From: Mobula hypostoma
Lineage: Eukaryota
DNA length: 64,000 nt
Reading direction: 5' to 3'
Assembly: GCF_963921235.1 (NCBI RefSeq)
Contig: NC_086097.1
Span: 160,954,001-161,018,000, forward strand
A program made the translations under genes and the position numbers. Under the pieces are notes generated by a model. That model saw nothing but the letters and a program-made list of their open reading frames with translations. It did no database searches and was not told the origin of the DNA. Positions 1-64,000 of this stretch are shown here, piece after piece (position 1 is the first letter of the stretch; every line of letters starts with the position of its first letter).

Positions 1-111
1 TTTGGCCCATATCCTGCTAAGCCCCAGTCCTCCATACATCTATTCAAGTGCTTCTTAAACGATACTATTGCACCTGCCTCAACCACTTCTTCTGGCAGCT
101 CATTCCATATA

Positions 112-667
112 CACTCAGTGGCCATATTATTAAGTATCTCCTGTACCTAATAAAGTGGCTAATGAGTGTATGTTTGTGACCCCCTGCTGCTGTAACTTAT
201 TCACTTCAAGGTTCAATGTGATGTGCATTCAGATTTGCTCTTCTGCACATCACTGTTGTAACACACGGTTATTTGAGTTACTGTCACATTCTTGTCAGCT
301 TGAATCAGTCTGGCCACTCACCTCTGAACTCTCTCATTAACAATGCATTTTTGCCCATAGAACTGCTGCTCACGGGATTTTTCTTTTTGTTTTTCACAAA
401 ATTCTCTGTAAACTCTAGAGACTGTTGTACATGAAGATCCCAGGAGATTAGTGGTTTCTGGGATACTCAAACCACAACATTGGGCATCAACAATCATTCC
501 ATGGTCAAAGTCACTTTAATCACATTTCTTCCCCGTTCTGATGTTTTTTTTCTGAACAACAACCGAACCTCTTGACCACATTTGCATGCTTTTATGCATT
601 GAGTTGATCTGCTGATTAGATATTTGCATCAAAGAGTAGGTGTATCTAATAAAGTGGCCATTGAGTG
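112..667. mobile_element. Non-autonomous Tc1/mariner-like element
   Basis: TA flanks (110-111, 668-669); imperfect ~28-bp TIRs CACTCAGTGGCCA.../...TGGCCATTGAGTG; extra inverted TIR copy at ~143-170. Confidence 0.8.
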
Positions 668-724
668 TACATAACAATAGTCAAAACCAATTATCTATGA
701 TATAAATGATGAATAATAAGGGCC

Positions 725-1035
725 CAAACACTGATCCCTGTGGTATATCACCAGTCACCGGCCTCTATTCTGGGAAGTAACTTTCAACCACCACACTCTG
801 CTTCCTATCTATGAGTCAATTTTGAACCCACCTAACTAGTTCTCCCTAAATTCCATGGGGCCTAACATTCCAGATCAGTCTACCATGCAGGACTTGTCGA
901 AGGCCTTGCTAAAGTCCAAGTAAGCAACATCCACTGCCCTACCCTCATCCAATTTTTGGTTACTTCTCTGAAATACTCTAAAAGATCTATTAAGCACAAC
1001 TTCCCACGCAGAAAGCCAAATTGACTCTTCCTCAT
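725..1035 (-). mobile_element. CR1 LINE RT fragment
   Basis: SQFGFLRGKLCL..LLEYFREVT and frameshifted LDFSKAFDK-like motif. Confidence 0.8.
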
Positions 1036-1359
1036 GAAGAGCCAAGATTCAATTACAGTTATTATCAAACAATGTATAAATTATACAACCTTGAGACTTG
1101 CTTGCTCACAGATACAACAAAACAAGAAACCCCAAAGAACCGATTAAAGAAAAAAAGAATAATAATTAAATAATAAATAAATAATTAAAATTAAAAGATG
1201 CACAAGAGAAAGAAAAATATCATACAAACAACTGAAGCGAACATCAGCATTTTGAACCAAAATTGAGTCCTCAGATCCAAACCCCAGAGCAGCCCCCAGT
1301 AGGCTCAAAGCTTCGCTTATCAGTTCAACATCTTAGTGGCCATGGAGCCTGTACTCACT

Positions 1360-2098
1360 AATTTGGGCCGGTATCACTGGAATCTAGAAGAATGCAGTGT
1401 GATCTCATTGAAACCTACCGAGTGTTGAAAGGACTAGATACGGTGAGAAGAGAATGTTTCCTATGGTGGGGGTATCTAGAATTAGAGGACACAGCCTCAA
1501 AACTGAGGAGCGACCTTTTAGAACAGAGGTAAGGAGGAATTTTTTTATCCAGAGTTTAGTGAATCTGTGGAATGCTGGAAGAAGCCTGAAGGCACACACA
1601 CGCAGCAATTTAGGAACAGCTTCTTCCCCTCTGCTATCCAATTCCTAAGTGGACATTGAACCCTTGGACACTACCCCACTACTTTTTTTAATATAGAGTA
1701 TTTCTGTTTTTTGCACAATTTTTAATCTATTCAATATACGTATACTGTATAAAGATTTACTTATTTGTTTATTATTTTATTTCTTTTTTTCTTCTATATT
1801 ATGTATTTCATTGAACTGATGCTGCTAAGTTAACAAATTTCACATCACATGCCGGTGATAATAAACCTGATTCCCATTCTGATTCTGAATGCTCTGCCAC
1901 AGATTAGGGTGAAGGCCTAGTCCATGAGTATATTTCAGGCGGAAGTTGACGGTTTCCTGATCAGTCACAGCATCAAAAGATATGGCAAGAAGGCAGGTGT
2001 ATGGAGATGAGTGGGATCTGGGATCAGCCATGATGGAATGGCAGAGCAGATGATGGGCTGAATGGCCTTATTCTGCTCCTATGTCTGATGGTCTTATG
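1360..2098 (+). mobile_element. CR1 3' fragment interrupted by a Rex1/Babar-like 3' end (1577-1886)
   Basis: GHSLK..RPFRTEVRRNFF; insert ends in (GATTCT)n and is flanked by GAATGCT duplication (1570-1576/1887-1893). Confidence 0.85.
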
Positions 2099-2192
2099 AA
2101 GCACAGCAGCTGAGGCCAAGCCTCAGCGCCGTGGAGGGAAGAGTGCCATCATAGAGAACGAGTAAAATTTGCTCTCATCTCAACTGATACCC

Positions 2193-2421
2193 AGCCTGGT
2201 ATCAGTTTTGCCAATCAACTTTCCAGCTCTTGGCTCCATCCCTCCCCCTCCTGTCTTCTCCTATCATTACGGATCTCCCCCTCCCCCTCCCACTTTCAAA
2301 TCTCTTACTATCTCTTCTTTCAGTTAGTCCTGACGAAGGGTCTCGGCCTGAAACGTTGACTGTACCTCTTCCTATAGATGCTGCCTGGCCTGCTGCGTTC
2401 ACAAGCATATTTTGTGTGTGT
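2193..2421 (+). mobile_element. Penelope-like terminal (pseudo-LTR) insert
   Basis: Same terminus follows GIY-YIG coding remnants at ~23740 and ~55120; TGATACCC duplication 2185-2192/2422-2429. Confidence 0.8.
2326..2361 (+). ncRNA. Minimal type I hammerhead ribozyme motif, core intact
   Basis: AGUC-CUGACGA-AGG-gucucgg-CCU-GAAA-CG-UU-GACU: stem I AGUC/GACU, stem II AGG/CCU, palindromic ACGU in place of stem III, GUU triplet. Confidence 0.8.
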
Positions 2422-4339
2422 TGATACCCTGTCTTTTCAGTTTATCTGGCCCGGCATTTAAATTGACTCAACAGCAGAACAGTGAAAGGCTTCATGCCTG
2501 GAGATAGGAGTGAAGATTGCAGAGGGTGAAAGAAATCAGCTCTCACCTCCCGTCTGGGTCGATGTTTAAGTTGTCTAAACAGCGTTTCATACCTCACACT
2601 AGGACACAGGTACCACTGTTGCGAAAGGCTTCAGGCCTAGACCACGCTGCCTAGCAACTTGCTCCAGGCCCAGATTTTATCGCACAGCCAAAAGCCGCTC
2701 TCAAGCTCTTCAAATCAGCTGAGTGTCCAGAGCAATCCAACTTCGCAGCCGGGCCAGTTGTACAAGCGAAATCGAACTCCTTCTATCCAAATGCTATCCT
2801 TCAAAACTCCCTCTAGTTACTTTCCCACTATTGATGTCAAGCAGAGCGGTCTGTAGTTCCCTTGCTTGTCCTTGCTACCTTTTCTAAACAACAGGACAAC
2901 ATTAAACTAAACAACACCCTGAGCTGTAATTGCACACTTTGGTAGAGTATTGGAAACAGATTTATTTGGCTAAAGTATGAAAGGAGTTGTGTGGTGATTG
3001 CAGGCATAATTCTATATCATGTGCAGACTAGCTACAATTGACTAAGTCAATGTGATTTATTCTAAATACCTTCTCTCTATTTACATTTACGATAATCTGT
3101 GTGATGAATTTTCTCTTTAACCAATACCTTTGTGGGTAAAGGATCTGCTGTCATAAGTAAAATAGGACCTACCACAGAAGACATCTCTTCTGCATCAGCT
3201 AACACAAGACATTACCATCTTCTTATTTCTGGTAAGATAGCGGTGCACTTGGTCGCAATGACAAGACCCTGTTGAACATTGGTAGTACAAAATACTGCAA
3301 GTTCAATTCATTGGATCATTTAGCAAGACTGACGGCAGGGAAGCTGTGTGGCGTTTCCTGTGACAGCCACCCAGGGGAGGAGGCACCCCTGTGTGTGGGA
3401 GAGAACAGAGGTGTGGCGGACGTGCTGGCATCTTTGCTGGGTTGGCGTCACGCCAGCTCTCACATCGATGCTGCTCTCCAGTGTTCATTGCCTGGATTGC
3501 GAGATGAAAAACTGCTGTGTGCTTGTTTTTGCAGGAACGTGGCTCTAGGACAATATCCCATGCACCATTAATCTGTAGGCCATGTCACTCAGGGATTTGT
3601 GCTAATATTGTTTTATGACTGTATGTGCTGTGGGCTGTGTGTGACTACATGTACTGAGTTTTACGCCTTGCCCCTGGAGGAATGCTCTTTGTTTAGCTGT
3701 ATACATGTGTATGGTTGAATGACAATTAAACTTAAACCACTTTCCCTGTCTTGAGAACTACCCCCAGCACAATCAAACATTAATGATAAAATATTCTATT
3801 GCTCTTAATGGATTAGCTTAGTCTTTGGTTGTTTGAGGAAAAGGGTGTTTGAAATTCAAGACCTCAGTCCTAGCATAAAATTATGGTTGGCTGGGCAGCA
3901 TTGACCCCTAACTTCTTACATGCTTACATGCATTACATATAGCAGGGACTTGGAACACCAGAAAGATAACACTGCCTCTGCAAAACCCTCCAAATTCATT
4001 GGAAGAATATGAAAAAGACGACTGCATTTTGGTAGTGATGTCCATAGGGATCCTGAGCTTTGTGAAATAATCTTCATCCTTTAATTCCACTATTATGTTA
4101 AGTAAAGCCATTACTTTGTAAGTGGATTTCTGTTGGAAGTCCTGAACCATGCCCTTCTGGTCATGTACTGACAACTGCAAAGGCACCAGAATTCACACTG
4201 CTATCCAGTTGAGAAGTAAGCTTCAAAGTAAATTTATTATCAAAGTATTTATATGTTATCATATACTACCTTGAAATTCATTTTTACAGGTATTTACGGG
4301 AAAAGTGAAGAATAATAATAGATAATAATAATTATAATC

Positions 4340-5030
4340 ATTTATTTACAAACATATAAAACCCTTTTCATACAAACAATGTAGTCTAAAGTGGTTTACA
4401 ATGGGATAAAGTGTGAACATGAAAATAAAAGACAAAGTGATGTTAGTGAATCGTAAGGATATTAAATAGGTTTTGAGCCAGTGTTTAAAAGTGTCAACTG
4501 AGTCTGTATCCCTTATAGTTTTGGTATTGAGTTCAACAGTTTTGGAATGTAGTTCAAAAAAACTGACCTGCCAACTGTCTTTTGAGGGAGATTATTTAAA
4601 TTTAAGAGTTCAACAGAAAAAGATTCAAGAACTTGAGTGGGGTTATAAAACAAAAGCAATTCTGTGATGTACTCTGGTCCCAAACTATTGAGAGCTTTAA
4701 AACAAAGAAGAAAAATTTAAAATTAATTCTAAAAGATACAGGAAGCTAATGCAGAGGGGTTAGGACAGGAGTTGTATGCCCCCTCATCCTGGTTTTAGTT
4801 AAAATTCTTGCAGCAGCATTCTGAATGAGATGAAGTTTGTCAATTGATTACTTTGGAAGGCCAGTAAAAAGTGCATTGTAGTAATCTAGTCTATTCCATA
4901 TAAAGACATGAATTAGGTTTTCAGCATCATTATGTGACAGAAACGGACGTACCTTTTCAATATTTCTTAAGTGTACAAATGTTGCTCTGGCCACTTTCTT
5001 TATGTGGAATTTAAAATTCAAATAATACAT
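4340..5030 (-). mobile_element. L2 LINE 3' fragment
   Basis: HLRNI.KVRPFLS..DAE.LIHVFI..RLDYYNAL.TGLP; (TTA)n-like tail at the left end. Confidence 0.85.
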
Positions 5031-5429
5031 TAGTATTGATGAAGAACTACATATACATAAACAAAGACTGAATAATAACTAATGTGCAAAAGAGGACAAA
5101 TTATGCAAATAAAAATTAAATGATTCATGAAGATGATTCATCTCACTTGTTCCAGGCATGAGCTGGTTTAATAAACTTTGAACTCTGTAGTATGGTGCTA
5201 TATGGATGAAAGTGAATCAACAGTTCAGTTTGTAACTGTCTTGTTCCGTTTCCATTGAATACATTTAAAGAGTTGTGACTTTGTTGACACTCTGTGGTAT
5301 CGGATAATTCAAAGCCATCTGTTTTCTTTTCTGAAGCACTGGGTTGACATGGACTTTGGAAAATCATTTATGTGGAAGAGCTTTTTAAAAAGAAGAAATT
5401 TCCACCTAACCATCTGCCTTCCTTTCCAG

Positions 5430-5528
5430 GATGATGGGGATACAGTCTTACATGTTTGCTGCAGAAAGAAAGATCTAGAATTGGCTAAACTCATGGTAGA
5501 GCTTGGTGCTGGTGTGGACTTTCAGAAT
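5430..5528 (+). CDS. trpn1: TRPN1/NompC ankyrin exon 1 in window (DDGDTVLHVCCRKKDLELAKLMVELGAGVDFQN)
   Basis: Polypyrimidine tract + CAG acceptor, GTGAGT donor, 99 nt, phase 0/0; matches the NompC repeat recalled as NGDTALHLAARRRDVDMVRILVDYG. Confidence 0.93.
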
Positions 5529-5809
5529 GTGAGTAAGCACAAGTGTAGAACAACTATGAGAAATTACACCATTCCCTTATAATAATAAACACTTAAAACT
5601 AAATATGTGTGGGAGAAATTTTTTCAAATTCATTAGTGGAATGATCAAATTACTGCTACCACATACAAAGATACAAAGTAGTAAATCTATAAGTTATAAA
5701 ATGAAAAAGTTCTACCACATTACGATGCAAAAATTAACTTAAATAAACATTTAAGTACAGCCTAAATAAAGGCTGATTAGGTTAGTGGGCAGGGCATAAT
5801 GAGTGACAG

Positions 5810-6480
5810 GTCATGATTAACCCTGATTTAATTCTTCAAGGAAGTAACAAAACAGACTGATGAAGGCCGAACAGTGGGTGTAGTGTATCTGGATTTTAGT
5901 AAGTCGTTTGACAAGGTTCCCCCATGGAAGGCTCATACAGAAAGTCAGGAGACATGGGATCCAGAGAAATGTGGCTGTGTGGATTCAGAACTGGCTTGCC
6001 TGCAGAGGCAGAGCATGGTCATAGGTGGAATATATTCTGCCTGGAGATCGGTGACTGGTGGTGATCTGCAGGGATCTCTTCTAGGTCTCCTACTTTTTGT
6101 GATTTTTATAAATGACTTAGACAAGGAATTCGAATGGTGGGTAGATGACACGAAGGTTGGTGGTGTTGTGTAGAAGGTTGTCATGGGCTACAACAGGACA
6201 TTTGATAGGATGCAGAGCTGGTCTTAAAAGAGGCAGATGTTTTTCAATCCAGCAGGAAATAGCTAATACAAGAAGGCTTAATTTCAAGGTGATTGGAAGA
6301 AAGTATGGGGAGGATGTCAGAGATAGGTTTTCTCCACAGAGAATGATGGTGCGTGGAATGTGCTGCCAAGGTTGGTGGTAGAGGCACATTAAAGAAACTC
6401 TTGGATAGGCACATGGGTGAAAGAAAGCTGGAAGGCTGTGTGGGAGGGAAGCATTCAGTTGTTCTTGGAGTAGGTTAAAT
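5810..6480 (+). mobile_element. Degenerate CR1 RT/3' fragment
   Basis: VVYLDFSKSFDKVP, QGSLLG..LFVIFINDLD, VDDTKVGG. Confidence 0.85.
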
Positions 6481-6491
6481 TGTGTTCTACT

Positions 6492-7044
6492 TGTAAATCT
6501 CGCTTTGGCTAACAGCTTAATATAAGGGATGATAGCCCCTGGCCCAGCCAAACTTAAGAAATCTCATTTTGGTGGATGCTGTGCGATGTGTCCCCCGTTA
6601 CAAATCAGTACCATAACATAACAAACAGTACACAATATGTGATTAAATAATTGAGCTTTATAATTCTTAATTTGACGATATGGTTAGCAAAGAAAACAAA
6701 AAAAGGGCCGATTCTCATGAAACAGCCTATTGCGCAATGTTGGAACTCACTGATAAGCCGTTTGTCCACCATCGACCTCCTCCGATCGTTGCTGACCTGC
6801 GGACACTCGCTCCATGCCCACTCCGTCCGACGGTCCACCAACTCTTTCCACTCGCGTCTTCTCTCCTCATCTCTCCCCAACAAAAGACCGCGAAACTCTC
6901 TCTTCCAGAACCACAAGAAAGAACAATATTTCTCTCATTGGATAGTCCCCACATGCCAAAGCCCCGTTATCTCTAGTCATAACCCAAACATTGCTGCTAC
7001 AGAGTGTCCATTACATTCGCAGTGAAATCTTACAGCATGTTACA
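6492..7044 (-). repeat. Gypsy 3' LTR
   Basis: Direct repeat of 13128-13686; polypurine tract GGTGGGGGTAGAG (- strand, 7045-7057) abuts it. Confidence 0.95.
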
Positions 7045-8877
7045 CTCTACCCCCACCAAATTTAGTCATGTCCTCATGATGTTGAGATAATTCGCCAACC
7101 CTTCCTGCAAAACACAAAGCCCAATCCAGGTGTAAAAGGCAGTGACATGGCTCCTCAAAATGGTAGGGGTTACACTCTGTTCCCCTGTTGCTACATAGGC
7201 CAGCCTATCTGGTGGTCTCCTAATTCTCTGAGACCTCCGCACCCCTTCATCTATCTCTTCAGGTTCAGACACTACTGTGGATACTTCCGGTCTACCTGGC
7301 GGGGCCTCCCCTGATCTATCATTCGTGCCAACCTGCAACTCAAAGCCCTCTGTTCCGTGATCAAACCCTGCAGAGTCCCACTGTAACCCAGGCTGCCCAC
7401 AGATAGCCCCCACCCCCACTTCATCTGATTCAATGGGAGAAGGACCGGGAGTCTCTTCCCCAATCAATGGGGAGTTAGCAAAAGGCAGTATATACCACAC
7501 ATCCAGGTCCTCATCCTCCGAATCAGTATCCCTCTCAGGGGTTGGGGCCAGCCTAACCTCACCTGTTGGGGGCCCGGTAGTCACCCCCCATTTCTGCAGA
7601 GTCCTCTTACGAGGTGTGGGCTCCAGGTTGGGCTCTGGGTCTACTTGCGCCTCTTGACCCACAGCAACTGGTGGTTCCGATGGAGGATCTTGAGAAGCCC
7701 ATTCCCCTCCTTTGGTTTCACCCGGAAAACTGGTAGGTTTGGCATCTGACTCTCCACCACATAGGGCTTAGCTGCCCAGCAGTTGCCAGCTTATGAGGAC
7801 TCAGTCTCCCGGCAGGAGTTGGGAGGACCTCACCTTTTGATCATTCCTCCTCTTATTCCCTTGATTCTGCTTGGCAGCCGCGAACCCAGCTAATTCATAA
7901 GCCCTTTTCAGCTCTCTTCTCATGTCAGACACAAACTTCAGATAAGTTTTCAGGGTTAAGTCACCCTCGTCAGTCCCAAAACAAAGGCCAATAGGTAACC
8001 TCGCCTCGTGCCCAAACATCAGATAATATGGCGAGCACCCAATTGCTTCATTTTGTGTGCAGTTATAACTGTGAACCAGATGCCCAATATGTTGATTCCA
8101 CCTGGTCTTCTTGCTAATCTCCAGGGTCCCGAGCATGTCTGACAAGGTCCAATTAAACCTCTCTGGCGGGGAATCACCCTGCGGGTGATAGTGCGTGGTC
8201 CTCGACTTCTTGACTCCAAGCATGCCCAGTAACTCATGGATGAGTCTGCTCTCAAAATCCCATCCCTGATCGCTATGTATCTGTCTGGAGAGGCCATAAG
8301 AGATGAAATACTTCTCCCATAACACTTCGGCCACTGTAGACACCCTCTGGTCCTTGGTAGGAAAAGCCTGAGCATATCTGGTGTAGTGGTCTGTGATGAC
8401 TAAGACATTCGCCGTGTTGCTGGCATCAGGTTCTATTGACAGGAAATCCATACACACCAGGTCCAGAGGACCCACACTCTGCAGGTGGGACAAAGGAGCC
8501 GCCCGCGTCGGCAGTGCCTTCCGCCGTATGCATCGAATGCCTGACTTGCAGTATCCTTCGATCTCCAATTTCATTCAGGGCCAGTAAAAAAGGTCCCTGA
8601 ACAATCCATAGGTCTTTTCCACTCCCAAATGTCCAGAATCATCATGAAGTGACTTCAACGCAATCCTCCGATACTTCTCGGGCAAAACCAGCTAGCAACG
8701 CCAAGGTCAGTCCGGAGGTGATGTGACCCAGTATAAGATCTAGTTCTTCAACTCCAACCTAGGCCATTCCTGCAGTAATGGGGGGACCGACGCATGTTTC
8801 ACCTTCTCTGCCTGAGCCATGTCTCCCTTTTCAACTGCTGCCCAAGTGGTACCGATGCCCGGATCATCTCGGTGATG

Positions 8878-10079
8878 ATTTTTTTCCTGTGACAAAAGTA
8901 TGTGCGCACTGAATGCACACATGACACAGTTTATGTAGGTTTACAAAATATTTGACATAAAACTGCACAGAATAACAACAAAATAACATACATATTTAAG
9001 TCACTCAGTTATTTTTTCTCTCTCCTGTCTTTGGAATTTACTTATTCTTTGTAAACTCTATCTAGACTAACAGAACTTCCATTCAATTGATAGCTTTTGA
9101 TTCTCATTAACATATCCAAAGGACATTCACCTAAACAGTTTCTCAGCTTGTTTTTGAGTTGATTCATTAGGCTAAAACCTCACTCACAGTCAGCACTAGA
9201 CACAAGAAAGGTTCCCCCAATGTCCATCAACTGTGCAAGGTCGCAAAACTGTTCATTTTGAAGTACAAATGCCACCATTTGAGTAAAGTTTGAAATCAGT
9301 TTGGATTTAATTTTTTCTTGCAAGGGAAATTTGAAACCATTAAACTGTCTAATTATTACAGTATTTTCAGGTAGAAAATCATGATATTTTAGACATAAGG
9401 CATTAACTTGTTCATCGCCAAATGTGAAGTCACAATCTGCAATTGCGGAGAAATCAAAAGCTGACTATTCTTGTACCTCACCTTCAGGAAACTTTTCTTC
9501 TAAATGAACACAAAGCCTATTTATAAAAGTCAACAGCAAACTTGTAACTACTGTGACGTTTTCTTCACGTTGTTGGCCTAGCAAAACTTTAACTTTGTCA
9601 TTCCACAAAACATTGTCTCCCAGATACTGCTTTCTTATCTTGTTAATTTTGCCTCGCGCAAATCAAATTTGCAATTCTTTTGCGCTTCACGCCCTTCACT
9701 TCTTTTGAATTTGACATAGTGAATCAATATTTTTTCAATAAAAACTTAGTAAGCTATCTACAAGATTTGAAACAGATCTTTGTAAACTTTACGATATGAA
9801 CATTGTCCGCCAAACATGGCTGCCGCCGTGAGGCAGCTGTACAAACTGGAACAGGAATGGTGAGGTGACATAAATTAATGACGTGGATTGTGGTATTTGA
9901 AAAACTGACTAACTAGTTAACAGAAACAGGTAGCGAAAAGATTATTTTCAATAAGTATAATTATTAATTACTACATTATTTTAGGTAACTAACCTTTTAT
10001 AAGCACATTAATTTCCTTTGTGCACTGGTTGAAAAATGTGAGTGCACGCACACATGTGCACAGCTTGGAGGGATCAGTG
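8878..10079 (-). mobile_element. hAT DNA transposon remnant nested in Gypsy pol
   Basis: AT-rich insert; - strand ~9090-9240 reads GTFLVSSADCE*GFSLMNQLKNKLRNCL..LDMLMRI (hAT C-terminal dimerisation domain); TIR-like CAGCTTGGAGGGATCAGTG at the right end only. Confidence 0.8.
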
Positions 10080-13000
10080 TTCTCCACCCTCCTGTCCTTT
10101 TTCCCCCCTCCCTTTCTTCCCCAAGGGAGGGTAACCACACAGAAGCTGATTCAATGGGTGACTCACTTTCACGTAGCCTTTCACAAACCTCCGTAGTAAC
10201 CACAGAACCCGAGGAATGAGCTCAGAGCACTCACAGTCTGGAGTCTTGGCCATGTGGTTACCACCTCTATCTTAGCCGAAAATGTAGGTACTCCATCCCG
10301 TGAGACTATGTGCCCAACATAGCTAACAGACGTTTGACAGAACTGGCACTTGCCAAGGGAAAGTTTTAACCCTTCAGCTTTCAGGCAGCCCAGCACCTTC
10401 AGCAGCCTCACTTCATGTTCTTCCAAGGTGGATCCGAACACTATGAGGTCATCCAGATACACCAATACCTCAAGCATGTTCATATTCCCCACCGTCTTCT
10501 CCATGAACCGCTGGAAGTTTGCAGGAGCTCCTGAGATGCCCTAGGGCGTCCTTTCAAACTGGAAAAATCCCAGGGGACATATAAATACCATTTTCTCTTT
10601 GTTGGCCTCACTCATGGGGATCTGGTAATATCCACTCCTCAAGTCCAGCACACTGAACCACTTCGCACCACTCAGGCAGGCCAGTGCATCTTCAATCCTC
10701 GGGACAGTATACTGGTCAGGGACGGTGCGAACATGCATCCATACATTCCCATTCTTCTTTCTAGCCAGTACTACTGGGGATGCATAGGGGCTTCAGGACT
10801 CAGTGATGATCCCAGCTTCCTTCAACTTTCACAAGTGCTGCCGAACATCCTCCGCCTCTGCAGGAGCCAGTTGCCGAGACCTCTGTCCTCGGTCACCCAG
10901 ATAGAGTGACACATGCTCTTGGAACAACCAACATCAAACTCGTCAGTGGAAGAGACACCTTCCAGTTTCAAAATCTTCTCTACCAACCTCCTCTTCCAAC
11001 CCAGAGGAACCGGGGAGTCCCTGAAGTTGAATGACTCAGTCAACTTTCCCCCTTTTTCCAATAGTTTCTCCCCGGCGTGTCTCACAGGGACACTAGACAT
11101 TACCATTACTGGGAACAGAAGCACCAGGGGCATCCTCGGCTTGAAGGTGACCTCCCTCTTCATAGTATTCCTGACAATCACTGCCATCCTGCTTGCCTGT
11201 ACAATTGAAGGCTTCTGCAATTCAGGCCTCACCAGTACACCAGCAGGAAATCCTGACTCACCCTCATGGTCTTTCAGAGTATCCACTAAGAGGGCCTTGC
11301 TCTCAGGCTTGCAGGAAATTTGGGGGTCCCCATCAATCTCGCTACTTCCCCGGGCCGTACTACCATTGGCTTTGACTGGGTGAACCACACAAACCCTCGT
11401 CTAAATTCAGTATCTAGCCTAATGCAGCCACGCACTTCCTCAAAAGCAGCTCGAAACCCCAAGTGCGCAGACAATGTTCCCAGAAAGCTCTCTCCAGCTT
11501 CCTCCTTGCAGGCCCTTATGAGTCTCCTCACAAGAGGGGTGTTGGTCCCCACCAGAATTGAAACGCCACCCTTCTCAACAGGGTCCGGACAAACCAGCGC
11601 CAATGTATCAAGAATCTCAGACACTCCCACATCAGCCTCCAAGAATTCCAACTTCACTGACAAATAACTGTCGTATGGATAATCATTAGCACTAAGCCCC
11701 AAGATCTCCAGTGCCCTGAATGCGGTCAAGGGTAAATGCTTCAAATACCAGTTGTAAAACAAACAGTACAACAACGTGACCTGCGACCCAGTGTCGATTA
11801 TGGCTTTAGCATAAATACCCTCTATCTGTAGCGACACACTGGAGCATGGACCCACTAAGCCTTCAGGAATTGGGCCTTTTGCTTTCGGGGGTTCCTTAGT
11901 ACATTGTTCCACCAGACACACCAGGCTGTTCCCTCACTGGGTCTCCTCTGTTTTCCCAAGGACTTCCTCTGCTTAAGTACCCGGGGGCTCACTCTCCATC
12001 TGGCGTGACACCTGCTGCCAGCAGCTCTCCACGTTGTTTGTCCCCTTGGGGGATCCACCCCCCCCCATCAGCTCCATCATATGGGGGGGGGTCACACCCG
12101 CTGATAACAGCTGACATATCTCCGTTCTCAACTCTGCCACAGTCTCCTCTACCGCTCCATGGGGCAGGCTACCTGTGGTCACTTCACCGCAGGGAACTAC
12201 TACCAAGGACTGTACCCTGCTGACTGAGTCCTTCCACGCCGCCGCTGCGTTCTCCTCTTCCTGTACCTCTCTGATCAGCTCAACAAAAGAAAGAGGGGGG
12301 TGCATCTTATGAGATTGTCAGAGATCCCAAGCAATCAGGTCATGGGACTGGACACCCCTGGCTATCTGGTCCATTCTTAACTGATCCACCTCAGCCGCCT
12401 GAATGACCCCTCTGTGCTGCGAGCAATTTAGCTGCTTCTCTAGCCGAAAAATAAAAGCAGAAAGCTTCTCCCCCTTCTCCTGACGCATGTTCTGGAACCC
12501 CACCATGAGCTCCATTGGGCTTCCTGTTGGGCCAAAAGGTTGCTAGGGGATATTTTAACCTGAAGGCTGTCACAACGTCAGCAGCCCGCCCATTCAAACT
12601 CTCAACCAATATCTGTTGCTTTTCATCATCAGAGCACTGCCACTCATCTAACAACTGAGAGGTCCACTCCGCCCAAGTCTCATACTCCTCCTCCCCTTTA
12701 GGGGTGGGCGTTATTCCAGAGAATAGGCGGAGCCTACCATAGCTGGGACTTTGAATTTGAGTTTTCCATTTATTCGCCAGAGAGGTAAGGACGGATACTA
12801 CCCCAGAATTCTCACTCTTCACCGGGGGGGACATGGACTAATTAGACATCCCAAATCCAACGACTCTTTCCCCTCACTCCTCAGAAACGTTAGAGCCCTG
12901 TCTTTGAAATCTCCACCACCAGCTACCACTACCTCAGCGCTGGTCTGTGTTAAAACAAGAGCTGCGCCAACCATTTTATCAAACCTCCACCCACAATTGC

Positions 13001-13105
13001 AACTTTAACATTATTTAACAGGCGAATTAACAATTCATCTGGAGTACAGATATCTATCCCACAGGTTCGATGCGCCGGTTAATCATATAGCATCTACCAG
13101 AATCA

Positions 13106-13123
13106 ATCACGGACGAGCCCCCA
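13106..13123 (-). promoter_or_regulatory. Primer-binding site for tRNA-Pro
   Basis: - strand TGGGGGCTCGTCCGTGAT, 17/18 to the canonical tRNA-Pro PBS TGGGGGCTCGTCCGGGAT. Confidence 0.9.
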
Positions 13124-13127
13124 GAAT

Positions 13128-13686
13128 TGTAATTCTCGCTTCGGCTAGTGGCTTAATATAAGGGGTGATAGCCTCTGGCCCAGCTAAACTTAAGGAATCT
13201 CGTTTGGGTGGACGCTGCGTGATGTGTCCCCTGTTACAAATCAGTACCATGAAATAACAAATAGTACACAACATGTGATTAAGCGATTGAGCTTTATAAT
13301 TCTTAATTTGACTATATGGTTGGTAAAGAAAACAAAAAAAGGAAAAGGGCCCATTCTCATGAAACAGTCTATTGCACAATGTTGGAGCTCCCTGATAAGC
13401 CGTCTGTCCACCATCGACCTTCTTCGATCGTCGCTGACCTTTGAACCCTTACTCCAAGCCCACTCCGTCCAGTGGTCTACCAACTCTCTTCATTCTCGGC
13501 TTCTCTCCTCATCTCTACCTGGCAAAAGACCGCAAAACTCTCTCTTCTGGACTCACAAAAAAGAACAAAATTTCTCTCATTGGATAGTCCCCACATTCCA
13601 AAGCACCATTATCTCTAGTCATAACCCAAACATTGCTGCTACAGAGAGGCCACTACATTAGCAGTGAAACCTTACAGCGTGTTACA
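13128..13686 (-). repeat. Gypsy 5' LTR
   Basis: TG...CA ends; followed on the - strand by the PBS. Confidence 0.95.
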
Positions 13687-15169
13687 TACTGTTCTAATTT
13701 CTATGTAAATTTTCTATCATTGAAGAAAGTGGACAATGTATGTTGACTCACAAATTTGGGTTTTTCCAAAAGAATTGACAACAGCAGGGTAGTAGAAGTT
13801 GCTGACACGGACTTTACTGTATGGATATTCGGATATGGCCCAAGTGTGGAGAGAAAGAGACACTGAAGTGGGTCAATAGTGCACAGACAGGATTTTAATG
13901 CAAACAGGATTTTAAAGAAAAGGAAAACAATAAACGCTAGGCCAAACAGGGCCATTAACTAAAACCCTCAAATAAAAAACTAGATGCCAATACTGTGGCC
14001 AAAAGTAATATCTAAATATAAAACGTGAATCACTAGTCTTCAATGTCATTTGACTCGATAGTCCACTTTCTCAGACAAGGCCAAATGCAAGCAGGCAATG
14101 TGTGCTTTGCTCGAGTCTCAACAAGCGCTATGAGGAAAAGAAGGGAGTTAAATACCGCCATAGTGAAATAATAATTAGCTGACACGTGGACATTCATGAG
14201 TGGAATTGCCGAATCTGCTGCGCAGCTGAGTCCGTGGTTGTTACACTTTACTATGTGGGATGTTTGACATTTTCCCACATTAAATGCCAGGGCAGGTTCA
14301 GGGGATTCTGTGGATTTCTTCTGCTCACATTCCTACATAAGCACGATAATGAACAGTAAAATAGCAAGATAAATTTTTGGTAACATCAAAAGTATATAAA
14401 TGATAGTTGTAGCAGGAAATGGAACAGAAAGGCAACTACTGTAAGAAATAAAATACACAGATGAGAGAAAGTGGCACACAAGTCAGGCAGTGTTAAAAGT
14501 AATTTCAGAAGCATCGTGTTCTACGAGCAATTGTAAACTCTCCAGTAATTTTAAAGGAATAGCTACAATAGTGTGGCCATTGAGAACACGTTCTCAAAGG
14601 CTGTAGATGATTAATAAGTAAATTATTTACTGTGCTGAAAACTTGTTAAATGACAGAAGGAAAACAGTGTTGCCTCAGGGATAAACAAGTTAGTTCTGCA
14701 TTCCTTGTTCACACTGTACCTGCGAAGAATTTCTGGCAGTATAATAAATGTTGCTGATGAAGTTAAATGATGTGATCAGACTTCAGTGCACAAGAGAATA
14801 GAGTTATAATCTGAGAGGCTACAAATATTTTATGAATTATACCTCATTAATGTTATGAATGGATGCTTGCTGCTTTTTGACACATTCCTGCTGTAGAGTT
14901 AATATCAAACCTCACATTTGGCAAACTCGGGGATTAAAAATTAATTCTAATGGGACGTTAAATTAGAACCATTCCTGGAATTTCATTTGTTTCTGAGGCT
15001 TGTAATGATTTCTCTGTATTGTCTAAAACCCAAGGAAAGACCAAGTGTTCAAGAGGATTAGGTGGTGGGGGTGGGGGCAGCAGAATTCACAACAATGTTA
15101 ATATATTCATGCTTCAATGGACAGAAAAGAAGATGGTACTTCTCAGCTCTGCCTGTTCCTTCATTGCAG

Positions 15170-15271
15170 AAAGAAGGTCAAACTCCTTTGCATATTGCTG
15201 CCTCGGAAGGAGATGAACTCATGCTGAAGTTCTTCTATCAGTACAAAGCCAATCCAAACATTACAGACAAG
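15170..15271 (+). CDS. trpn1: TRPN1 exon 2 (KEGQTPLHIAASEGDELMLKFFYQYKANPNITDK)
   Basis: CAG/GT, 102 nt, phase 0; NompC-like EGQTPLHIAAxEGDE..LK.FY. Confidence 0.95.
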
Positions 15272-15339
15272 GTACTCTCTTCAGTTCTCATGCGCTGAAG
15301 ATATTTAATTTCTCTTATTTTTATTTTATTGAGATACAG

Positions 15340-15592
15340 CACAGAGTAGGCCTTTCTGGCCCTTTGTTACCACCCAGCAAACCCCCAATTTTTCATGCTA
15401 GCCTAATTAAGAGACAATTTACAAACTTACAATGACCAATTAAGATAGCAAGCGGCAGATCGTTGGACTGTGGGAGGAAACCAGAGCAAGCAAGGGAAAC
15501 CCACACAGTCACGGGCAGAACATACCAACGCCTTAAGGACAGCACAGGAATTGAACCCCGGTCACCTGCCCTGTAAAGCATTGTGCTAACTG
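15340..15592 (-). mobile_element. tRNA-derived V-SINE/HE1-like SINE (other decayed copies at ~16780, 18030, 38950, 40020, 42940, 43960, 55700, 56640)
   Basis: B-box-like GGTTCAATTCC followed by TGTTCT.CCCGTG..TGGGTTTCC..TCTGGTTTCCTCCCACAGTCCAA central domain. Confidence 0.75.
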
Positions 15593-15787
15593 CTGTTGGG
15601 TAGGATATCTATATTAGGCGATGAAAAGATTCCAGCTGGAAACGTGGAAGTTAAGTTTTGGCCCCATTCTAATTGACACGCATGGAGGAGTGGAGCAAGC
15701 CCAGAGGACCATAAACATCAAATTAGGGGAGCTGTGATTCACAATAACCAGTGTAGAGAGTGAGAGAAGTCATGCAAATCTGTAAAG

Positions 15788-16440
15788 TCAGAATCAGGTT
15801 TAATATCTCCGGCATATGTAGTGAAACTTGTTAACTTTGCAGCCACAGTACAATGTAATACATCATAATATATGGAAAACTGTGAATTACATGAGTATAC
15901 ATATATTGTATGACTATCAAATAGTTAAATTAAATAAGTAGTGCAAAAACATAAGTAAAAAATGGAATGAGGTAATGTTCATGCATTCAATGTCTGTTCA
16001 GAAATCAGTTGACAGAGGGAAAGAAGCTGTCCCTGAGTCGCTGAGTGCGTGCTGTCAGGCTTCTTAGACCATAAAACCATAAGACATAGGAGCAGAATTA
16101 GGCCATTCAGCCCATCAAGTCTGCTCCACCATTACATCAGGGCTGATCCCGGATCCCACTCAACCCCATACACCTGCCTTCTCACCATATCTTTTACTGC
16201 CCTGACCGATCAGGAAGTTATCAGCTTCCACCTTAAATATGTCCACGTACTTGGCCCCACCTGTAGTCTGTGGAAGAGCCCTCCATAGATTCACTGCTCT
16301 CTGGCAAAAAAAAATCCTCCTTACCTCTGTTCTAAAGGGTCACCACTCCGTTTTGAGGCAGTGTCCTCTAGTTCTCGATACCCCCATAGGAAACATCCTC
16401 TCCTCATCCACCCTGTCTCGTCTTTTCAACAGTCGGTGGG
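15788..16440 (-). mobile_element. Rex1-like 3' end (15788-16065) abutting a CR1 3' fragment (16066-16440)
   Basis: AGAATCAGGTTTAATATC tail shared with other Rex copies; VDEERMFPMGVSRTRGH CR1 motif. Confidence 0.75.
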
Positions 16441-17479
16441 TATCTCCTTCCTTATGGTAACAATGAGAAAAAAAAAGCACTGGAGATACAATTAGACATT
16501 TGGAGATATTAGAAATCAAAATAAGATTTATGACCTTGCCCACCTGACATTTTATTCTATTTTTGTGGACACCTGAAACAATGCTAACATTTTGCACTGA
16601 TAATGAGACGAAGGTTGCAGGGAACAAATAAATTATGTCAGTAAATACAATCAGAACCTTAACTCATTATCTATGCAAGATGTTAACAGGTACCTATCTC
16701 CTACCACTCAGCCATTTCCTAATCAGCAAACCAATTTGTTTTCAGTTCCATTGGTTTTAGCCAAAATTGATGAGGTACGTATTCAGTGACACTGTGGCAT
16801 AACCTCCCAGTGTCAGCTACATTGGTTCAATCTGAGCCAAAGATACGTTCTTCAGTGGGTAGGTTAGCCACTCTGAATTGTCACTGATGTGTAGGTGAAT
16901 TTGTGGAATCTAAATCAGAATCAAAATCAGATTTATTATCCTGGACAAATGACATGAAAGCTGTTGTTTTGCCACAGGAGTACAGTAGTGCAAAGACATA
17001 AAACTCTATAAATTACAAAAATAACTAAACATTGCAAAAAAAATGAATAATGAGGTAGTGTTCATGGGTTCGTGGACTGTTCATAAATCTGATGGTGGAG
17101 GGGAAGACGCTATTCCTAAATCATTGAGTATGGGTCTTCAAACTCTTGTACCTCTTTGATAGTAGTAATGAGAAGAGGGCATGTCCCAAAGCGTGAGGTT
17201 CTGGAGGGAGTTGATGAGAATGCAGGAAGAATTTTTTTTAAATGAACAGTGTAGGATTAGTGTAAATGAGTGGATAATGGCCAGTGTGCACCTGGTGGGC
17301 CCATTGGCCTGTTTCTGTGTCTATGTCTGTATGTATGCCCATACCTCACAGAAATGATAGGCCTAAAGGCCTCATTGTGATTCTATAGGCTTATGAAATA
17401 ACTTACGGTTAATAGCATTAGATTATACTGATGAATGGTGATTGAATTTGGATTAATCCTGTCTATTTCACTATTACAG

Positions 17480-17581
17480 CTGGACCGGTCACCACTGCAC
17501 GTTGCTGCTGAACGAGGACACACCAATGTGGTTGAAGTATTAACTGAGAAATTTAAATCTAATGTACTGGCCCGAACAAAG
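17480..17581 (+). CDS. trpn1: TRPN1 exon 3 (LDRSPLHVAAERGHTNVVEVLTEKFKSNVLARTK)
   Basis: CAG/GT, 102 nt, phase 0; not in the ORF track; NompC-like KFK...RTK. Confidence 0.95.
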
Positions 17582-18679
17582 GTATTTCCACAACTCAAAC
17601 ATCGATAAGCTTCAACTGTAACTAAGTGAGCAGAATCTACGAAAAGATTAGGTGCCTCGTGTTCTGAACAGGACAAGTAAGATTCTCACAAACATATCTA
17701 AATGGTGGCCAGTGAACTATCAACCAGTCCATCAATCCAATCCGACAAAAACTGTCTGAGCATCAGGAATCAATAATCAAAAACGGCAGGTACTGGAAAT
17801 TGGAAATAAAAACAGGAAGTGTGCGAGTCTCTCAGCAGGTCAGGCAGCATCTATGGAAGAAAATAATGCTTTTGGTTTTGAAAGGCTTTGTCAGAACTCC
17901 AAAATAAAATTGGGATAATAACATTGGATTATATAGACTTTTATGGTGATTTATTGTAATTTGGATCAATGGTACTCCTCCCACTATCCCATAAATTTAT
18001 ATTAAAATTTCCACATATCTTCACAACTCAGAAGAAAGCCATTCAGCCTGTTGAGTGAATGCCAGCTCTCAGCAATCCATTTTCCCTTGATCTTTCCTGT
18101 ATTTCCTCCCCCACCCACCTGCATGCCTTTGGGATGTGGGAGAAAACCCACATGGTCACAGGGAGAATATGTAAACTCCTTTCAGACAGCACCAGAGGTT
18201 GTGATTAAACCTGGGTAGCTGGATCACTGAGACAGTGGCTCAATTGGCTGGGCCACCCACAACATCCTACACAAGCAACTTTGATGTGTGTTGCTTGAAT
18301 TTCCAGCATCTGCAGAATTCCTGTTGTTTGCGTTTAAACATCCTACGCAAGATTATTTTAGGCAAGTTATAGCTGAGTGCAGCAAGAGGCATAGACAAGC
18401 AAAAAAAAAGTGCAATAATTTTGGAAAAAGTTGTAGTAGAAAATAACACGGCCCCTTTTAACTGAAAGATAGTCAGGATTGCCAATATTACCATGTGGTC
18501 ACTAGATGGCAGCAAATGTTTAAGATTGGAGATTCACCCACAGCTCAGGCATTGAACTCCAGTAAACAATCCTGAATGTTCTTCAGGATAGGAAATCTGC
18601 TATTATCCAAATCTACCATCACCTGTATGTGTCTGATGTACCACTGATATGGTTGGTGCTTAATAACCTCCATCATCTC

Positions 18680-20022
18680 CCAGCTATTACCCAGTAGCAT
18701 TCACATCTATGGTGATGAAATGCTTTGAGAGGTTGGTCATGGCTAGAATGAACTCCTGCCTCAGCAAGGACCCGGGCGCACTGCAATTTGGTTATCGCCA
18801 TAATAGGACTACAGCAGACACAATCTCAACGGCTGTTCTCACGGCCTTAGATCACCAGGTCAATACAAACAACCATGTCAGGATGCTGTTCGTTGACTAT
18901 AGCTCAGCGTTTATCACCATTTCTCCCCCAGTCCTGATCAATAAGCTACTGAACCTGGACCTCTGTACCTCCGTATGCAATTGGATCCTCGACTCCCTAA
19001 CCGGAAGACCACAGTCTGTGCGGATTGGTGATAACATATCCTCCTCGCTGACGATCAACACTGGCGCATCCCAGGGGTGCGTGCTTAGCCCACTGCTCTA
19101 CTCTCTATGTACCCATGACTGTGTGGCTAGGCATAGCTCCAATACTATCTATAAGTTTGCTGATGATACAACTTTGTTTGTAGAATCTCAGATAGAGATG
19201 AGTGGGTGTACAGGAGCAAGATATACTAGCTAGTTGAGTGGCGTCACAGCACAAACCTTGCAGTCAACGTTAGTAAGACCAAAAAGCTGATTGTGGACTT
19301 CAGGAAGGGTAAGACGAGGGAACGTGAACCAATCTTCATAGGGGGATCAGAAGTGAAGAGAGTGAGTAGTGTGAAGTTTCTGAGCATCAAGATCTCTGAG
19401 GATCTAACCTGGTCCCAATGCACTGATGCAGCTATAAAAAAGGCAAGACAGTGGATATGTCTCATTAGGAGTTTGAAAAGATTTGGTTTGTCACCTAAAA
19501 CACCCAAAAGCTTCTATAGATGCACCATGGAGAGCATTCTGATAGGCTACCTGGTATTGTGGGACCACTGCACAGGACCGAAAGAAGCTACAGAAAGTTG
19601 TAAAGTTAGTCAGCTTCATCTTGGGTACTAGCCTTTGCGTTATCCTGGACATCTTCAAGGAGCGGTGCCTCAGAAAGGCAGCATCCATTATTAAAAACCC
19701 AGGGCATGCCCTCTTCTCATTGTTACCATCAGGAAGGAGGTACAGAAGTCTGAAGGCACACACTCAGCGATTCAGGAACAACTTCTTCCCCTCTGCCATA
19801 TGATTCCTAAATAGATACAGAACCCAGGAACACTACTTCATTTTTAAAATTTATATTACTTCTGTTTTTGCACTATTTTTAATCTATTTAATGTACACAT
19901 ATATAATTACGGTAACTGGTTCGCTTAATTTTTCTTTTTGTGTTATCATGTATTGCATTGTACTGCTGTAGCTAAGTTAACAAATTTCATGACATATGAC
20001 GGTGATAATAAACTTGATTCTG
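18680..20022 (+). mobile_element. Rex1/Babar-like LINE RT + 3' end
   Basis: MKCFERLV, VRMLFVDYSSAF, QGCVLSPLLYSL, KFADDTT, LLPSGRRYRSL, GATTCT tail. Confidence 0.9.
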
Positions 20023-21899
20023 GTCCATCAGACACACTGAGGGATGCAGGCTTTGCCAGAAATGTCCACATCCTGTAAATGAATAAATGAAATCAATAGT
20101 TTATTTTTTCAGACATGTCTATGGGTCTTCCACTTGAGGGCTAGATTCCACTTAGTTATTATCCTTCCTTATAAAAGAGATATACATTTTGATTCAGTTA
20201 CATAAATCTGCAAGATGCTGACATGTCAGCGTCTGTTGCTCTTGCGAGGGTGGCAAGTGAGCTGCCGGTTTCAACTGCTTCAGTTTTTAGCTCCTGTAAA
20301 TGTCAAGCAAGGTGCTGTGCACGGGGATGGGAGCACTCTGGTCAGTATATCAAAGATATGTTTCAGCATTCACTCTGTTAATCATGTGACCATTAATGTT
20401 GCAAAACTAAATGCCTAAATTTGTGTTTACATAGTGGCTCTAATGAATTTAATTATAGCAGGAACAAATAAAACTGTCATCAGTTTGTTTTAAAAACATT
20501 AAATATAAAGGCATAAGTTCCTTTTCACAAAGATTACATAATAAATGACACGGAAGTGCAAAACACAGCTGACATTGCACCTCTTTGTTGAAAATAATAT
20601 TTGCCAGAAGGTTAAACTTAGAATAGAGCTAGGTTATACCTCACTATTAATTGTATTAACTTCCAAGCTTTAACACCAATGAACCATGCAGCCCAGTGTG
20701 AGCAATGTTTGTTGATTGCAGTATTAATTGTCAGCAATCAGTCTCGCAGCATTTAGCAAAATTGTATGAATCTCTTTAAAAACCCAGTGAGGTCTTGGAA
20801 AGGACAGATTGTACTGTACCTGCCTCTACGCTTTGAATGGGCTCAGTACATTCCATCTGGTTGCTGTTCAATTGGCATGCAGGAGAGTCCAGGAACAAGA
20901 CAATTAGGGACAGGTGCAATAGCAAGAAGGATGAGCCTCAGTGAACCTTGAAAGAAATAAAAGCCCAGGTGTGTTTGTGTACAGCAGAGCCTGCTATTTC
21001 ATCCCGTCGCATCACTCCTTTGCTGCAATAACTTGTCAAAAAACATTCTCTTGCATTGCAAAAGCAACTGTTCTTCAAAACTGCCTCTGATTGGCTGCAG
21101 AGCAGTTAGGGGATTTATGAAGCCACGTAAATATGGATGTTTCCATATAGCAGGAAACACAAGCTAGCCATTCGGCTAGAATAATACCAAAAACAATTAA
21201 AAATAAAATGCGCTTCTGAAACTGAAGCTAATTCATTGGCAGATGATTGTGATGTAGTTAGTTCCTTCCATTATCCACTATAGGGTAACATGTTTAATGA
21301 CATGAAGTTGTACGCTGAAGGGAAAAGGTCCAAGACATTCAGATTCGATTGATGTTGGTATTGTTTGTAGTGAGGGAACCAATATTAATGTGGGGAACAG
21401 CTGATACTGCCCAGTTTCACATTCTCTCTGGAAAGCCAGGCACATGATAAAATACTATCCCGACTGTCAGTTGTATCCTTCAATGTCTGCTACTTTATAG
21501 CCACTGGAAAATGGATAGTGACTAAAGGCAGGCACAATTCCTGTGGAGCACAGAGGATGTGGCACAATGGGAGGGCGGGAAATACATCCTTGCCCTGATC
21601 ATAACAATTTCAGGAAGTTGCAAGGTGCTTGGTGATTACACTGTTGAACTGACACCCTGAGATCCGCACCTGACAGATGGGAGTTCAAATCTCACCTCAA
21701 CAAACATGCTGTTGAAATACAAGCAATTAAATGGACATGGACACAGTGATGATACATTTAGACTCCACTAGTCAATCATGGCTGCAATATCAGGAACACG
21801 TATTAGCATCCAAATATGAGTAACATCAGAGAACCAGACTCTTATGAACTCAGGAGACAGCAGCACATATGAGTGCGAAAATATATTGGAATGCCAATA

Positions 21900-22760
21900 T
21901 GATAAGGGAACAGATTCTTGCACATGTGGAAGGTCAAATGTAAGAGGAAATTATACGTTAAATGTGGAGCATTGGTATACAGAGTGATTTCAAGGCGCAG
22001 GTCCGTTGCTCCATTGGTAGAATAGTAACGAATGGGCATGGAGCAGAAAGACTCAGAAGTCATGTTGAAGCTGTTTTAACATTTGGTTTGCCTGCGTTGG
22101 AAGTATTGTGTGTACTTCTGGTCACCCCATTCTTGGAAGAATGCAAAGGCTTTACAGTGGTTGCAGAAGAGATTCACCAGGACTGAAGAGTACGAGAAGT
22201 TTATTATATAAGATTATTAAGGGATTGGACACGCTAGAGGCAGGAAACATGTTTCTGATGTTGAGGGAGTCCAGAACCAGAGGCCACAGTTTAAGAATAA
22301 GAGGTAGACCATTTAGAACAGAGTTGAGGAAAAACTTTTTCACACAGAGGGTTGTGGTTCTGTGGAATGCTCTGCCTCAGAAGGCAGTGGAGGCCAGTTC
22401 TCTGGATTCTTTCAAGAAAGAGTTAGATAGAGCTCTTAAAGATAGCTGAGTCAAGGGATATGGGGAGAAGGCAGGAAAAGGATACTGATTGTGGATGATC
22501 AGCCACGATCTGGCAGTGCTGGCTCGAAGGGCTGAATGGCCTACTCCTGCACCTATTGTCTATTGTCTAAGTGGCAAACATCTGGAGTATTTCAGTACTC
22601 TCTGGAGCATCAGATGCTGAACAGCAACCTGATAGAAGTTCTGCATATAAAATTAAGAGAGGCATAGATTGTGTAGAAATATCAAATATTAGAGGTTGTA
22701 TCATTAAGGTGAGGGAGGAAAGTTTAAAGGAGACTTACAAGTCAAGTTTTTTTACATAGT
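21900..22760 (+). mobile_element. Old CR1 fragment containing a younger CR1 3' end (~22200-22568)
   Basis: YKIIKGLD..SRTRGHSLRI..FFTQRVV.LWNALP; (TATTGTC)n tail. Confidence 0.8.
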
Positions 22761-22829
22761 ATTATGGTTAAAATACGCATTGTAAGTTGAGGGGTCTATT
22801 CATGCTCTCATCTTCTCTCAGGAAGATGC

Positions 22830-24045
22830 TTTTCATTCTAGAACGAAGGAGGTGTCCTCCTTTTTCAAAGGAAGGAGCTTCATTCCCTCCACCATCAATG
22901 CTGCCCTCAACCACATCTCTTCCATTTCATGCATGTCTGCCCTTACCCCATCCTCCTACTACCCTACCAGGGATAGGGTCCTCTTGTCCTCACATACCAC
23001 TCTGCAAGTCTTCACATCCAGCACATAATTCTGCAAAACTTCTGCCACCTCCAACTGAATCCCGCCAGTAAACACATCTTTCCCTCCTCCCCACTTTCTG
23101 CTTTCCACAGAGATCGCTCCCTACGCGACTCCCTTGTCCATTCGTCCCTCCCCACTTATCCTTGCACATGGAACAAGTGCAACATTTTCCCCTACACCTC
23201 CTCCCTCAGTAACATTCAGGGCCCAAAACAGTCTTTACAGGTAAGGTGAGTCTGTTGGGGTCATATACTGTGTTCGGTGCTCCCGGTGTGGCCGCTTGCA
23301 TATCGGTGAGGCCCAATGTAGATTAGGAGACCGCTTCGCTGAGCACCTACAAGCTGTCTGCCAGAAGAAGTGTGATCTCCCAGTGACCACCCGTTTTAAT
23401 TCCACTTCCCATTCCCATTCCAATATGTCCATCCATGGCCTCCTCCACTGTCGGGATAAGACCACACTTGGGTTGGAGGAACAACAACACCTTATATACC
23501 ATTTGGGTAGCCTCCAACCTGATGGCATGAACATCGATTTCTTAAACTTCCAGTAATGCCCCTCCCCTCTTTCACCATTTCCCATCCTTTTGCCCCTCTC
23601 TCATGTTATCTCCTTGCCCACCCATTGCCTCCCTCTGGTGCTCCTCCCTGCCCCCCTTTTCTTTCTTCCATGGCCTTCTGTCCCTCCAAGTTTCAGCTAT
23701 CACCTGACGTTTCCTTCTCCCCTCCCCCCACCTTTCTTTCTCCAGTCCTGCCAAGGGGTTTCAGCCCAAAACGTTGACCGCACTTTTTTCCATAGATGCA
23801 GCCTGGCCTGCTGAGTTCCTCCAGCATTTTGTGTGTGTTGCTCAGATTTCCAGCATCTGCAGATTTTCTCGTTTTTGGGTCTATTCCTGTGTTATTTTCC
23901 ATGTTCTGTAACAAAACGTAAAGTAAGATCCAGAAAAATGCAGATGCTGGAAACCTGAAGTACACACAGAGAATGCTAGAAATACTTAGTAGCTGTGGAA
24001 AGAAAAACAGTTTATATTTCAGCTCCAAGACCCTCCATCAGAACA
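22830..24045 (+). mobile_element. Penelope-like element 3' half (GIY-YIG remnant + terminus), followed by an inverted terminal copy
   Basis: IYCVRCSRCG.LHIGE..CRLGDRFAEHL..HFN..HSH..EEQ.HLI..LGSLQPDGMNIDF; decayed hammerhead at ~23743-23780. Confidence 0.88.
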
Positions 24046-24781
24046 GTGAAAGAGAGAGAAAAAAAACAAGTTAATTGAAGTAGCAGAGCAAGTGGGTAGA
24101 ATAAAAATAATTTCTTTGATAGGGTGAGACAATTTAATGTGGTGATGAAGTAACAGATAAAGCTTCTTTGTCAACATAAAGTTTTGCTCCAATGGTGAGT
24201 ATGTGGGACATTCCCATCATAAACTATACAAAAAAAAAGAAAAGCTAAGCCAAAATTATTATAGGAAAGGCTAGATCTGCTATAGACAAAAATAAAGAGT
24301 GATGATCTATGGTTGCCGAGTTTTAAATTGACTCCTGTAATATGCCCAGAAAGATGAGATTTTGTTCCTGAAGCTTGAGTTGAACCTTCTTGGAACAGAA
24401 CTGCACATGCTGGTTACAGTAGGAGTGACATGGTGAATTAGAGTGGTAAGAAACAGGAAGCTGAATACCATTCCTTTGGGCTGAGTGCAGGTGCCCTGCA
24501 CACTTAAGCTACCCTATTAATACCATCAACATGGATACAATCAGGCTATATAAGATATAACGACACATGCAAGTGTGACTTATCCTTCTGGGTTTTTCAT
24601 GCCAATTCCAGAAACAATAAGAGCAGTATTGCCATCTGAACTGAAGTCAGCTGATTCTGCAAGCTTGGAATCAGGCTTGTATACCTCACGCCTATACCAG
24701 AGACAGTACTTATTTTTAATGGAAATAAAAACTTAAAGCTATCACTGTTGCATAAACAGATATAATGTGTTTTATCAATAG

Positions 24782-24880
24782 GATGGAAGTACTTTAATGC
24801 ACATCGCCTCACACTGCGGCCACCCTGAAACAGTGCTGGCATTCCTGAAAAAAGGAGTCCCTCTCCACATGCCCAATAAG
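24782..24880 (+). CDS. trpn1: TRPN1 exon 4 (DGSTLMHIASHCGHPETVLAFLKKGVPLHMPNK)
   Basis: TAG/GT, 99 nt, phase 0; DGSTLMHIAS and KKGVxLHMPNK are characteristic NompC motifs. Confidence 0.96.
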
Positions 24881-26626
24881 GTAGCAATCGTCCCTTTTTG
24901 TGCTTTTTGTTTCTTTCACCTTGCGTCTTTGACCACAAGCCAGCCGGGTAGAGCTTAGCTGTACGATGTCTGCACCAGTTTGGCAAGTTTTGTTTCTCTT
25001 GTAGTCATCAATCTGGCTCTCCCAAAGGGGAAGTATTTCTGAGGGGAGAGGCCACAGATCTACGGTTCAGAAGTTCCAGCCAGTACTTCCTCATAGTTCG
25101 GCTCCTCCTGTATCTATTGACATATTGTACCCATGAATTTAACCCAGTTCTCCAGACTCCATCCCGCTAAGTGTACATTTTAAGGAACTAGAAAGAAGGA
25201 ATTTAAGGAATTAATATTTTTCTTTAAAAACATGCATTTCTTTGCCAACTTTTCTCCCTCCATCTCCAAGCTAAAATGCATAGTTCCACAAGTGTTAGCA
25301 GTTCAGCCAGTATTATGGTAATGTCAGGGAAACCATCAGAACTTAACTGGAGCCTGTTGGAGGCTCAGATGAGGAAGATCTCCTGTAACAGTGTCCTGTG
25401 ACTGAGACAGATGGCAAGCATCTTGCTGCATTAGATATGAAACCAGACCCAATTTAAAGACTTTTGACCTTGTTTTCAAATCCCTCCATGGTTTTTCCCT
25501 TCCTCTCTGTAATTCCTTCCCACTCTCTACTTTTTTCAGTGACACACATTCCTCTGATTCTAGTTTCTCACTCATGCATACATTTAATTTACCAGATTTA
25601 GGGCCATGACATTAGCTGCTGAGGCCCGAAGCTTTAGGATTCCCTCCTCTGCTTCTCCATCTCCTTACATCTCTTCCCTTTTTTTATGATACTCCTTTAA
25701 GCATTTGACTGATTTCTTTTCTGCCCATATGTACACCAATGCCTCTCTTAAATGACTCAATGCTTTGGGATATTTTTGCCTCACACCAACCTAATAAAAG
25801 TGTACCTCTTAAGGGTAATTTAAAGCATCCAGAATTGCAATATGGAGATAGTAGCTGTTGTGGGGGTTTTCTTGTTTATTTCCCTCCCCCTTCCGATCTA
25901 ACTATCCCCATTAAACCATGTTCAGGTTGGTAAGCTCTCAGCCTTACACTTGTCTACGTGATATTCAGAAGACCATGAGGCAGAACTGTGACAATGCTTG
26001 TAAATTTTAGTTAATGTGAAATACAATTGTTTTGTGTTTTGCTTAAAAGTACATGGTCGTAAAATCTTTTTCAAAGCATTTATTTCTGTATATTTCCATT
26101 CATGAGAAGTCTTCAGTGCTTGACCATGTGAAGTGACATGGAAAATTATGTTTCAGTTCCCAGAGAATCTGTAATAATGTAACTTGACATCATTATTGTT
26201 CTAAATTTGCCCACTGAAGACTTGTTTTTCTATGTCACTATAATTGCTTTAAGTCTGTTCCATGAAGTATTATAACAGTCTGTATTACTTCTGAAGTAAT
26301 GTACATTGGAATGTATGATTACAAGGAACTTTTTAATATTGAAGAACATAAGAAGTAAAACCACAGGTAAGTCACAAAGCCTCTATCATCTACTGGTCCC
26401 CATATCCCTTAATTTCCCAGTGGTTCAAAAATCCAATAACTTCTGAAGTTTCTATATTCACCATGAAAAACTGTGTAGACTTATTTTTTAAAAATCTAGA
26501 ATAATAAACAGTAAATTTATTTCCTAAGGATCTCCTAGGGAATTTCAGAAATAAGTTAACAAATTCTCGGTGGATTGTATTTCTAGCATATTTTCTCATG
26601 ATATTAAATTTTTTTTCTTCCTCCAG

Positions 26627-26827
26627 TCTGGGGCAGTGTGCCTCCATACTGCAGCAAAGAGAGGGCATGCAACTGTAGTGAAAGTGTTACTCCAGAAGGG
26701 GGCGCATGTTGATGCAAAGACAAAGGATTGCTACACAGCCCTACACATTGCAGTGCAGCACTGTAAGCCTCTGGTGGTGCAGACCTTGCTGGGCTTTGGG
26801 GCTCAGGTTCAGCTCAAAGGAGGCAAG
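26627..26827 (+). CDS. trpn1: TRPN1 exon 5, two ankyrin repeats (SGAVCLHTAAKRGH...YTALHIAV...VVQTLLGFGAQVQLKGGK)
   Basis: CAG/GTAAG, 201 nt, phase 0; TLLGFGA..GGK as in NompC. Confidence 0.96.
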
Positions 26828-27249
26828 GTAAGAAATAGTTATTGTGTGCTGGAGATTACCAATGAAGGCCACGTTAACAAATCTGTGTTTCTGGTCCAAG
26901 TGCAATTGTGTTAAGGAGGTGGTGGTAGTCTAACTCGTAATTACCCTCACTTCACATATCTTGACACAAAATTATTAAAATATGTTGCCTGAAGCTAGTT
27001 TATTTTATTTCATATTACTGCCTAAAGTGAAAGGAGAAGATACTTTCTCTTGTAACCATTCTCATTGCCCCCAGGTGAACTCCGTTCAATAAAGCCAGAC
27101 AGTATGTTGAAAAATTACGTGGTTGCATAGACCTGAACGTAACTCAAGAGTAGACTATGATATGCCATTCAATACCATGTCACATTTTGTACCCATGTTC
27201 AATTCCCATCGTCTTGTGATTCTCTTAACCTCCAAAAATCTATTGATCT

Positions 27250-28200
27250 CAGAATCTGAATCAGAATCAGGTTTATTATCACCGGCATGTGACATGAAAT
27301 TTGTTAACTTAGCAGCAGCAGTTCAATGCAATACATAATCTAGCAGAGAGAGAGAATATACTAATAATAATAAATAAAATAAAACATAATAAATAAAGAA
27401 AGAAAGTATATTGAATAGATTTTTAAAAATGTGCAAAAACAGAAATACTTAATATTTTAAAGAGTGAGGTAGTGTCCAAAGCTTCAACATCCATTTACGA
27501 ATTGGATGGCAGAGGGGAAGAAGCTGTTCCTGAATCGCTGAGTGTGTGCCTTCAGGCTTCTGTATCTCCTACCTGATGGTAACAGTGAGAAAAGGGTACT
27601 CGCTGGGTGCTGGACGTCCTTTATAATGGACACTGCCTTTCTGAGACACTGCTCCCCAAAGATGTCCTGGGTACTTTGTAGGCTACTGCCCAAGATGGAG
27701 CTGACTAGATTTACAACCTTCTGCAGCTTCTTTTGGTCCTGTGCAGTAGCCCCTCCATACCAGACAGTGATGCAGCCTGTCAGAATGCTCTGCACAGTAC
27801 AACTATAGAAGTTTTTGAGTTTATTTGTTGACATGCCAAATCTCTTCAAACTCCTGATAAAATATAGCCGCTGTCTTGCCTTCATTATGACTACATCGAT
27901 ATGTTGGTACCAGGTTAGATCCTCAGAGATCTTGACACCAAGGAACTTGAAGCTGCTCACTCTCTCCACTTCTGATCCCTCTATGAGAATTGGTATGTGC
28001 TCCTTCGTCTTACCCTTCCTGAAGTCCACAATCAGCTCTCTCGTCTTACTGACGTTGAGTGCCAGGTTGTTGCTGCGGCACCATTCCACTAGTTGGCATA
28101 TCTCACTCCTGTACGCCCCCTCGTCACCATCTGAGAATCTACCAATGACGGTTGTATCGTCAGCAAATTTGTAGATGGTATTTGATCTATGCCTAGCGTG
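27250..28200 (-). mobile_element. Rex1/Babar-like LINE 3' fragment, 240-aa frame still open
   Basis: KFADDTTVIG..NVSKTRELIVDFRK..FKFLG..LLPSGRRYRSL; (GATTCT)n tail. Confidence 0.92.
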
Positions 28201-28874
28201 TGGCATAACTGAAAATAATGAGTAGCCCTCAAGAGAGGCAGAATTTCAGAGACTTACATCTCTGAGTAAAGAACTTTCTCAGTCCTAACATGGGATTAAT
28301 GTAGAATTGCTGGAAGGTCAGTGTGCCAAAGAGCCTGTTTCCATTCTGTATGACTTATTCCCTTCCACTGACTGGCCCCTTATCATGAGACATTGCCCCC
28401 CCGTTCTCAGGTGATGGGAGTAGATCTTTGGCGTTGACACTGTCATTCCCCCCCAGATTCTGAGCACAAGGTTTCAGGCCCAAGCGCATATGGTGGCCTG
28501 AAACAGATTGCCTGCAATGCAAATTCAGGAGCCACAGATGAATTCAATCACTCAACAGTGCTTCCTAGTGACAGGTGGTTAACATCAACAGCCGTATGTG
28601 CAGCTTGTGCCATCCTAAAGACATCTGAGCCAAGGGTCTAAAGACAGGAAAAAAAATGAAGTGGGCAGTGCAGGCACATGCCTTTAACATATTATAGATT
28701 CCATATTAAATGGAGATATGATACGTTCACAGGCCCTAATTTATATTATAGCAAACTTTCTGAATTCCTGATATAAGTCAATTGAACTGAGAGTGGGGTC
28801 TTACTACTAATGCTTCACCTTCCTTCAAAGATTGAACCATTACTCACCACTCAAGTCCTCTTCACGTCGGTAGC

Positions 28875-29615
28875 ACAGCAATGCAAACTGTGAGCAGTTT
28901 CAAACTCCTCAGAGTGTTCATCTTGCACAAACTCTCATGGTCCCAGGACACATTCTCTGTAGACAAGAAACCTCAGAAACACCTTTACTTTCTGAGGAAG
29001 CTGAAGAGAGCTGGTCTTTGCACATCAATACTCACAACCTTCTGCAGATACACAGCTGACAGCATCCTAACATACTACATCACTGTGCAGTACGGAAACT
29101 GCACTGCAACCAACAGGAGGGCTGTACAACAGGTAGTGAAACTGCCCAACCCATCACCAGCACTCATCTACTCGCCATCAAGGACATATATACAGGAAAG
29201 TGCCAGAAAAAGGCCAGCAAAGTCATGAAGGATCCCACCCACCCTGCCGATGGACTGTTTGTCCCATTCCCATCAGAGAAGAGCCGATGCATTATCGATG
29301 CCAGGACAATTAGAGTCCAAAACAGTTACTTCCCCCAAGCAGGCAGGTCAACACCTTCATCCATTAACCCAGCCCACCACCACTACAAACACATCACCTA
29401 GCAACACTTTGGGTACTTCACATGCAATCCATCTATGTATATAACAATTACGTTGTGTTTTATATGATTGCTTTTATATTTATTGTGGAATTATGTTTTT
29501 ATTGTTACCTTTATGTTTATTGACTTTTTTATGCAGTATTGGATCCAGAGTAGTAATCATTTCATTCTCCTTTAATCTTTTGTACTGAAGAATGACAATA
29601 AACATTCTTGAATCT
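28875..29615 (+). mobile_element. Rex1/Babar-like LINE 3' fragment, different subfamily
   Basis: HLYFLRKLKRAGL..ILTTF; AATAAA + (ATCTTGA)-like tail. Confidence 0.8.
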
Positions 29616-29964
29616 TAAAAAACACAATAGAAAGCAATAGTTCCTCCATGTTTTCTGTATTAAAAATCATCCTACTCCATGGCCTCTTTCTGTGCTTACA
29701 ACATAGGGATTGTTTAATGGCCATTTATCTATTTCACATTGAGGTGAGCTTGCTTTGCACAAATTGCTCGCTACATTTCCCTACACTATAAAAGTAACTG
29801 TACTTAAGAACAAGTTCATTGAGGGTGAAGGGCATTGGGAATTCCAAGGGTATAAAAAAGTAAGCTTCTCTCCAGGCATGAGATTTATACAACTCGATCT
29901 AATTCTTGTGCCAACCCTTTCTTGCACATAACTGAGTCCTATTACGTCTCCTTTCCCTCTGCAG

Positions 29965-30066
29965 GTGCAGGAGACTCCACTGCATGTTGCTGCTCAAGTA
30001 AAAGATGGTGAGAAGGTGGCAGTAATGCTGTTAAAAAGTGGAGCAGAAGTAAATGCTGAGCAAGAG
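29965..30066 (+). CDS. trpn1: TRPN1 exon 6 (VQETPLHVAAQVKDGEKVAVMLLKSGAEVNAEQE)
   Basis: CAG/GTAAG, 102 nt, phase 0; VKDG..MLLKSGA motif; second in-frame CAG 6 nt downstream. Confidence 0.94.
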
Positions 30067-30744
30067 GTAAGAATATACATAATCAAACTTCAGGCATGTA
30101 GAGCAGTCATGGGATAGAGTAGGGGGCAGTATTTGAAATCTCCCACTGAATTATGCAACCTTGGAGAGACTGATGTAGAGCACAACAGAATTAACATTCT
30201 CACACTGTGTGTGTATGAGGAAAAATCAAGCTCCCAAATGCCCTTTAAGAAATTATATTTGACAGGCATCAATATCACAAAAGTACTTCATATTGCATTT
30301 CGAATACTGAAGAGTTGGAATGCAATTCACCATGAGGTTGAAGTAAGGTATTTAGGTTGAACAAAGAAGCTTACCCTCTATTGAATATTCTTTTATGGAA
30401 GCTCAATAACACAACACCTAATGAAGTGACTTAAAAGCTGAAGAGTCACTAAGAGGGTTTCCTAATGTCAATCTTAATAAAGGACTGATCCACATCAGCA
30501 AACAAGATTTACATGGGAACTAAGAATTAGAGAATTATCTGTATATTATATTATAGGATCTGCTATATTGGTATAAAGATTGATATAATGATATATTATT
30601 ATAAAGATTGGTGAATAACAAAATGTAAGTAGGAAATTAATGAAATCTGAAGTGACTAGAGGAATGGTGAATAGGGAAAATAGCCTGTGATTGCAAATGT
30701 GTTACAAGACTGGAATAACCAAGTACTCACAAAGCCATCAGATG

Positions 30745-30992
30745 ATAAGACATAGGAGCAGAATTCAACCCATCGCGTCTGCTCCACCTTTCCAGCCTGG
30801 CTGATTTATTATCCCTCTCAACCCCACCCTCCTGCCTTTTCTCTGTAACCTTAGACACCCTGTCTAAACAAGAACCTATCAACCTCTTCATTAAATATAC
30901 CCAATGACTTGGCCTCCACAGATGTCTGTGGCAATGAATTCCACATATTTACCGGGCTCTGGCTAAATAAATTCCTTCACATCTCCATTCTA
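30745..30992 (-). mobile_element. CR1 3' end
   Basis: ATAAGACATAGGAGCAGAATT terminus shared with the other CR1 copies. Confidence 0.75.
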
Positions 30993-31348
30993 GCCAAATT
31001 GAATACAAGAAGGCTGAAATTTACATAATTGGAAGATTAGCTTCTATTTCCCCAGCTGCTCTGAGATTCATTGGAGGAGTGTGGGATATTAGATTGGTTG
31101 TGGAATGAAAAATTAGAACAAAAGACAACTGGAAGCTCATAGATGTCTTTCCAGACTGAATAACAGCCTCTCCAAGGCTGAAACCCTCAATGTGTTTGGT
31201 TTTCCCAAAATGGTTAAGTGCTTATCACAATTATCAAGTGAAGTACTTCTACTCAGAAGTGACAATAATTCATTATTGGAAGAGCATTTGTGGACAAGTA
31301 TGCAGGAAGGGAGAAGGTAAAAGGAGAAGAGAACTGACATCTTCTACA

Positions 31349-31542
31349 CTCACAACACACTGGAGGAACTCAGCAGGTTGGGCAGCATCCGTGGAAACGA
31401 TCAGTCAACATTTCGGGCCAGAACCCTTCCGGCCCGAAACGTTGACTGAATGTTTCCACGGATGCTGCCTGACCTGCTGAGTTCCTCCAGCGTGTTGTGA
31501 GTATTGCTTTGACCCCAGCATCAGCAGGGTATTTTGTGTTTA
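31349..31542. mobile_element. Fold-back Penelope-derived mini element
   Basis: ~155-bp near-palindrome of the Penelope terminus; perfect 14-bp TSD TGACATCTTCTACA (31335-31348/31543-31556). Confidence 0.88.
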
Positions 31543-32643
31543 TGACATCTTCTACAGTTGCTGGGAAAGTGGCATGACATAAAGGAGTTGATTTTGGTGG
31601 TGATGGAAGAGTAAATTAGAACATGCTGTATAGAATAATCCTTTCAGGATACTGAAGATTAAGAGAAGATGAAAGTACAAGTGGTTGTGGCATTACATTT
31701 GAGGTGTTGGGAAATATGGAGGACATGTTGAATGCGGAGACTTCCAATGAGGACAAAGGGAAATGTATCCTTGTTTTGGTTGATGGAAAGAGCAGTTACT
31801 TAAAGTCTGAATTGTGGATATATTTTGTCATAACTTAATAAACTTTATGAAAATTATATATGATAAGTTCCATTGCTGAACTGGACCAGTATACATTTAT
31901 TTACAGGGACTATCAATGCTACACAATGCTACTTTATGAAATCACATAATAATAACAATAAATAATTCAATCTCTACAATTCAGCAGTTGCACTTATTTA
32001 AGTGCAAAATACATGATGAAATAAAGCTTGACCACAGTTGTATAGAGGTTATAAAGGTTGCTCTGTGCAGTATATATAGAATACTGTAGAACATCAATTC
32101 ATGTTTAGCATGTTTGGATATGTTGACTTGTAATGGGAAAGAACATGGATCTCTTAAACTAACACATTCAAATATTCACACTATTAATGTAGAAGGAAAT
32201 AAAATGATCTATCAATGCAAGGAAACATTGGTGAATCTTTCCTAAGGCAAATTAAACCTTCAATGTTTTACCCAGTTTCAGTAATTTTATCTGATTTTTG
32301 GATTGTGCTCTGCATAAATTTTGAACATAACTCTAAGGCTACATTACTACATTGTTTGATAAACCTCTCATGAGCTTGTGTTGGTGTACAGCTGCACAGG
32401 TGAGTGTGAGACGATTTCAGCATGCATATCTTGCCACAAATTTACCAGGAGTTTAACTACAAACAGTACTTCAATGTAAAACCAAAGTAGGTTAGTTTGG
32501 TTCAAATTTCTTTGGAACAGTTGGTTAATTTTGTTCTTACAGCAAAATTTATACCGAGAGGTTCCAGAAGGCTTGGGACTTATTATCTTTGATGGGTATT
32601 CAGAGCCGTAGTGTGGTTAATGTCATCTATTTGATGTCCACAG

Positions 32644-32742
32644 AATAGTGAGACGGCCATGCATATAGCAGCTCGGTACGGCAACCTGAAAATGGTCCAA
32701 GCATTGATTGAGGAGGGAGGTGACCTAACATGGCAGTCCAAG
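32644..32742 (+). CDS. trpn1: TRPN1 exon 7 (NSETAMHIAARYGNLKMVQALIEEGGDLTWQSK)
   Basis: CAG/GTAGG, 99 nt, phase 0; ankyrin repeat in the expected order. Confidence 0.94.
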
Positions 32743-33485
32743 GTAGGAGGGCCCAACACCGCCCACAAAGATTGAACAAATATATCATGGAGAAACATGA
32801 AAGCACGTAGATAGAAGTATGAATGTGACTTTTGATCTGTCAAGCCTGTTCTACCATTCAATACAGACGTGTTGACATTCAATAGAATCTTGGCTTAAAT
32901 CTCTTTCATTCCCTTTCTACATGTAACAGATTCATGTCATGTTTTATAGGACAAAAGCAGACCAACTGTTCCACACAAGCCTCTCCCCACCTCACTTCAT
33001 AGAGGAAATTTCTAATCTTCCTTCCTCCCTACATTCTTGTCAGGCTGCCTCTTGGCTGTATCCTCATTCTTCAAACGAATCCTGTCATTGAGTTATACAG
33101 TATGGAAACAGGCCATTCCATCCGTCACATCCACACCGACCTGTGAGCAACCTTCCATATTACTCTCAGCTACCAACCCGAAGCCTTAATTGCCCAGGTG
33201 AATCAAGTGCTCATCTAGTCAAGTCTTAAATGTTGTTAGCAATTCTGCTTCTCACCACTGCCTGGGTTAAAACAGTCATTTTCAGTTCCTCTCTTGAACT
33301 TTTACCTCTTATCCTAAACCCGAGTCCTCAAGTTTTATTCTGGTCAAAGATTCTTGCAGTCTACCATGTTTATATCTTTTATAACTTTATCTACATTAAT
33401 TATGTCTTCTCTAAACCGCTAGGGAAAACAGACCTAAACTTTCCAATCTCTCCTCATAATCTAAAACAACTGCCAGGGCAGGTCA

Positions 33486-33731
33486 AGCAACACACACAAA
33501 ATGCTGAAGGAACTTAGCAGTCCAGGCAGCATCTATGGAAAAGAGTAAACAGTCAACGTGTTGGGCCAAGACCCTTCGTCAGGACAGATGAAGGGTCCTG
33601 AAGAAAAGTCTCGGACCGAAACATCGACTGTTTACTCTTTTCCATAGATGCTGCCTGGCCTGCTGAGTTCCTCCAGCATTTTGTGTGTGCGTTGCTTAGA
33701 TCGCCACAGTCTGCAGATTTTCTCGTCTTTG
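33486..33731. mobile_element. Fold-back Penelope-derived mini element with two opposed decayed hammerheads
   Basis: ~100-bp inverted arms; TSD TGCCAGGGCAGGTCA/TGCTAGGGTAGCTCA (12/15). Confidence 0.82.
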
Positions 33732-35236
33732 TGCTAGGGTAGCTCAGTGCGTTGAGACCCTTAATGAGGACTGAGGATCAGTCCTGGTGAATGATCTCAG
33801 ACCATAATGTCAAGAATTCCTTTTTCCCCTACTCTCAGTTCTGATGCAGGGTCTCAACCCGGAACATCAACAATTTTCCTCTCCTCCACAGATGTTGCTT
33901 AACCTGCTGAGTTCCTCCAGCAGTTTGCTTTTTATTCCAGATTCCAGCATCTACAACCTCATGTGCATCCTCATAAGTAAAATGTTCTGCACCCTCTCTG
34001 ATGCTAGTGTGGAGACCAGAACTACATATAGTACTACACCTGAGATCTGACCAAGACTCTTTAAAGCTGGACCATAACTTCTGTGTTATTGTATCAATAC
34101 CCTGACTTGTGAAGGGCAACATCGCATATTCCATCTAAACTACTTTATCTTCCTGTGCTGCTAGCTTCAAGAATCTAATAACTCACAAACTGAGGTCCCT
34201 CTGTTCCTCAATACCCATTATGACCTTACTATTCACAATATATATCCTGCCCTCAGTAGTACTCCATCTGCTATTTCTCAGCCCATTTTATCATCACATC
34301 CATATCGCCTGAAGATTGACCCTATCCTCCACACTGTTAACAACTCTGCTGATCTTAGTATTATCTGTGAGGTTACTGATCACATCATCAGCATCTACAT
34401 TCAAATCATCCACATATAACTGAGCATTCCACACTCCTACCTAATGCTGAGTACAGCAACTTCTACAGAATACTCTATTTCATATATTAGGGATCACCTC
34501 CTTTTTCTGACCCCAAAACAGCAATTTTGTTTATAGATCAACATTTGTAAAATGCTTTAAAGTTTGTGAACCTGTAGCAAAACATCCACAAGATTTCTTC
34601 TTTCTACATGAAAGAACCCATGCAGTTCTCATAATTTCACTTTTTCAGTTTTAATATAAATCTTATTAATATAGTTTATGAGTAACACACACAAAATGCT
34701 GGAGCAACCCAGGTCAGACAGCATCTATGAGGAGGAATAATTTCGGGACATTTTGGGACAAGACCTTTCATGAGGACTGGAAGGAGGGGGGAAGAAGACT
34801 GAATACAAAGGTGGGGAGGGGGAGGGCAAGATGGCAGGTGAAAGGTGTAAAGGGTACATTTTGTACATGGCACAGCGCATGCACTGTCTGGTGATAGTGA
34901 TGGTGGATGGGCTGCTTTCTTATGTATGGCATCAAGCTTCTTGAGTATTGTTGGTGCTACATCCAGGCAAGTGAAGGTATCTGTCATGCTGCTGATTTAT
35001 GCCACGTAGATGCTGGAAAGATTTTGGGGGATCAGGAATCAGGAGCTGAGTCTTTTACAGTAGGGTCCCAGTTTCTGACATTCAAATTTACAAGTTCAAA
35101 GTAAATTTATTATCAAAGTACATCTATGTCACCATATACAACCATATACCATACATCACTGATCTAGTAATGTTTAATGCTAGCCACCAGGGTGATGATT
35201 AAGGTGGGAAGAACAAAATGGGATAAGTGTAGAATG

Positions 35237-35400
35237 CAAACAACAGGAATTCTGCAGATGCTGGAAATTCAAGCAACAGATATCAAAGTTGTGTGGACAG
35301 TCCTGACGAAGGATCTCGGCCTGAAACGGCGACTGTACCTCTTCCTAGAGATGCTGCCTGGCCTGCTGCGTTCACCAGCAACTTTGATGTGTGTTGCTTG
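35237..35400 (+). mobile_element. Penelope-derived mini element with inverted termini and hammerhead motif (35297-35336)
   Basis: TSD AGTGTAGAATG (35226-35236/35401-35411); ACAGTC-CTGACGA-AGG..CCT-GAAA-CG-GC-GACTGT. Confidence 0.85.
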
Positions 35401-35469
35401 AGTGTAGAATGAATGTAATTGGGTGCTTGATGGTTAGTGGTTAGTCAATGAATTGAAGAATCTATTTCT

Positions 35470-36150
35470 AGCACAGAAGTGTCATGAAGACAACATGGCA
35501 GCACCTTTACTTTTTTAGAGGTTTGCAAAGATTTGGCATGTCATCTAAAACTCTGACTAACTTCTATAGATGTGTGGCAAAGAGTATATGTACTGTATGT
35601 ACCGTGGAAAACATTCTAACTGGCTGCATCAACTTTCGGTATGGGAAAGGACCACTACTCAATGTTTAACACAAGCAGTCCTACGGGTCTGACCTAAAAG
35701 CTCCAAAACCTGGGCCTCTGTACCTCCCTCTGCAACTGGATTCTTGACTTCCTTGCCAGAAGGCCACTGTCTGTGCGAATCAGAAATAACATCTCCACCT
35801 GCCTGATAATCAACACTGGCACACCACAAGGATGTATATTTAGCCCACTCCTCTACATCCATGACTGTGTAGCTGGGCACAGCTCAAATGTCACCTATAA
35901 ATTTGCTGACGACAAACTATTGGCAGAATTTCATATGGTGACAAGGAGGCATACAGGAGTGAGATATGTCAACTAGTCACAGCAGCCACCTTGCACTCAA
36001 CATCAGTAAGACCCCAGAATTGATTGTGAACTTCAGAAACAGTAGGATGAGGGAACACACACCAGTCCTCATAGAGGGATCAGAAGTGGAGAGGAGGAGC
36101 AATTTCAAGTTCCTGGGTGTCATCATCTCTGAGGATCTATCCTGGGCCCA
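35470..36150 (+). mobile_element. Rex1-like RT fragment in permuted order
   Basis: C-terminal piece (HLYFFRGL.RFGMSSKTL) precedes the N-terminal piece ([30 protein letters not shown]). Confidence 0.8.
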
Positions 36151-36416
36151 ATATATCATATGGTCTAAGGAAACCTAACATAAAGATGGCAAGAGGGAGT
36201 GAAGGAATTCCAAAGCCTTGCAGTCACTAGTATCGCACTCACGGAAATTTTGATTTGTGCAAGAGGTCAGAATCCGAGGAGTACAGATAACTCGATTGCT
36301 CATGTGGTTTAATGTAGCTCTCAGCTTGAGGATTAGCAATACCATAAGAAAAATGGGTATATTGCAGGGCCAGTTTTTAGTAACTACTATATGATGTGAT
36401 GACTGCTTCCTTTTAG

Positions 36417-36545
36417 GCTGGAGAGAATCCACTTCACGTTGCAGTCCGGCACTGTCATGTCAATGTTGTGGAAGAAATCCTGAACTACCTGACCAATGAG
36501 AGGAGTCGCCTCAAGGCTGTTGTGTGTGTCAACCAGGAAAACCAG
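36417..36545 (+). CDS. trpn1: TRPN1 exon 8 (AGENPLHVAVRHCHVNVVEEILNYLTNERSRLKAVVCVNQENQ)
   Basis: TAG/GTAAA, 129 nt, phase 0; extended 43-aa repeat as in NompC. Confidence 0.94.
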
Positions 36546-37200
36546 GTAAAAGAAAGATGAGTATTTTTATGATTCAAGCAAATGAAGGAGCTGAAAGACC
36601 TAGAAATCTAAATCTATGCCTCCTGCCTCTCACCAACCACCAAAAATAATACCAATGTCATAATAAGTTAGAGTAGGACAGGTTGTCTTGGACAAAAACA
36701 TAACTCTAATGGTAAGCCTTCAAAAAATTTGCATGTTCATCCAAGTTCTCTTTTCCTCCCCTTAGTTATTAAAGTCAGCATACCACTGATTGTTTTACTG
36801 GTTTATCTAATTTCATTGCTTATGCCACCTTATTTGAATTGTTGCATTTCTCTTCATTGACCTTTATGTTATCAAAGTTGATTCCCTTTTCTTATTTCAA
36901 CTTCTGCAAGCATGCCCTTTTTAACTCAAAAAAGTTCTCTCTTTTTTTTTACCCTGGCTAAGTGCATTACTAAAACTAGGCCATTATTTATCTCTGCAGA
37001 AGTGGAGAATCCAGGTTAAGTATAGCATCTGGACTGCCCTCCATCGTTCATCTAATCCTATTGAATATGAGCTCAAAAACCTGCATCTCTCTCCTTACTC
37101 ACAATATTGTGGTTTTCAATTACACTATGAATCCAAATGTGAACCTTTAACTTTTCTGGATCAAGGCTGCTCATTCCCAAACAAATTGTGGAACCCATGT

Positions 37201-37241
37201 TCTTGTAGCAAGTAAACTTCATGAGTTTACTTGCTACAAGA
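37201..37241. repeat. Perfect 18-bp inverted repeat with 5-nt spacer
   Basis: TCTTGTAGCAAGTAAACT-tcatg-AGTTTACTTGCTACAAGA. Confidence 0.97.
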
Positions 37242-37914
37242 CAGCAACCATGATGCAGAGTGATCTTAAGGTAATATTAATGCAATACAAGATCAGTATT
37301 CAGATTGCCTCATGCCATTCTTGAAATTCTCAAGTTTCCAGATGCAGGGTTTGACTAATAGATGATTAACAAATAGGCATCTTCCCTTTGGAAAAATTTG
37401 TCATGTGAAAAGATACAGATAGAAGATCCACTTTCCAGAAATATGAAAAACAAATCTTTTTATCTTATTTTACAACATACTGCGAAATATTTTGAAGGTT
37501 ATTTCATATATTTGACCTCCAGTTATGGAGATCCAGCACACTGGAATGCTCTTCATAAGCCTCTTCGCTTAGCAACATCCCCCACATCCTCAAAACTTTG
37601 AGACTTCAGTCACATGTATCAATCCTTCTCTCTCTTTCAAATGACACTCACCATTCCCTCTGTAAAGCCTCTGAGGCTGCTTACAAAAGTATATGATCTG
37701 CGTATATAAAGCATTATCTACAGCCTTTTGACTTGTTCTTTTCAATTCCATGGAAAAAAACTAGATACTATTAAGCCAGTTTGGAAATAAGAAAGGAACT
37801 AAAGAGAAGAGTATTGTTGTTTTCTGTTTCTGAACATCTAGATTTGCAAGCTGACGTGCTGTGGAATATATTACTGCCTCCACATTAAACTCCTACGTTT
37901 ACTTTATTTCTCAG

Positions 37915-38043
37915 GAAGGAGAAACATGCCTGCACTTAGCAGCAGAGATAACGAAGGACACGATTCACTTCAATCAAGAGGACACTAAGATCGTTAAAAT
38001 TCTCTTGGAGTATGATGCTGACATCACTGCAACAACAAAGCTG
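37915..38043 (+). CDS. trpn1: TRPN1 exon 9 (EGETCLHLAAEITKDTIHFNQEDTKIVKILLEYDADITATTKL)
   Basis: CAG/GTAAA, 129 nt, phase 0; ITK...D..IV..LLE insertion typical of NompC. Confidence 0.95.
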
Positions 38044-39450
38044 GTAAAATAATGTGGGGCACAAGGAGTCAAATATGTTGCTTAAGATCGGCAGCATATC
38101 CTCTGGGATACTTTTGATGGAGATGGGACTGTATATATATAAATGAACAAGATATGTACTTGGGAAACAAACATAAAGGGCCAATACACCACTGAAAGCA
38201 TCAAATGTATCAAATTTGTCATTTGATTGACTGAGCATCCCTTCATTTTGTCTATTTTTATTCTTATTGAAGTTGGAAAACGTGGAGATGTTGGATGAAA
38301 ATGAATCCACAAACTAGGCAGCAACATACTATTTGAAATGTCCAAATGTCCTATTTGAATTTCATCCTTTTTTCACATTTTGATATTTAAATAAAGATGC
38401 CTGATCTATGTGGAGTAAAAAATATACTGCTAACTGAAGCTGACATAGTTTGTAGTAAAATGGAAGAAAGCTTCTGGATTAAGTTCTATCAGCTACTGAA
38501 GTAAAAATAAAACTAACAGCTCTAGGACGGTGGTCTTCACATGTTTACAGTGCCTGAATGCAAAAGTCCATCATTGTTCTATAATTAATTCCTGGTTCAA
38601 ACACTTCTTCATCCCATCTTTCTATTTATTATTACTCAGTTCCTTCAGAAAACAGCTTCTGTCACTAGTGCTTGTTCAAACTCCAAAATTCAGGGCTGGA
38701 TCGAGAGATGATGTTCCTCTCATATTTCCATTGAGTATTCTATCAAGTTGTTACTTCCCTGTAACAAGTTCTCTATCACAAATCCAAGGGTATTCTCCCC
38801 CAACATTCTCCTACCATCCACCAATATTGGGAGTAATTTACAGCAGCCAGTTAACCTAACAAGCAGCACGTATTAGTGATGTCTCCACAGCTATGAGAAG
38901 CCACAAGCTTACAGAAGAGTAGAGCAGCTGCCTCCCAATGCCAGAGATCCAGGTACAATCGTGATATTGGGTGCTGCCTGTGTGGATTTTGCATGGTGTC
39001 CCTGTGATTACATGGGTGCTCTGATATCCCCCTGCATACAAAAGACATGCAGATTGGTTGGTTAATTGGCCACTGTATATCTTGAGGGAATTGGGGATAA
39101 TGTGGGAAGAAGATTAAATGTTTTTAATGTAGGATTAGTATAAAATGGATGGTTAATGCTCAATGCAGACTTGAAGAGGATGTTCCCACATTGTGACTAT
39201 GATTCTAAATATCATAGGATCAAACCTTGGGTTGCTGGAGCTCTGAAGCAGCACTACCCATTGCCCCACTTTTCTGCCATGCCAATAGATGAGGAAGTTG
39301 AATATATGGAAGCAAAATGGTTGTTGGTTTGGTGAATGGGGTTGAATATCTAACCTTTCAAAGGGACATAATTATAAAGCAAAACCACCTTGTGCTTTAG
39401 CTATAAACTTTGTCTTGGGAAACTTAATATAGAGTAACTTTCTTTCGTAG

Positions 39451-39567
39451 ATGCATGAAACTCCATTACATTACTGTGCACATGTCGGGAATTCAGATGT
39501 TCTTCTTGAAATCTTGAAACACATTGGCTCAAATAGAATGCAGCAGGCCATCAATAAACAGTCTAAG
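39451..39567 (+). CDS. trpn1: TRPN1 exon 10 (MHETPLHYCAHVGNSDVLLEILKHIGSNRMQQAINKQSK)
   Basis: TAG/GT, 117 nt, phase 0; HYCA..GN.DVL motif; not in the ORF track. Confidence 0.95.
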
Positions 39568-41059
39568 GTACTCTTCCTCCATATTTTCTAAATTTCTAAC
39601 AGTGTGTCGACTGTCTAGATGTTAGGAATAGATCCTTCTTCGTAAATAGGCTTCACACAAGCCACAGACTATAACAACGTCTTGACTGTAGTACTGTGGA
39701 CTTCTGGCAAAATTTGTACAACATAACTACGACATTGACTAAGAAAATGCAAAATGCACTCAGCTCACAAGAATAAAGGACTAATCCAACCACCTATAGC
39801 TTCAGTTGTAAAAATAAAGATAAATACCACAAGCTGACCATTTTCAAAAGACTAGATACATTCCAATGACAAAGAAAAAAAACAAGGGAAGGATTAAACT
39901 ATAAAAGTTTATTTAAGTTTGATTCTATCTCTAAAAGTATCTAATTGTCCCAAGATGTGTGGCAGATCAGAAGACTGGATGTAATACAAAAAACTACATT
40001 AAAGATGGGCAATGCAAAGATGGGACTTGGGTTTGATCCTAACTTCCAGTGCTGTCTCTGGGGTTTGCATGTTCACCTCCTGACCATTTGGATTTCTGCT
40101 GGGTGCTTCATTTCCTCCCAATAGCTTGTTGTGGGTTAATTGGCCACTGTAAATGACCCTCAGAGTAGGCAAGTGGCAAAATGAAGGGAAGTTAATTGAT
40201 ATATGTCAGAAAGTGAGTTGCAAGCATACTGGGTAATAAGGAGGGGAATGAGATGAAAGGAATTGTTCTCATAACTCAGATCTCCAATCCCAGCAACATC
40301 CTTCTGAATCTTTTTCTGCACCCTCTCTGACTTAATCACTTCCTTCCAACAGTCAGATGATCAGAACTGCACATAATATCTAGGCGTGGATTATCCAATG
40401 TCTCAACATAACATCTCAACTCACGTACTCAATGTCCCTATCAATGGAGGCATACATCCCATATTTCTTCTTCACCACCCTGTCAGACTGTGTTATCACT
40501 TTCAGAGAACATCATAACAGTGAGGAATTGGCTGTTTCTTAGTCAGCAATTAGCTGCACTTCCAGACCCTTCAGTAATTAAACAACAATCAATCATAAGC
40601 ATGGATTAATGACGTTTCTTGCATTTAAGTCAACTTATGGCCTTTCCCTTCTACGTCGTAACAACCTCTTGCTTCTTCTCTATTCCTAACATATTTTACT
40701 TACCAGTTTAGATTGAGTCTGAAGTCTAATATTTTCACCCTGATGATACCTGCATTTTTTCTATTTCTCTCTCTGCCTCTCCCTCTCTCTCTCCTATAAG
40801 CTTCTTAAAGATTTCTGCTTTGACTTCCTAACTTTCTGTCAGATTGTGCTCCTAGAAAGCACATCTGAATGTTTTATCCCATTCTGAGTCTAATCTAAAT
40901 GCAAGCTTCTAGCATTGTAAGGGACCACAATACATTCAGGAGTTTATTTGTGCAGGTGTCATCTTATTCTAGTCTAGTAATTTAAAATGGAGAGACTGCT
41001 ACAAGGACAGTGTGAATGTGATGGTCTGTGCATTCTGGGAAAACAGCACAGTAACAATG

Positions 41060-41715
41060 ATCCGAATCAGAATCAGCTTTAATATCACTGGCATATATCA
41101 CTGTCATATTTTTTGTTTTGTGGCAGCAGTACATTGCAATACATAATAAAAAATTATAAATTACAGTAAGTATATCTGAAAAAATAAATGAAATAAGTAA
41201 TGCAAAAAGAGAGGGCAAGGTACTGAGGCAGTGTTCATGGGTTCATTGTCCATTCAGAAATCTGATGGCAGAGGGGCTGAAGCTGTTCCTGAAACATTGA
41301 GTGTCTGTCTTCAGACCCATTGATGGTAGCAATGAGAAGAGGGCACGTCCTGGGTGGAGGGTGTCCTTAAGAATGGATGCCGCTTTTCTGAGACATCGTC
41401 TTTTGTCCTGGATAACTGTGGTCTAGTTTCCTTGATGGAGCTGGCTGAATTTACAACTTTCTACAGCATTTTCCAATCCTGTGCAGTGGCCTCTCCATTC
41501 CAGATAGTGATGCAACCAGTTAGAATGCCCTCCGTAGAAATTTTCAAGTGGGTTTGGTGACATACCAATTCTCCTCAAGCACCTCATGAAATATAGCCAC
41601 TGTTGTTCCTTCTTTGTATTTGCAGCAATATGGGCCCAGGTTAGTTTCTCAGAGATGTTGACACCCTGCAACTTGAACCTGCTCACCCTTTCTACTTCTG
41701 ATCCCTCAATGAGCC
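41060..41715 (-). mobile_element. Rex1/Babar-like LINE 3' fragment
   Basis: IEGSEVERVSRFKL.GVNISE.LTW; (GATTCT)-type tail. Confidence 0.85.
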
Positions 41716-42376
41716 TCAAATAATGTAAAACGTTAATCTCATGGTTTTTTGTGCAAAACTTATGCTATCTCAATAAATAGTCAAGCCAATATAGTACTCA
41801 TTATGCTATTTTCAGATTCTCCAAAATATTCTGTGCAAATCTTCAGTATTGCTATAAATTACTTACTCTCATCGGCATTTAATATCTAAATGCCATAGAC
41901 ATTAACTATGCATTAATAAAAGAGCTCATGAAGGAAGCTTTATAAATGAGGTTCATTCTTCCTTGCTGTTTAATAGTGGCACCAACACTGGAGCTACAAA
42001 GGATCTACATCAAATACGTTTACATGTTTTTCCGTGTTTACGATTTAGCGGTAGTCCTGATTTAGAGTTTGCAAGTTTTGTTGATTGTTTTGCCTCTTAT
42101 AGATGTCAGTGTGCTAATGTGTTTCTATCTTAATATAATAGATGGTAATTATCAGGTTCACCAATGGTTAACTTTGATCATTTGGACTTGAGGAAGTAGA
42201 CGTAGCCTACCTGTTTCCAGTTAATATTCCTGCTCTTGGCTACTTTCTTCAAGCTTCAGCCTCGGTACATGCATATATGTAACAAAGTAAATGTTTACAG
42301 TAATGATTACTATATGCTTGTGTGTCTTTATAATGAAACCCATTTAAAAATTCCCACAATTCTCACTGTAAAACAG

Positions 42377-42475
42377 AATGGCTGTTCACCATTGCTTCTG
42401 GCTGCAGAGAGAGGACACACAGAGATGGTGAAAATATTGCTGCTAAACCACGCTAGAGTGGATGTATTTGATGAG
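42377..42475 (+). CDS. trpn1: TRPN1 exon 11 (NGCSPLLLAAERGHTEMVKILLLNHARVDVFDE)
   Basis: CAG/GTAAC, 99 nt, phase 0; NHARVDVFD is a NompC hallmark. Confidence 0.96.
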
Positions 42476-43373
42476 GTAACTCTGACGTCTATTTTAAAGT
42501 ATTTAGCTAATAATTTAAATGTTAGTAGAGATCTTTAAAAATATGTTTGCTTAATAAAGGGACACTGAGAAGTTATAATTCTAAATTCATTATTCAACAT
42601 ACCATACACTGAACTTTTTGCAACCGAAGGATTCCTGAGTTCAAAGCCTCACAGTTATGGTGGGTATTGTAATATATTTTATGACTGATGCAAAGATAAA
42701 AACAAAAAAAAGCACTGAAGATACTCATGATATTATTTATTCATCCACTGATGCTGGCTGACTTGCTGTGTTTTCAGCATTGTCTGTTTATATTTCGTAT
42801 TTCCACCGTCTGTAGTTTTCTTTTCCATTTACATCTCTGTTGGAATGAAATGGTGGAAATTCAGTAACATTTACCAACCATTCATTCAGATGGCAGTTTT
42901 TAAGGAGCAGTTTAATAAACCAAGTGGCAGCAAAGAGCACATAGGGCAGAGCAGCTGTCTCACAGATCCAGTGAGCTAGATTCAATTGGGACCCCTGATC
43001 CCGTTAGTGTGCAGATTACATGTTCTCCCTGTGACCATATTGGCTTTCTCTGGGTGCACTAGATCCTCACCACATCTCAAAGAGTTGTGCAGGTTGGTAG
43101 GCTAACTAATCACTGTAAATTGTGCCCAGTGTGTGGAGTGGTAGAATCTCGGGGTGGGCAGGTAGACTGATGAGAATGCGGGTAGAATAAAAATGGGATT
43201 GATGTAGGATTAGTTTTAATGGGTTGATGAGCTAATGACCGAAGGACCCATTTCCTTGCAGTATCTCTCTGACTCTGGGACATGGGTAGTGTTCTGTGAT
43301 AATTAGTATGTCAAACACCAGGTCCTGCAGTACTTCTGTAAAGTGTGGTGCTTCTTTTTGGTTTATTCTACAG

Positions 43374-43574
43374 CATGGTAAAGCTGGGCTTCACTTGGCA
43401 GCAGAGAACGGTCATGATCAGATCTCAGATATCCTGCTCTGGCACAAGGCCTTTGTCAATGCCAAAACTAAGCTCGGCTTGACACCACTGCACCTGGGAG
43501 CACAGAATGGTTACAACAGGCTGGTAAAGCTTCTGGTAGAGACCCATGCCGCCAGCATTGATGCACTCTCTCTG
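43374..43574 (+). CDS. trpn1: TRPN1 exon 12, two ankyrin repeats (HGKAGLHLAAENGH...KAFVNAKTKLGLTPLHLGAQNG...IDALSL)
   Basis: CAG/GTAAGT, 201 nt, phase 0. Confidence 0.96.
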
Positions 43575-44514
43575 GTAAGTCACTTACAACGGGTTAATCG
43601 TATCTCCAGATTATAGCTGGCTAAAAGCACACACATTGCATCAGCAGATAATGGGCACCCTTGGTACTCAAGGACATGACTAGACTAGGCTGACCACAAT
43701 GTCTTCACATTATGGAGGAAACATCAGGGCAACCAACAAAAAGTGAAAGAAGGAAATCACAGAGGCTCGTAGATATCCTCCCAAGACCTGAAGAAATGAA
43801 TAGGTCGATTGCCTTTGTTACTAATATGACACGGGAGACTATTCAGCCCATCAGGTTAATGTCAGCTCCAAACAGAGGAATGTCATGTCTCATTCCTCTT
43901 TTCTTTAGCATTGTGGCTCATTCTTATTCAAATGCCCTTGCTATCTACCTTATGAGGTAACTTATAGTTAACCACATCTTCGGACTGTGAGAAGAAACCA
44001 GGGCATCCAGCAGAAATACTGTACATGGTTCCATAAACTCCACACAGGCAGCACACGAAGATAGGACTGAACCCACATCATGGAGTTATGAGGCAACTGC
44101 TGATATATCACTGGTGAGCTTTGAATGGTTTATCAAATTAAACATTAATAAAACCCAAATGAGCTGGGACGTAGCACCCGAAATTGGGTGAAATGGTACT
44201 TGATCTGGGATGATGTCTGCACACAGTCACCAGGCCGTTCCAACAGACATGATAACTTTAAACAGCCCAATAAAACTGGAATTGGAATTGGCATTGGTTT
44301 ATTATTGTTGCATGTACCGAGGTAGAGTGAAAAGCTCGTCTTGCGTACTGTTCATACAGATCAAGTCATTGCACAATGCAGCAAGGTAGTATAAGGCAAA
44401 GCTATAACAGAATGCAGAATTAACTGCAACAGCTACACAGAATGTGTGTTGCAGTTATAATTAGGGAGAAAGATCATAATGAGATAGATTGGGAGGTCAA
44501 GAGAATATCTTGAA

Positions 44515-45452
44515 AAGGCAACAGCATGAAATGCTCCAGTTAAGATGGCACCAGTATGCAACGCTCCCTTGGTCGACATCTTCTAGATAGTTCACAAAAA
44601 TAGCTTTCCTACTTCCTTTACGTCTATTTTTCACCTTAAATGTGTTTCTGGGACCGTCAGAGCCTGTGATTTGCAGCTTGGAGATCATTTGAGTGATCCA
44701 GCGCTTTGCTGGCTCTGAGAAAGTTCCGCGAAGCAAGCACATACTGGGATGGCCTCACTGCAAAGAAACTTCGAGATGGGGTGTGAGTCGATGTTCGACT
44801 CCATCTCGCTGTATAAAGCGTCCACTAATCGCTGATTAAAGCTTCGAGGAAGGCTGAGACATTGAGGCGAATGCAGAAGGCAAGCGAGAGTTTCAGCACT
44901 GACTGCCTGTCTTCTGATCGCTGCCAGAGGAGTCTGTGAACGGCCATTTGCAGTGTGGCAGGCGAGAAGGCCTCTCTGCCTCATGTGGTGTCCCTCTCTT
45001 TTGATGAATGTCGGTGATATCAGGGGATGGGATCGTGCTTCTGCCTGTATGGGTTGGACTGTTGTGTTTATGGATTGCGGACTTTTTCAAAATTACGGTT
45101 TTTATATTCTGTGTTTTTTATCGCCCATTCCTTTTCGGTTTGGTTGTGCAAGGGAAGGGTGTTTGGGGGTTGATGTTCTTCTAGTATTCTGTTAGTTTTT
45201 GTGTGGGGCAGGATTGTTTCTGGGGGTCGATGTTCTTGTTCCATTTTGTACGAGAGAGGGGATTTTTTGGGTCGGGGGTGTTGATGATCGGGACGCCGTT
45301 CTTTTTTGCACAGGGGGAGCAGTGGGTTTGACGTTTCACTCTAAGTGACTTTCATGTTCTTTCTTTGTTTTGTGGCCACCTGGAGAAATACAGATTTCAG
45401 AGTTGTATATGGATGCATGCTTTGATTTAAAAAAATAAACTTTTGACCCTTG
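44515..45452 (+). mobile_element. Unclassified non-coding retroposon-like insert (AAGATGGC head), inside a - strand Rex-like 3' end
   Basis: Head (~165 bp) and tail resemble 59940-60800; host repeat resumes at ~45453. Confidence 0.55.
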
Positions 45453-47200
45453 ATCTTATCTACGGGAATCACTCAATAGTTATAACAGTAGGGTAGAAGG
45501 TGTCCTTGAACCTGGTGGTACTAGTTTTCAGGTTTATCCAGTCAAGCTCAAAGTCTCATTGCTGTGGTCAATCCATGATATGAGTACACTTATTCAAATT
45601 GTTCAGTGAATCTTTTAGAATGAATGAGATAGTGCTTACATAGATCAGCAACTTCTAGAAAAAGATATGCCCTGATTCATTCAGGTAAGGATATTAACCT
45701 TCTGTCCTAGTACTCAGATTCTTTAAGGTTGTTGTCGTCGGGAATGGTAGTGGGGATAAGCTCTCACTACCTGTTAAGTGCTCCCAGTGGCACGCATCTC
45801 AAATAGCCTCTGTCGACTAAGTCTTTCATGTGTGGCTTAGCTACTAAGCCCAGTAGAACTATTTCTACTGATAGGAGAAGGGACAAAGGCAGGTTACTAG
45901 ATCTGAAATCCAGTTACTTCGGGCAGCTGGGGCACTGTGGTTGGCAGCTCATCCAGAAAGAAAGCTCTGATCACAAACTTCCACTGCCTTGCGGCTGTAC
46001 CCACTCATGGGAAAGGCTCCGGAAGTAAACCCAGAGGCAAAATCTGGAGTTGGAGTCCCGAAGGAAGTCCTACGTTAAATGTGTTAAATGCTGACTGGCA
46101 ACTTTCTGATGCTGCTGGTACCATTCTGTATCAGTCTCTGCCATTCCTTTGGATTCATCAGCAGCGAGGAGAGGGAGAGACTGCTACATGGGCAACAGCT
46201 TGCTCTCCATATCACACTGTCCAGGCTTATATACTGGCTAGATTACACATAGACAGCTGGAATGCAACATCCATGTTTGACCCTGACTGACGGAGAGACC
46301 TAGTACTCAGCATGAATTTCACCTCTTTTCTGTCTTCCATGCTACACTCCACAGGCATAAAAATCTGGCACAAACGGACCCATAAACAGCAGATAGCTGA
46401 ACGGTCTTGATGGAACTGTGAGGTAGGAGATGCACAATCCAGTCCACTTTGCCCGATTGGGTTTGTCTTCGCTCCGTTCATTTCTAAATTATATTTTCCC
46501 ATGAATTTTCAAGTAAGCTGACGATGGGACAGCTAGACCGCAGGAACCTCATGCACCTAGATGATAAAAATAGAACTGTGGTCAGCTTTAACAAATAACA
46601 ATAATATTTTCCATGTGGATTGTACTGTGCACTTCCAAATTTATCAATTGTTGAAATATGGAAGAAGAATTCTGTGTTCAGCCACACTTTATATTTGCAT
46701 GTTCAGCACTTCTGTATTTGTTGCCAATCAGCTTTAACACGACAGACCTAAAATGAATTTCTAGGAAGTTACCTTCTCAGCTACTGAGACTAAAGGGTTG
46801 AGAAATAGATACTGAGACAAAATAGTGAATTTAAATAGGTGAATTCAGTGCCAAATCAAGTGCAAATAGAGAAATAGAAAATTGAATGCCTACAAATAGA
46901 AAAAGAAAAAGGAGTAAGAAACAAAATGGAGCATATGCTGGTTTTAAAATCTCAACAAGACAAGAATGTGACACCAGTCCACCAGTTTTCCATTCACTAG
47001 ACAAGAGATGTTGTTTGGCAGTCATTAAAATCATCATGGTTTTGAAAGGAAACTTTTCCTATTAATTACAAGAATTAATTTTCTGTGGTGAGTTTCATGA
47101 TCAATGTGACCTGGGAAGATTAAGCACTGTACGCTAACATAAAAGAAATTCTGGTCAGTCATTTAGTAAAGAAGACATGACATTGTGAGGCAGAGAATAA

Positions 47201-47767
47201 AGGCTGATTTATACTTCTGCGTAGGCTCTATGCAAGTGGCCTACGCCGTTGTGAGCATTTATACTTGTGCGTTGGTGTGTCTGTGTCGCTCTGCAATTCA
47301 CCGCCAAAACGCTAGATGCCACTGTGTTGAGTTTCTTCGTGTTGAGTTTCTTTGTGTACTTCAAACAATGGCGACTGAAACTGAGCGTTATCATGTTGGA
47401 GTTGGAGCTAATAAATGTTGAACAAGAGTTACCTTTATTGAAATTACTGCTATGCAGAAAAGAGAGAAAACGTCAGGGGAGATGGTGTGTACGACCATTG
47501 AACGGATTGAGGCAGAAGGAGGGTGAATTTTCTGTGCTTGTCCGGCCACTGAGAGACATGGACGAGGAAATGCATTTCAAATATTTTCAGATGTTGGCAG
47601 GTAGATTTGATGATTTGGTTCATCGTCTCCAAGCGGACCAATCACAGTTGTTGCGGTCTGTGACACGCAGTTACATTATTGGGGAGGTGCGCGTCAGGCT
47701 ACGGCGTAGGGTACGCGGCAAGCCATACCTACGTCGTAGATTCGACACAGAAGGTGTAAATTGGCCT
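47201..47767 (+). mobile_element. Internally deleted PIF/Harbinger DNA transposon
   Basis: TAA TSD (47198-47200/47768-47770); TIRs AGGCTGATTTATACTTCTGCGT vs AGGCCAATTTACACCTTCTGTGT; WCVRPLN..R..EGEF..L...RDMDEE.HFKYFQM...RFDDL resembles the Harbinger transposase N-terminus. Confidence 0.87.
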
Positions 47768-48760
47768 TAAGCCCTTCTGTCCTTGTAGTGTTCTGTCAAG
47801 TGAAGCCATGCAAGTCCATTCTTCCTGCAGCTGGTGCAGAGGGTGGTTTGGAAGTACGACTCTTGCTCGTCTATTTAATACAAGGTGATCCATGTTGGTA
47901 CAAATACAGATTTCTTTTTAAAGTCAAAATCTCTTCTAAACGTGAAGTGAAAATATTTTATGATCTGCAGTTTTCTATGAACACTTGCCAAGATTTAAAC
48001 TATATATAGAGCAGTGAAGTGCGACATTTAGCTTTAAAAATAGATTATGTTGATGTTGACTTAGTGACGTTGGTATTTCATTGTGCTTAGATAAGATGAT
48101 TCCCCGAAGACTTTTCAAATCTTAGAGTTTGGAACCCTGAGAAGCTGAAAGACACTTTCCCAGAGAAAAGCCAGTGGATGACTCGATCCTCCTTATGACA
48201 CAGTGCAGGAATGAACAAGTTACATATCGGAAAGACTTGCAACAGTTGGTATTCATTAGCACTGTAGCCAAATAGCTGCACTGTAAGTACTGTCAGGGGT
48301 CCCCAGTTGTGAAGCAGCTGCATCTCTTCAGACATCTTAATAAGCTGTCAAATGTATACGTGCAGAAAGCACTGATCTAGAGATTTTCATTGAAGTTTGC
48401 TCTGCCTGGGTAATTTCTATTATGGGATGTTTTATGAATGTCAAGGACTGTGTTACTCAGGGTGATCAAACACTGGTGTATTTCCTGCATGTTCACCCTG
48501 ACTTTCTCATAACCTGACAAATATTTTGTAAAGATTCATCATGAATTCCTTGCGGAAGAACGTTCTGCCAAATCCAAGGTTAAACAGAGTAGGATATATT
48601 AGCTGGATGTATTGTTACACTTTGTTTTTATACACTGTTATAACAATTGTGATCCTCCAGTTCTTAAGATACAAGCCTGAATCTCTGGACATTTAGAAGA
48701 TTATGGCCAATATTCCAAGCTTCTTTCCGCAGCAATCTAGAACAGAACTATCTGGGTAGT

Positions 48761-48910
48761 TTTAAACACAAGGAAGTTTGTGGGTGCTGGCTATCTAAAG
48801 CAACGCACACAAAATGCTGCAGGAACTCAACAGGTCAGGCAGCAACTGTGGAAATGAATACATAGTCGACATTTCAGCCCGAGACCCTTCTTCCAGATTA
48901 ACTATAAATT
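48761..48910 (-). mobile_element. Penelope terminus insert with decayed hammerhead
   Basis: TSD AACTATCTGG(G/A)TAGT (48746-48760/48911-48925). Confidence 0.8.
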
Positions 48911-49529
48911 AACTATCTGGATAGTCAATGTATTCATTTTGAGTCTTGCTAACCTCCTGGTATCTCCTTATCAATTTTTAGCCCATGCAATATCTCACCA
49001 TACTTTCCTTTACCAGCATCTTCTTTATGAGTGCAAACTGTGATAAAATATACAATCAGTACCCTTTACCTCCATGAGTAAATCTTTTCCTTGGCTCCTG
49101 AGCAACTCCATCTCTCATCTTACTCTGAACAGTCCGGTTGAATATTTTTGGATTTTCTTTCAAGTTTGCTGATAATGTTTTCTAATACTCTTTCTTATTT
49201 TCATTTCTACTACCCCCTAAGCTTTCCATAATCAGCTCGAGTATTGCTCGTGTTAAAAAATCTAAAAAACTATACTTTCTCTGAAGCTGCGGTGGCTGTG
49301 TAGAGACACGATAGAAGTTTTCAAATTATGAGAGTTTATGCTGCTGATGCTATAGACAGGCGATATCTTTTTCAAAGGGTTGAAATACATAACACTGTCC
49401 TTACATTTACTTGGGCCATTTCTGACAATTCCCTCCCTTTCTTGATCTGTCTGCATCCATCTCCGGAGACAAACTGTCAACAAACATAGTTTGTAAACAT
49501 ACTGATTCCCATGGTTATCTTGACTATAC

Positions 49530-50122
49530 GTTCATTTAGCATTCATTGCAAGAGGTCTAGAATACAAGAACAGGCTTTATAAAGCACTGGTGAAGCCTCA
49601 CCTTGAAGAAAAGATGTGTTGGCATTGGAGAGGGTTCAGATGAGGTTCACAGGATGATTCCGGGATTGAAAAGGGTTATCATATGAGAAACGTTTGATAG
49701 CTCTGGGTATGTACTTGCTGGAATTTAGAAGGATAGGGGGGGATTTTATTGAAACCTTTCGAATATTGAAGGGCCTAGACAGAGTAGATGTGGAAAGGAT
49801 GTTTCCCATGGTGGGGGAGTCGAGGACAAGAGGGCACAGCCTAGGATAGAGGGGCATCCATTTAAAACAGAGATGCAGAGAAATTTTTTTAGCCAGAGGG
49901 TGTGAATTTGTGGAATTTGTCACCACATGCAACTGTGGAAGCTAGATCATTGAGTGTGTTTAGGACAGAGCTTGATAGGTTCTTGATCGGATATGGCATC
50001 AAAGGTTATGGGGAGAAGGCCAGGGAGTGTGTCTGAAGAGGGGAAAAAAGGATCAGCCATGATTGGATGGCGGAGCAGACTCAATGGGTCAAATGACTAA
50101 TTCTGCTCTTCTGTCTTATGGT
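49530..50122 (+). mobile_element. CR1 3' fragment inserted in the Penelope RT
   Basis: CTATAC duplication 49524-49529/50123-50128; CTTATGGT tail. Confidence 0.85.
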
Positions 50123-50274
50123 CTATACCTCTTGCCACCCTGTTTGCTGTAAAAATGCTATTCCCTTTTCTCAGTTCCTTCATCTCCACTGCATCTGTTC
50201 CCAGGATTCGGCTTTCCATTCCAGGACATCAGAGATGTCCTCCTACTTTTCAAAGAACAGCGTTTTCCTCTGTC

Positions 50275-53200
50275 TTTGATTGGATTACTGTGCAGATGCA
50301 GCTCCTTAGAAACTGTGTTAAGGAACTGGAACCTTCGGCTTGTTAGATTAAGTTAGGAGGTGATAGACAGAAGCTACAGAGAGCTAGTCACCCCTAGGCT
50401 ACAGAAGACAGATAAATGGGTGACTGTCAGGGGAAAGAAGGGAGAACATCAGATAGTGGAGAGCACCCCTGTGGCTATCCCCCTCAAAAGTACTCCATTC
50501 TGAGTACTGTTGGCCGGGGAGGGGGGGATCGACCTACCTGGGGGAAGCAACAGCCGTCGTGCCTCTGGCATTGAGTCTGGCCCTGTGGCTCAGAAGAGTA
50601 GGGAACTGAAGAGGATGGCAGCAGTAATAGGGAACTCTATAGTTAGGGGGACAGATAGGCAATTCTGTAGATGCAAAAAGGAAACACAGAAGTTAATTTG
50701 CCTCCCAGATGCCAGGATCCACAATGTTTCTGAAAGTGTCCTCAATATCCTGAAAAGGCAGTGGGTGAGCAGCTAGAAGTCGTGGTACATATTGGTACAA
50801 ACAACATAGGTAGAAAAAGGAAGGAGGTCCTGAAAACAGAATACAGAGAGTTAGGAAGGAAACTGAGAAACAGGACCTCAAGGGTAGTAATCTCAAGTCT
50901 GCTGCCTGTGCTGCCTGACGGAAAGGATAGGAATAGAATGAGGTGGCAGATAAATGCACGGCTGTAAGAATTGGAGCAAGGGGCAGGGATTCAGATTTCT
51001 GAATAATTGGGACCACTTCTGGACAGATGGAACCTGTACAAATAGGGACAGGTTGCACTTGAATCTGAGGGGAACCAATATTCTTGAGGGCAGGTTGGTT
51101 TAAACTAATATGGCAGGGGAATGGGAACCAGGATGATAGAGCTGAGGATGAGCCATCAGGTTTACAAGTAGATGTTGAGTATAACATGAATGTAAGGAAG
51201 GACAAATCAATGACTGAGTACAAATGCAGACAGATGAAAGAGTTAAATTGTACCACAGCGGCAAAATTCAAAAGGGCGAAGAATGCAGGACTGAAAGTGC
51301 TGTATTTCAATGCATGTAGCATTCGGAATAAGGTTGACAAACTCATGGTGCAAGTAGAGATTGGTTGGTATGATGTTGTGGGCATCACTGAGTCATGGCT
51401 GAAAGAAGGCCAGAATTGGGAGCTTAATGTCAAAGGACATTGGAAGGACAGGCAGGAAGGCATAGTGTGCCTCTGTTAGCAAGATATGGAATTACATCTT
51501 TAGAAAGAGATGACATGGGGTCAGAGAATGTTGAAACTTTGTGGGTGAGCTTAAGAAACTGCAAGGGTAAAAAAATCATTATGGGAATAATATATAGGCC
51601 TCCAAATAGTAGCCGAGATGTGGAATTGAGATTGCAAAGGGAGCTGGAAAATGCATGTAATAAGGGTAATGACAGATCTGTAATGGGGGACTTCAATATG
51701 CAAGGGGATTGGGAAAATCAGGTTGGTGTCAGATCGCAAGAGAGGGAATTCATTGAATGCCCACGAGATGGTTTTTTAGAGCAACTTGTGCTTGAGCCTA
51801 CTAGGGGAAAGGTTCTGAAATTGGGTGTTGTGTAATAACTCGGATCTTATTAGGAAGCTTCAAGTAAAGGAACCCTTAGAAAGCAGTGATCATAATATGA
51901 TTAAATTCATACTGCAATTTGAGAGGGGGAAGCATAAATCACCTGTATCAGTATCACAATGGAATAAAGGGAATTACAAGGCATGAGAGAGGAGCTTTCC
52001 CAGGTGGACTGGAGGAGGATAATGGCAGGGATGATGGCAGAGCAGAGGCAGCTAAAATTTCTAGGAGGAGTTCACTAGGCGCAGGATAGATATGTCCCAC
52101 AGAAGAAGTTCTCAAATGGTCGGGGTAGGCAACCGTGGTTGATAGGGGAAGTAAAGGACTGCATAAAAGCCATGGAAAGGGCATACTATATAAGCAGAAA
52201 AAGTGAGTGGGAAATTAGCTGATTGGAAAGCTTTTAAAATCCAACTAAAAACAACTAAAAACAACTATAAGAAGGGAAAGGATGAAATATGAGGGCAAAC
52301 TAGTCAATAATATAAAGCAGGATTCTAAAAGTTTTTTTCCACACAGGAAATTGCTTATCAAGATAAAATCCTATGGTATTACAGGAAAGATACTGGCATG
52401 GATAGAGGAATGGCTGACAGACTGGAAGTAGTGAATGGGAATAAAGGGGGCCTTTTCTGGTTGGCTGCCAGTGGTTAGTGGTGTTCCTCAGGGGTCAGAA
52501 TTAGGACCGCTAATTTTCGCATTGTTTGTCAATAATTTAGATAATGGAATTGATGGTTTTGTGACAACATTTGCAGATACCCAGGCTGTAAAAATAGGGG
52601 ACAAGCTCTCATCTACAATCACTCTGAGCACCGGTGCCCCACAGGACTGTGTACTCAGCCCCCTGCTCTACTCACTGTACACCCATGATTGTGTAGCCAA
52701 GTTTCCAATGAACCCAATATATAAGTTTGCTGATGACACTACAATTGTAGGCCATATCTCAGGTAATGATGAGTTTGAGTACAGAGAGGAAATTAAGAAC
52801 CTGGTGGCATGGTGCGAAGACAATAACCTATCCCTCAATGTCAGCAAGATGAAGGAATTGGTTGTTGACTTCAGAAGGAGTAGCATGGCCCCATTTACAT
52901 CGGTGTTGTGCAAGTGGAACAGGTCAAAAGCTTTAAGTTCCTCGGGGTCAATATCACAAATGACCTGACTTGGTCCAACCAAGCAGAGTTCACTGCCAAG
53001 AGGGCCCACCAGCTCCTTTACTTCCTGAGAAAGCTAAAGCAATTTGGCCTGTCCCCTAAAACACTCACTAATTTTTATAGATGCACCATAGAAAGCATTC
53101 TTCTAGGGTGCATCACAACCTGGTATGGAAGTTGTCCTGTCCAAGACAGGAAGAAGCTGCAGAAGATCGTGAACATGGCAGCACATCACACAAACCAATC

Positions 53201-54535
53201 TTCCGTCCGTGGACTCACTTTACACCGCACGCTGTCGGAGCAGTGCTGCCAGAATAATCAAGGACAGGACCCACCCAGCTAACATATTTTTCGTCCCTCT
53301 TCCCTCTGGGAGAAGGCTCAGGAGCTTGAAGACTCATACGGCCAGATTTGGGAACAGCTTCTTTCCAACTGTGATAAGACTGTTGAAGGGATCCTGACCC
53401 GGATCTGGGCCGTACCCTCCAAATATCCGGACCTGCCTCTTGGTTTTTTTGCACTACCCTACTTTCCCTTTTCTATTTTCTATTTCTATTTATGATTTAT
53501 AATTTAAGTTTTTAATATTTACTATCGATTTGTACTCCAGGGAGCGCGAATCGCAGAATCAAATATTGCTGTGATGATTATACGCTCTACTATCAATTGT
53601 TTGGCGACAGTAAAGTAAAGTAAAGATGATACGAAGATAGGTAGAGGAGTAGGTAGTGCTGAGGAAGCAATGTGATTGCAGCAGGTCTTAGACAAATGGG
53701 AAGAATGGGCAAAAAAGTGGCAGATGGAATACAGTGTTGGGAAATGTATGATAATGCATTTTGGTAAAAGGAATAATAGTGCAGACTATTATTTAAATGG
53801 GGAGAAAATTCAAATATCAGAGGTGCAAAGGAACTTAGGAGGCCTTACGCAAGACTCCCAGAAGGTTAATTTACAGATTGAGTCTGTGGTAAAGAAGACG
53901 AATGCAATGTTGGCATTCATTTCAAGGAGAATAAATTATAAAAGCAAGGAGATAAACTTGAGCCTTTATAAGACACTACTCAGGCCGTACTTGGAGTATT
54001 GTCAACAGTTTTTGGCCCCATATCTCAGAAAGGATGTGCTGTCATTGGAGAGAATCCTGAGGAAGTTCACGAGGATGATTCCGGGAATGAAGGGGTTATC
54101 ATATGAGGAGTGTTTGGCAGCTTCGGGTCTGTATCCACTGGAATTGAGAAGAATGTGTGGAGATCTCATTGAAACCTACCGAATGTTGAAAAGACTCAGT
54201 AAGGTGGATATGGAGAGGATTATTCCTCTGGTGGGGGTACCAGAACCAAAGGGCACAACCTCAAAACTGAGGAGTGACTTTTTAGAACAGAGGTAAGGAG
54301 GATTTATTTTAGCCAGTGGGTGGTGGATCTGTGGAATGCTTTGCCAGAGACTGCAGTGGAGGCCAAGTCCGTAGATATATTTAAAGCGAAATTTGATAGT
54401 TTCCTAATTGGTCAGGGCATCAAAGGATATGGCGAGGTGTATGGGTTTGAGTGGGATCCAGGATCAGCCATGATGGAATAGCAGAGCAAACTCAACTGGC
54501 TGAATGGCCAAATTCTGCTCCTATGTCTTATGGTC
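50275..54535 (+). mobile_element. Long decayed CR1 LINE (ORF1 SGNH esterase, APE endonuclease, RT) with internal deletion
   Basis: VIGNSIVRG, VHIGTNN; YFNACSIRNK, GITESWL, IYRPPN, MGDFN; GVPQGS.LGP, FAD|DTK; RPYLEYC.QF.APY. Confidence 0.92.
52579..53623 (+). mobile_element. Rex1/Babar-like LINE 3' fragment inserted in the CR1 FADD motif
   Basis: [28 protein letters not shown]; (GTAAA)n tail; AGAT duplication. Confidence 0.88.
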
Positions 54536-56352
54536 TCTCTGCTTTCCAGAGGGATCACTCCCTCCGTGATTCCCTTGCCCATTCATCCCTCCCCACCTAT
54601 CTCCCTCCCAGCACATATCCCTGCAAGTGCCCTTGCAAATCTGCGGGGGTCTTCTACTGTGTCCGGTGCTCCCGATGCGGCCTCCTCTACATTGTTGAGA
54701 CCCATTGTAATTTGGGGGACCACTTCATCGAGCAGCTCCGCTTCAGTCACCAAAAGCAGAATTTCCCAGTGGGCAAGCAATTTTATTCCCATTCTGACAT
54801 GCCCTTCTCTTGTGCCAAGAGGAGGCCACCCACAGAGTGAAGGAGCAGCACCTTATATTCCATCTGGGTAGCCTCCAACCTGATGGCTTATCGTTTTCTC
54901 CTTCTGTTAAAAAAAAATTGCCCTCTCCTGATCCCCACACTGGCCTCTCAATTTCCCTGGGTCCCCTCCTCCTCCTCTCCTTTCTCCTGTAGTCCACTCT
55001 CCTATCCTATCAGATTCCTTCCTCTCCCACCCACCTGGCCTCACCTATCTCCGTCTAGCTATCCTCCTTTCTCTACCCACCTTTTCATTCTGGCATCTTC
55101 CCCCCTTCCTCTTCCTTTCCAGTCCTGAAGAGGGTTCTCAGCCCAAAACATCAACTGTTTATTAATTTCCGTAGATGCTGCCTGACTAGCTGATTTCCTC
55201 CAGCATTCTGTGTGTGTTACTTTTGAAATATATAGTATTAGAAGACATGTATTTGAGATTAAAGGAGAAAAGTTCAAAGGCAATGTGCAGGGCAAGTCAT
55301 TTTTACACGAGAGTGATAGGTGTCTGGAATGCGTTAGCAATGAGGCAGATATGATAGAAGTTTTTAAGAGGTTCTCTGATCGGCACATGATTATGCAGAT
55401 GAATAGGTACACGAATATACAAAGATGGCGGGATCTGGACCACGTTCAGGCAGGAGGGATTAGCTTAATGAGACATCATTAGCTTAATTAATGTGACACC
55501 AGATCACGGGTCAAAGGTTTGTTCCTGGCTGTGTTGTTCTATTTTCTAACATCTGTCATTTGTCCTTTCTTTACAGAATGTTCTGACTATAATTACCCAA
55601 ATCTCCTAATGTGTTTTGATGTGTATAGATTGTACTGAACCTACTCATCCTTAGAGTCAGATATGTGTTCAATTACTGATGTGGCACCAGAATTGGAACT
55701 GGTGCCACAGAGCTCCAGTGACCTGTGTTCAGTTCTGACCTCTGGTCTGTGTGGAATTTGCATGTTCTCCTGGTGGCTGTTCCTTTCAGGTTATCTGGTT
55801 TCCTCACACATTCCAAGGATATGCAGTTGATGGGTTAGTTGGCCACTGTAAATGGTGGGTTGTTGAAAGCAAGACATTTGAGAGAAAACTTGTTAGAGGG
55901 AAACAATTGAAAAATGGAACGGATGAGATTGCTCTGTAGTGGACCAGCTGAATGATGCCCTTCTCTGTCATAAGAAAATAAAAATACATTGCTCAAGACA
56001 CTGGAGAGGAATTCCCGCCCCCCCCCCCGCACTGTTACCCCTTGAGTATAGTCAGAATAAATCTGACATGATTAACGTTAAATACTTAGAGAAAATCAGC
56101 TGCTTTTTTCATTGAGGTACATGAGACATCTGATCTCACCTTTGCCATCATTGCTGCTCCTGGCATGGGTTCAGTCACCCAACAGAGGCAATAGTGGAAA
56201 AAGCTTCAGATCCATCTCTTCATAAAGGGAAAGGCCAAAATTAGGAAAAAAGAAGTAAGATTGGAATGTTTTGTTATTTAAATATGAAAGTGTGAGTAAT
56301 GATCTGCTCTTATAGTTTCAGATATTAATAATTTATTTTTAAATGCATCTAG

Positions 56353-56451
56353 TCGAAACGGACACCTCTACACCTGGCAGCAGCAAATGGGCAGCTTGAT
56401 GTCTGCAACACTTTACTCAAGATGAAGGCAGATGCAAATGCCACTGATATC
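56353..56451 (+). CDS. trpn1: TRPN1 exon 13 (SKRTPLHLAAANGQLDVCNTLLKMKADANATDI)
   Basis: TAG/GTAAGT, 99 nt, phase 0; matches NompC KQTPLHLAAASGQMEVC..LL. Confidence 0.94.
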
Positions 56452-56939
56452 GTAAGTGGACTGAAAACTATTTGATCCAAATATTGCCCGGCGAAACTGA
56501 AGCCAAATTCCAAAGAAGCTTCCTGAGTATAATAAGTTACTCCTAAATTCAAATCAATAACTTTTATTCATTCAGATCTTTAAAACAGTCCGGGCACTCC
56601 AGAAGGGTGTAAACAAACTGAAACCCTGAGCTGAGGTGTGGCAAGGTGCCTCACTACTCCACTGACCCTGGTTCAATCATGTTCTTCCCCCCCCCCCCCC
56701 CCAACATCCCAGAGATAAGCTGGTCACTTGAAATTATTCTCCTAATGCAGCTGAATGATGCACTCTGGGAGGAGGAGTTATAAGACTAGTGTAAATGGAT
56801 GCTTGATGGTTTGCACAGACTTGGTCAGCCTGTTTCTCAATGATAACTCCATATAAAAGGAAATTAGGACAGGTGACCAAAAGCTTGAAGAAGTTTTTAG
56901 CAAGAAAAAAAAGTGAATTCCAAAATGCAGGGATTGGAG

Positions 56940-58880
56940 AGATTCAAGCAGACTTCAATTATACTGGTGCCTAAGAAGAACATGGTAACCTGTCTCAATG
57001 CCTATCACCCAGTAGCGCTTACGTCCACTGTGATGAATTGTTTTGAAAGGTTGGTGATGAAACATATTAACCCCTACCTGAAAAGCATCTTGGATCAGCA
57101 ACTTGCCTACCGCACAACAATTCACAGTAGGTTCCATTCCATTGGCTCTTCACTCAACACTGGAACATCTGGATAGCAAAGCTGCATACATCAGGATGCT
57201 CTTTATTGACTGTAGCTCAGTATCCAATAGTATCACCCCCTCAAAACTAATCAATAAGCTTCAAGGCTTTGGCCTCAATACCTTCTTGCACAATTGGATC
57301 CTGAATCACAGACCCCAGTCAGTTCGGATTGGCAAAAACACCTCCTCCACAATCTCCATCAGCACTGGTGCACCACAAGACTGTGTGCTTTGCCCCCTAC
57401 TTTACTCACTTTATACTTATGCCTGTGAGGCTAAGCACCATATTTAGGTTTGCCGATGACATCACTGTCGTTGGCCGATTCAAAAGTGGTGATGAATCAA
57501 CATATAGGAGGGAGATTGAAAATCTAGCTGAGTGGTTCCATAACAAAAACCTCTCACTCAATGTCAGCAAGATCGAGGAACTGATTATTGACTTCAGGAG
57601 GAGAAACTGGAGGTCCGTGGTCCACGAGTCAGTCCTCATTGGGGGATCAGAAGTGGGGAGGGTCTTTGGTGTTATCATTTCAGAGCATCAGTTCTTGGAC
57701 CAGCACATAAGTGCTATTACAACAAAAGCACAGCAGTGCTTCTTCTCCCTTAGAAGTTTGCAAAGATTCGGCATAACATCTAAAACTTTAATAAACTTCT
57801 ATAGATGTGTGGGGGAGATATATTTTTTCTGGCTGATTCACAATCTGGTGTGGAAACACCAATGCCCTTGAACAGAAAATTCTCCAAAAAGCCTGACCCA
57901 GCCAAGATGGGTAAAGCCCTCCCCTCCATTGAGTACATCTACATGGAGCACTGTCGCAGGAAAGCAGCATCCATCATCAAGGACCTCCACCATCCAGGCC
58001 ATGCTCTCTTCTCACTGCTGCCATCAGGAAGAAGGTTCCGGAATCCTCAGGACATGCACCAGGTTCAGGAACAGTTATTGCCTCTCATCTCACACAAAAT
58101 ACTGGAAGAACTCAGCAGCCATGCGGCATCTAAGGGAAAAAGTACAGTTGACATTTTCGGCCGAAACACTTCAGCAAGACTGGAGAAAAAAAGCTGAGGA
58201 GTAGATTTAAAAGGTGGGCGAAGGGGAGAGAGAACGACCAAGTGATAGGTGACACCTGGAGGGGGAGGGATGAAGTAAAGTGCTGAAGTTGATTGATGAG
58301 ATGGGGTGAGAGAGGGAAAAGGGGATGGGAAATGGAGAAGGGGGGGGATGTTGGGGAGCATTACTGGAAGTTTGAGAAATCAATGTGCATGCCATCAGGT
58401 TGGAGGCTACCCAAACAGAATATAAGGTGTTGTTCCTCCAACAATTGTGGCCTCAGCATGACAGTGAAGGAGGCCATGGATGGACATATCGGAATCGGAA
58501 TGGGAGTGAGAAGTGGAATTAAAATGGGCAGTCATTTTGTGTGTGTTGCTAAGATTTCCAGTATCTGCAGATTTCCTGTTGATTGCCCCTCATCTGTCAG
58601 GCTCTTGAACCAAAGGGGATAACTTCATTCAACTTCATCCTCCTCACCTATGAACTCTCTTTCAAGGACTCTTCATCTCATGTTCTCAATATTTATTGCT
58701 TATTTTTTTTATTCTTTTGTATTTGCACGGTTAGCTGTCTCTTGCACATTGGTTCATTCTGTTGGGTGCGGTCTTTCATTGATTCTATTGTGTTACTTGA
58801 ATGCCTACAAGAAAAGGAAGGCATGCAGATACTGACATATAAGTACCTTGATAATAAATTTACTATGAAATTTGAACTTT
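56940..58880 (+). mobile_element. Rex1/Babar-like LINE RT + 3' end, interrupted by a Penelope insert
   Basis: [40 protein letters not shown]. Confidence 0.88.
58091..58581 (-). mobile_element. Penelope 3' fragment with inverted terminal piece
   Basis: GSLQPDGM.IDF on - strand; TSD ATTGCC(T/C)CTCATCT (58077-58090/58582-58595). Confidence 0.85.
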
Positions 58881-58929
58881 GGAGAATTGAATACATGGGA
58901 TAGGACTCAGGGAAGACCAAGATTTAAGA

Positions 58930-59645
58930 ACAAGTGCAAAGTGTTGAACTTTGGCAGAACAGACCAGGTAGGATTTACACAGTGAAAGGAAGGGCACTGA
59001 GTTGAGCGGTATAACAAAGGGATCTGGAAATAGTGATCCATAATTCCTTGTAAGTCATGTCATAGGTAAATAGGGTCATGAAGGAAGCATTTGGCATATT
59101 GGCCTTCATAAATCAGGGTATTGAGTAAAGGAATTATGTTATGTTAGTTGAATAAGGTGATGGTGAGTTTGAATTTGGAGTATTGTGTGCCATTCTGCTC
59201 ACTTGAAAGAGAAAATATTTATAAGGATGCTGCCAGGATCTTTGGGACCTGAATTATAAGGAAAGGCTGGATAGGTTAGAAGTTTTATTCGCTTGGAAAG
59301 TAGAAGAATAAAGAGAGATTTTACAGAGGTTTACGAAATTATGAAGGGTATAGATAGGGTAAATACATGCAGTCATTTTCCCTTGAGGTTGTGTGAGATT
59401 ACAACTGGAGGTTATAGATTTAGGGAGATAAGGTAATGTAAGTGTAGAAAGAGCTATTAGTGGAAGTGGTGGATGCAGATTCTATGACAATATTTAAGAG
59501 AAGTTTGGATAAGTACATGGATGGGAGGAGTATGGAGGGCTATGGGCCAGATGTTTGTTAGTAAATGGGATTAGGCTGAAAAACAGATCGTCACAGATAG
59601 ATGGGCCAAAAGGCCTGTTTCTATGCTGTAATGCTCTATAACTCT
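58930..59645 (+). mobile_element. Degenerate CR1 3' fragment
   Basis: TTGGAGTATTGTGT (LEYCV), YEIMKGIDRV, GGCCTGTTTC...CTCTATAACTCTA tail. Confidence 0.75.
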
Positions 59646-59939
59646 AAGAAGCGGAGCCCAGTGATTGTGGCAGCTGCCAGAGGTTTACAAGAGGACAAAG
59701 GTTTTGAGGAATATGAACCAAGGATGAGTGTTTTAAACGATTAAATATGGACTGCAAGTGGAGAAGTGATAGGTCAATGGAATTTGCATATTAAACCATG
59801 GAGAAATTGCAAAGTCAGTGCATTAGGTAATCAAACATAGAGAGTGGGAGTATTTTTTTAAGTAGTGAGAGATTGAAAATGTTTACTGTTTACAGGACCT
59901 GGTTATCCTTGAATGCAGATCACTGAGAGTTAATGTAGG

Positions 59940-60802
59940 ACTTCTGGTCAAGATGGCACCTGCGTACAATGCTCCTTCGGTTGACCTCTTCTGGATAGAT
60001 TATCAAACTGTATATTTCACTTTTTTATGTCTTTTACGTTTTTTTTTGTCTTGGGTGCAGTTCTTGAACAGTTGGAACCAGTGATTTGCTGTTTCGAGAC
60101 CATTTGTGTGTTCCAGCGCTCTGTAGTCTCTGGGGGGGATTCCGGGACCTGGACCTGAAAGCGAGGAAAGATCCGAGACTTGATCAATTAAATTAGCGAG
60201 CTGAATTGAAAAAGTTGTGCGTGGGCTGAATTGAGGTGATGGGGCATCAGCCTGAGAGCATATTGAAGTGCAGGTCGGGTTCGAGAGCAAAGTCTGGGCA
60301 ATTTTAGAACCGGGCCTGATTGAAAAGGACAGGGTGAGGGGGCCCAAGGAAAGGCACAGGCCAGTTCAAATCACTGCTCTGTGAGGTTTACTCGTCACTG
60401 CGTTGAACTTCAACTCGTTACTCTGCAAGGTTTACACATCTCTGCACCGAGCTGTGGCTGTGACATGCAACTATCACAGTGTGGACTCACTTTTGTGAAC
60501 TTCAGTTCCGAATGCTATTTGGTTACTTTTATTGTTTCCACATTTTCTTTCTCTGCATGTTGGGTGTTTGATGGTCTTCTTTTGTTATAATCAGTCCTAT
60601 TGGGCTTCTTTGTTTTGAAGCTGCCTGTAAGACAACTCTCAGTGTTGTATAAAGTATACATACTTTGATAATAAGTGTACTTTGAATTTGACTTTGATGA
60701 TCATACTGCCTTTCGTTTCTTTCTTGGCTTCATGGCTACCCGGAGAAGAAGTACTTCAAGAATTGTATACTTTGATAATAAATGAACCTTTGAACCTTTG
60801 AA
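59940..60802 (+). mobile_element. Unclassified non-coding retroposon-like element (AAGATGGC head, (CTTTGAA)n tails)
   Basis: Head and tail similar to 44515-45452; two successive ATAATAA + TTTGAA tails. Confidence 0.55.
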
Positions 60803-61179
60803 ATATAATTAATTAGGAAGATAAACAGTATGTTTATCTTTGTTTTAAAATCATTATGAGCATAGATAAGATGGATAGTCACAGTCTTTTACCCAAGGTA
60901 GAGGAGTCTAAGGATATAGCTTTCAGGTGGAAAGAGGAAAATTCAAAAGGAATCTGAGGGGGCAACTTATTCACACAGAGAATGGTGCATTTCAGAGTCA
61001 AAGTCAAAGTAAATTTATTAATAAAATACATATATGTCACTATTGAGATTCATTTTCTCGCAGGCATTTACAGGACGATAAAGAAATTCAATAGTTATAG
61101 AGTCTATAGGTTGTGAAGTTGTTTCAGAGTTGAGGTGAGTGAAGTTATCCATGTTGGTTCGGGAGTACCTGGAGAAATG

Positions 61180-61760
61180 CATGCACTTCTGGTCCCCTTA
61201 CACCTGGAGTACTGCATGCATTTCTGGTCTCCTTACTTGAGGAAGGATATATTGTCTTTGGAGGGAGTGCAAAGGAGGTTCACTAGGTTGATTCCAGAGA
61301 TGAGGAGGTTATACTATGAAGAGAGATTGAGTTGCCTGAGACTGAATTTAGAAGAATGACAGGAGATCTTACAGAAACATAAAGTTATGGAAAGGATAGA
61401 TAAAATAGAGGCAGGAAAATTGTTTCCACTGGTAGGTGAGACTAGAACCAGGGGACATAGCCCCAAGATTTGGGGGAGTAGATTTAGGATGGAGGTGAGG
61501 AGGAACTACTTTTCCTAAAGAGTGGTAAGTCTGTGGAATTCTCTGCCTAGTGAAGAAGTGGAGGCTACCTCAGTAAATATACTTAAGACAAGGCTGAATA
61601 GATTTTTGTATAGTAGGGGAATTAAGGGCTCTGGGGAAAAGGTAGTTAGGTGGAGATGGGTCCATGGCCCGATCAGCCATGATCTTATTGACTGGCAGAG
61701 CAGGCTCGACAGGCCAGAAGGCCTCCTCCTGCTCCTATTTCTTAAGTTCTTATGTTCTTA
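61180..61760 (+). mobile_element. CR1 3' fragment
   Basis: HLEYCMHFWSPYLRKDILSLEGVQRRFTRLIP; (TTCTTATG)n tail. Confidence 0.87.
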
Positions 61761-61761
61761 T

Positions 61762-62350
61762 GAGCCTGATGGATGTAGGGTAATAACTGTTCTTGAACCT
61801 CGTGGTGTAGGACCTAAGGCCCCTGTACTTCCTGCTCAACTGCAGCAGTGAAAGGAGAGCTTGGTTCACATGGTGGGGTCCATGATGATGGATGTTGGTT
61901 TCTGTTGACAGCACTCTTTGTAAGTGTGCTCAGTAGCGGGGAGAGCTTTGCCTGTGATGGACTAGGCTGTGACTTTTCTCTTCCTGGGCATTGGTGTTTA
62001 CATATCATGCTGTGATGCCACTATAGTGAGGATACTCTCCACTGTGCATCTATAGAAGTTTGTCAACGTTTTAGATAACATGTTGATTCTACAGTATGCA
62101 AACCTTTTAAGAAAGTAGAGACAATGTCATGCCTTCTTGGTGATGTCAATTACGTGTTGGTCCCAGGACAGAAACTTTCAACTGAACCTCTCAATCTCTG
62201 CTCCCATAATAAGGACTGGCTCATAGACCTCTAGATTTTCCCTCCTGTAGCCAATAATCAGCGGGCATTGAGTGAGAGGTTGTTGCTGTGCCCCATTCAA
62301 TAAGACTTTCAGTCTCCTTCCTTCATGTCAGTTTGTCACCACTCTTGATT
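61762..62350 (-). mobile_element. Degenerate Rex1-like LINE 3' fragment
   Basis: Antisense similarity to the other Rex copies (CATCTATAGAAGTTTGT, GCCTTCTTGGTGATGTCAAT). Confidence 0.6.
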
Positions 62351-62599
62351 TGGCCAACAACAACAACATTTATGGAACAAGCTGCCAGAGGAAATGGTAC
62401 AGATTACAATCGCTTGCAATATTTAAAATACACTTGGACAGGTTTTACATGGGTAGAAAGGTTTTAGAGGAAATGGGCTAAATACAGGCAAGTGGGAGTA
62501 GCTCATTTAGGCAACTGGGTTGGCATAGATGCGTTGAGCTGAAGGGCCTGTTTCTATGCCGTAAGCGCTATGAATCTATTACTCATAGATTTGATTAGA

Positions 62600-63160
62600 A
62601 TTCTAGAGAAGACGTTGTCCAATTAGGTATGGCCCTGTTGAAACAGTGTTTAGTGTAACATATACAGGTGTGCTCTACCTACTTAAGGACAGATATGCTA
62701 ATGATAAAGACAGTACAGCAATAGTTCTGTGATGGTTGATTTGTGATATGAAGAAAGTGAACTTGGTGGGGTCTATACTCTCCGAAGTTTAGAAAAATAG
62801 GACTTTATCTCATTGAAATGTATAAAATTCTAATGAGGCTTGACAGAATAGATGTGACAATGATGTTTTCTCTGTATTGTCAAGAACCACAGGTCAAAGT
62901 CTCAGAATAAAGTTCTGGCCATTCAGGAGAGAGTTGAAATCTAATTCTGCACCCAGTTCATAGTGAATCTCTGGAATTCTCTGCCCAAGAGGGCAATGGA
63001 GGGTCAATACTTCAATACATTCAAGGAATAGATTTCAGATATAAAGGAAATCACGAGGTTAGGATTTGATCAGGAGATTAGTGAGAGGTAAAAATAAATA
63101 GCCATAATGAAATGGTGAAGCAGGCATGAAGGACTGATTGACCTACCCGTGTTTCTTAAA
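62600..63160 (+). mobile_element. Degenerate CR1 3' fragment
   Basis: ATCTCATTGAAATGTATAAAATTCT and GTGAATCTCTGGAATTCTCTGCCC CR1 signatures. Confidence 0.7.
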
Positions 63161-64000
63161 TGGGAGGTAAGCTGAGAGGAAGATGCAGGCAGGTGGTATT
63201 AGTTAGATTGGAATCATGGTGTGTACCAATGTGATGGGCCAAGAGCCTGTCGCATACTGCTCTGGTGGGATGAAATGTATTGTGGCTACCTTTTACTCAT
63301 TTATGTACACCCTTCTCTCATCTGTATTGCCATGTGTTTACATTGTCCCAGTGAGTGTGCTAAATGAAAGGATCTAAGTAGAATCAAACTCGTTTCAAGT
63401 CTCGGGCACATGAATGCCATAAGGGCAATATTTCTGTTTTCAGTTTTATTAGTTAAATCAAAACTACTGAAAATTTAACTCCAGTACTGAAATTCAAGGG
63501 AACAAAGATGCCTTATGGCTTGAACTGGATTTATTCAGTAGCTTCACGAGTCAAGTATTGGGGAGGGGAAGAGGTACATATTAGTAGAGAGTGCATAACT
63601 ATAATGACTTCAGAGGCATCTATATACATGTAAAGTTAGAAACACATATTCTCACTCTCACATTCAGCAAGTTTTAATTATCTTGTTTCAGCACATTCTT
63701 TGCAGTTAGTAATATTCTGACTGAACTCGCCATCACAATTTTTTTTCTCAATTTTAATAGTGTTACAGCTTGTATTTTCTCTGCAATCTTTTTTTATGTT
63801 AACAATCTTCACAACGCTGTACCAACAACAATACAAGAGCACCAAGCCAAGTCATGAACATTTTATATATGTAAAACATTTTACTAATCATTTAAGCTGC
63901 ATCTTCAAGGGCAAATCATATTCAGGGAGAAATAGTAAAGAAAAAGAAGAATAGAGATAAATTGTAGCTAAGGGTAAAAAAAAGGTAATTTCTTTCTATG

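What the first reader, a model, noticed from the sequence alone, without database searches (positions are those of the whole stretch)
2326..2361. Core-intact minimal hammerhead ribozyme on the sense strand of the TRPN1 locus
Seen: all conserved core bases (CUGAnGA, GAAA, UH), closing stem I AGUC/GACU, stem II AGG/CCU and a palindromic ACGU instead of a real stem III. Established: Penelope-like retroelements carry such minimal type I hammerheads in their pseudo-LTRs, and these cleave mainly as dimers. Inference: TRPN1's earlier ankyrin exons must lie upstream, so this motif is probably transcribed in the pre-mRNA, with predicted cleavage after GUU (2357/2358).
Basis: partly seen in the sequence, partly recalled or inferred. 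Interest (0 to 1): 0.72.

Follow-up and report, generated by a model that had tools for sequence, protein, structure and literature searches.

The report
Penelope hammerhead relic in TRPN1 intron
This is a real copy of the tiny hammerhead RNA motif that Penelope-type jumping genes are already known to carry, left by one cut-short insertion of a very abundant repeat in what is likely an intron of a ray's TRPN1 gene; it has no intact partner copy nearby and is predicted to rarely cut the host RNA, so it is most likely ordinary.

Summary
The motif is real. Window 2326-2361 (+) has every core base of a minimal type I hammerhead. It sits in a ~220-bp, 5'-truncated 3' end (pseudo-LTR) of a GIY-YIG Penelope-like retroelement, with a candidate 8-bp target duplication. 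The window holds 16 related pieces, and tens of thousands of contigs per sequencing run match it. TRPN1 is on +, and residues 1-190 are missing from window 1-5429, so the motif is likely intronic and on the sense strand.

It probably does little. Most family copies have C at the cut site where this one has U (a likely CpG mutation). Catalytic CpG positions decay as fast as loop positions across copies. The other 15 pieces lack an intact motif. The hammerhead fold is predicted at about 1% in context. Published Penelope minimal hammerheads were inactive alone or needed the element's protein, and slow intronic cuts reportedly spare splicing. Cleavage was not tested.

This scan noted the same kind of relic before (15 findings, at least 11 genomes). 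Verdict: new member of a known kind, low interest.

The parts
2206..2424 (+). 5'-truncated 3' end of a Penelope-like retroelement: part of the 3' UTR plus the pseudo-LTR, without the optional tail. Ends are approximate.
   Evidence: Summed contig depth 1e6-1e7 across this span against 11-18 in the unique flank; family sequence continues differently before 2206. Similarity to copies that follow a GIY-YIG frame, e.g. 2212-2424 vs 58295-58085, 72%, E 4e-20.
2185..2192 (+). Candidate target-site duplication, left copy (8 bp). It lies inside a 9-bp inverted repeat (2182-2190 / 2199-2207) at the 5' junction.
   Evidence: Seen directly; 13 nt lie between it and the element. No empty allele was seen.
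2422..2429 (+). Candidate target-site duplication, right copy, at the element's 3' end
   Evidence: Same 8 bases as 2185-2192. A contig of organism B (run X5) spanning 2373-2720 bridges this junction.
2301..2327 (+). Pyrimidine-rich tract (18 of 20 nt in 2301-2320) ending in CAG/TAG, the U-rich leader of the motif; resembles a 3' splice site
   Evidence: U-rich leader is in the published consensus; splice use was not tested.
2326..2329 (+). Hammerhead stem I, 5' strand (extendable by U2325·G2362)
2330..2337 (+). Core C3-A9 (2330-2336) plus the unpaired A between 9 and 10.1 (2337)
   Evidence: matches consensus CUGANGAH
2338..2349 (+). Stem II, 4 bp with two G·U pairs and a 4-nt loop; 10.1-11.1 is G·U
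   Evidence: C at 2349 in 24-75% of family depth by run.
2350..2357 (+). G12-A13-A14-A15.1, palindrome 2353-2356 in place of stem III, U17 at 2357; predicted cut 2357/2358
   Evidence: The family letter at 2357 is C in 64-94% of depth.
2358..2361 (+). Hammerhead stem I, 3' strand
5430..5528 (+). First TRPN1 exon in the window (one ankyrin repeat, residues 191-223 of P0006); defines the host intron's 3' end
   Evidence: Pfam Ank E 7.7e-6
22810..23880 (+). Longer copy of the same repeat family: decayed RT-C-terminal/GIY-YIG frame ending at 23556, broken hammerhead at 23744 (188 nt later), and a ~35-nt tail. Nearest well-scoring same-strand copy, 21.4 kb away.
35226..35412 (+). Closest sister copy (89 of 98 nt identical): inverted tail plus pseudo-LTR starting at stem I (35299), flanked by an 11-bp direct repeat. 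U16.1 is changed, so the core is broken.

Best explanation
The 36-nt motif is a minimal type I hammerhead carried in the pseudo-LTR of a short, 5'-truncated copy of an abundant endonuclease-bearing Penelope-like retroelement (likely Neptune-type) that inserted on the sense strand of what is likely a TRPN1 intron of a ray, and it is predicted to cut the host pre-mRNA rarely and without effect on the gene. How it arose (inferred): the element's RT copied its RNA from a fixed internal start about 65-70 nt past the cut site, stopped after about 220 nt, and was joined at a nick that left an 8-bp duplication. In an active element the motif likely works as a cross-paired dimer (palindromic ACGU forming a shared stem III) or with help from the element's protein. 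Here it is a passenger that mutates like the surrounding DNA. Shown: sequence anatomy, repeat membership, link to a GIY-YIG frame in sister copies, TRPN1 strand, CpG-type variation. Inferred: intron position, inactivity, lack of effect on splicing.
For: Repeat: 16 profile hits in the window, 9 on + and 7 on -. 65,928 contigs were laid from run X1 on 2100-3300 and 34,945 from X5 on 2296-2400. Penelope link: copies at 23744, 55121 and 58181(-) follow frames matching ray proteins P0121/P0123. Those proteins carry YIDD RT motifs, a CX4CXXC linker and GIY-YIG (Pfam E 4.6e-4 to 2e-3, below the curated cut-off, in 3 of 4 proteins scanned). Shared 3' end with an optional ~35-nt tail, and inverted pseudo-LTR junctions, match published PLE anatomy (PMC8557442, PMC3846280 passages; PMC11167929). 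Neutral decay: inside 2326-2361 nearly all letters varying at 3% or more are CpG-type transitions. G8 G>A is 7.7/2.0/3.6/3.7% and G16.2 is 12.5/5.5/6.1/9.9%, against loop 2344 at 7.3/1.9/3.3/6.5% and loop 2345 at 9.8/3.4/4.8/9.1% (runs X5/X11/X12/X17). U17 here is a minority letter: C in 83/93/94/64% of depth and in 7 of 12 aligned window copies. No partner: only this site of the family passes the descriptor. Folding: stems I and II at about 0.01-0.02 once 30 nt or more of flank is included. The hammerhead-shaped dimer scores -8.9 kcal/mol against -16.8 for two misfolded monomers and -25.1 for the best homodimer. Literature: a monomeric min-HHR had no detectable cleavage and dimers were weak (PMC4209133). 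The anole PLE HHR cut only with the PLE protein, and no RNA-seq ends lay at the cut site (PMC11167929). Introns cut by a slow hammerhead were still spliced (as reported in PMC2995048).
Against: This copy is the only one of 16 window pieces with a complete core and stems. U17 and G10.1·U11.1 both occur in published natural members, so nothing in it is clearly fatal. Nearest-neighbour folding ignores core tertiary contacts, co-transcriptional folding and proteins. The insertion appears shared with a second organism label (X5 contig over the 3' junction), which is compatible with fixation, though the two differ by only 0.7-2.6% in the contigs shown. (93% likeness, 10% cut-off) did not list the 2349 or 2357 variants that (80%, 3%) showed; I could not explain this fully. 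Depth shares are contig-weighted and are not copy counts. No cleavage or RNA-end data exist for this locus.
Confidence: 0.85

Rival explanations
1. The motif cuts a measurable share of TRPN1 pre-mRNA in cells, helped by the Penelope protein supplied in trans or by pairing with another transcribed copy, but splicing largely survives.
For: Core complete and on the sense strand. The anole PLE HHR is protein-assisted. The family is very abundant and its stem I strands are cross-compatible.
Against: Poor predicted folding and an unfavourable dimer. No intact partner in the window. The copy keeps only 67 nt beyond the cut site, while the anole protein needed the first 172 nt of its ORF for activity (transfer to this family is an assumption). 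No RNA ends at the cut site in anole RNA-seq.
Confidence: 0.08
2. A domesticated intronic ribozyme that regulates TRPN1 output or isoforms, like the conserved RECK intronic hammerhead of amniotes.
For: Intact core in a sense intron. The 3' junction is shared with organism B. A precedent exists (PMC6155905 passages).
Against: Young insertion, 91% identical to a sister copy. No helix III. It carries a CpG-type change at the cut site. Sense and antisense copies are 9 vs 7. No deep conservation was seen; organism C coverage did not bridge the junction.
Confidence: 0.02
3. A unit of a separate non-autonomous retrozyme/SINE-like family rather than a truncated Penelope end.
For: Short, non-coding and very abundant. 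Some contigs show short head-to-tail jumps from 2360-2364 back to 2326. Retrozymes were reported in one chondrichthyan and linked to pLTRs (bioRxiv 10.64898/2026.07.22.740005 passages).
Against: No tandem array here. Copies share the 3' end but have variable 5' ends, some reaching into the GIY-YIG frame. The hammerhead is minimal, not canonical.
Confidence: 0.04
4. A chance look-alike of a hammerhead within a repeat.
For: No Rfam match. Fold z-score -0.12. Covariation not significant.
Against: Descriptor hits in 18 of 1000 shuffles. It sits at the pseudo-LTR position where PLE hammerheads are published. Loose ends of divergent family contigs cluster at the motif's edges (2326-2328 and 2360-2363), as expected if the motif is what subfamilies share.
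Confidence: 0.01

Closest known systems
Minimal type I hammerheads (min-HHR) in pLTRs of metazoan Penelope-like elements (Cervera and De la Pena 2014, PMC4209133; main text parts 1-2 of 4 and supplement file 2 parts 1-2 of 3 read)
   Same: Core, unpaired base before stem II, palindromic 15.2-16.2 with no helix III, short helix I, U-rich leader, position in the 3' pLTR of truncated copies, thousands of solo copies per genome.
   Different: Stem II is at the short end (4 bp, two G·U; 7-8 bp in the S. mansoni families). No cartilaginous fish appears in the Fig. S3 rows or Table S1 that I read. Copy load appears higher than the 4,000-9,000 reported for coelacanth and Xenopus.
Poseidon PLE of Anolis carolinensis (PAc; Frangieh et al. 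2024, PMC11167929; parts 1-2 of 4 read)
   Same: Hammerhead in the pLTR, 3' ends of insertions fixed a short way downstream of it, optional tail.
   Different: The relatives here have a CX4CXXC linker, a Neptune trait per PMC8557442 passages. The 3' end region here is GU-rich on the sense strand, not AC-rich. Protein-assisted cleavage was shown for PAc only.
Conserved intronic type I hammerheads of amniotes (RECK, CTCL, DTNB; PMC6155905 passages)
   Same: A type I hammerhead in a host intron on the sense strand.
   Different: Those are canonical and deeply conserved at one locus. This is a minimal motif inside a young, high-copy insertion.
Non-LTR retrozymes of animals (bioRxiv 10.64898/2026.07.22.740005, passages; PMC7229834, search listing only)
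   Same: Short hammerhead-bearing repeats related to pLTRs.
   Different: Defined as tandem units. This copy is solitary, with a variable 5' end.

Membership tests
min-HHR of PLE pLTRs | Core CUGANGA, GAAA and UH | tested here: met
   2330-2336, 2350-2353, 2356-2357
min-HHR of PLE pLTRs | Unpaired base between 9 and 10.1, helix II closed by a 10.1-11.1 pair | tested here: met
   A2337 unpaired, G2338·U2349. The consensus is G-C, but G·U occurs in published rows (cichlid, Latimeria 1, Xenopus 1, Lottia 1).
min-HHR of PLE pLTRs | Palindromic 15.1-16.1 segment without helix III; short helix I | tested here: met
   ACGU 2353-2356; helix I 4-5 bp
min-HHR of PLE pLTRs | Located in the pLTR downstream of a PLE RT-EN ORF | tested here: met
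   Homologous copies lie behind GIY-YIG frames (188 nt after the stop for the 23744 copy); this copy shares the 3' UTR
min-HHR of PLE pLTRs | Stem covariation across copies | tested here: inconclusive
   12 of 16 window copies: one compensatory C-G to U-A change in stem I (2 of 12); covariation score reached by 366 of 500 shuffles
min-HHR of PLE pLTRs | Self-cleavage as dimer or with protein | not testable with these tools
   No assay possible; only contig data were available
EN+ Penelope-like elements | Single ORF with RT followed by GIY-YIG endonuclease | tested here: met
   Met in family relatives P0121-P0123 and decayed window copies. Absent from this truncated copy.
EN+ Penelope-like elements | 5' truncation, pLTR, optional 30-40 bp tail, inverted pLTR junctions, short TSD | tested here: met
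Neptune clade | CX2-5CxxC Zn-finger linker between RT and EN | tested here: met
   Seen in P0121, P0122, P0123, P0126; definition from PMC8557442 passages
Neptune clade | RT phylogeny with reference clades | not tested
   No named reference PLE proteins were fetched
Non-LTR retrozymes | Tandem repeat units each with a hammerhead | tested here: not met
   No tandem array at the site; single copy
Domesticated intronic hammerheads (RECK type) | Canonical helix III | tested here: not met
   No helix III
Domesticated intronic hammerheads (RECK type) | Deep orthologous conservation | tested here: inconclusive
   Junction bridged only in a close relative (X5); X10 pieces shown do not bridge it
Rfam hammerhead families | Score at the gathering threshold | tested here: not met

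The most novel reading that the evidence does not exclude
In rays, tens of thousands of sense-strand intronic Penelope hammerheads, this TRPN1 copy among them, form a latent cutting network. When the element's RT-EN protein is expressed it switches them on in trans and severs host pre-mRNAs, here that of a mechanosensory channel, so that retroelement activity tunes host gene output.
Probability: 0.04. Interest if true: 0.65.

Novelty: new member of a known kind. Interest (0 to 1): 0.12.

Why it matters
As one copy it matters little: the motif class, its home in Penelope pseudo-LTRs and its dispersal as solo relics were published in 2014. The ray family is a convenient test set for an open question, namely whether minimal Penelope hammerheads cut in vivo at all, because intact and broken copies lie in both orientations inside host introns. 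If protein-triggered cutting of host pre-mRNAs were shown, it would be a new way for a retroelement to act on host genes.

Tried and rejected
Rfam at gathering threshold (whole window) and at E<=10 (2100-2600) found no hammerhead family; the three weak matches are chance. No whole genome is held for this window, so a genome-wide orientation or decay test was not possible. A degenerate family motif found 0 stretches in metagenome contigs. Pfam on the two decayed window GIY-YIG frames gave 0 families; the link came through homologues. Search for TRPN1 residues 1-190 in window 1-5429 gave only 5-8-residue chance matches.

Expression: no RNA holder listed. A depth-2 contig at 2435-2703 in run X11 (RNA only by guess) is not taken as evidence. 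Contigs cannot show RNA ends, so cleavage at 2357/2358 could not be examined.

Covariation was not significant in either register (366 and 203 of 500 shuffles). Four of the 16 profile hits were left out of that alignment (31429-, 31422+ lack the 5' core; 33778+, 42744+ are weak). Lunse et al. (PMC5785218) is not held; I saw only its title in a reference list. No rate ranking of GUC against GUU was found in the passages read (one search lists GUU as cleavable), so no claim of slower cutting rests on a call. Look-up of earlier findings by sequence was empty.

Full report
Observation. The motif is as described: stem I 2326-2329/2358-2361, core 2330-2336, GAAA 2350-2353, palindromic ACGU 2353-2356 and U17 at 2357. 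A relaxed minimal-hammerhead descriptor found this site and one weak site near 7973 (-) in the window, and hit 18 of 1000 shuffles. A core-only pattern gave 2 matches against 0.08 expected. Rfam does not recognise it and its folding energy is unremarkable (z -0.12), which is expected for a motif without helix III.

Host gene. A homologue search with an ankyrin exon returned chondrichthyan TRPN1 first (94-98% identity). Stingray TRPN1 (P0006) maps to 12 stretches on + at 82-100% identity, from residue 190 at 5427 to residue 716 at 56451. The first exon, 5430-5528, has canonical splice borders, and residues 1-190 are not in 1-5429. The motif is therefore likely in the intron before this exon, on the sense strand, provided the gene and assembly are intact upstream.

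The element. The motif is part of a repeat. A profile of 8 window copies found 16 pieces, 9 on + and 7 on -. Laying contigs of public runs gave summed depth of 1e6-1e7 over about 2206-2424 against 11-18 in the unique flank, with 65,928 contigs laid from X1. The tool warns that depth is not copy number, so I say only 'very abundant'. Three longer copies follow decayed frames that match ray proteins with RT motifs, a CX4CXXC linker and a GIY-YIG domain. Pfam GIY-YIG scored just under its cut-off in 3 of 4 proteins. That domain order and linker mark an endonuclease-positive Penelope-like element, Neptune-type by the linker (PMC8557442 passages); no tree was built. Copies share one 3' end, some add a ~35-nt tail, and several form inverted junctions. 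This is the anatomy described in PMC3846280 (passages) and explained by internal RT initiation in PMC11167929. The copy at 2326 has a candidate 8-bp target duplication and its sister at 35299 an 11-bp one. One contig of a second organism label bridges the 3' junction, so the insertion seems to predate a recent split.

Is this copy special? It is the only one of the 16 pieces with complete core and stems. In the four runs laid at 80% likeness, however, each core position matched this copy in at least 87% of depth, apart from 2357 and the free position 2334, so intact cores are likely common genome-wide. Variation inside the motif is almost all CpG-type. Catalytic G8 (2.0-7.7%) and G16.2 (5.5-12.5%) change about as often as loop positions 2344 and 2345 (1.9-7.3% and 3.4-9.8%), which fits neutral decay after insertion. 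At 2357 the family has C in 64-94% of depth and in 7 of 12 aligned copies, so the U here is probably such a mutation. U at 2349 is the majority in three of four runs and is a subfamily trait. Against over-reading this: U17 and G10.1·U11.1 both occur in published members, and at stricter settings did not list either variant. Loose ends of family contigs cluster at 2326-2328 (660, 290 and 219 in X5) and at 2361-2363 (130, 111, 485; best-supported rows only). This suggests the motif is the part that divergent subfamilies share, i.e. kept in active elements, but it may also include real 5' junctions. Covariation among 12 window copies was not significant.

Mechanism. A minimal hammerhead needs a second copy to build stem III from the palindrome, or a helper. 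In PMC4209133 the monomer showed no cleavage and dimers and trimers were weak at 10 mM Mg2+. In PMC11167929 the anole motif cut only when the element's protein was present, cutting was dispensable for insertion in vitro, and no RNA-seq ends lay at the site. A review (PMC6765202 passages) agrees that rates are very low even for dimers. Here the nearest well-scoring same-strand copies are 21 kb and 31-33 kb away and are broken. With 30 nt or more of flank, stems I and II fall to about 0.01-0.02 probability, partly because 2318-2323 pairs with 2348-2353 (0.16-0.32; 0.53-0.61 in a 71-nt window). The hammerhead-shaped dimer (-8.9 kcal/mol) loses to two misfolded monomers (-16.8) and to the best homodimer (-25.1). 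These are nearest-neighbour estimates without tertiary contacts. Even if it cut slowly, introns cleaved by a hammerhead were still spliced whereas a fast HDV ribozyme blocked splicing (Dye 2006 and Fong 2009 as summarised in PMC2995048, passages). The most likely reading is a passenger that rarely cuts and does not affect TRPN1 (0.85). Rivals: helper-dependent cutting without much consequence (0.08), a separate retrozyme-like unit (0.04), domestication (0.02), chance (0.01).

Novelty. The kind is known since 2014. I did not find this ray family in print. Searches: hammerhead ribozyme + Penelope + shark gave 1 paper, where 'shark' refers only to the name. Hammerhead ribozyme + Chondrichthyes gave 5, one reporting tandem retrozymes in one chondrichthyan. 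Penelope + elasmobranch + genome + transposable elements gave 4 listings. No cartilaginous fish appears in supplement file 2 of PMC4209133. Its file 1, the bioRxiv supplements, Lunse et al. (not held) and repeat databases could not be seen and may already list the family. This scan's own notes record the same relics in 15 findings from at least 11 genomes; they are unchecked AI notes, seen after my reading was fixed, and are not counted as support. Verdict: new member of a known kind, interest 0.12.

Noticed in passing
window 2301-2328: A pyrimidine tract ending in CAG (2321-2323) and TAG (2325-2327) directly before stem I looks like a 3' splice site. In D. virilis Penelope the pLTR intron ends at the 5' end of helix I. 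On the TRPN1 sense strand it could act as a cryptic acceptor.
   Followed up: partly
window 2326-2328 (family contigs); copies at 35299, 33595, 33586(-): Many family contigs and three window copies begin at the 5' edge of stem I rather than at the cut site, and some contigs jump from 2356-2364 back to 2326 (short head-to-tail duplications). Subfamily divergence, RT stalling, a start site or splicing could each explain it.
   Followed up: partly
window 33486-33696 and 31345-31509: Head-to-head palindromic pairs of the same pseudo-LTR (87-91% complementary arms), the second joined inside stem II; all four motifs are broken or partial.
   Followed up: partly
window 6491-13634 (-): LTR retrotransposon with two ~500-bp LTRs 86-88% alike and frameshifted gag/pol frames; integrase Pfam rve E 9e-13. 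Ty3/gypsy-like by appearance (label recalled). It lies in the next TRPN1 intron.
   Followed up: no
window near 7973 (-): Second descriptor hit with only 3-bp stems, inside the integrase frame; probably chance.
   Followed up: no
window 18667-19631, 27484-28245, 52435-53282, 57082-57871: Several decayed non-LTR RT fragments of one type in both orientations (RVT_1 weak plus ALKBH8_N on 27487-28245).
   Followed up: no
window 47255-47770 (+): 171-codon open frame with no Pfam match; it resembles a DNA-transposon nuclease N-terminus by eye (recalled, untested).
   Followed up: no
proteins P0123, P0125: Two ray proteins named 'divergent protein kinase domain 1C isoform X2' and 'mucin-2 isoform X2' match the Penelope endonuclease frame at 67%; these look like gene models built on or through Penelope copies.
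   Followed up: no
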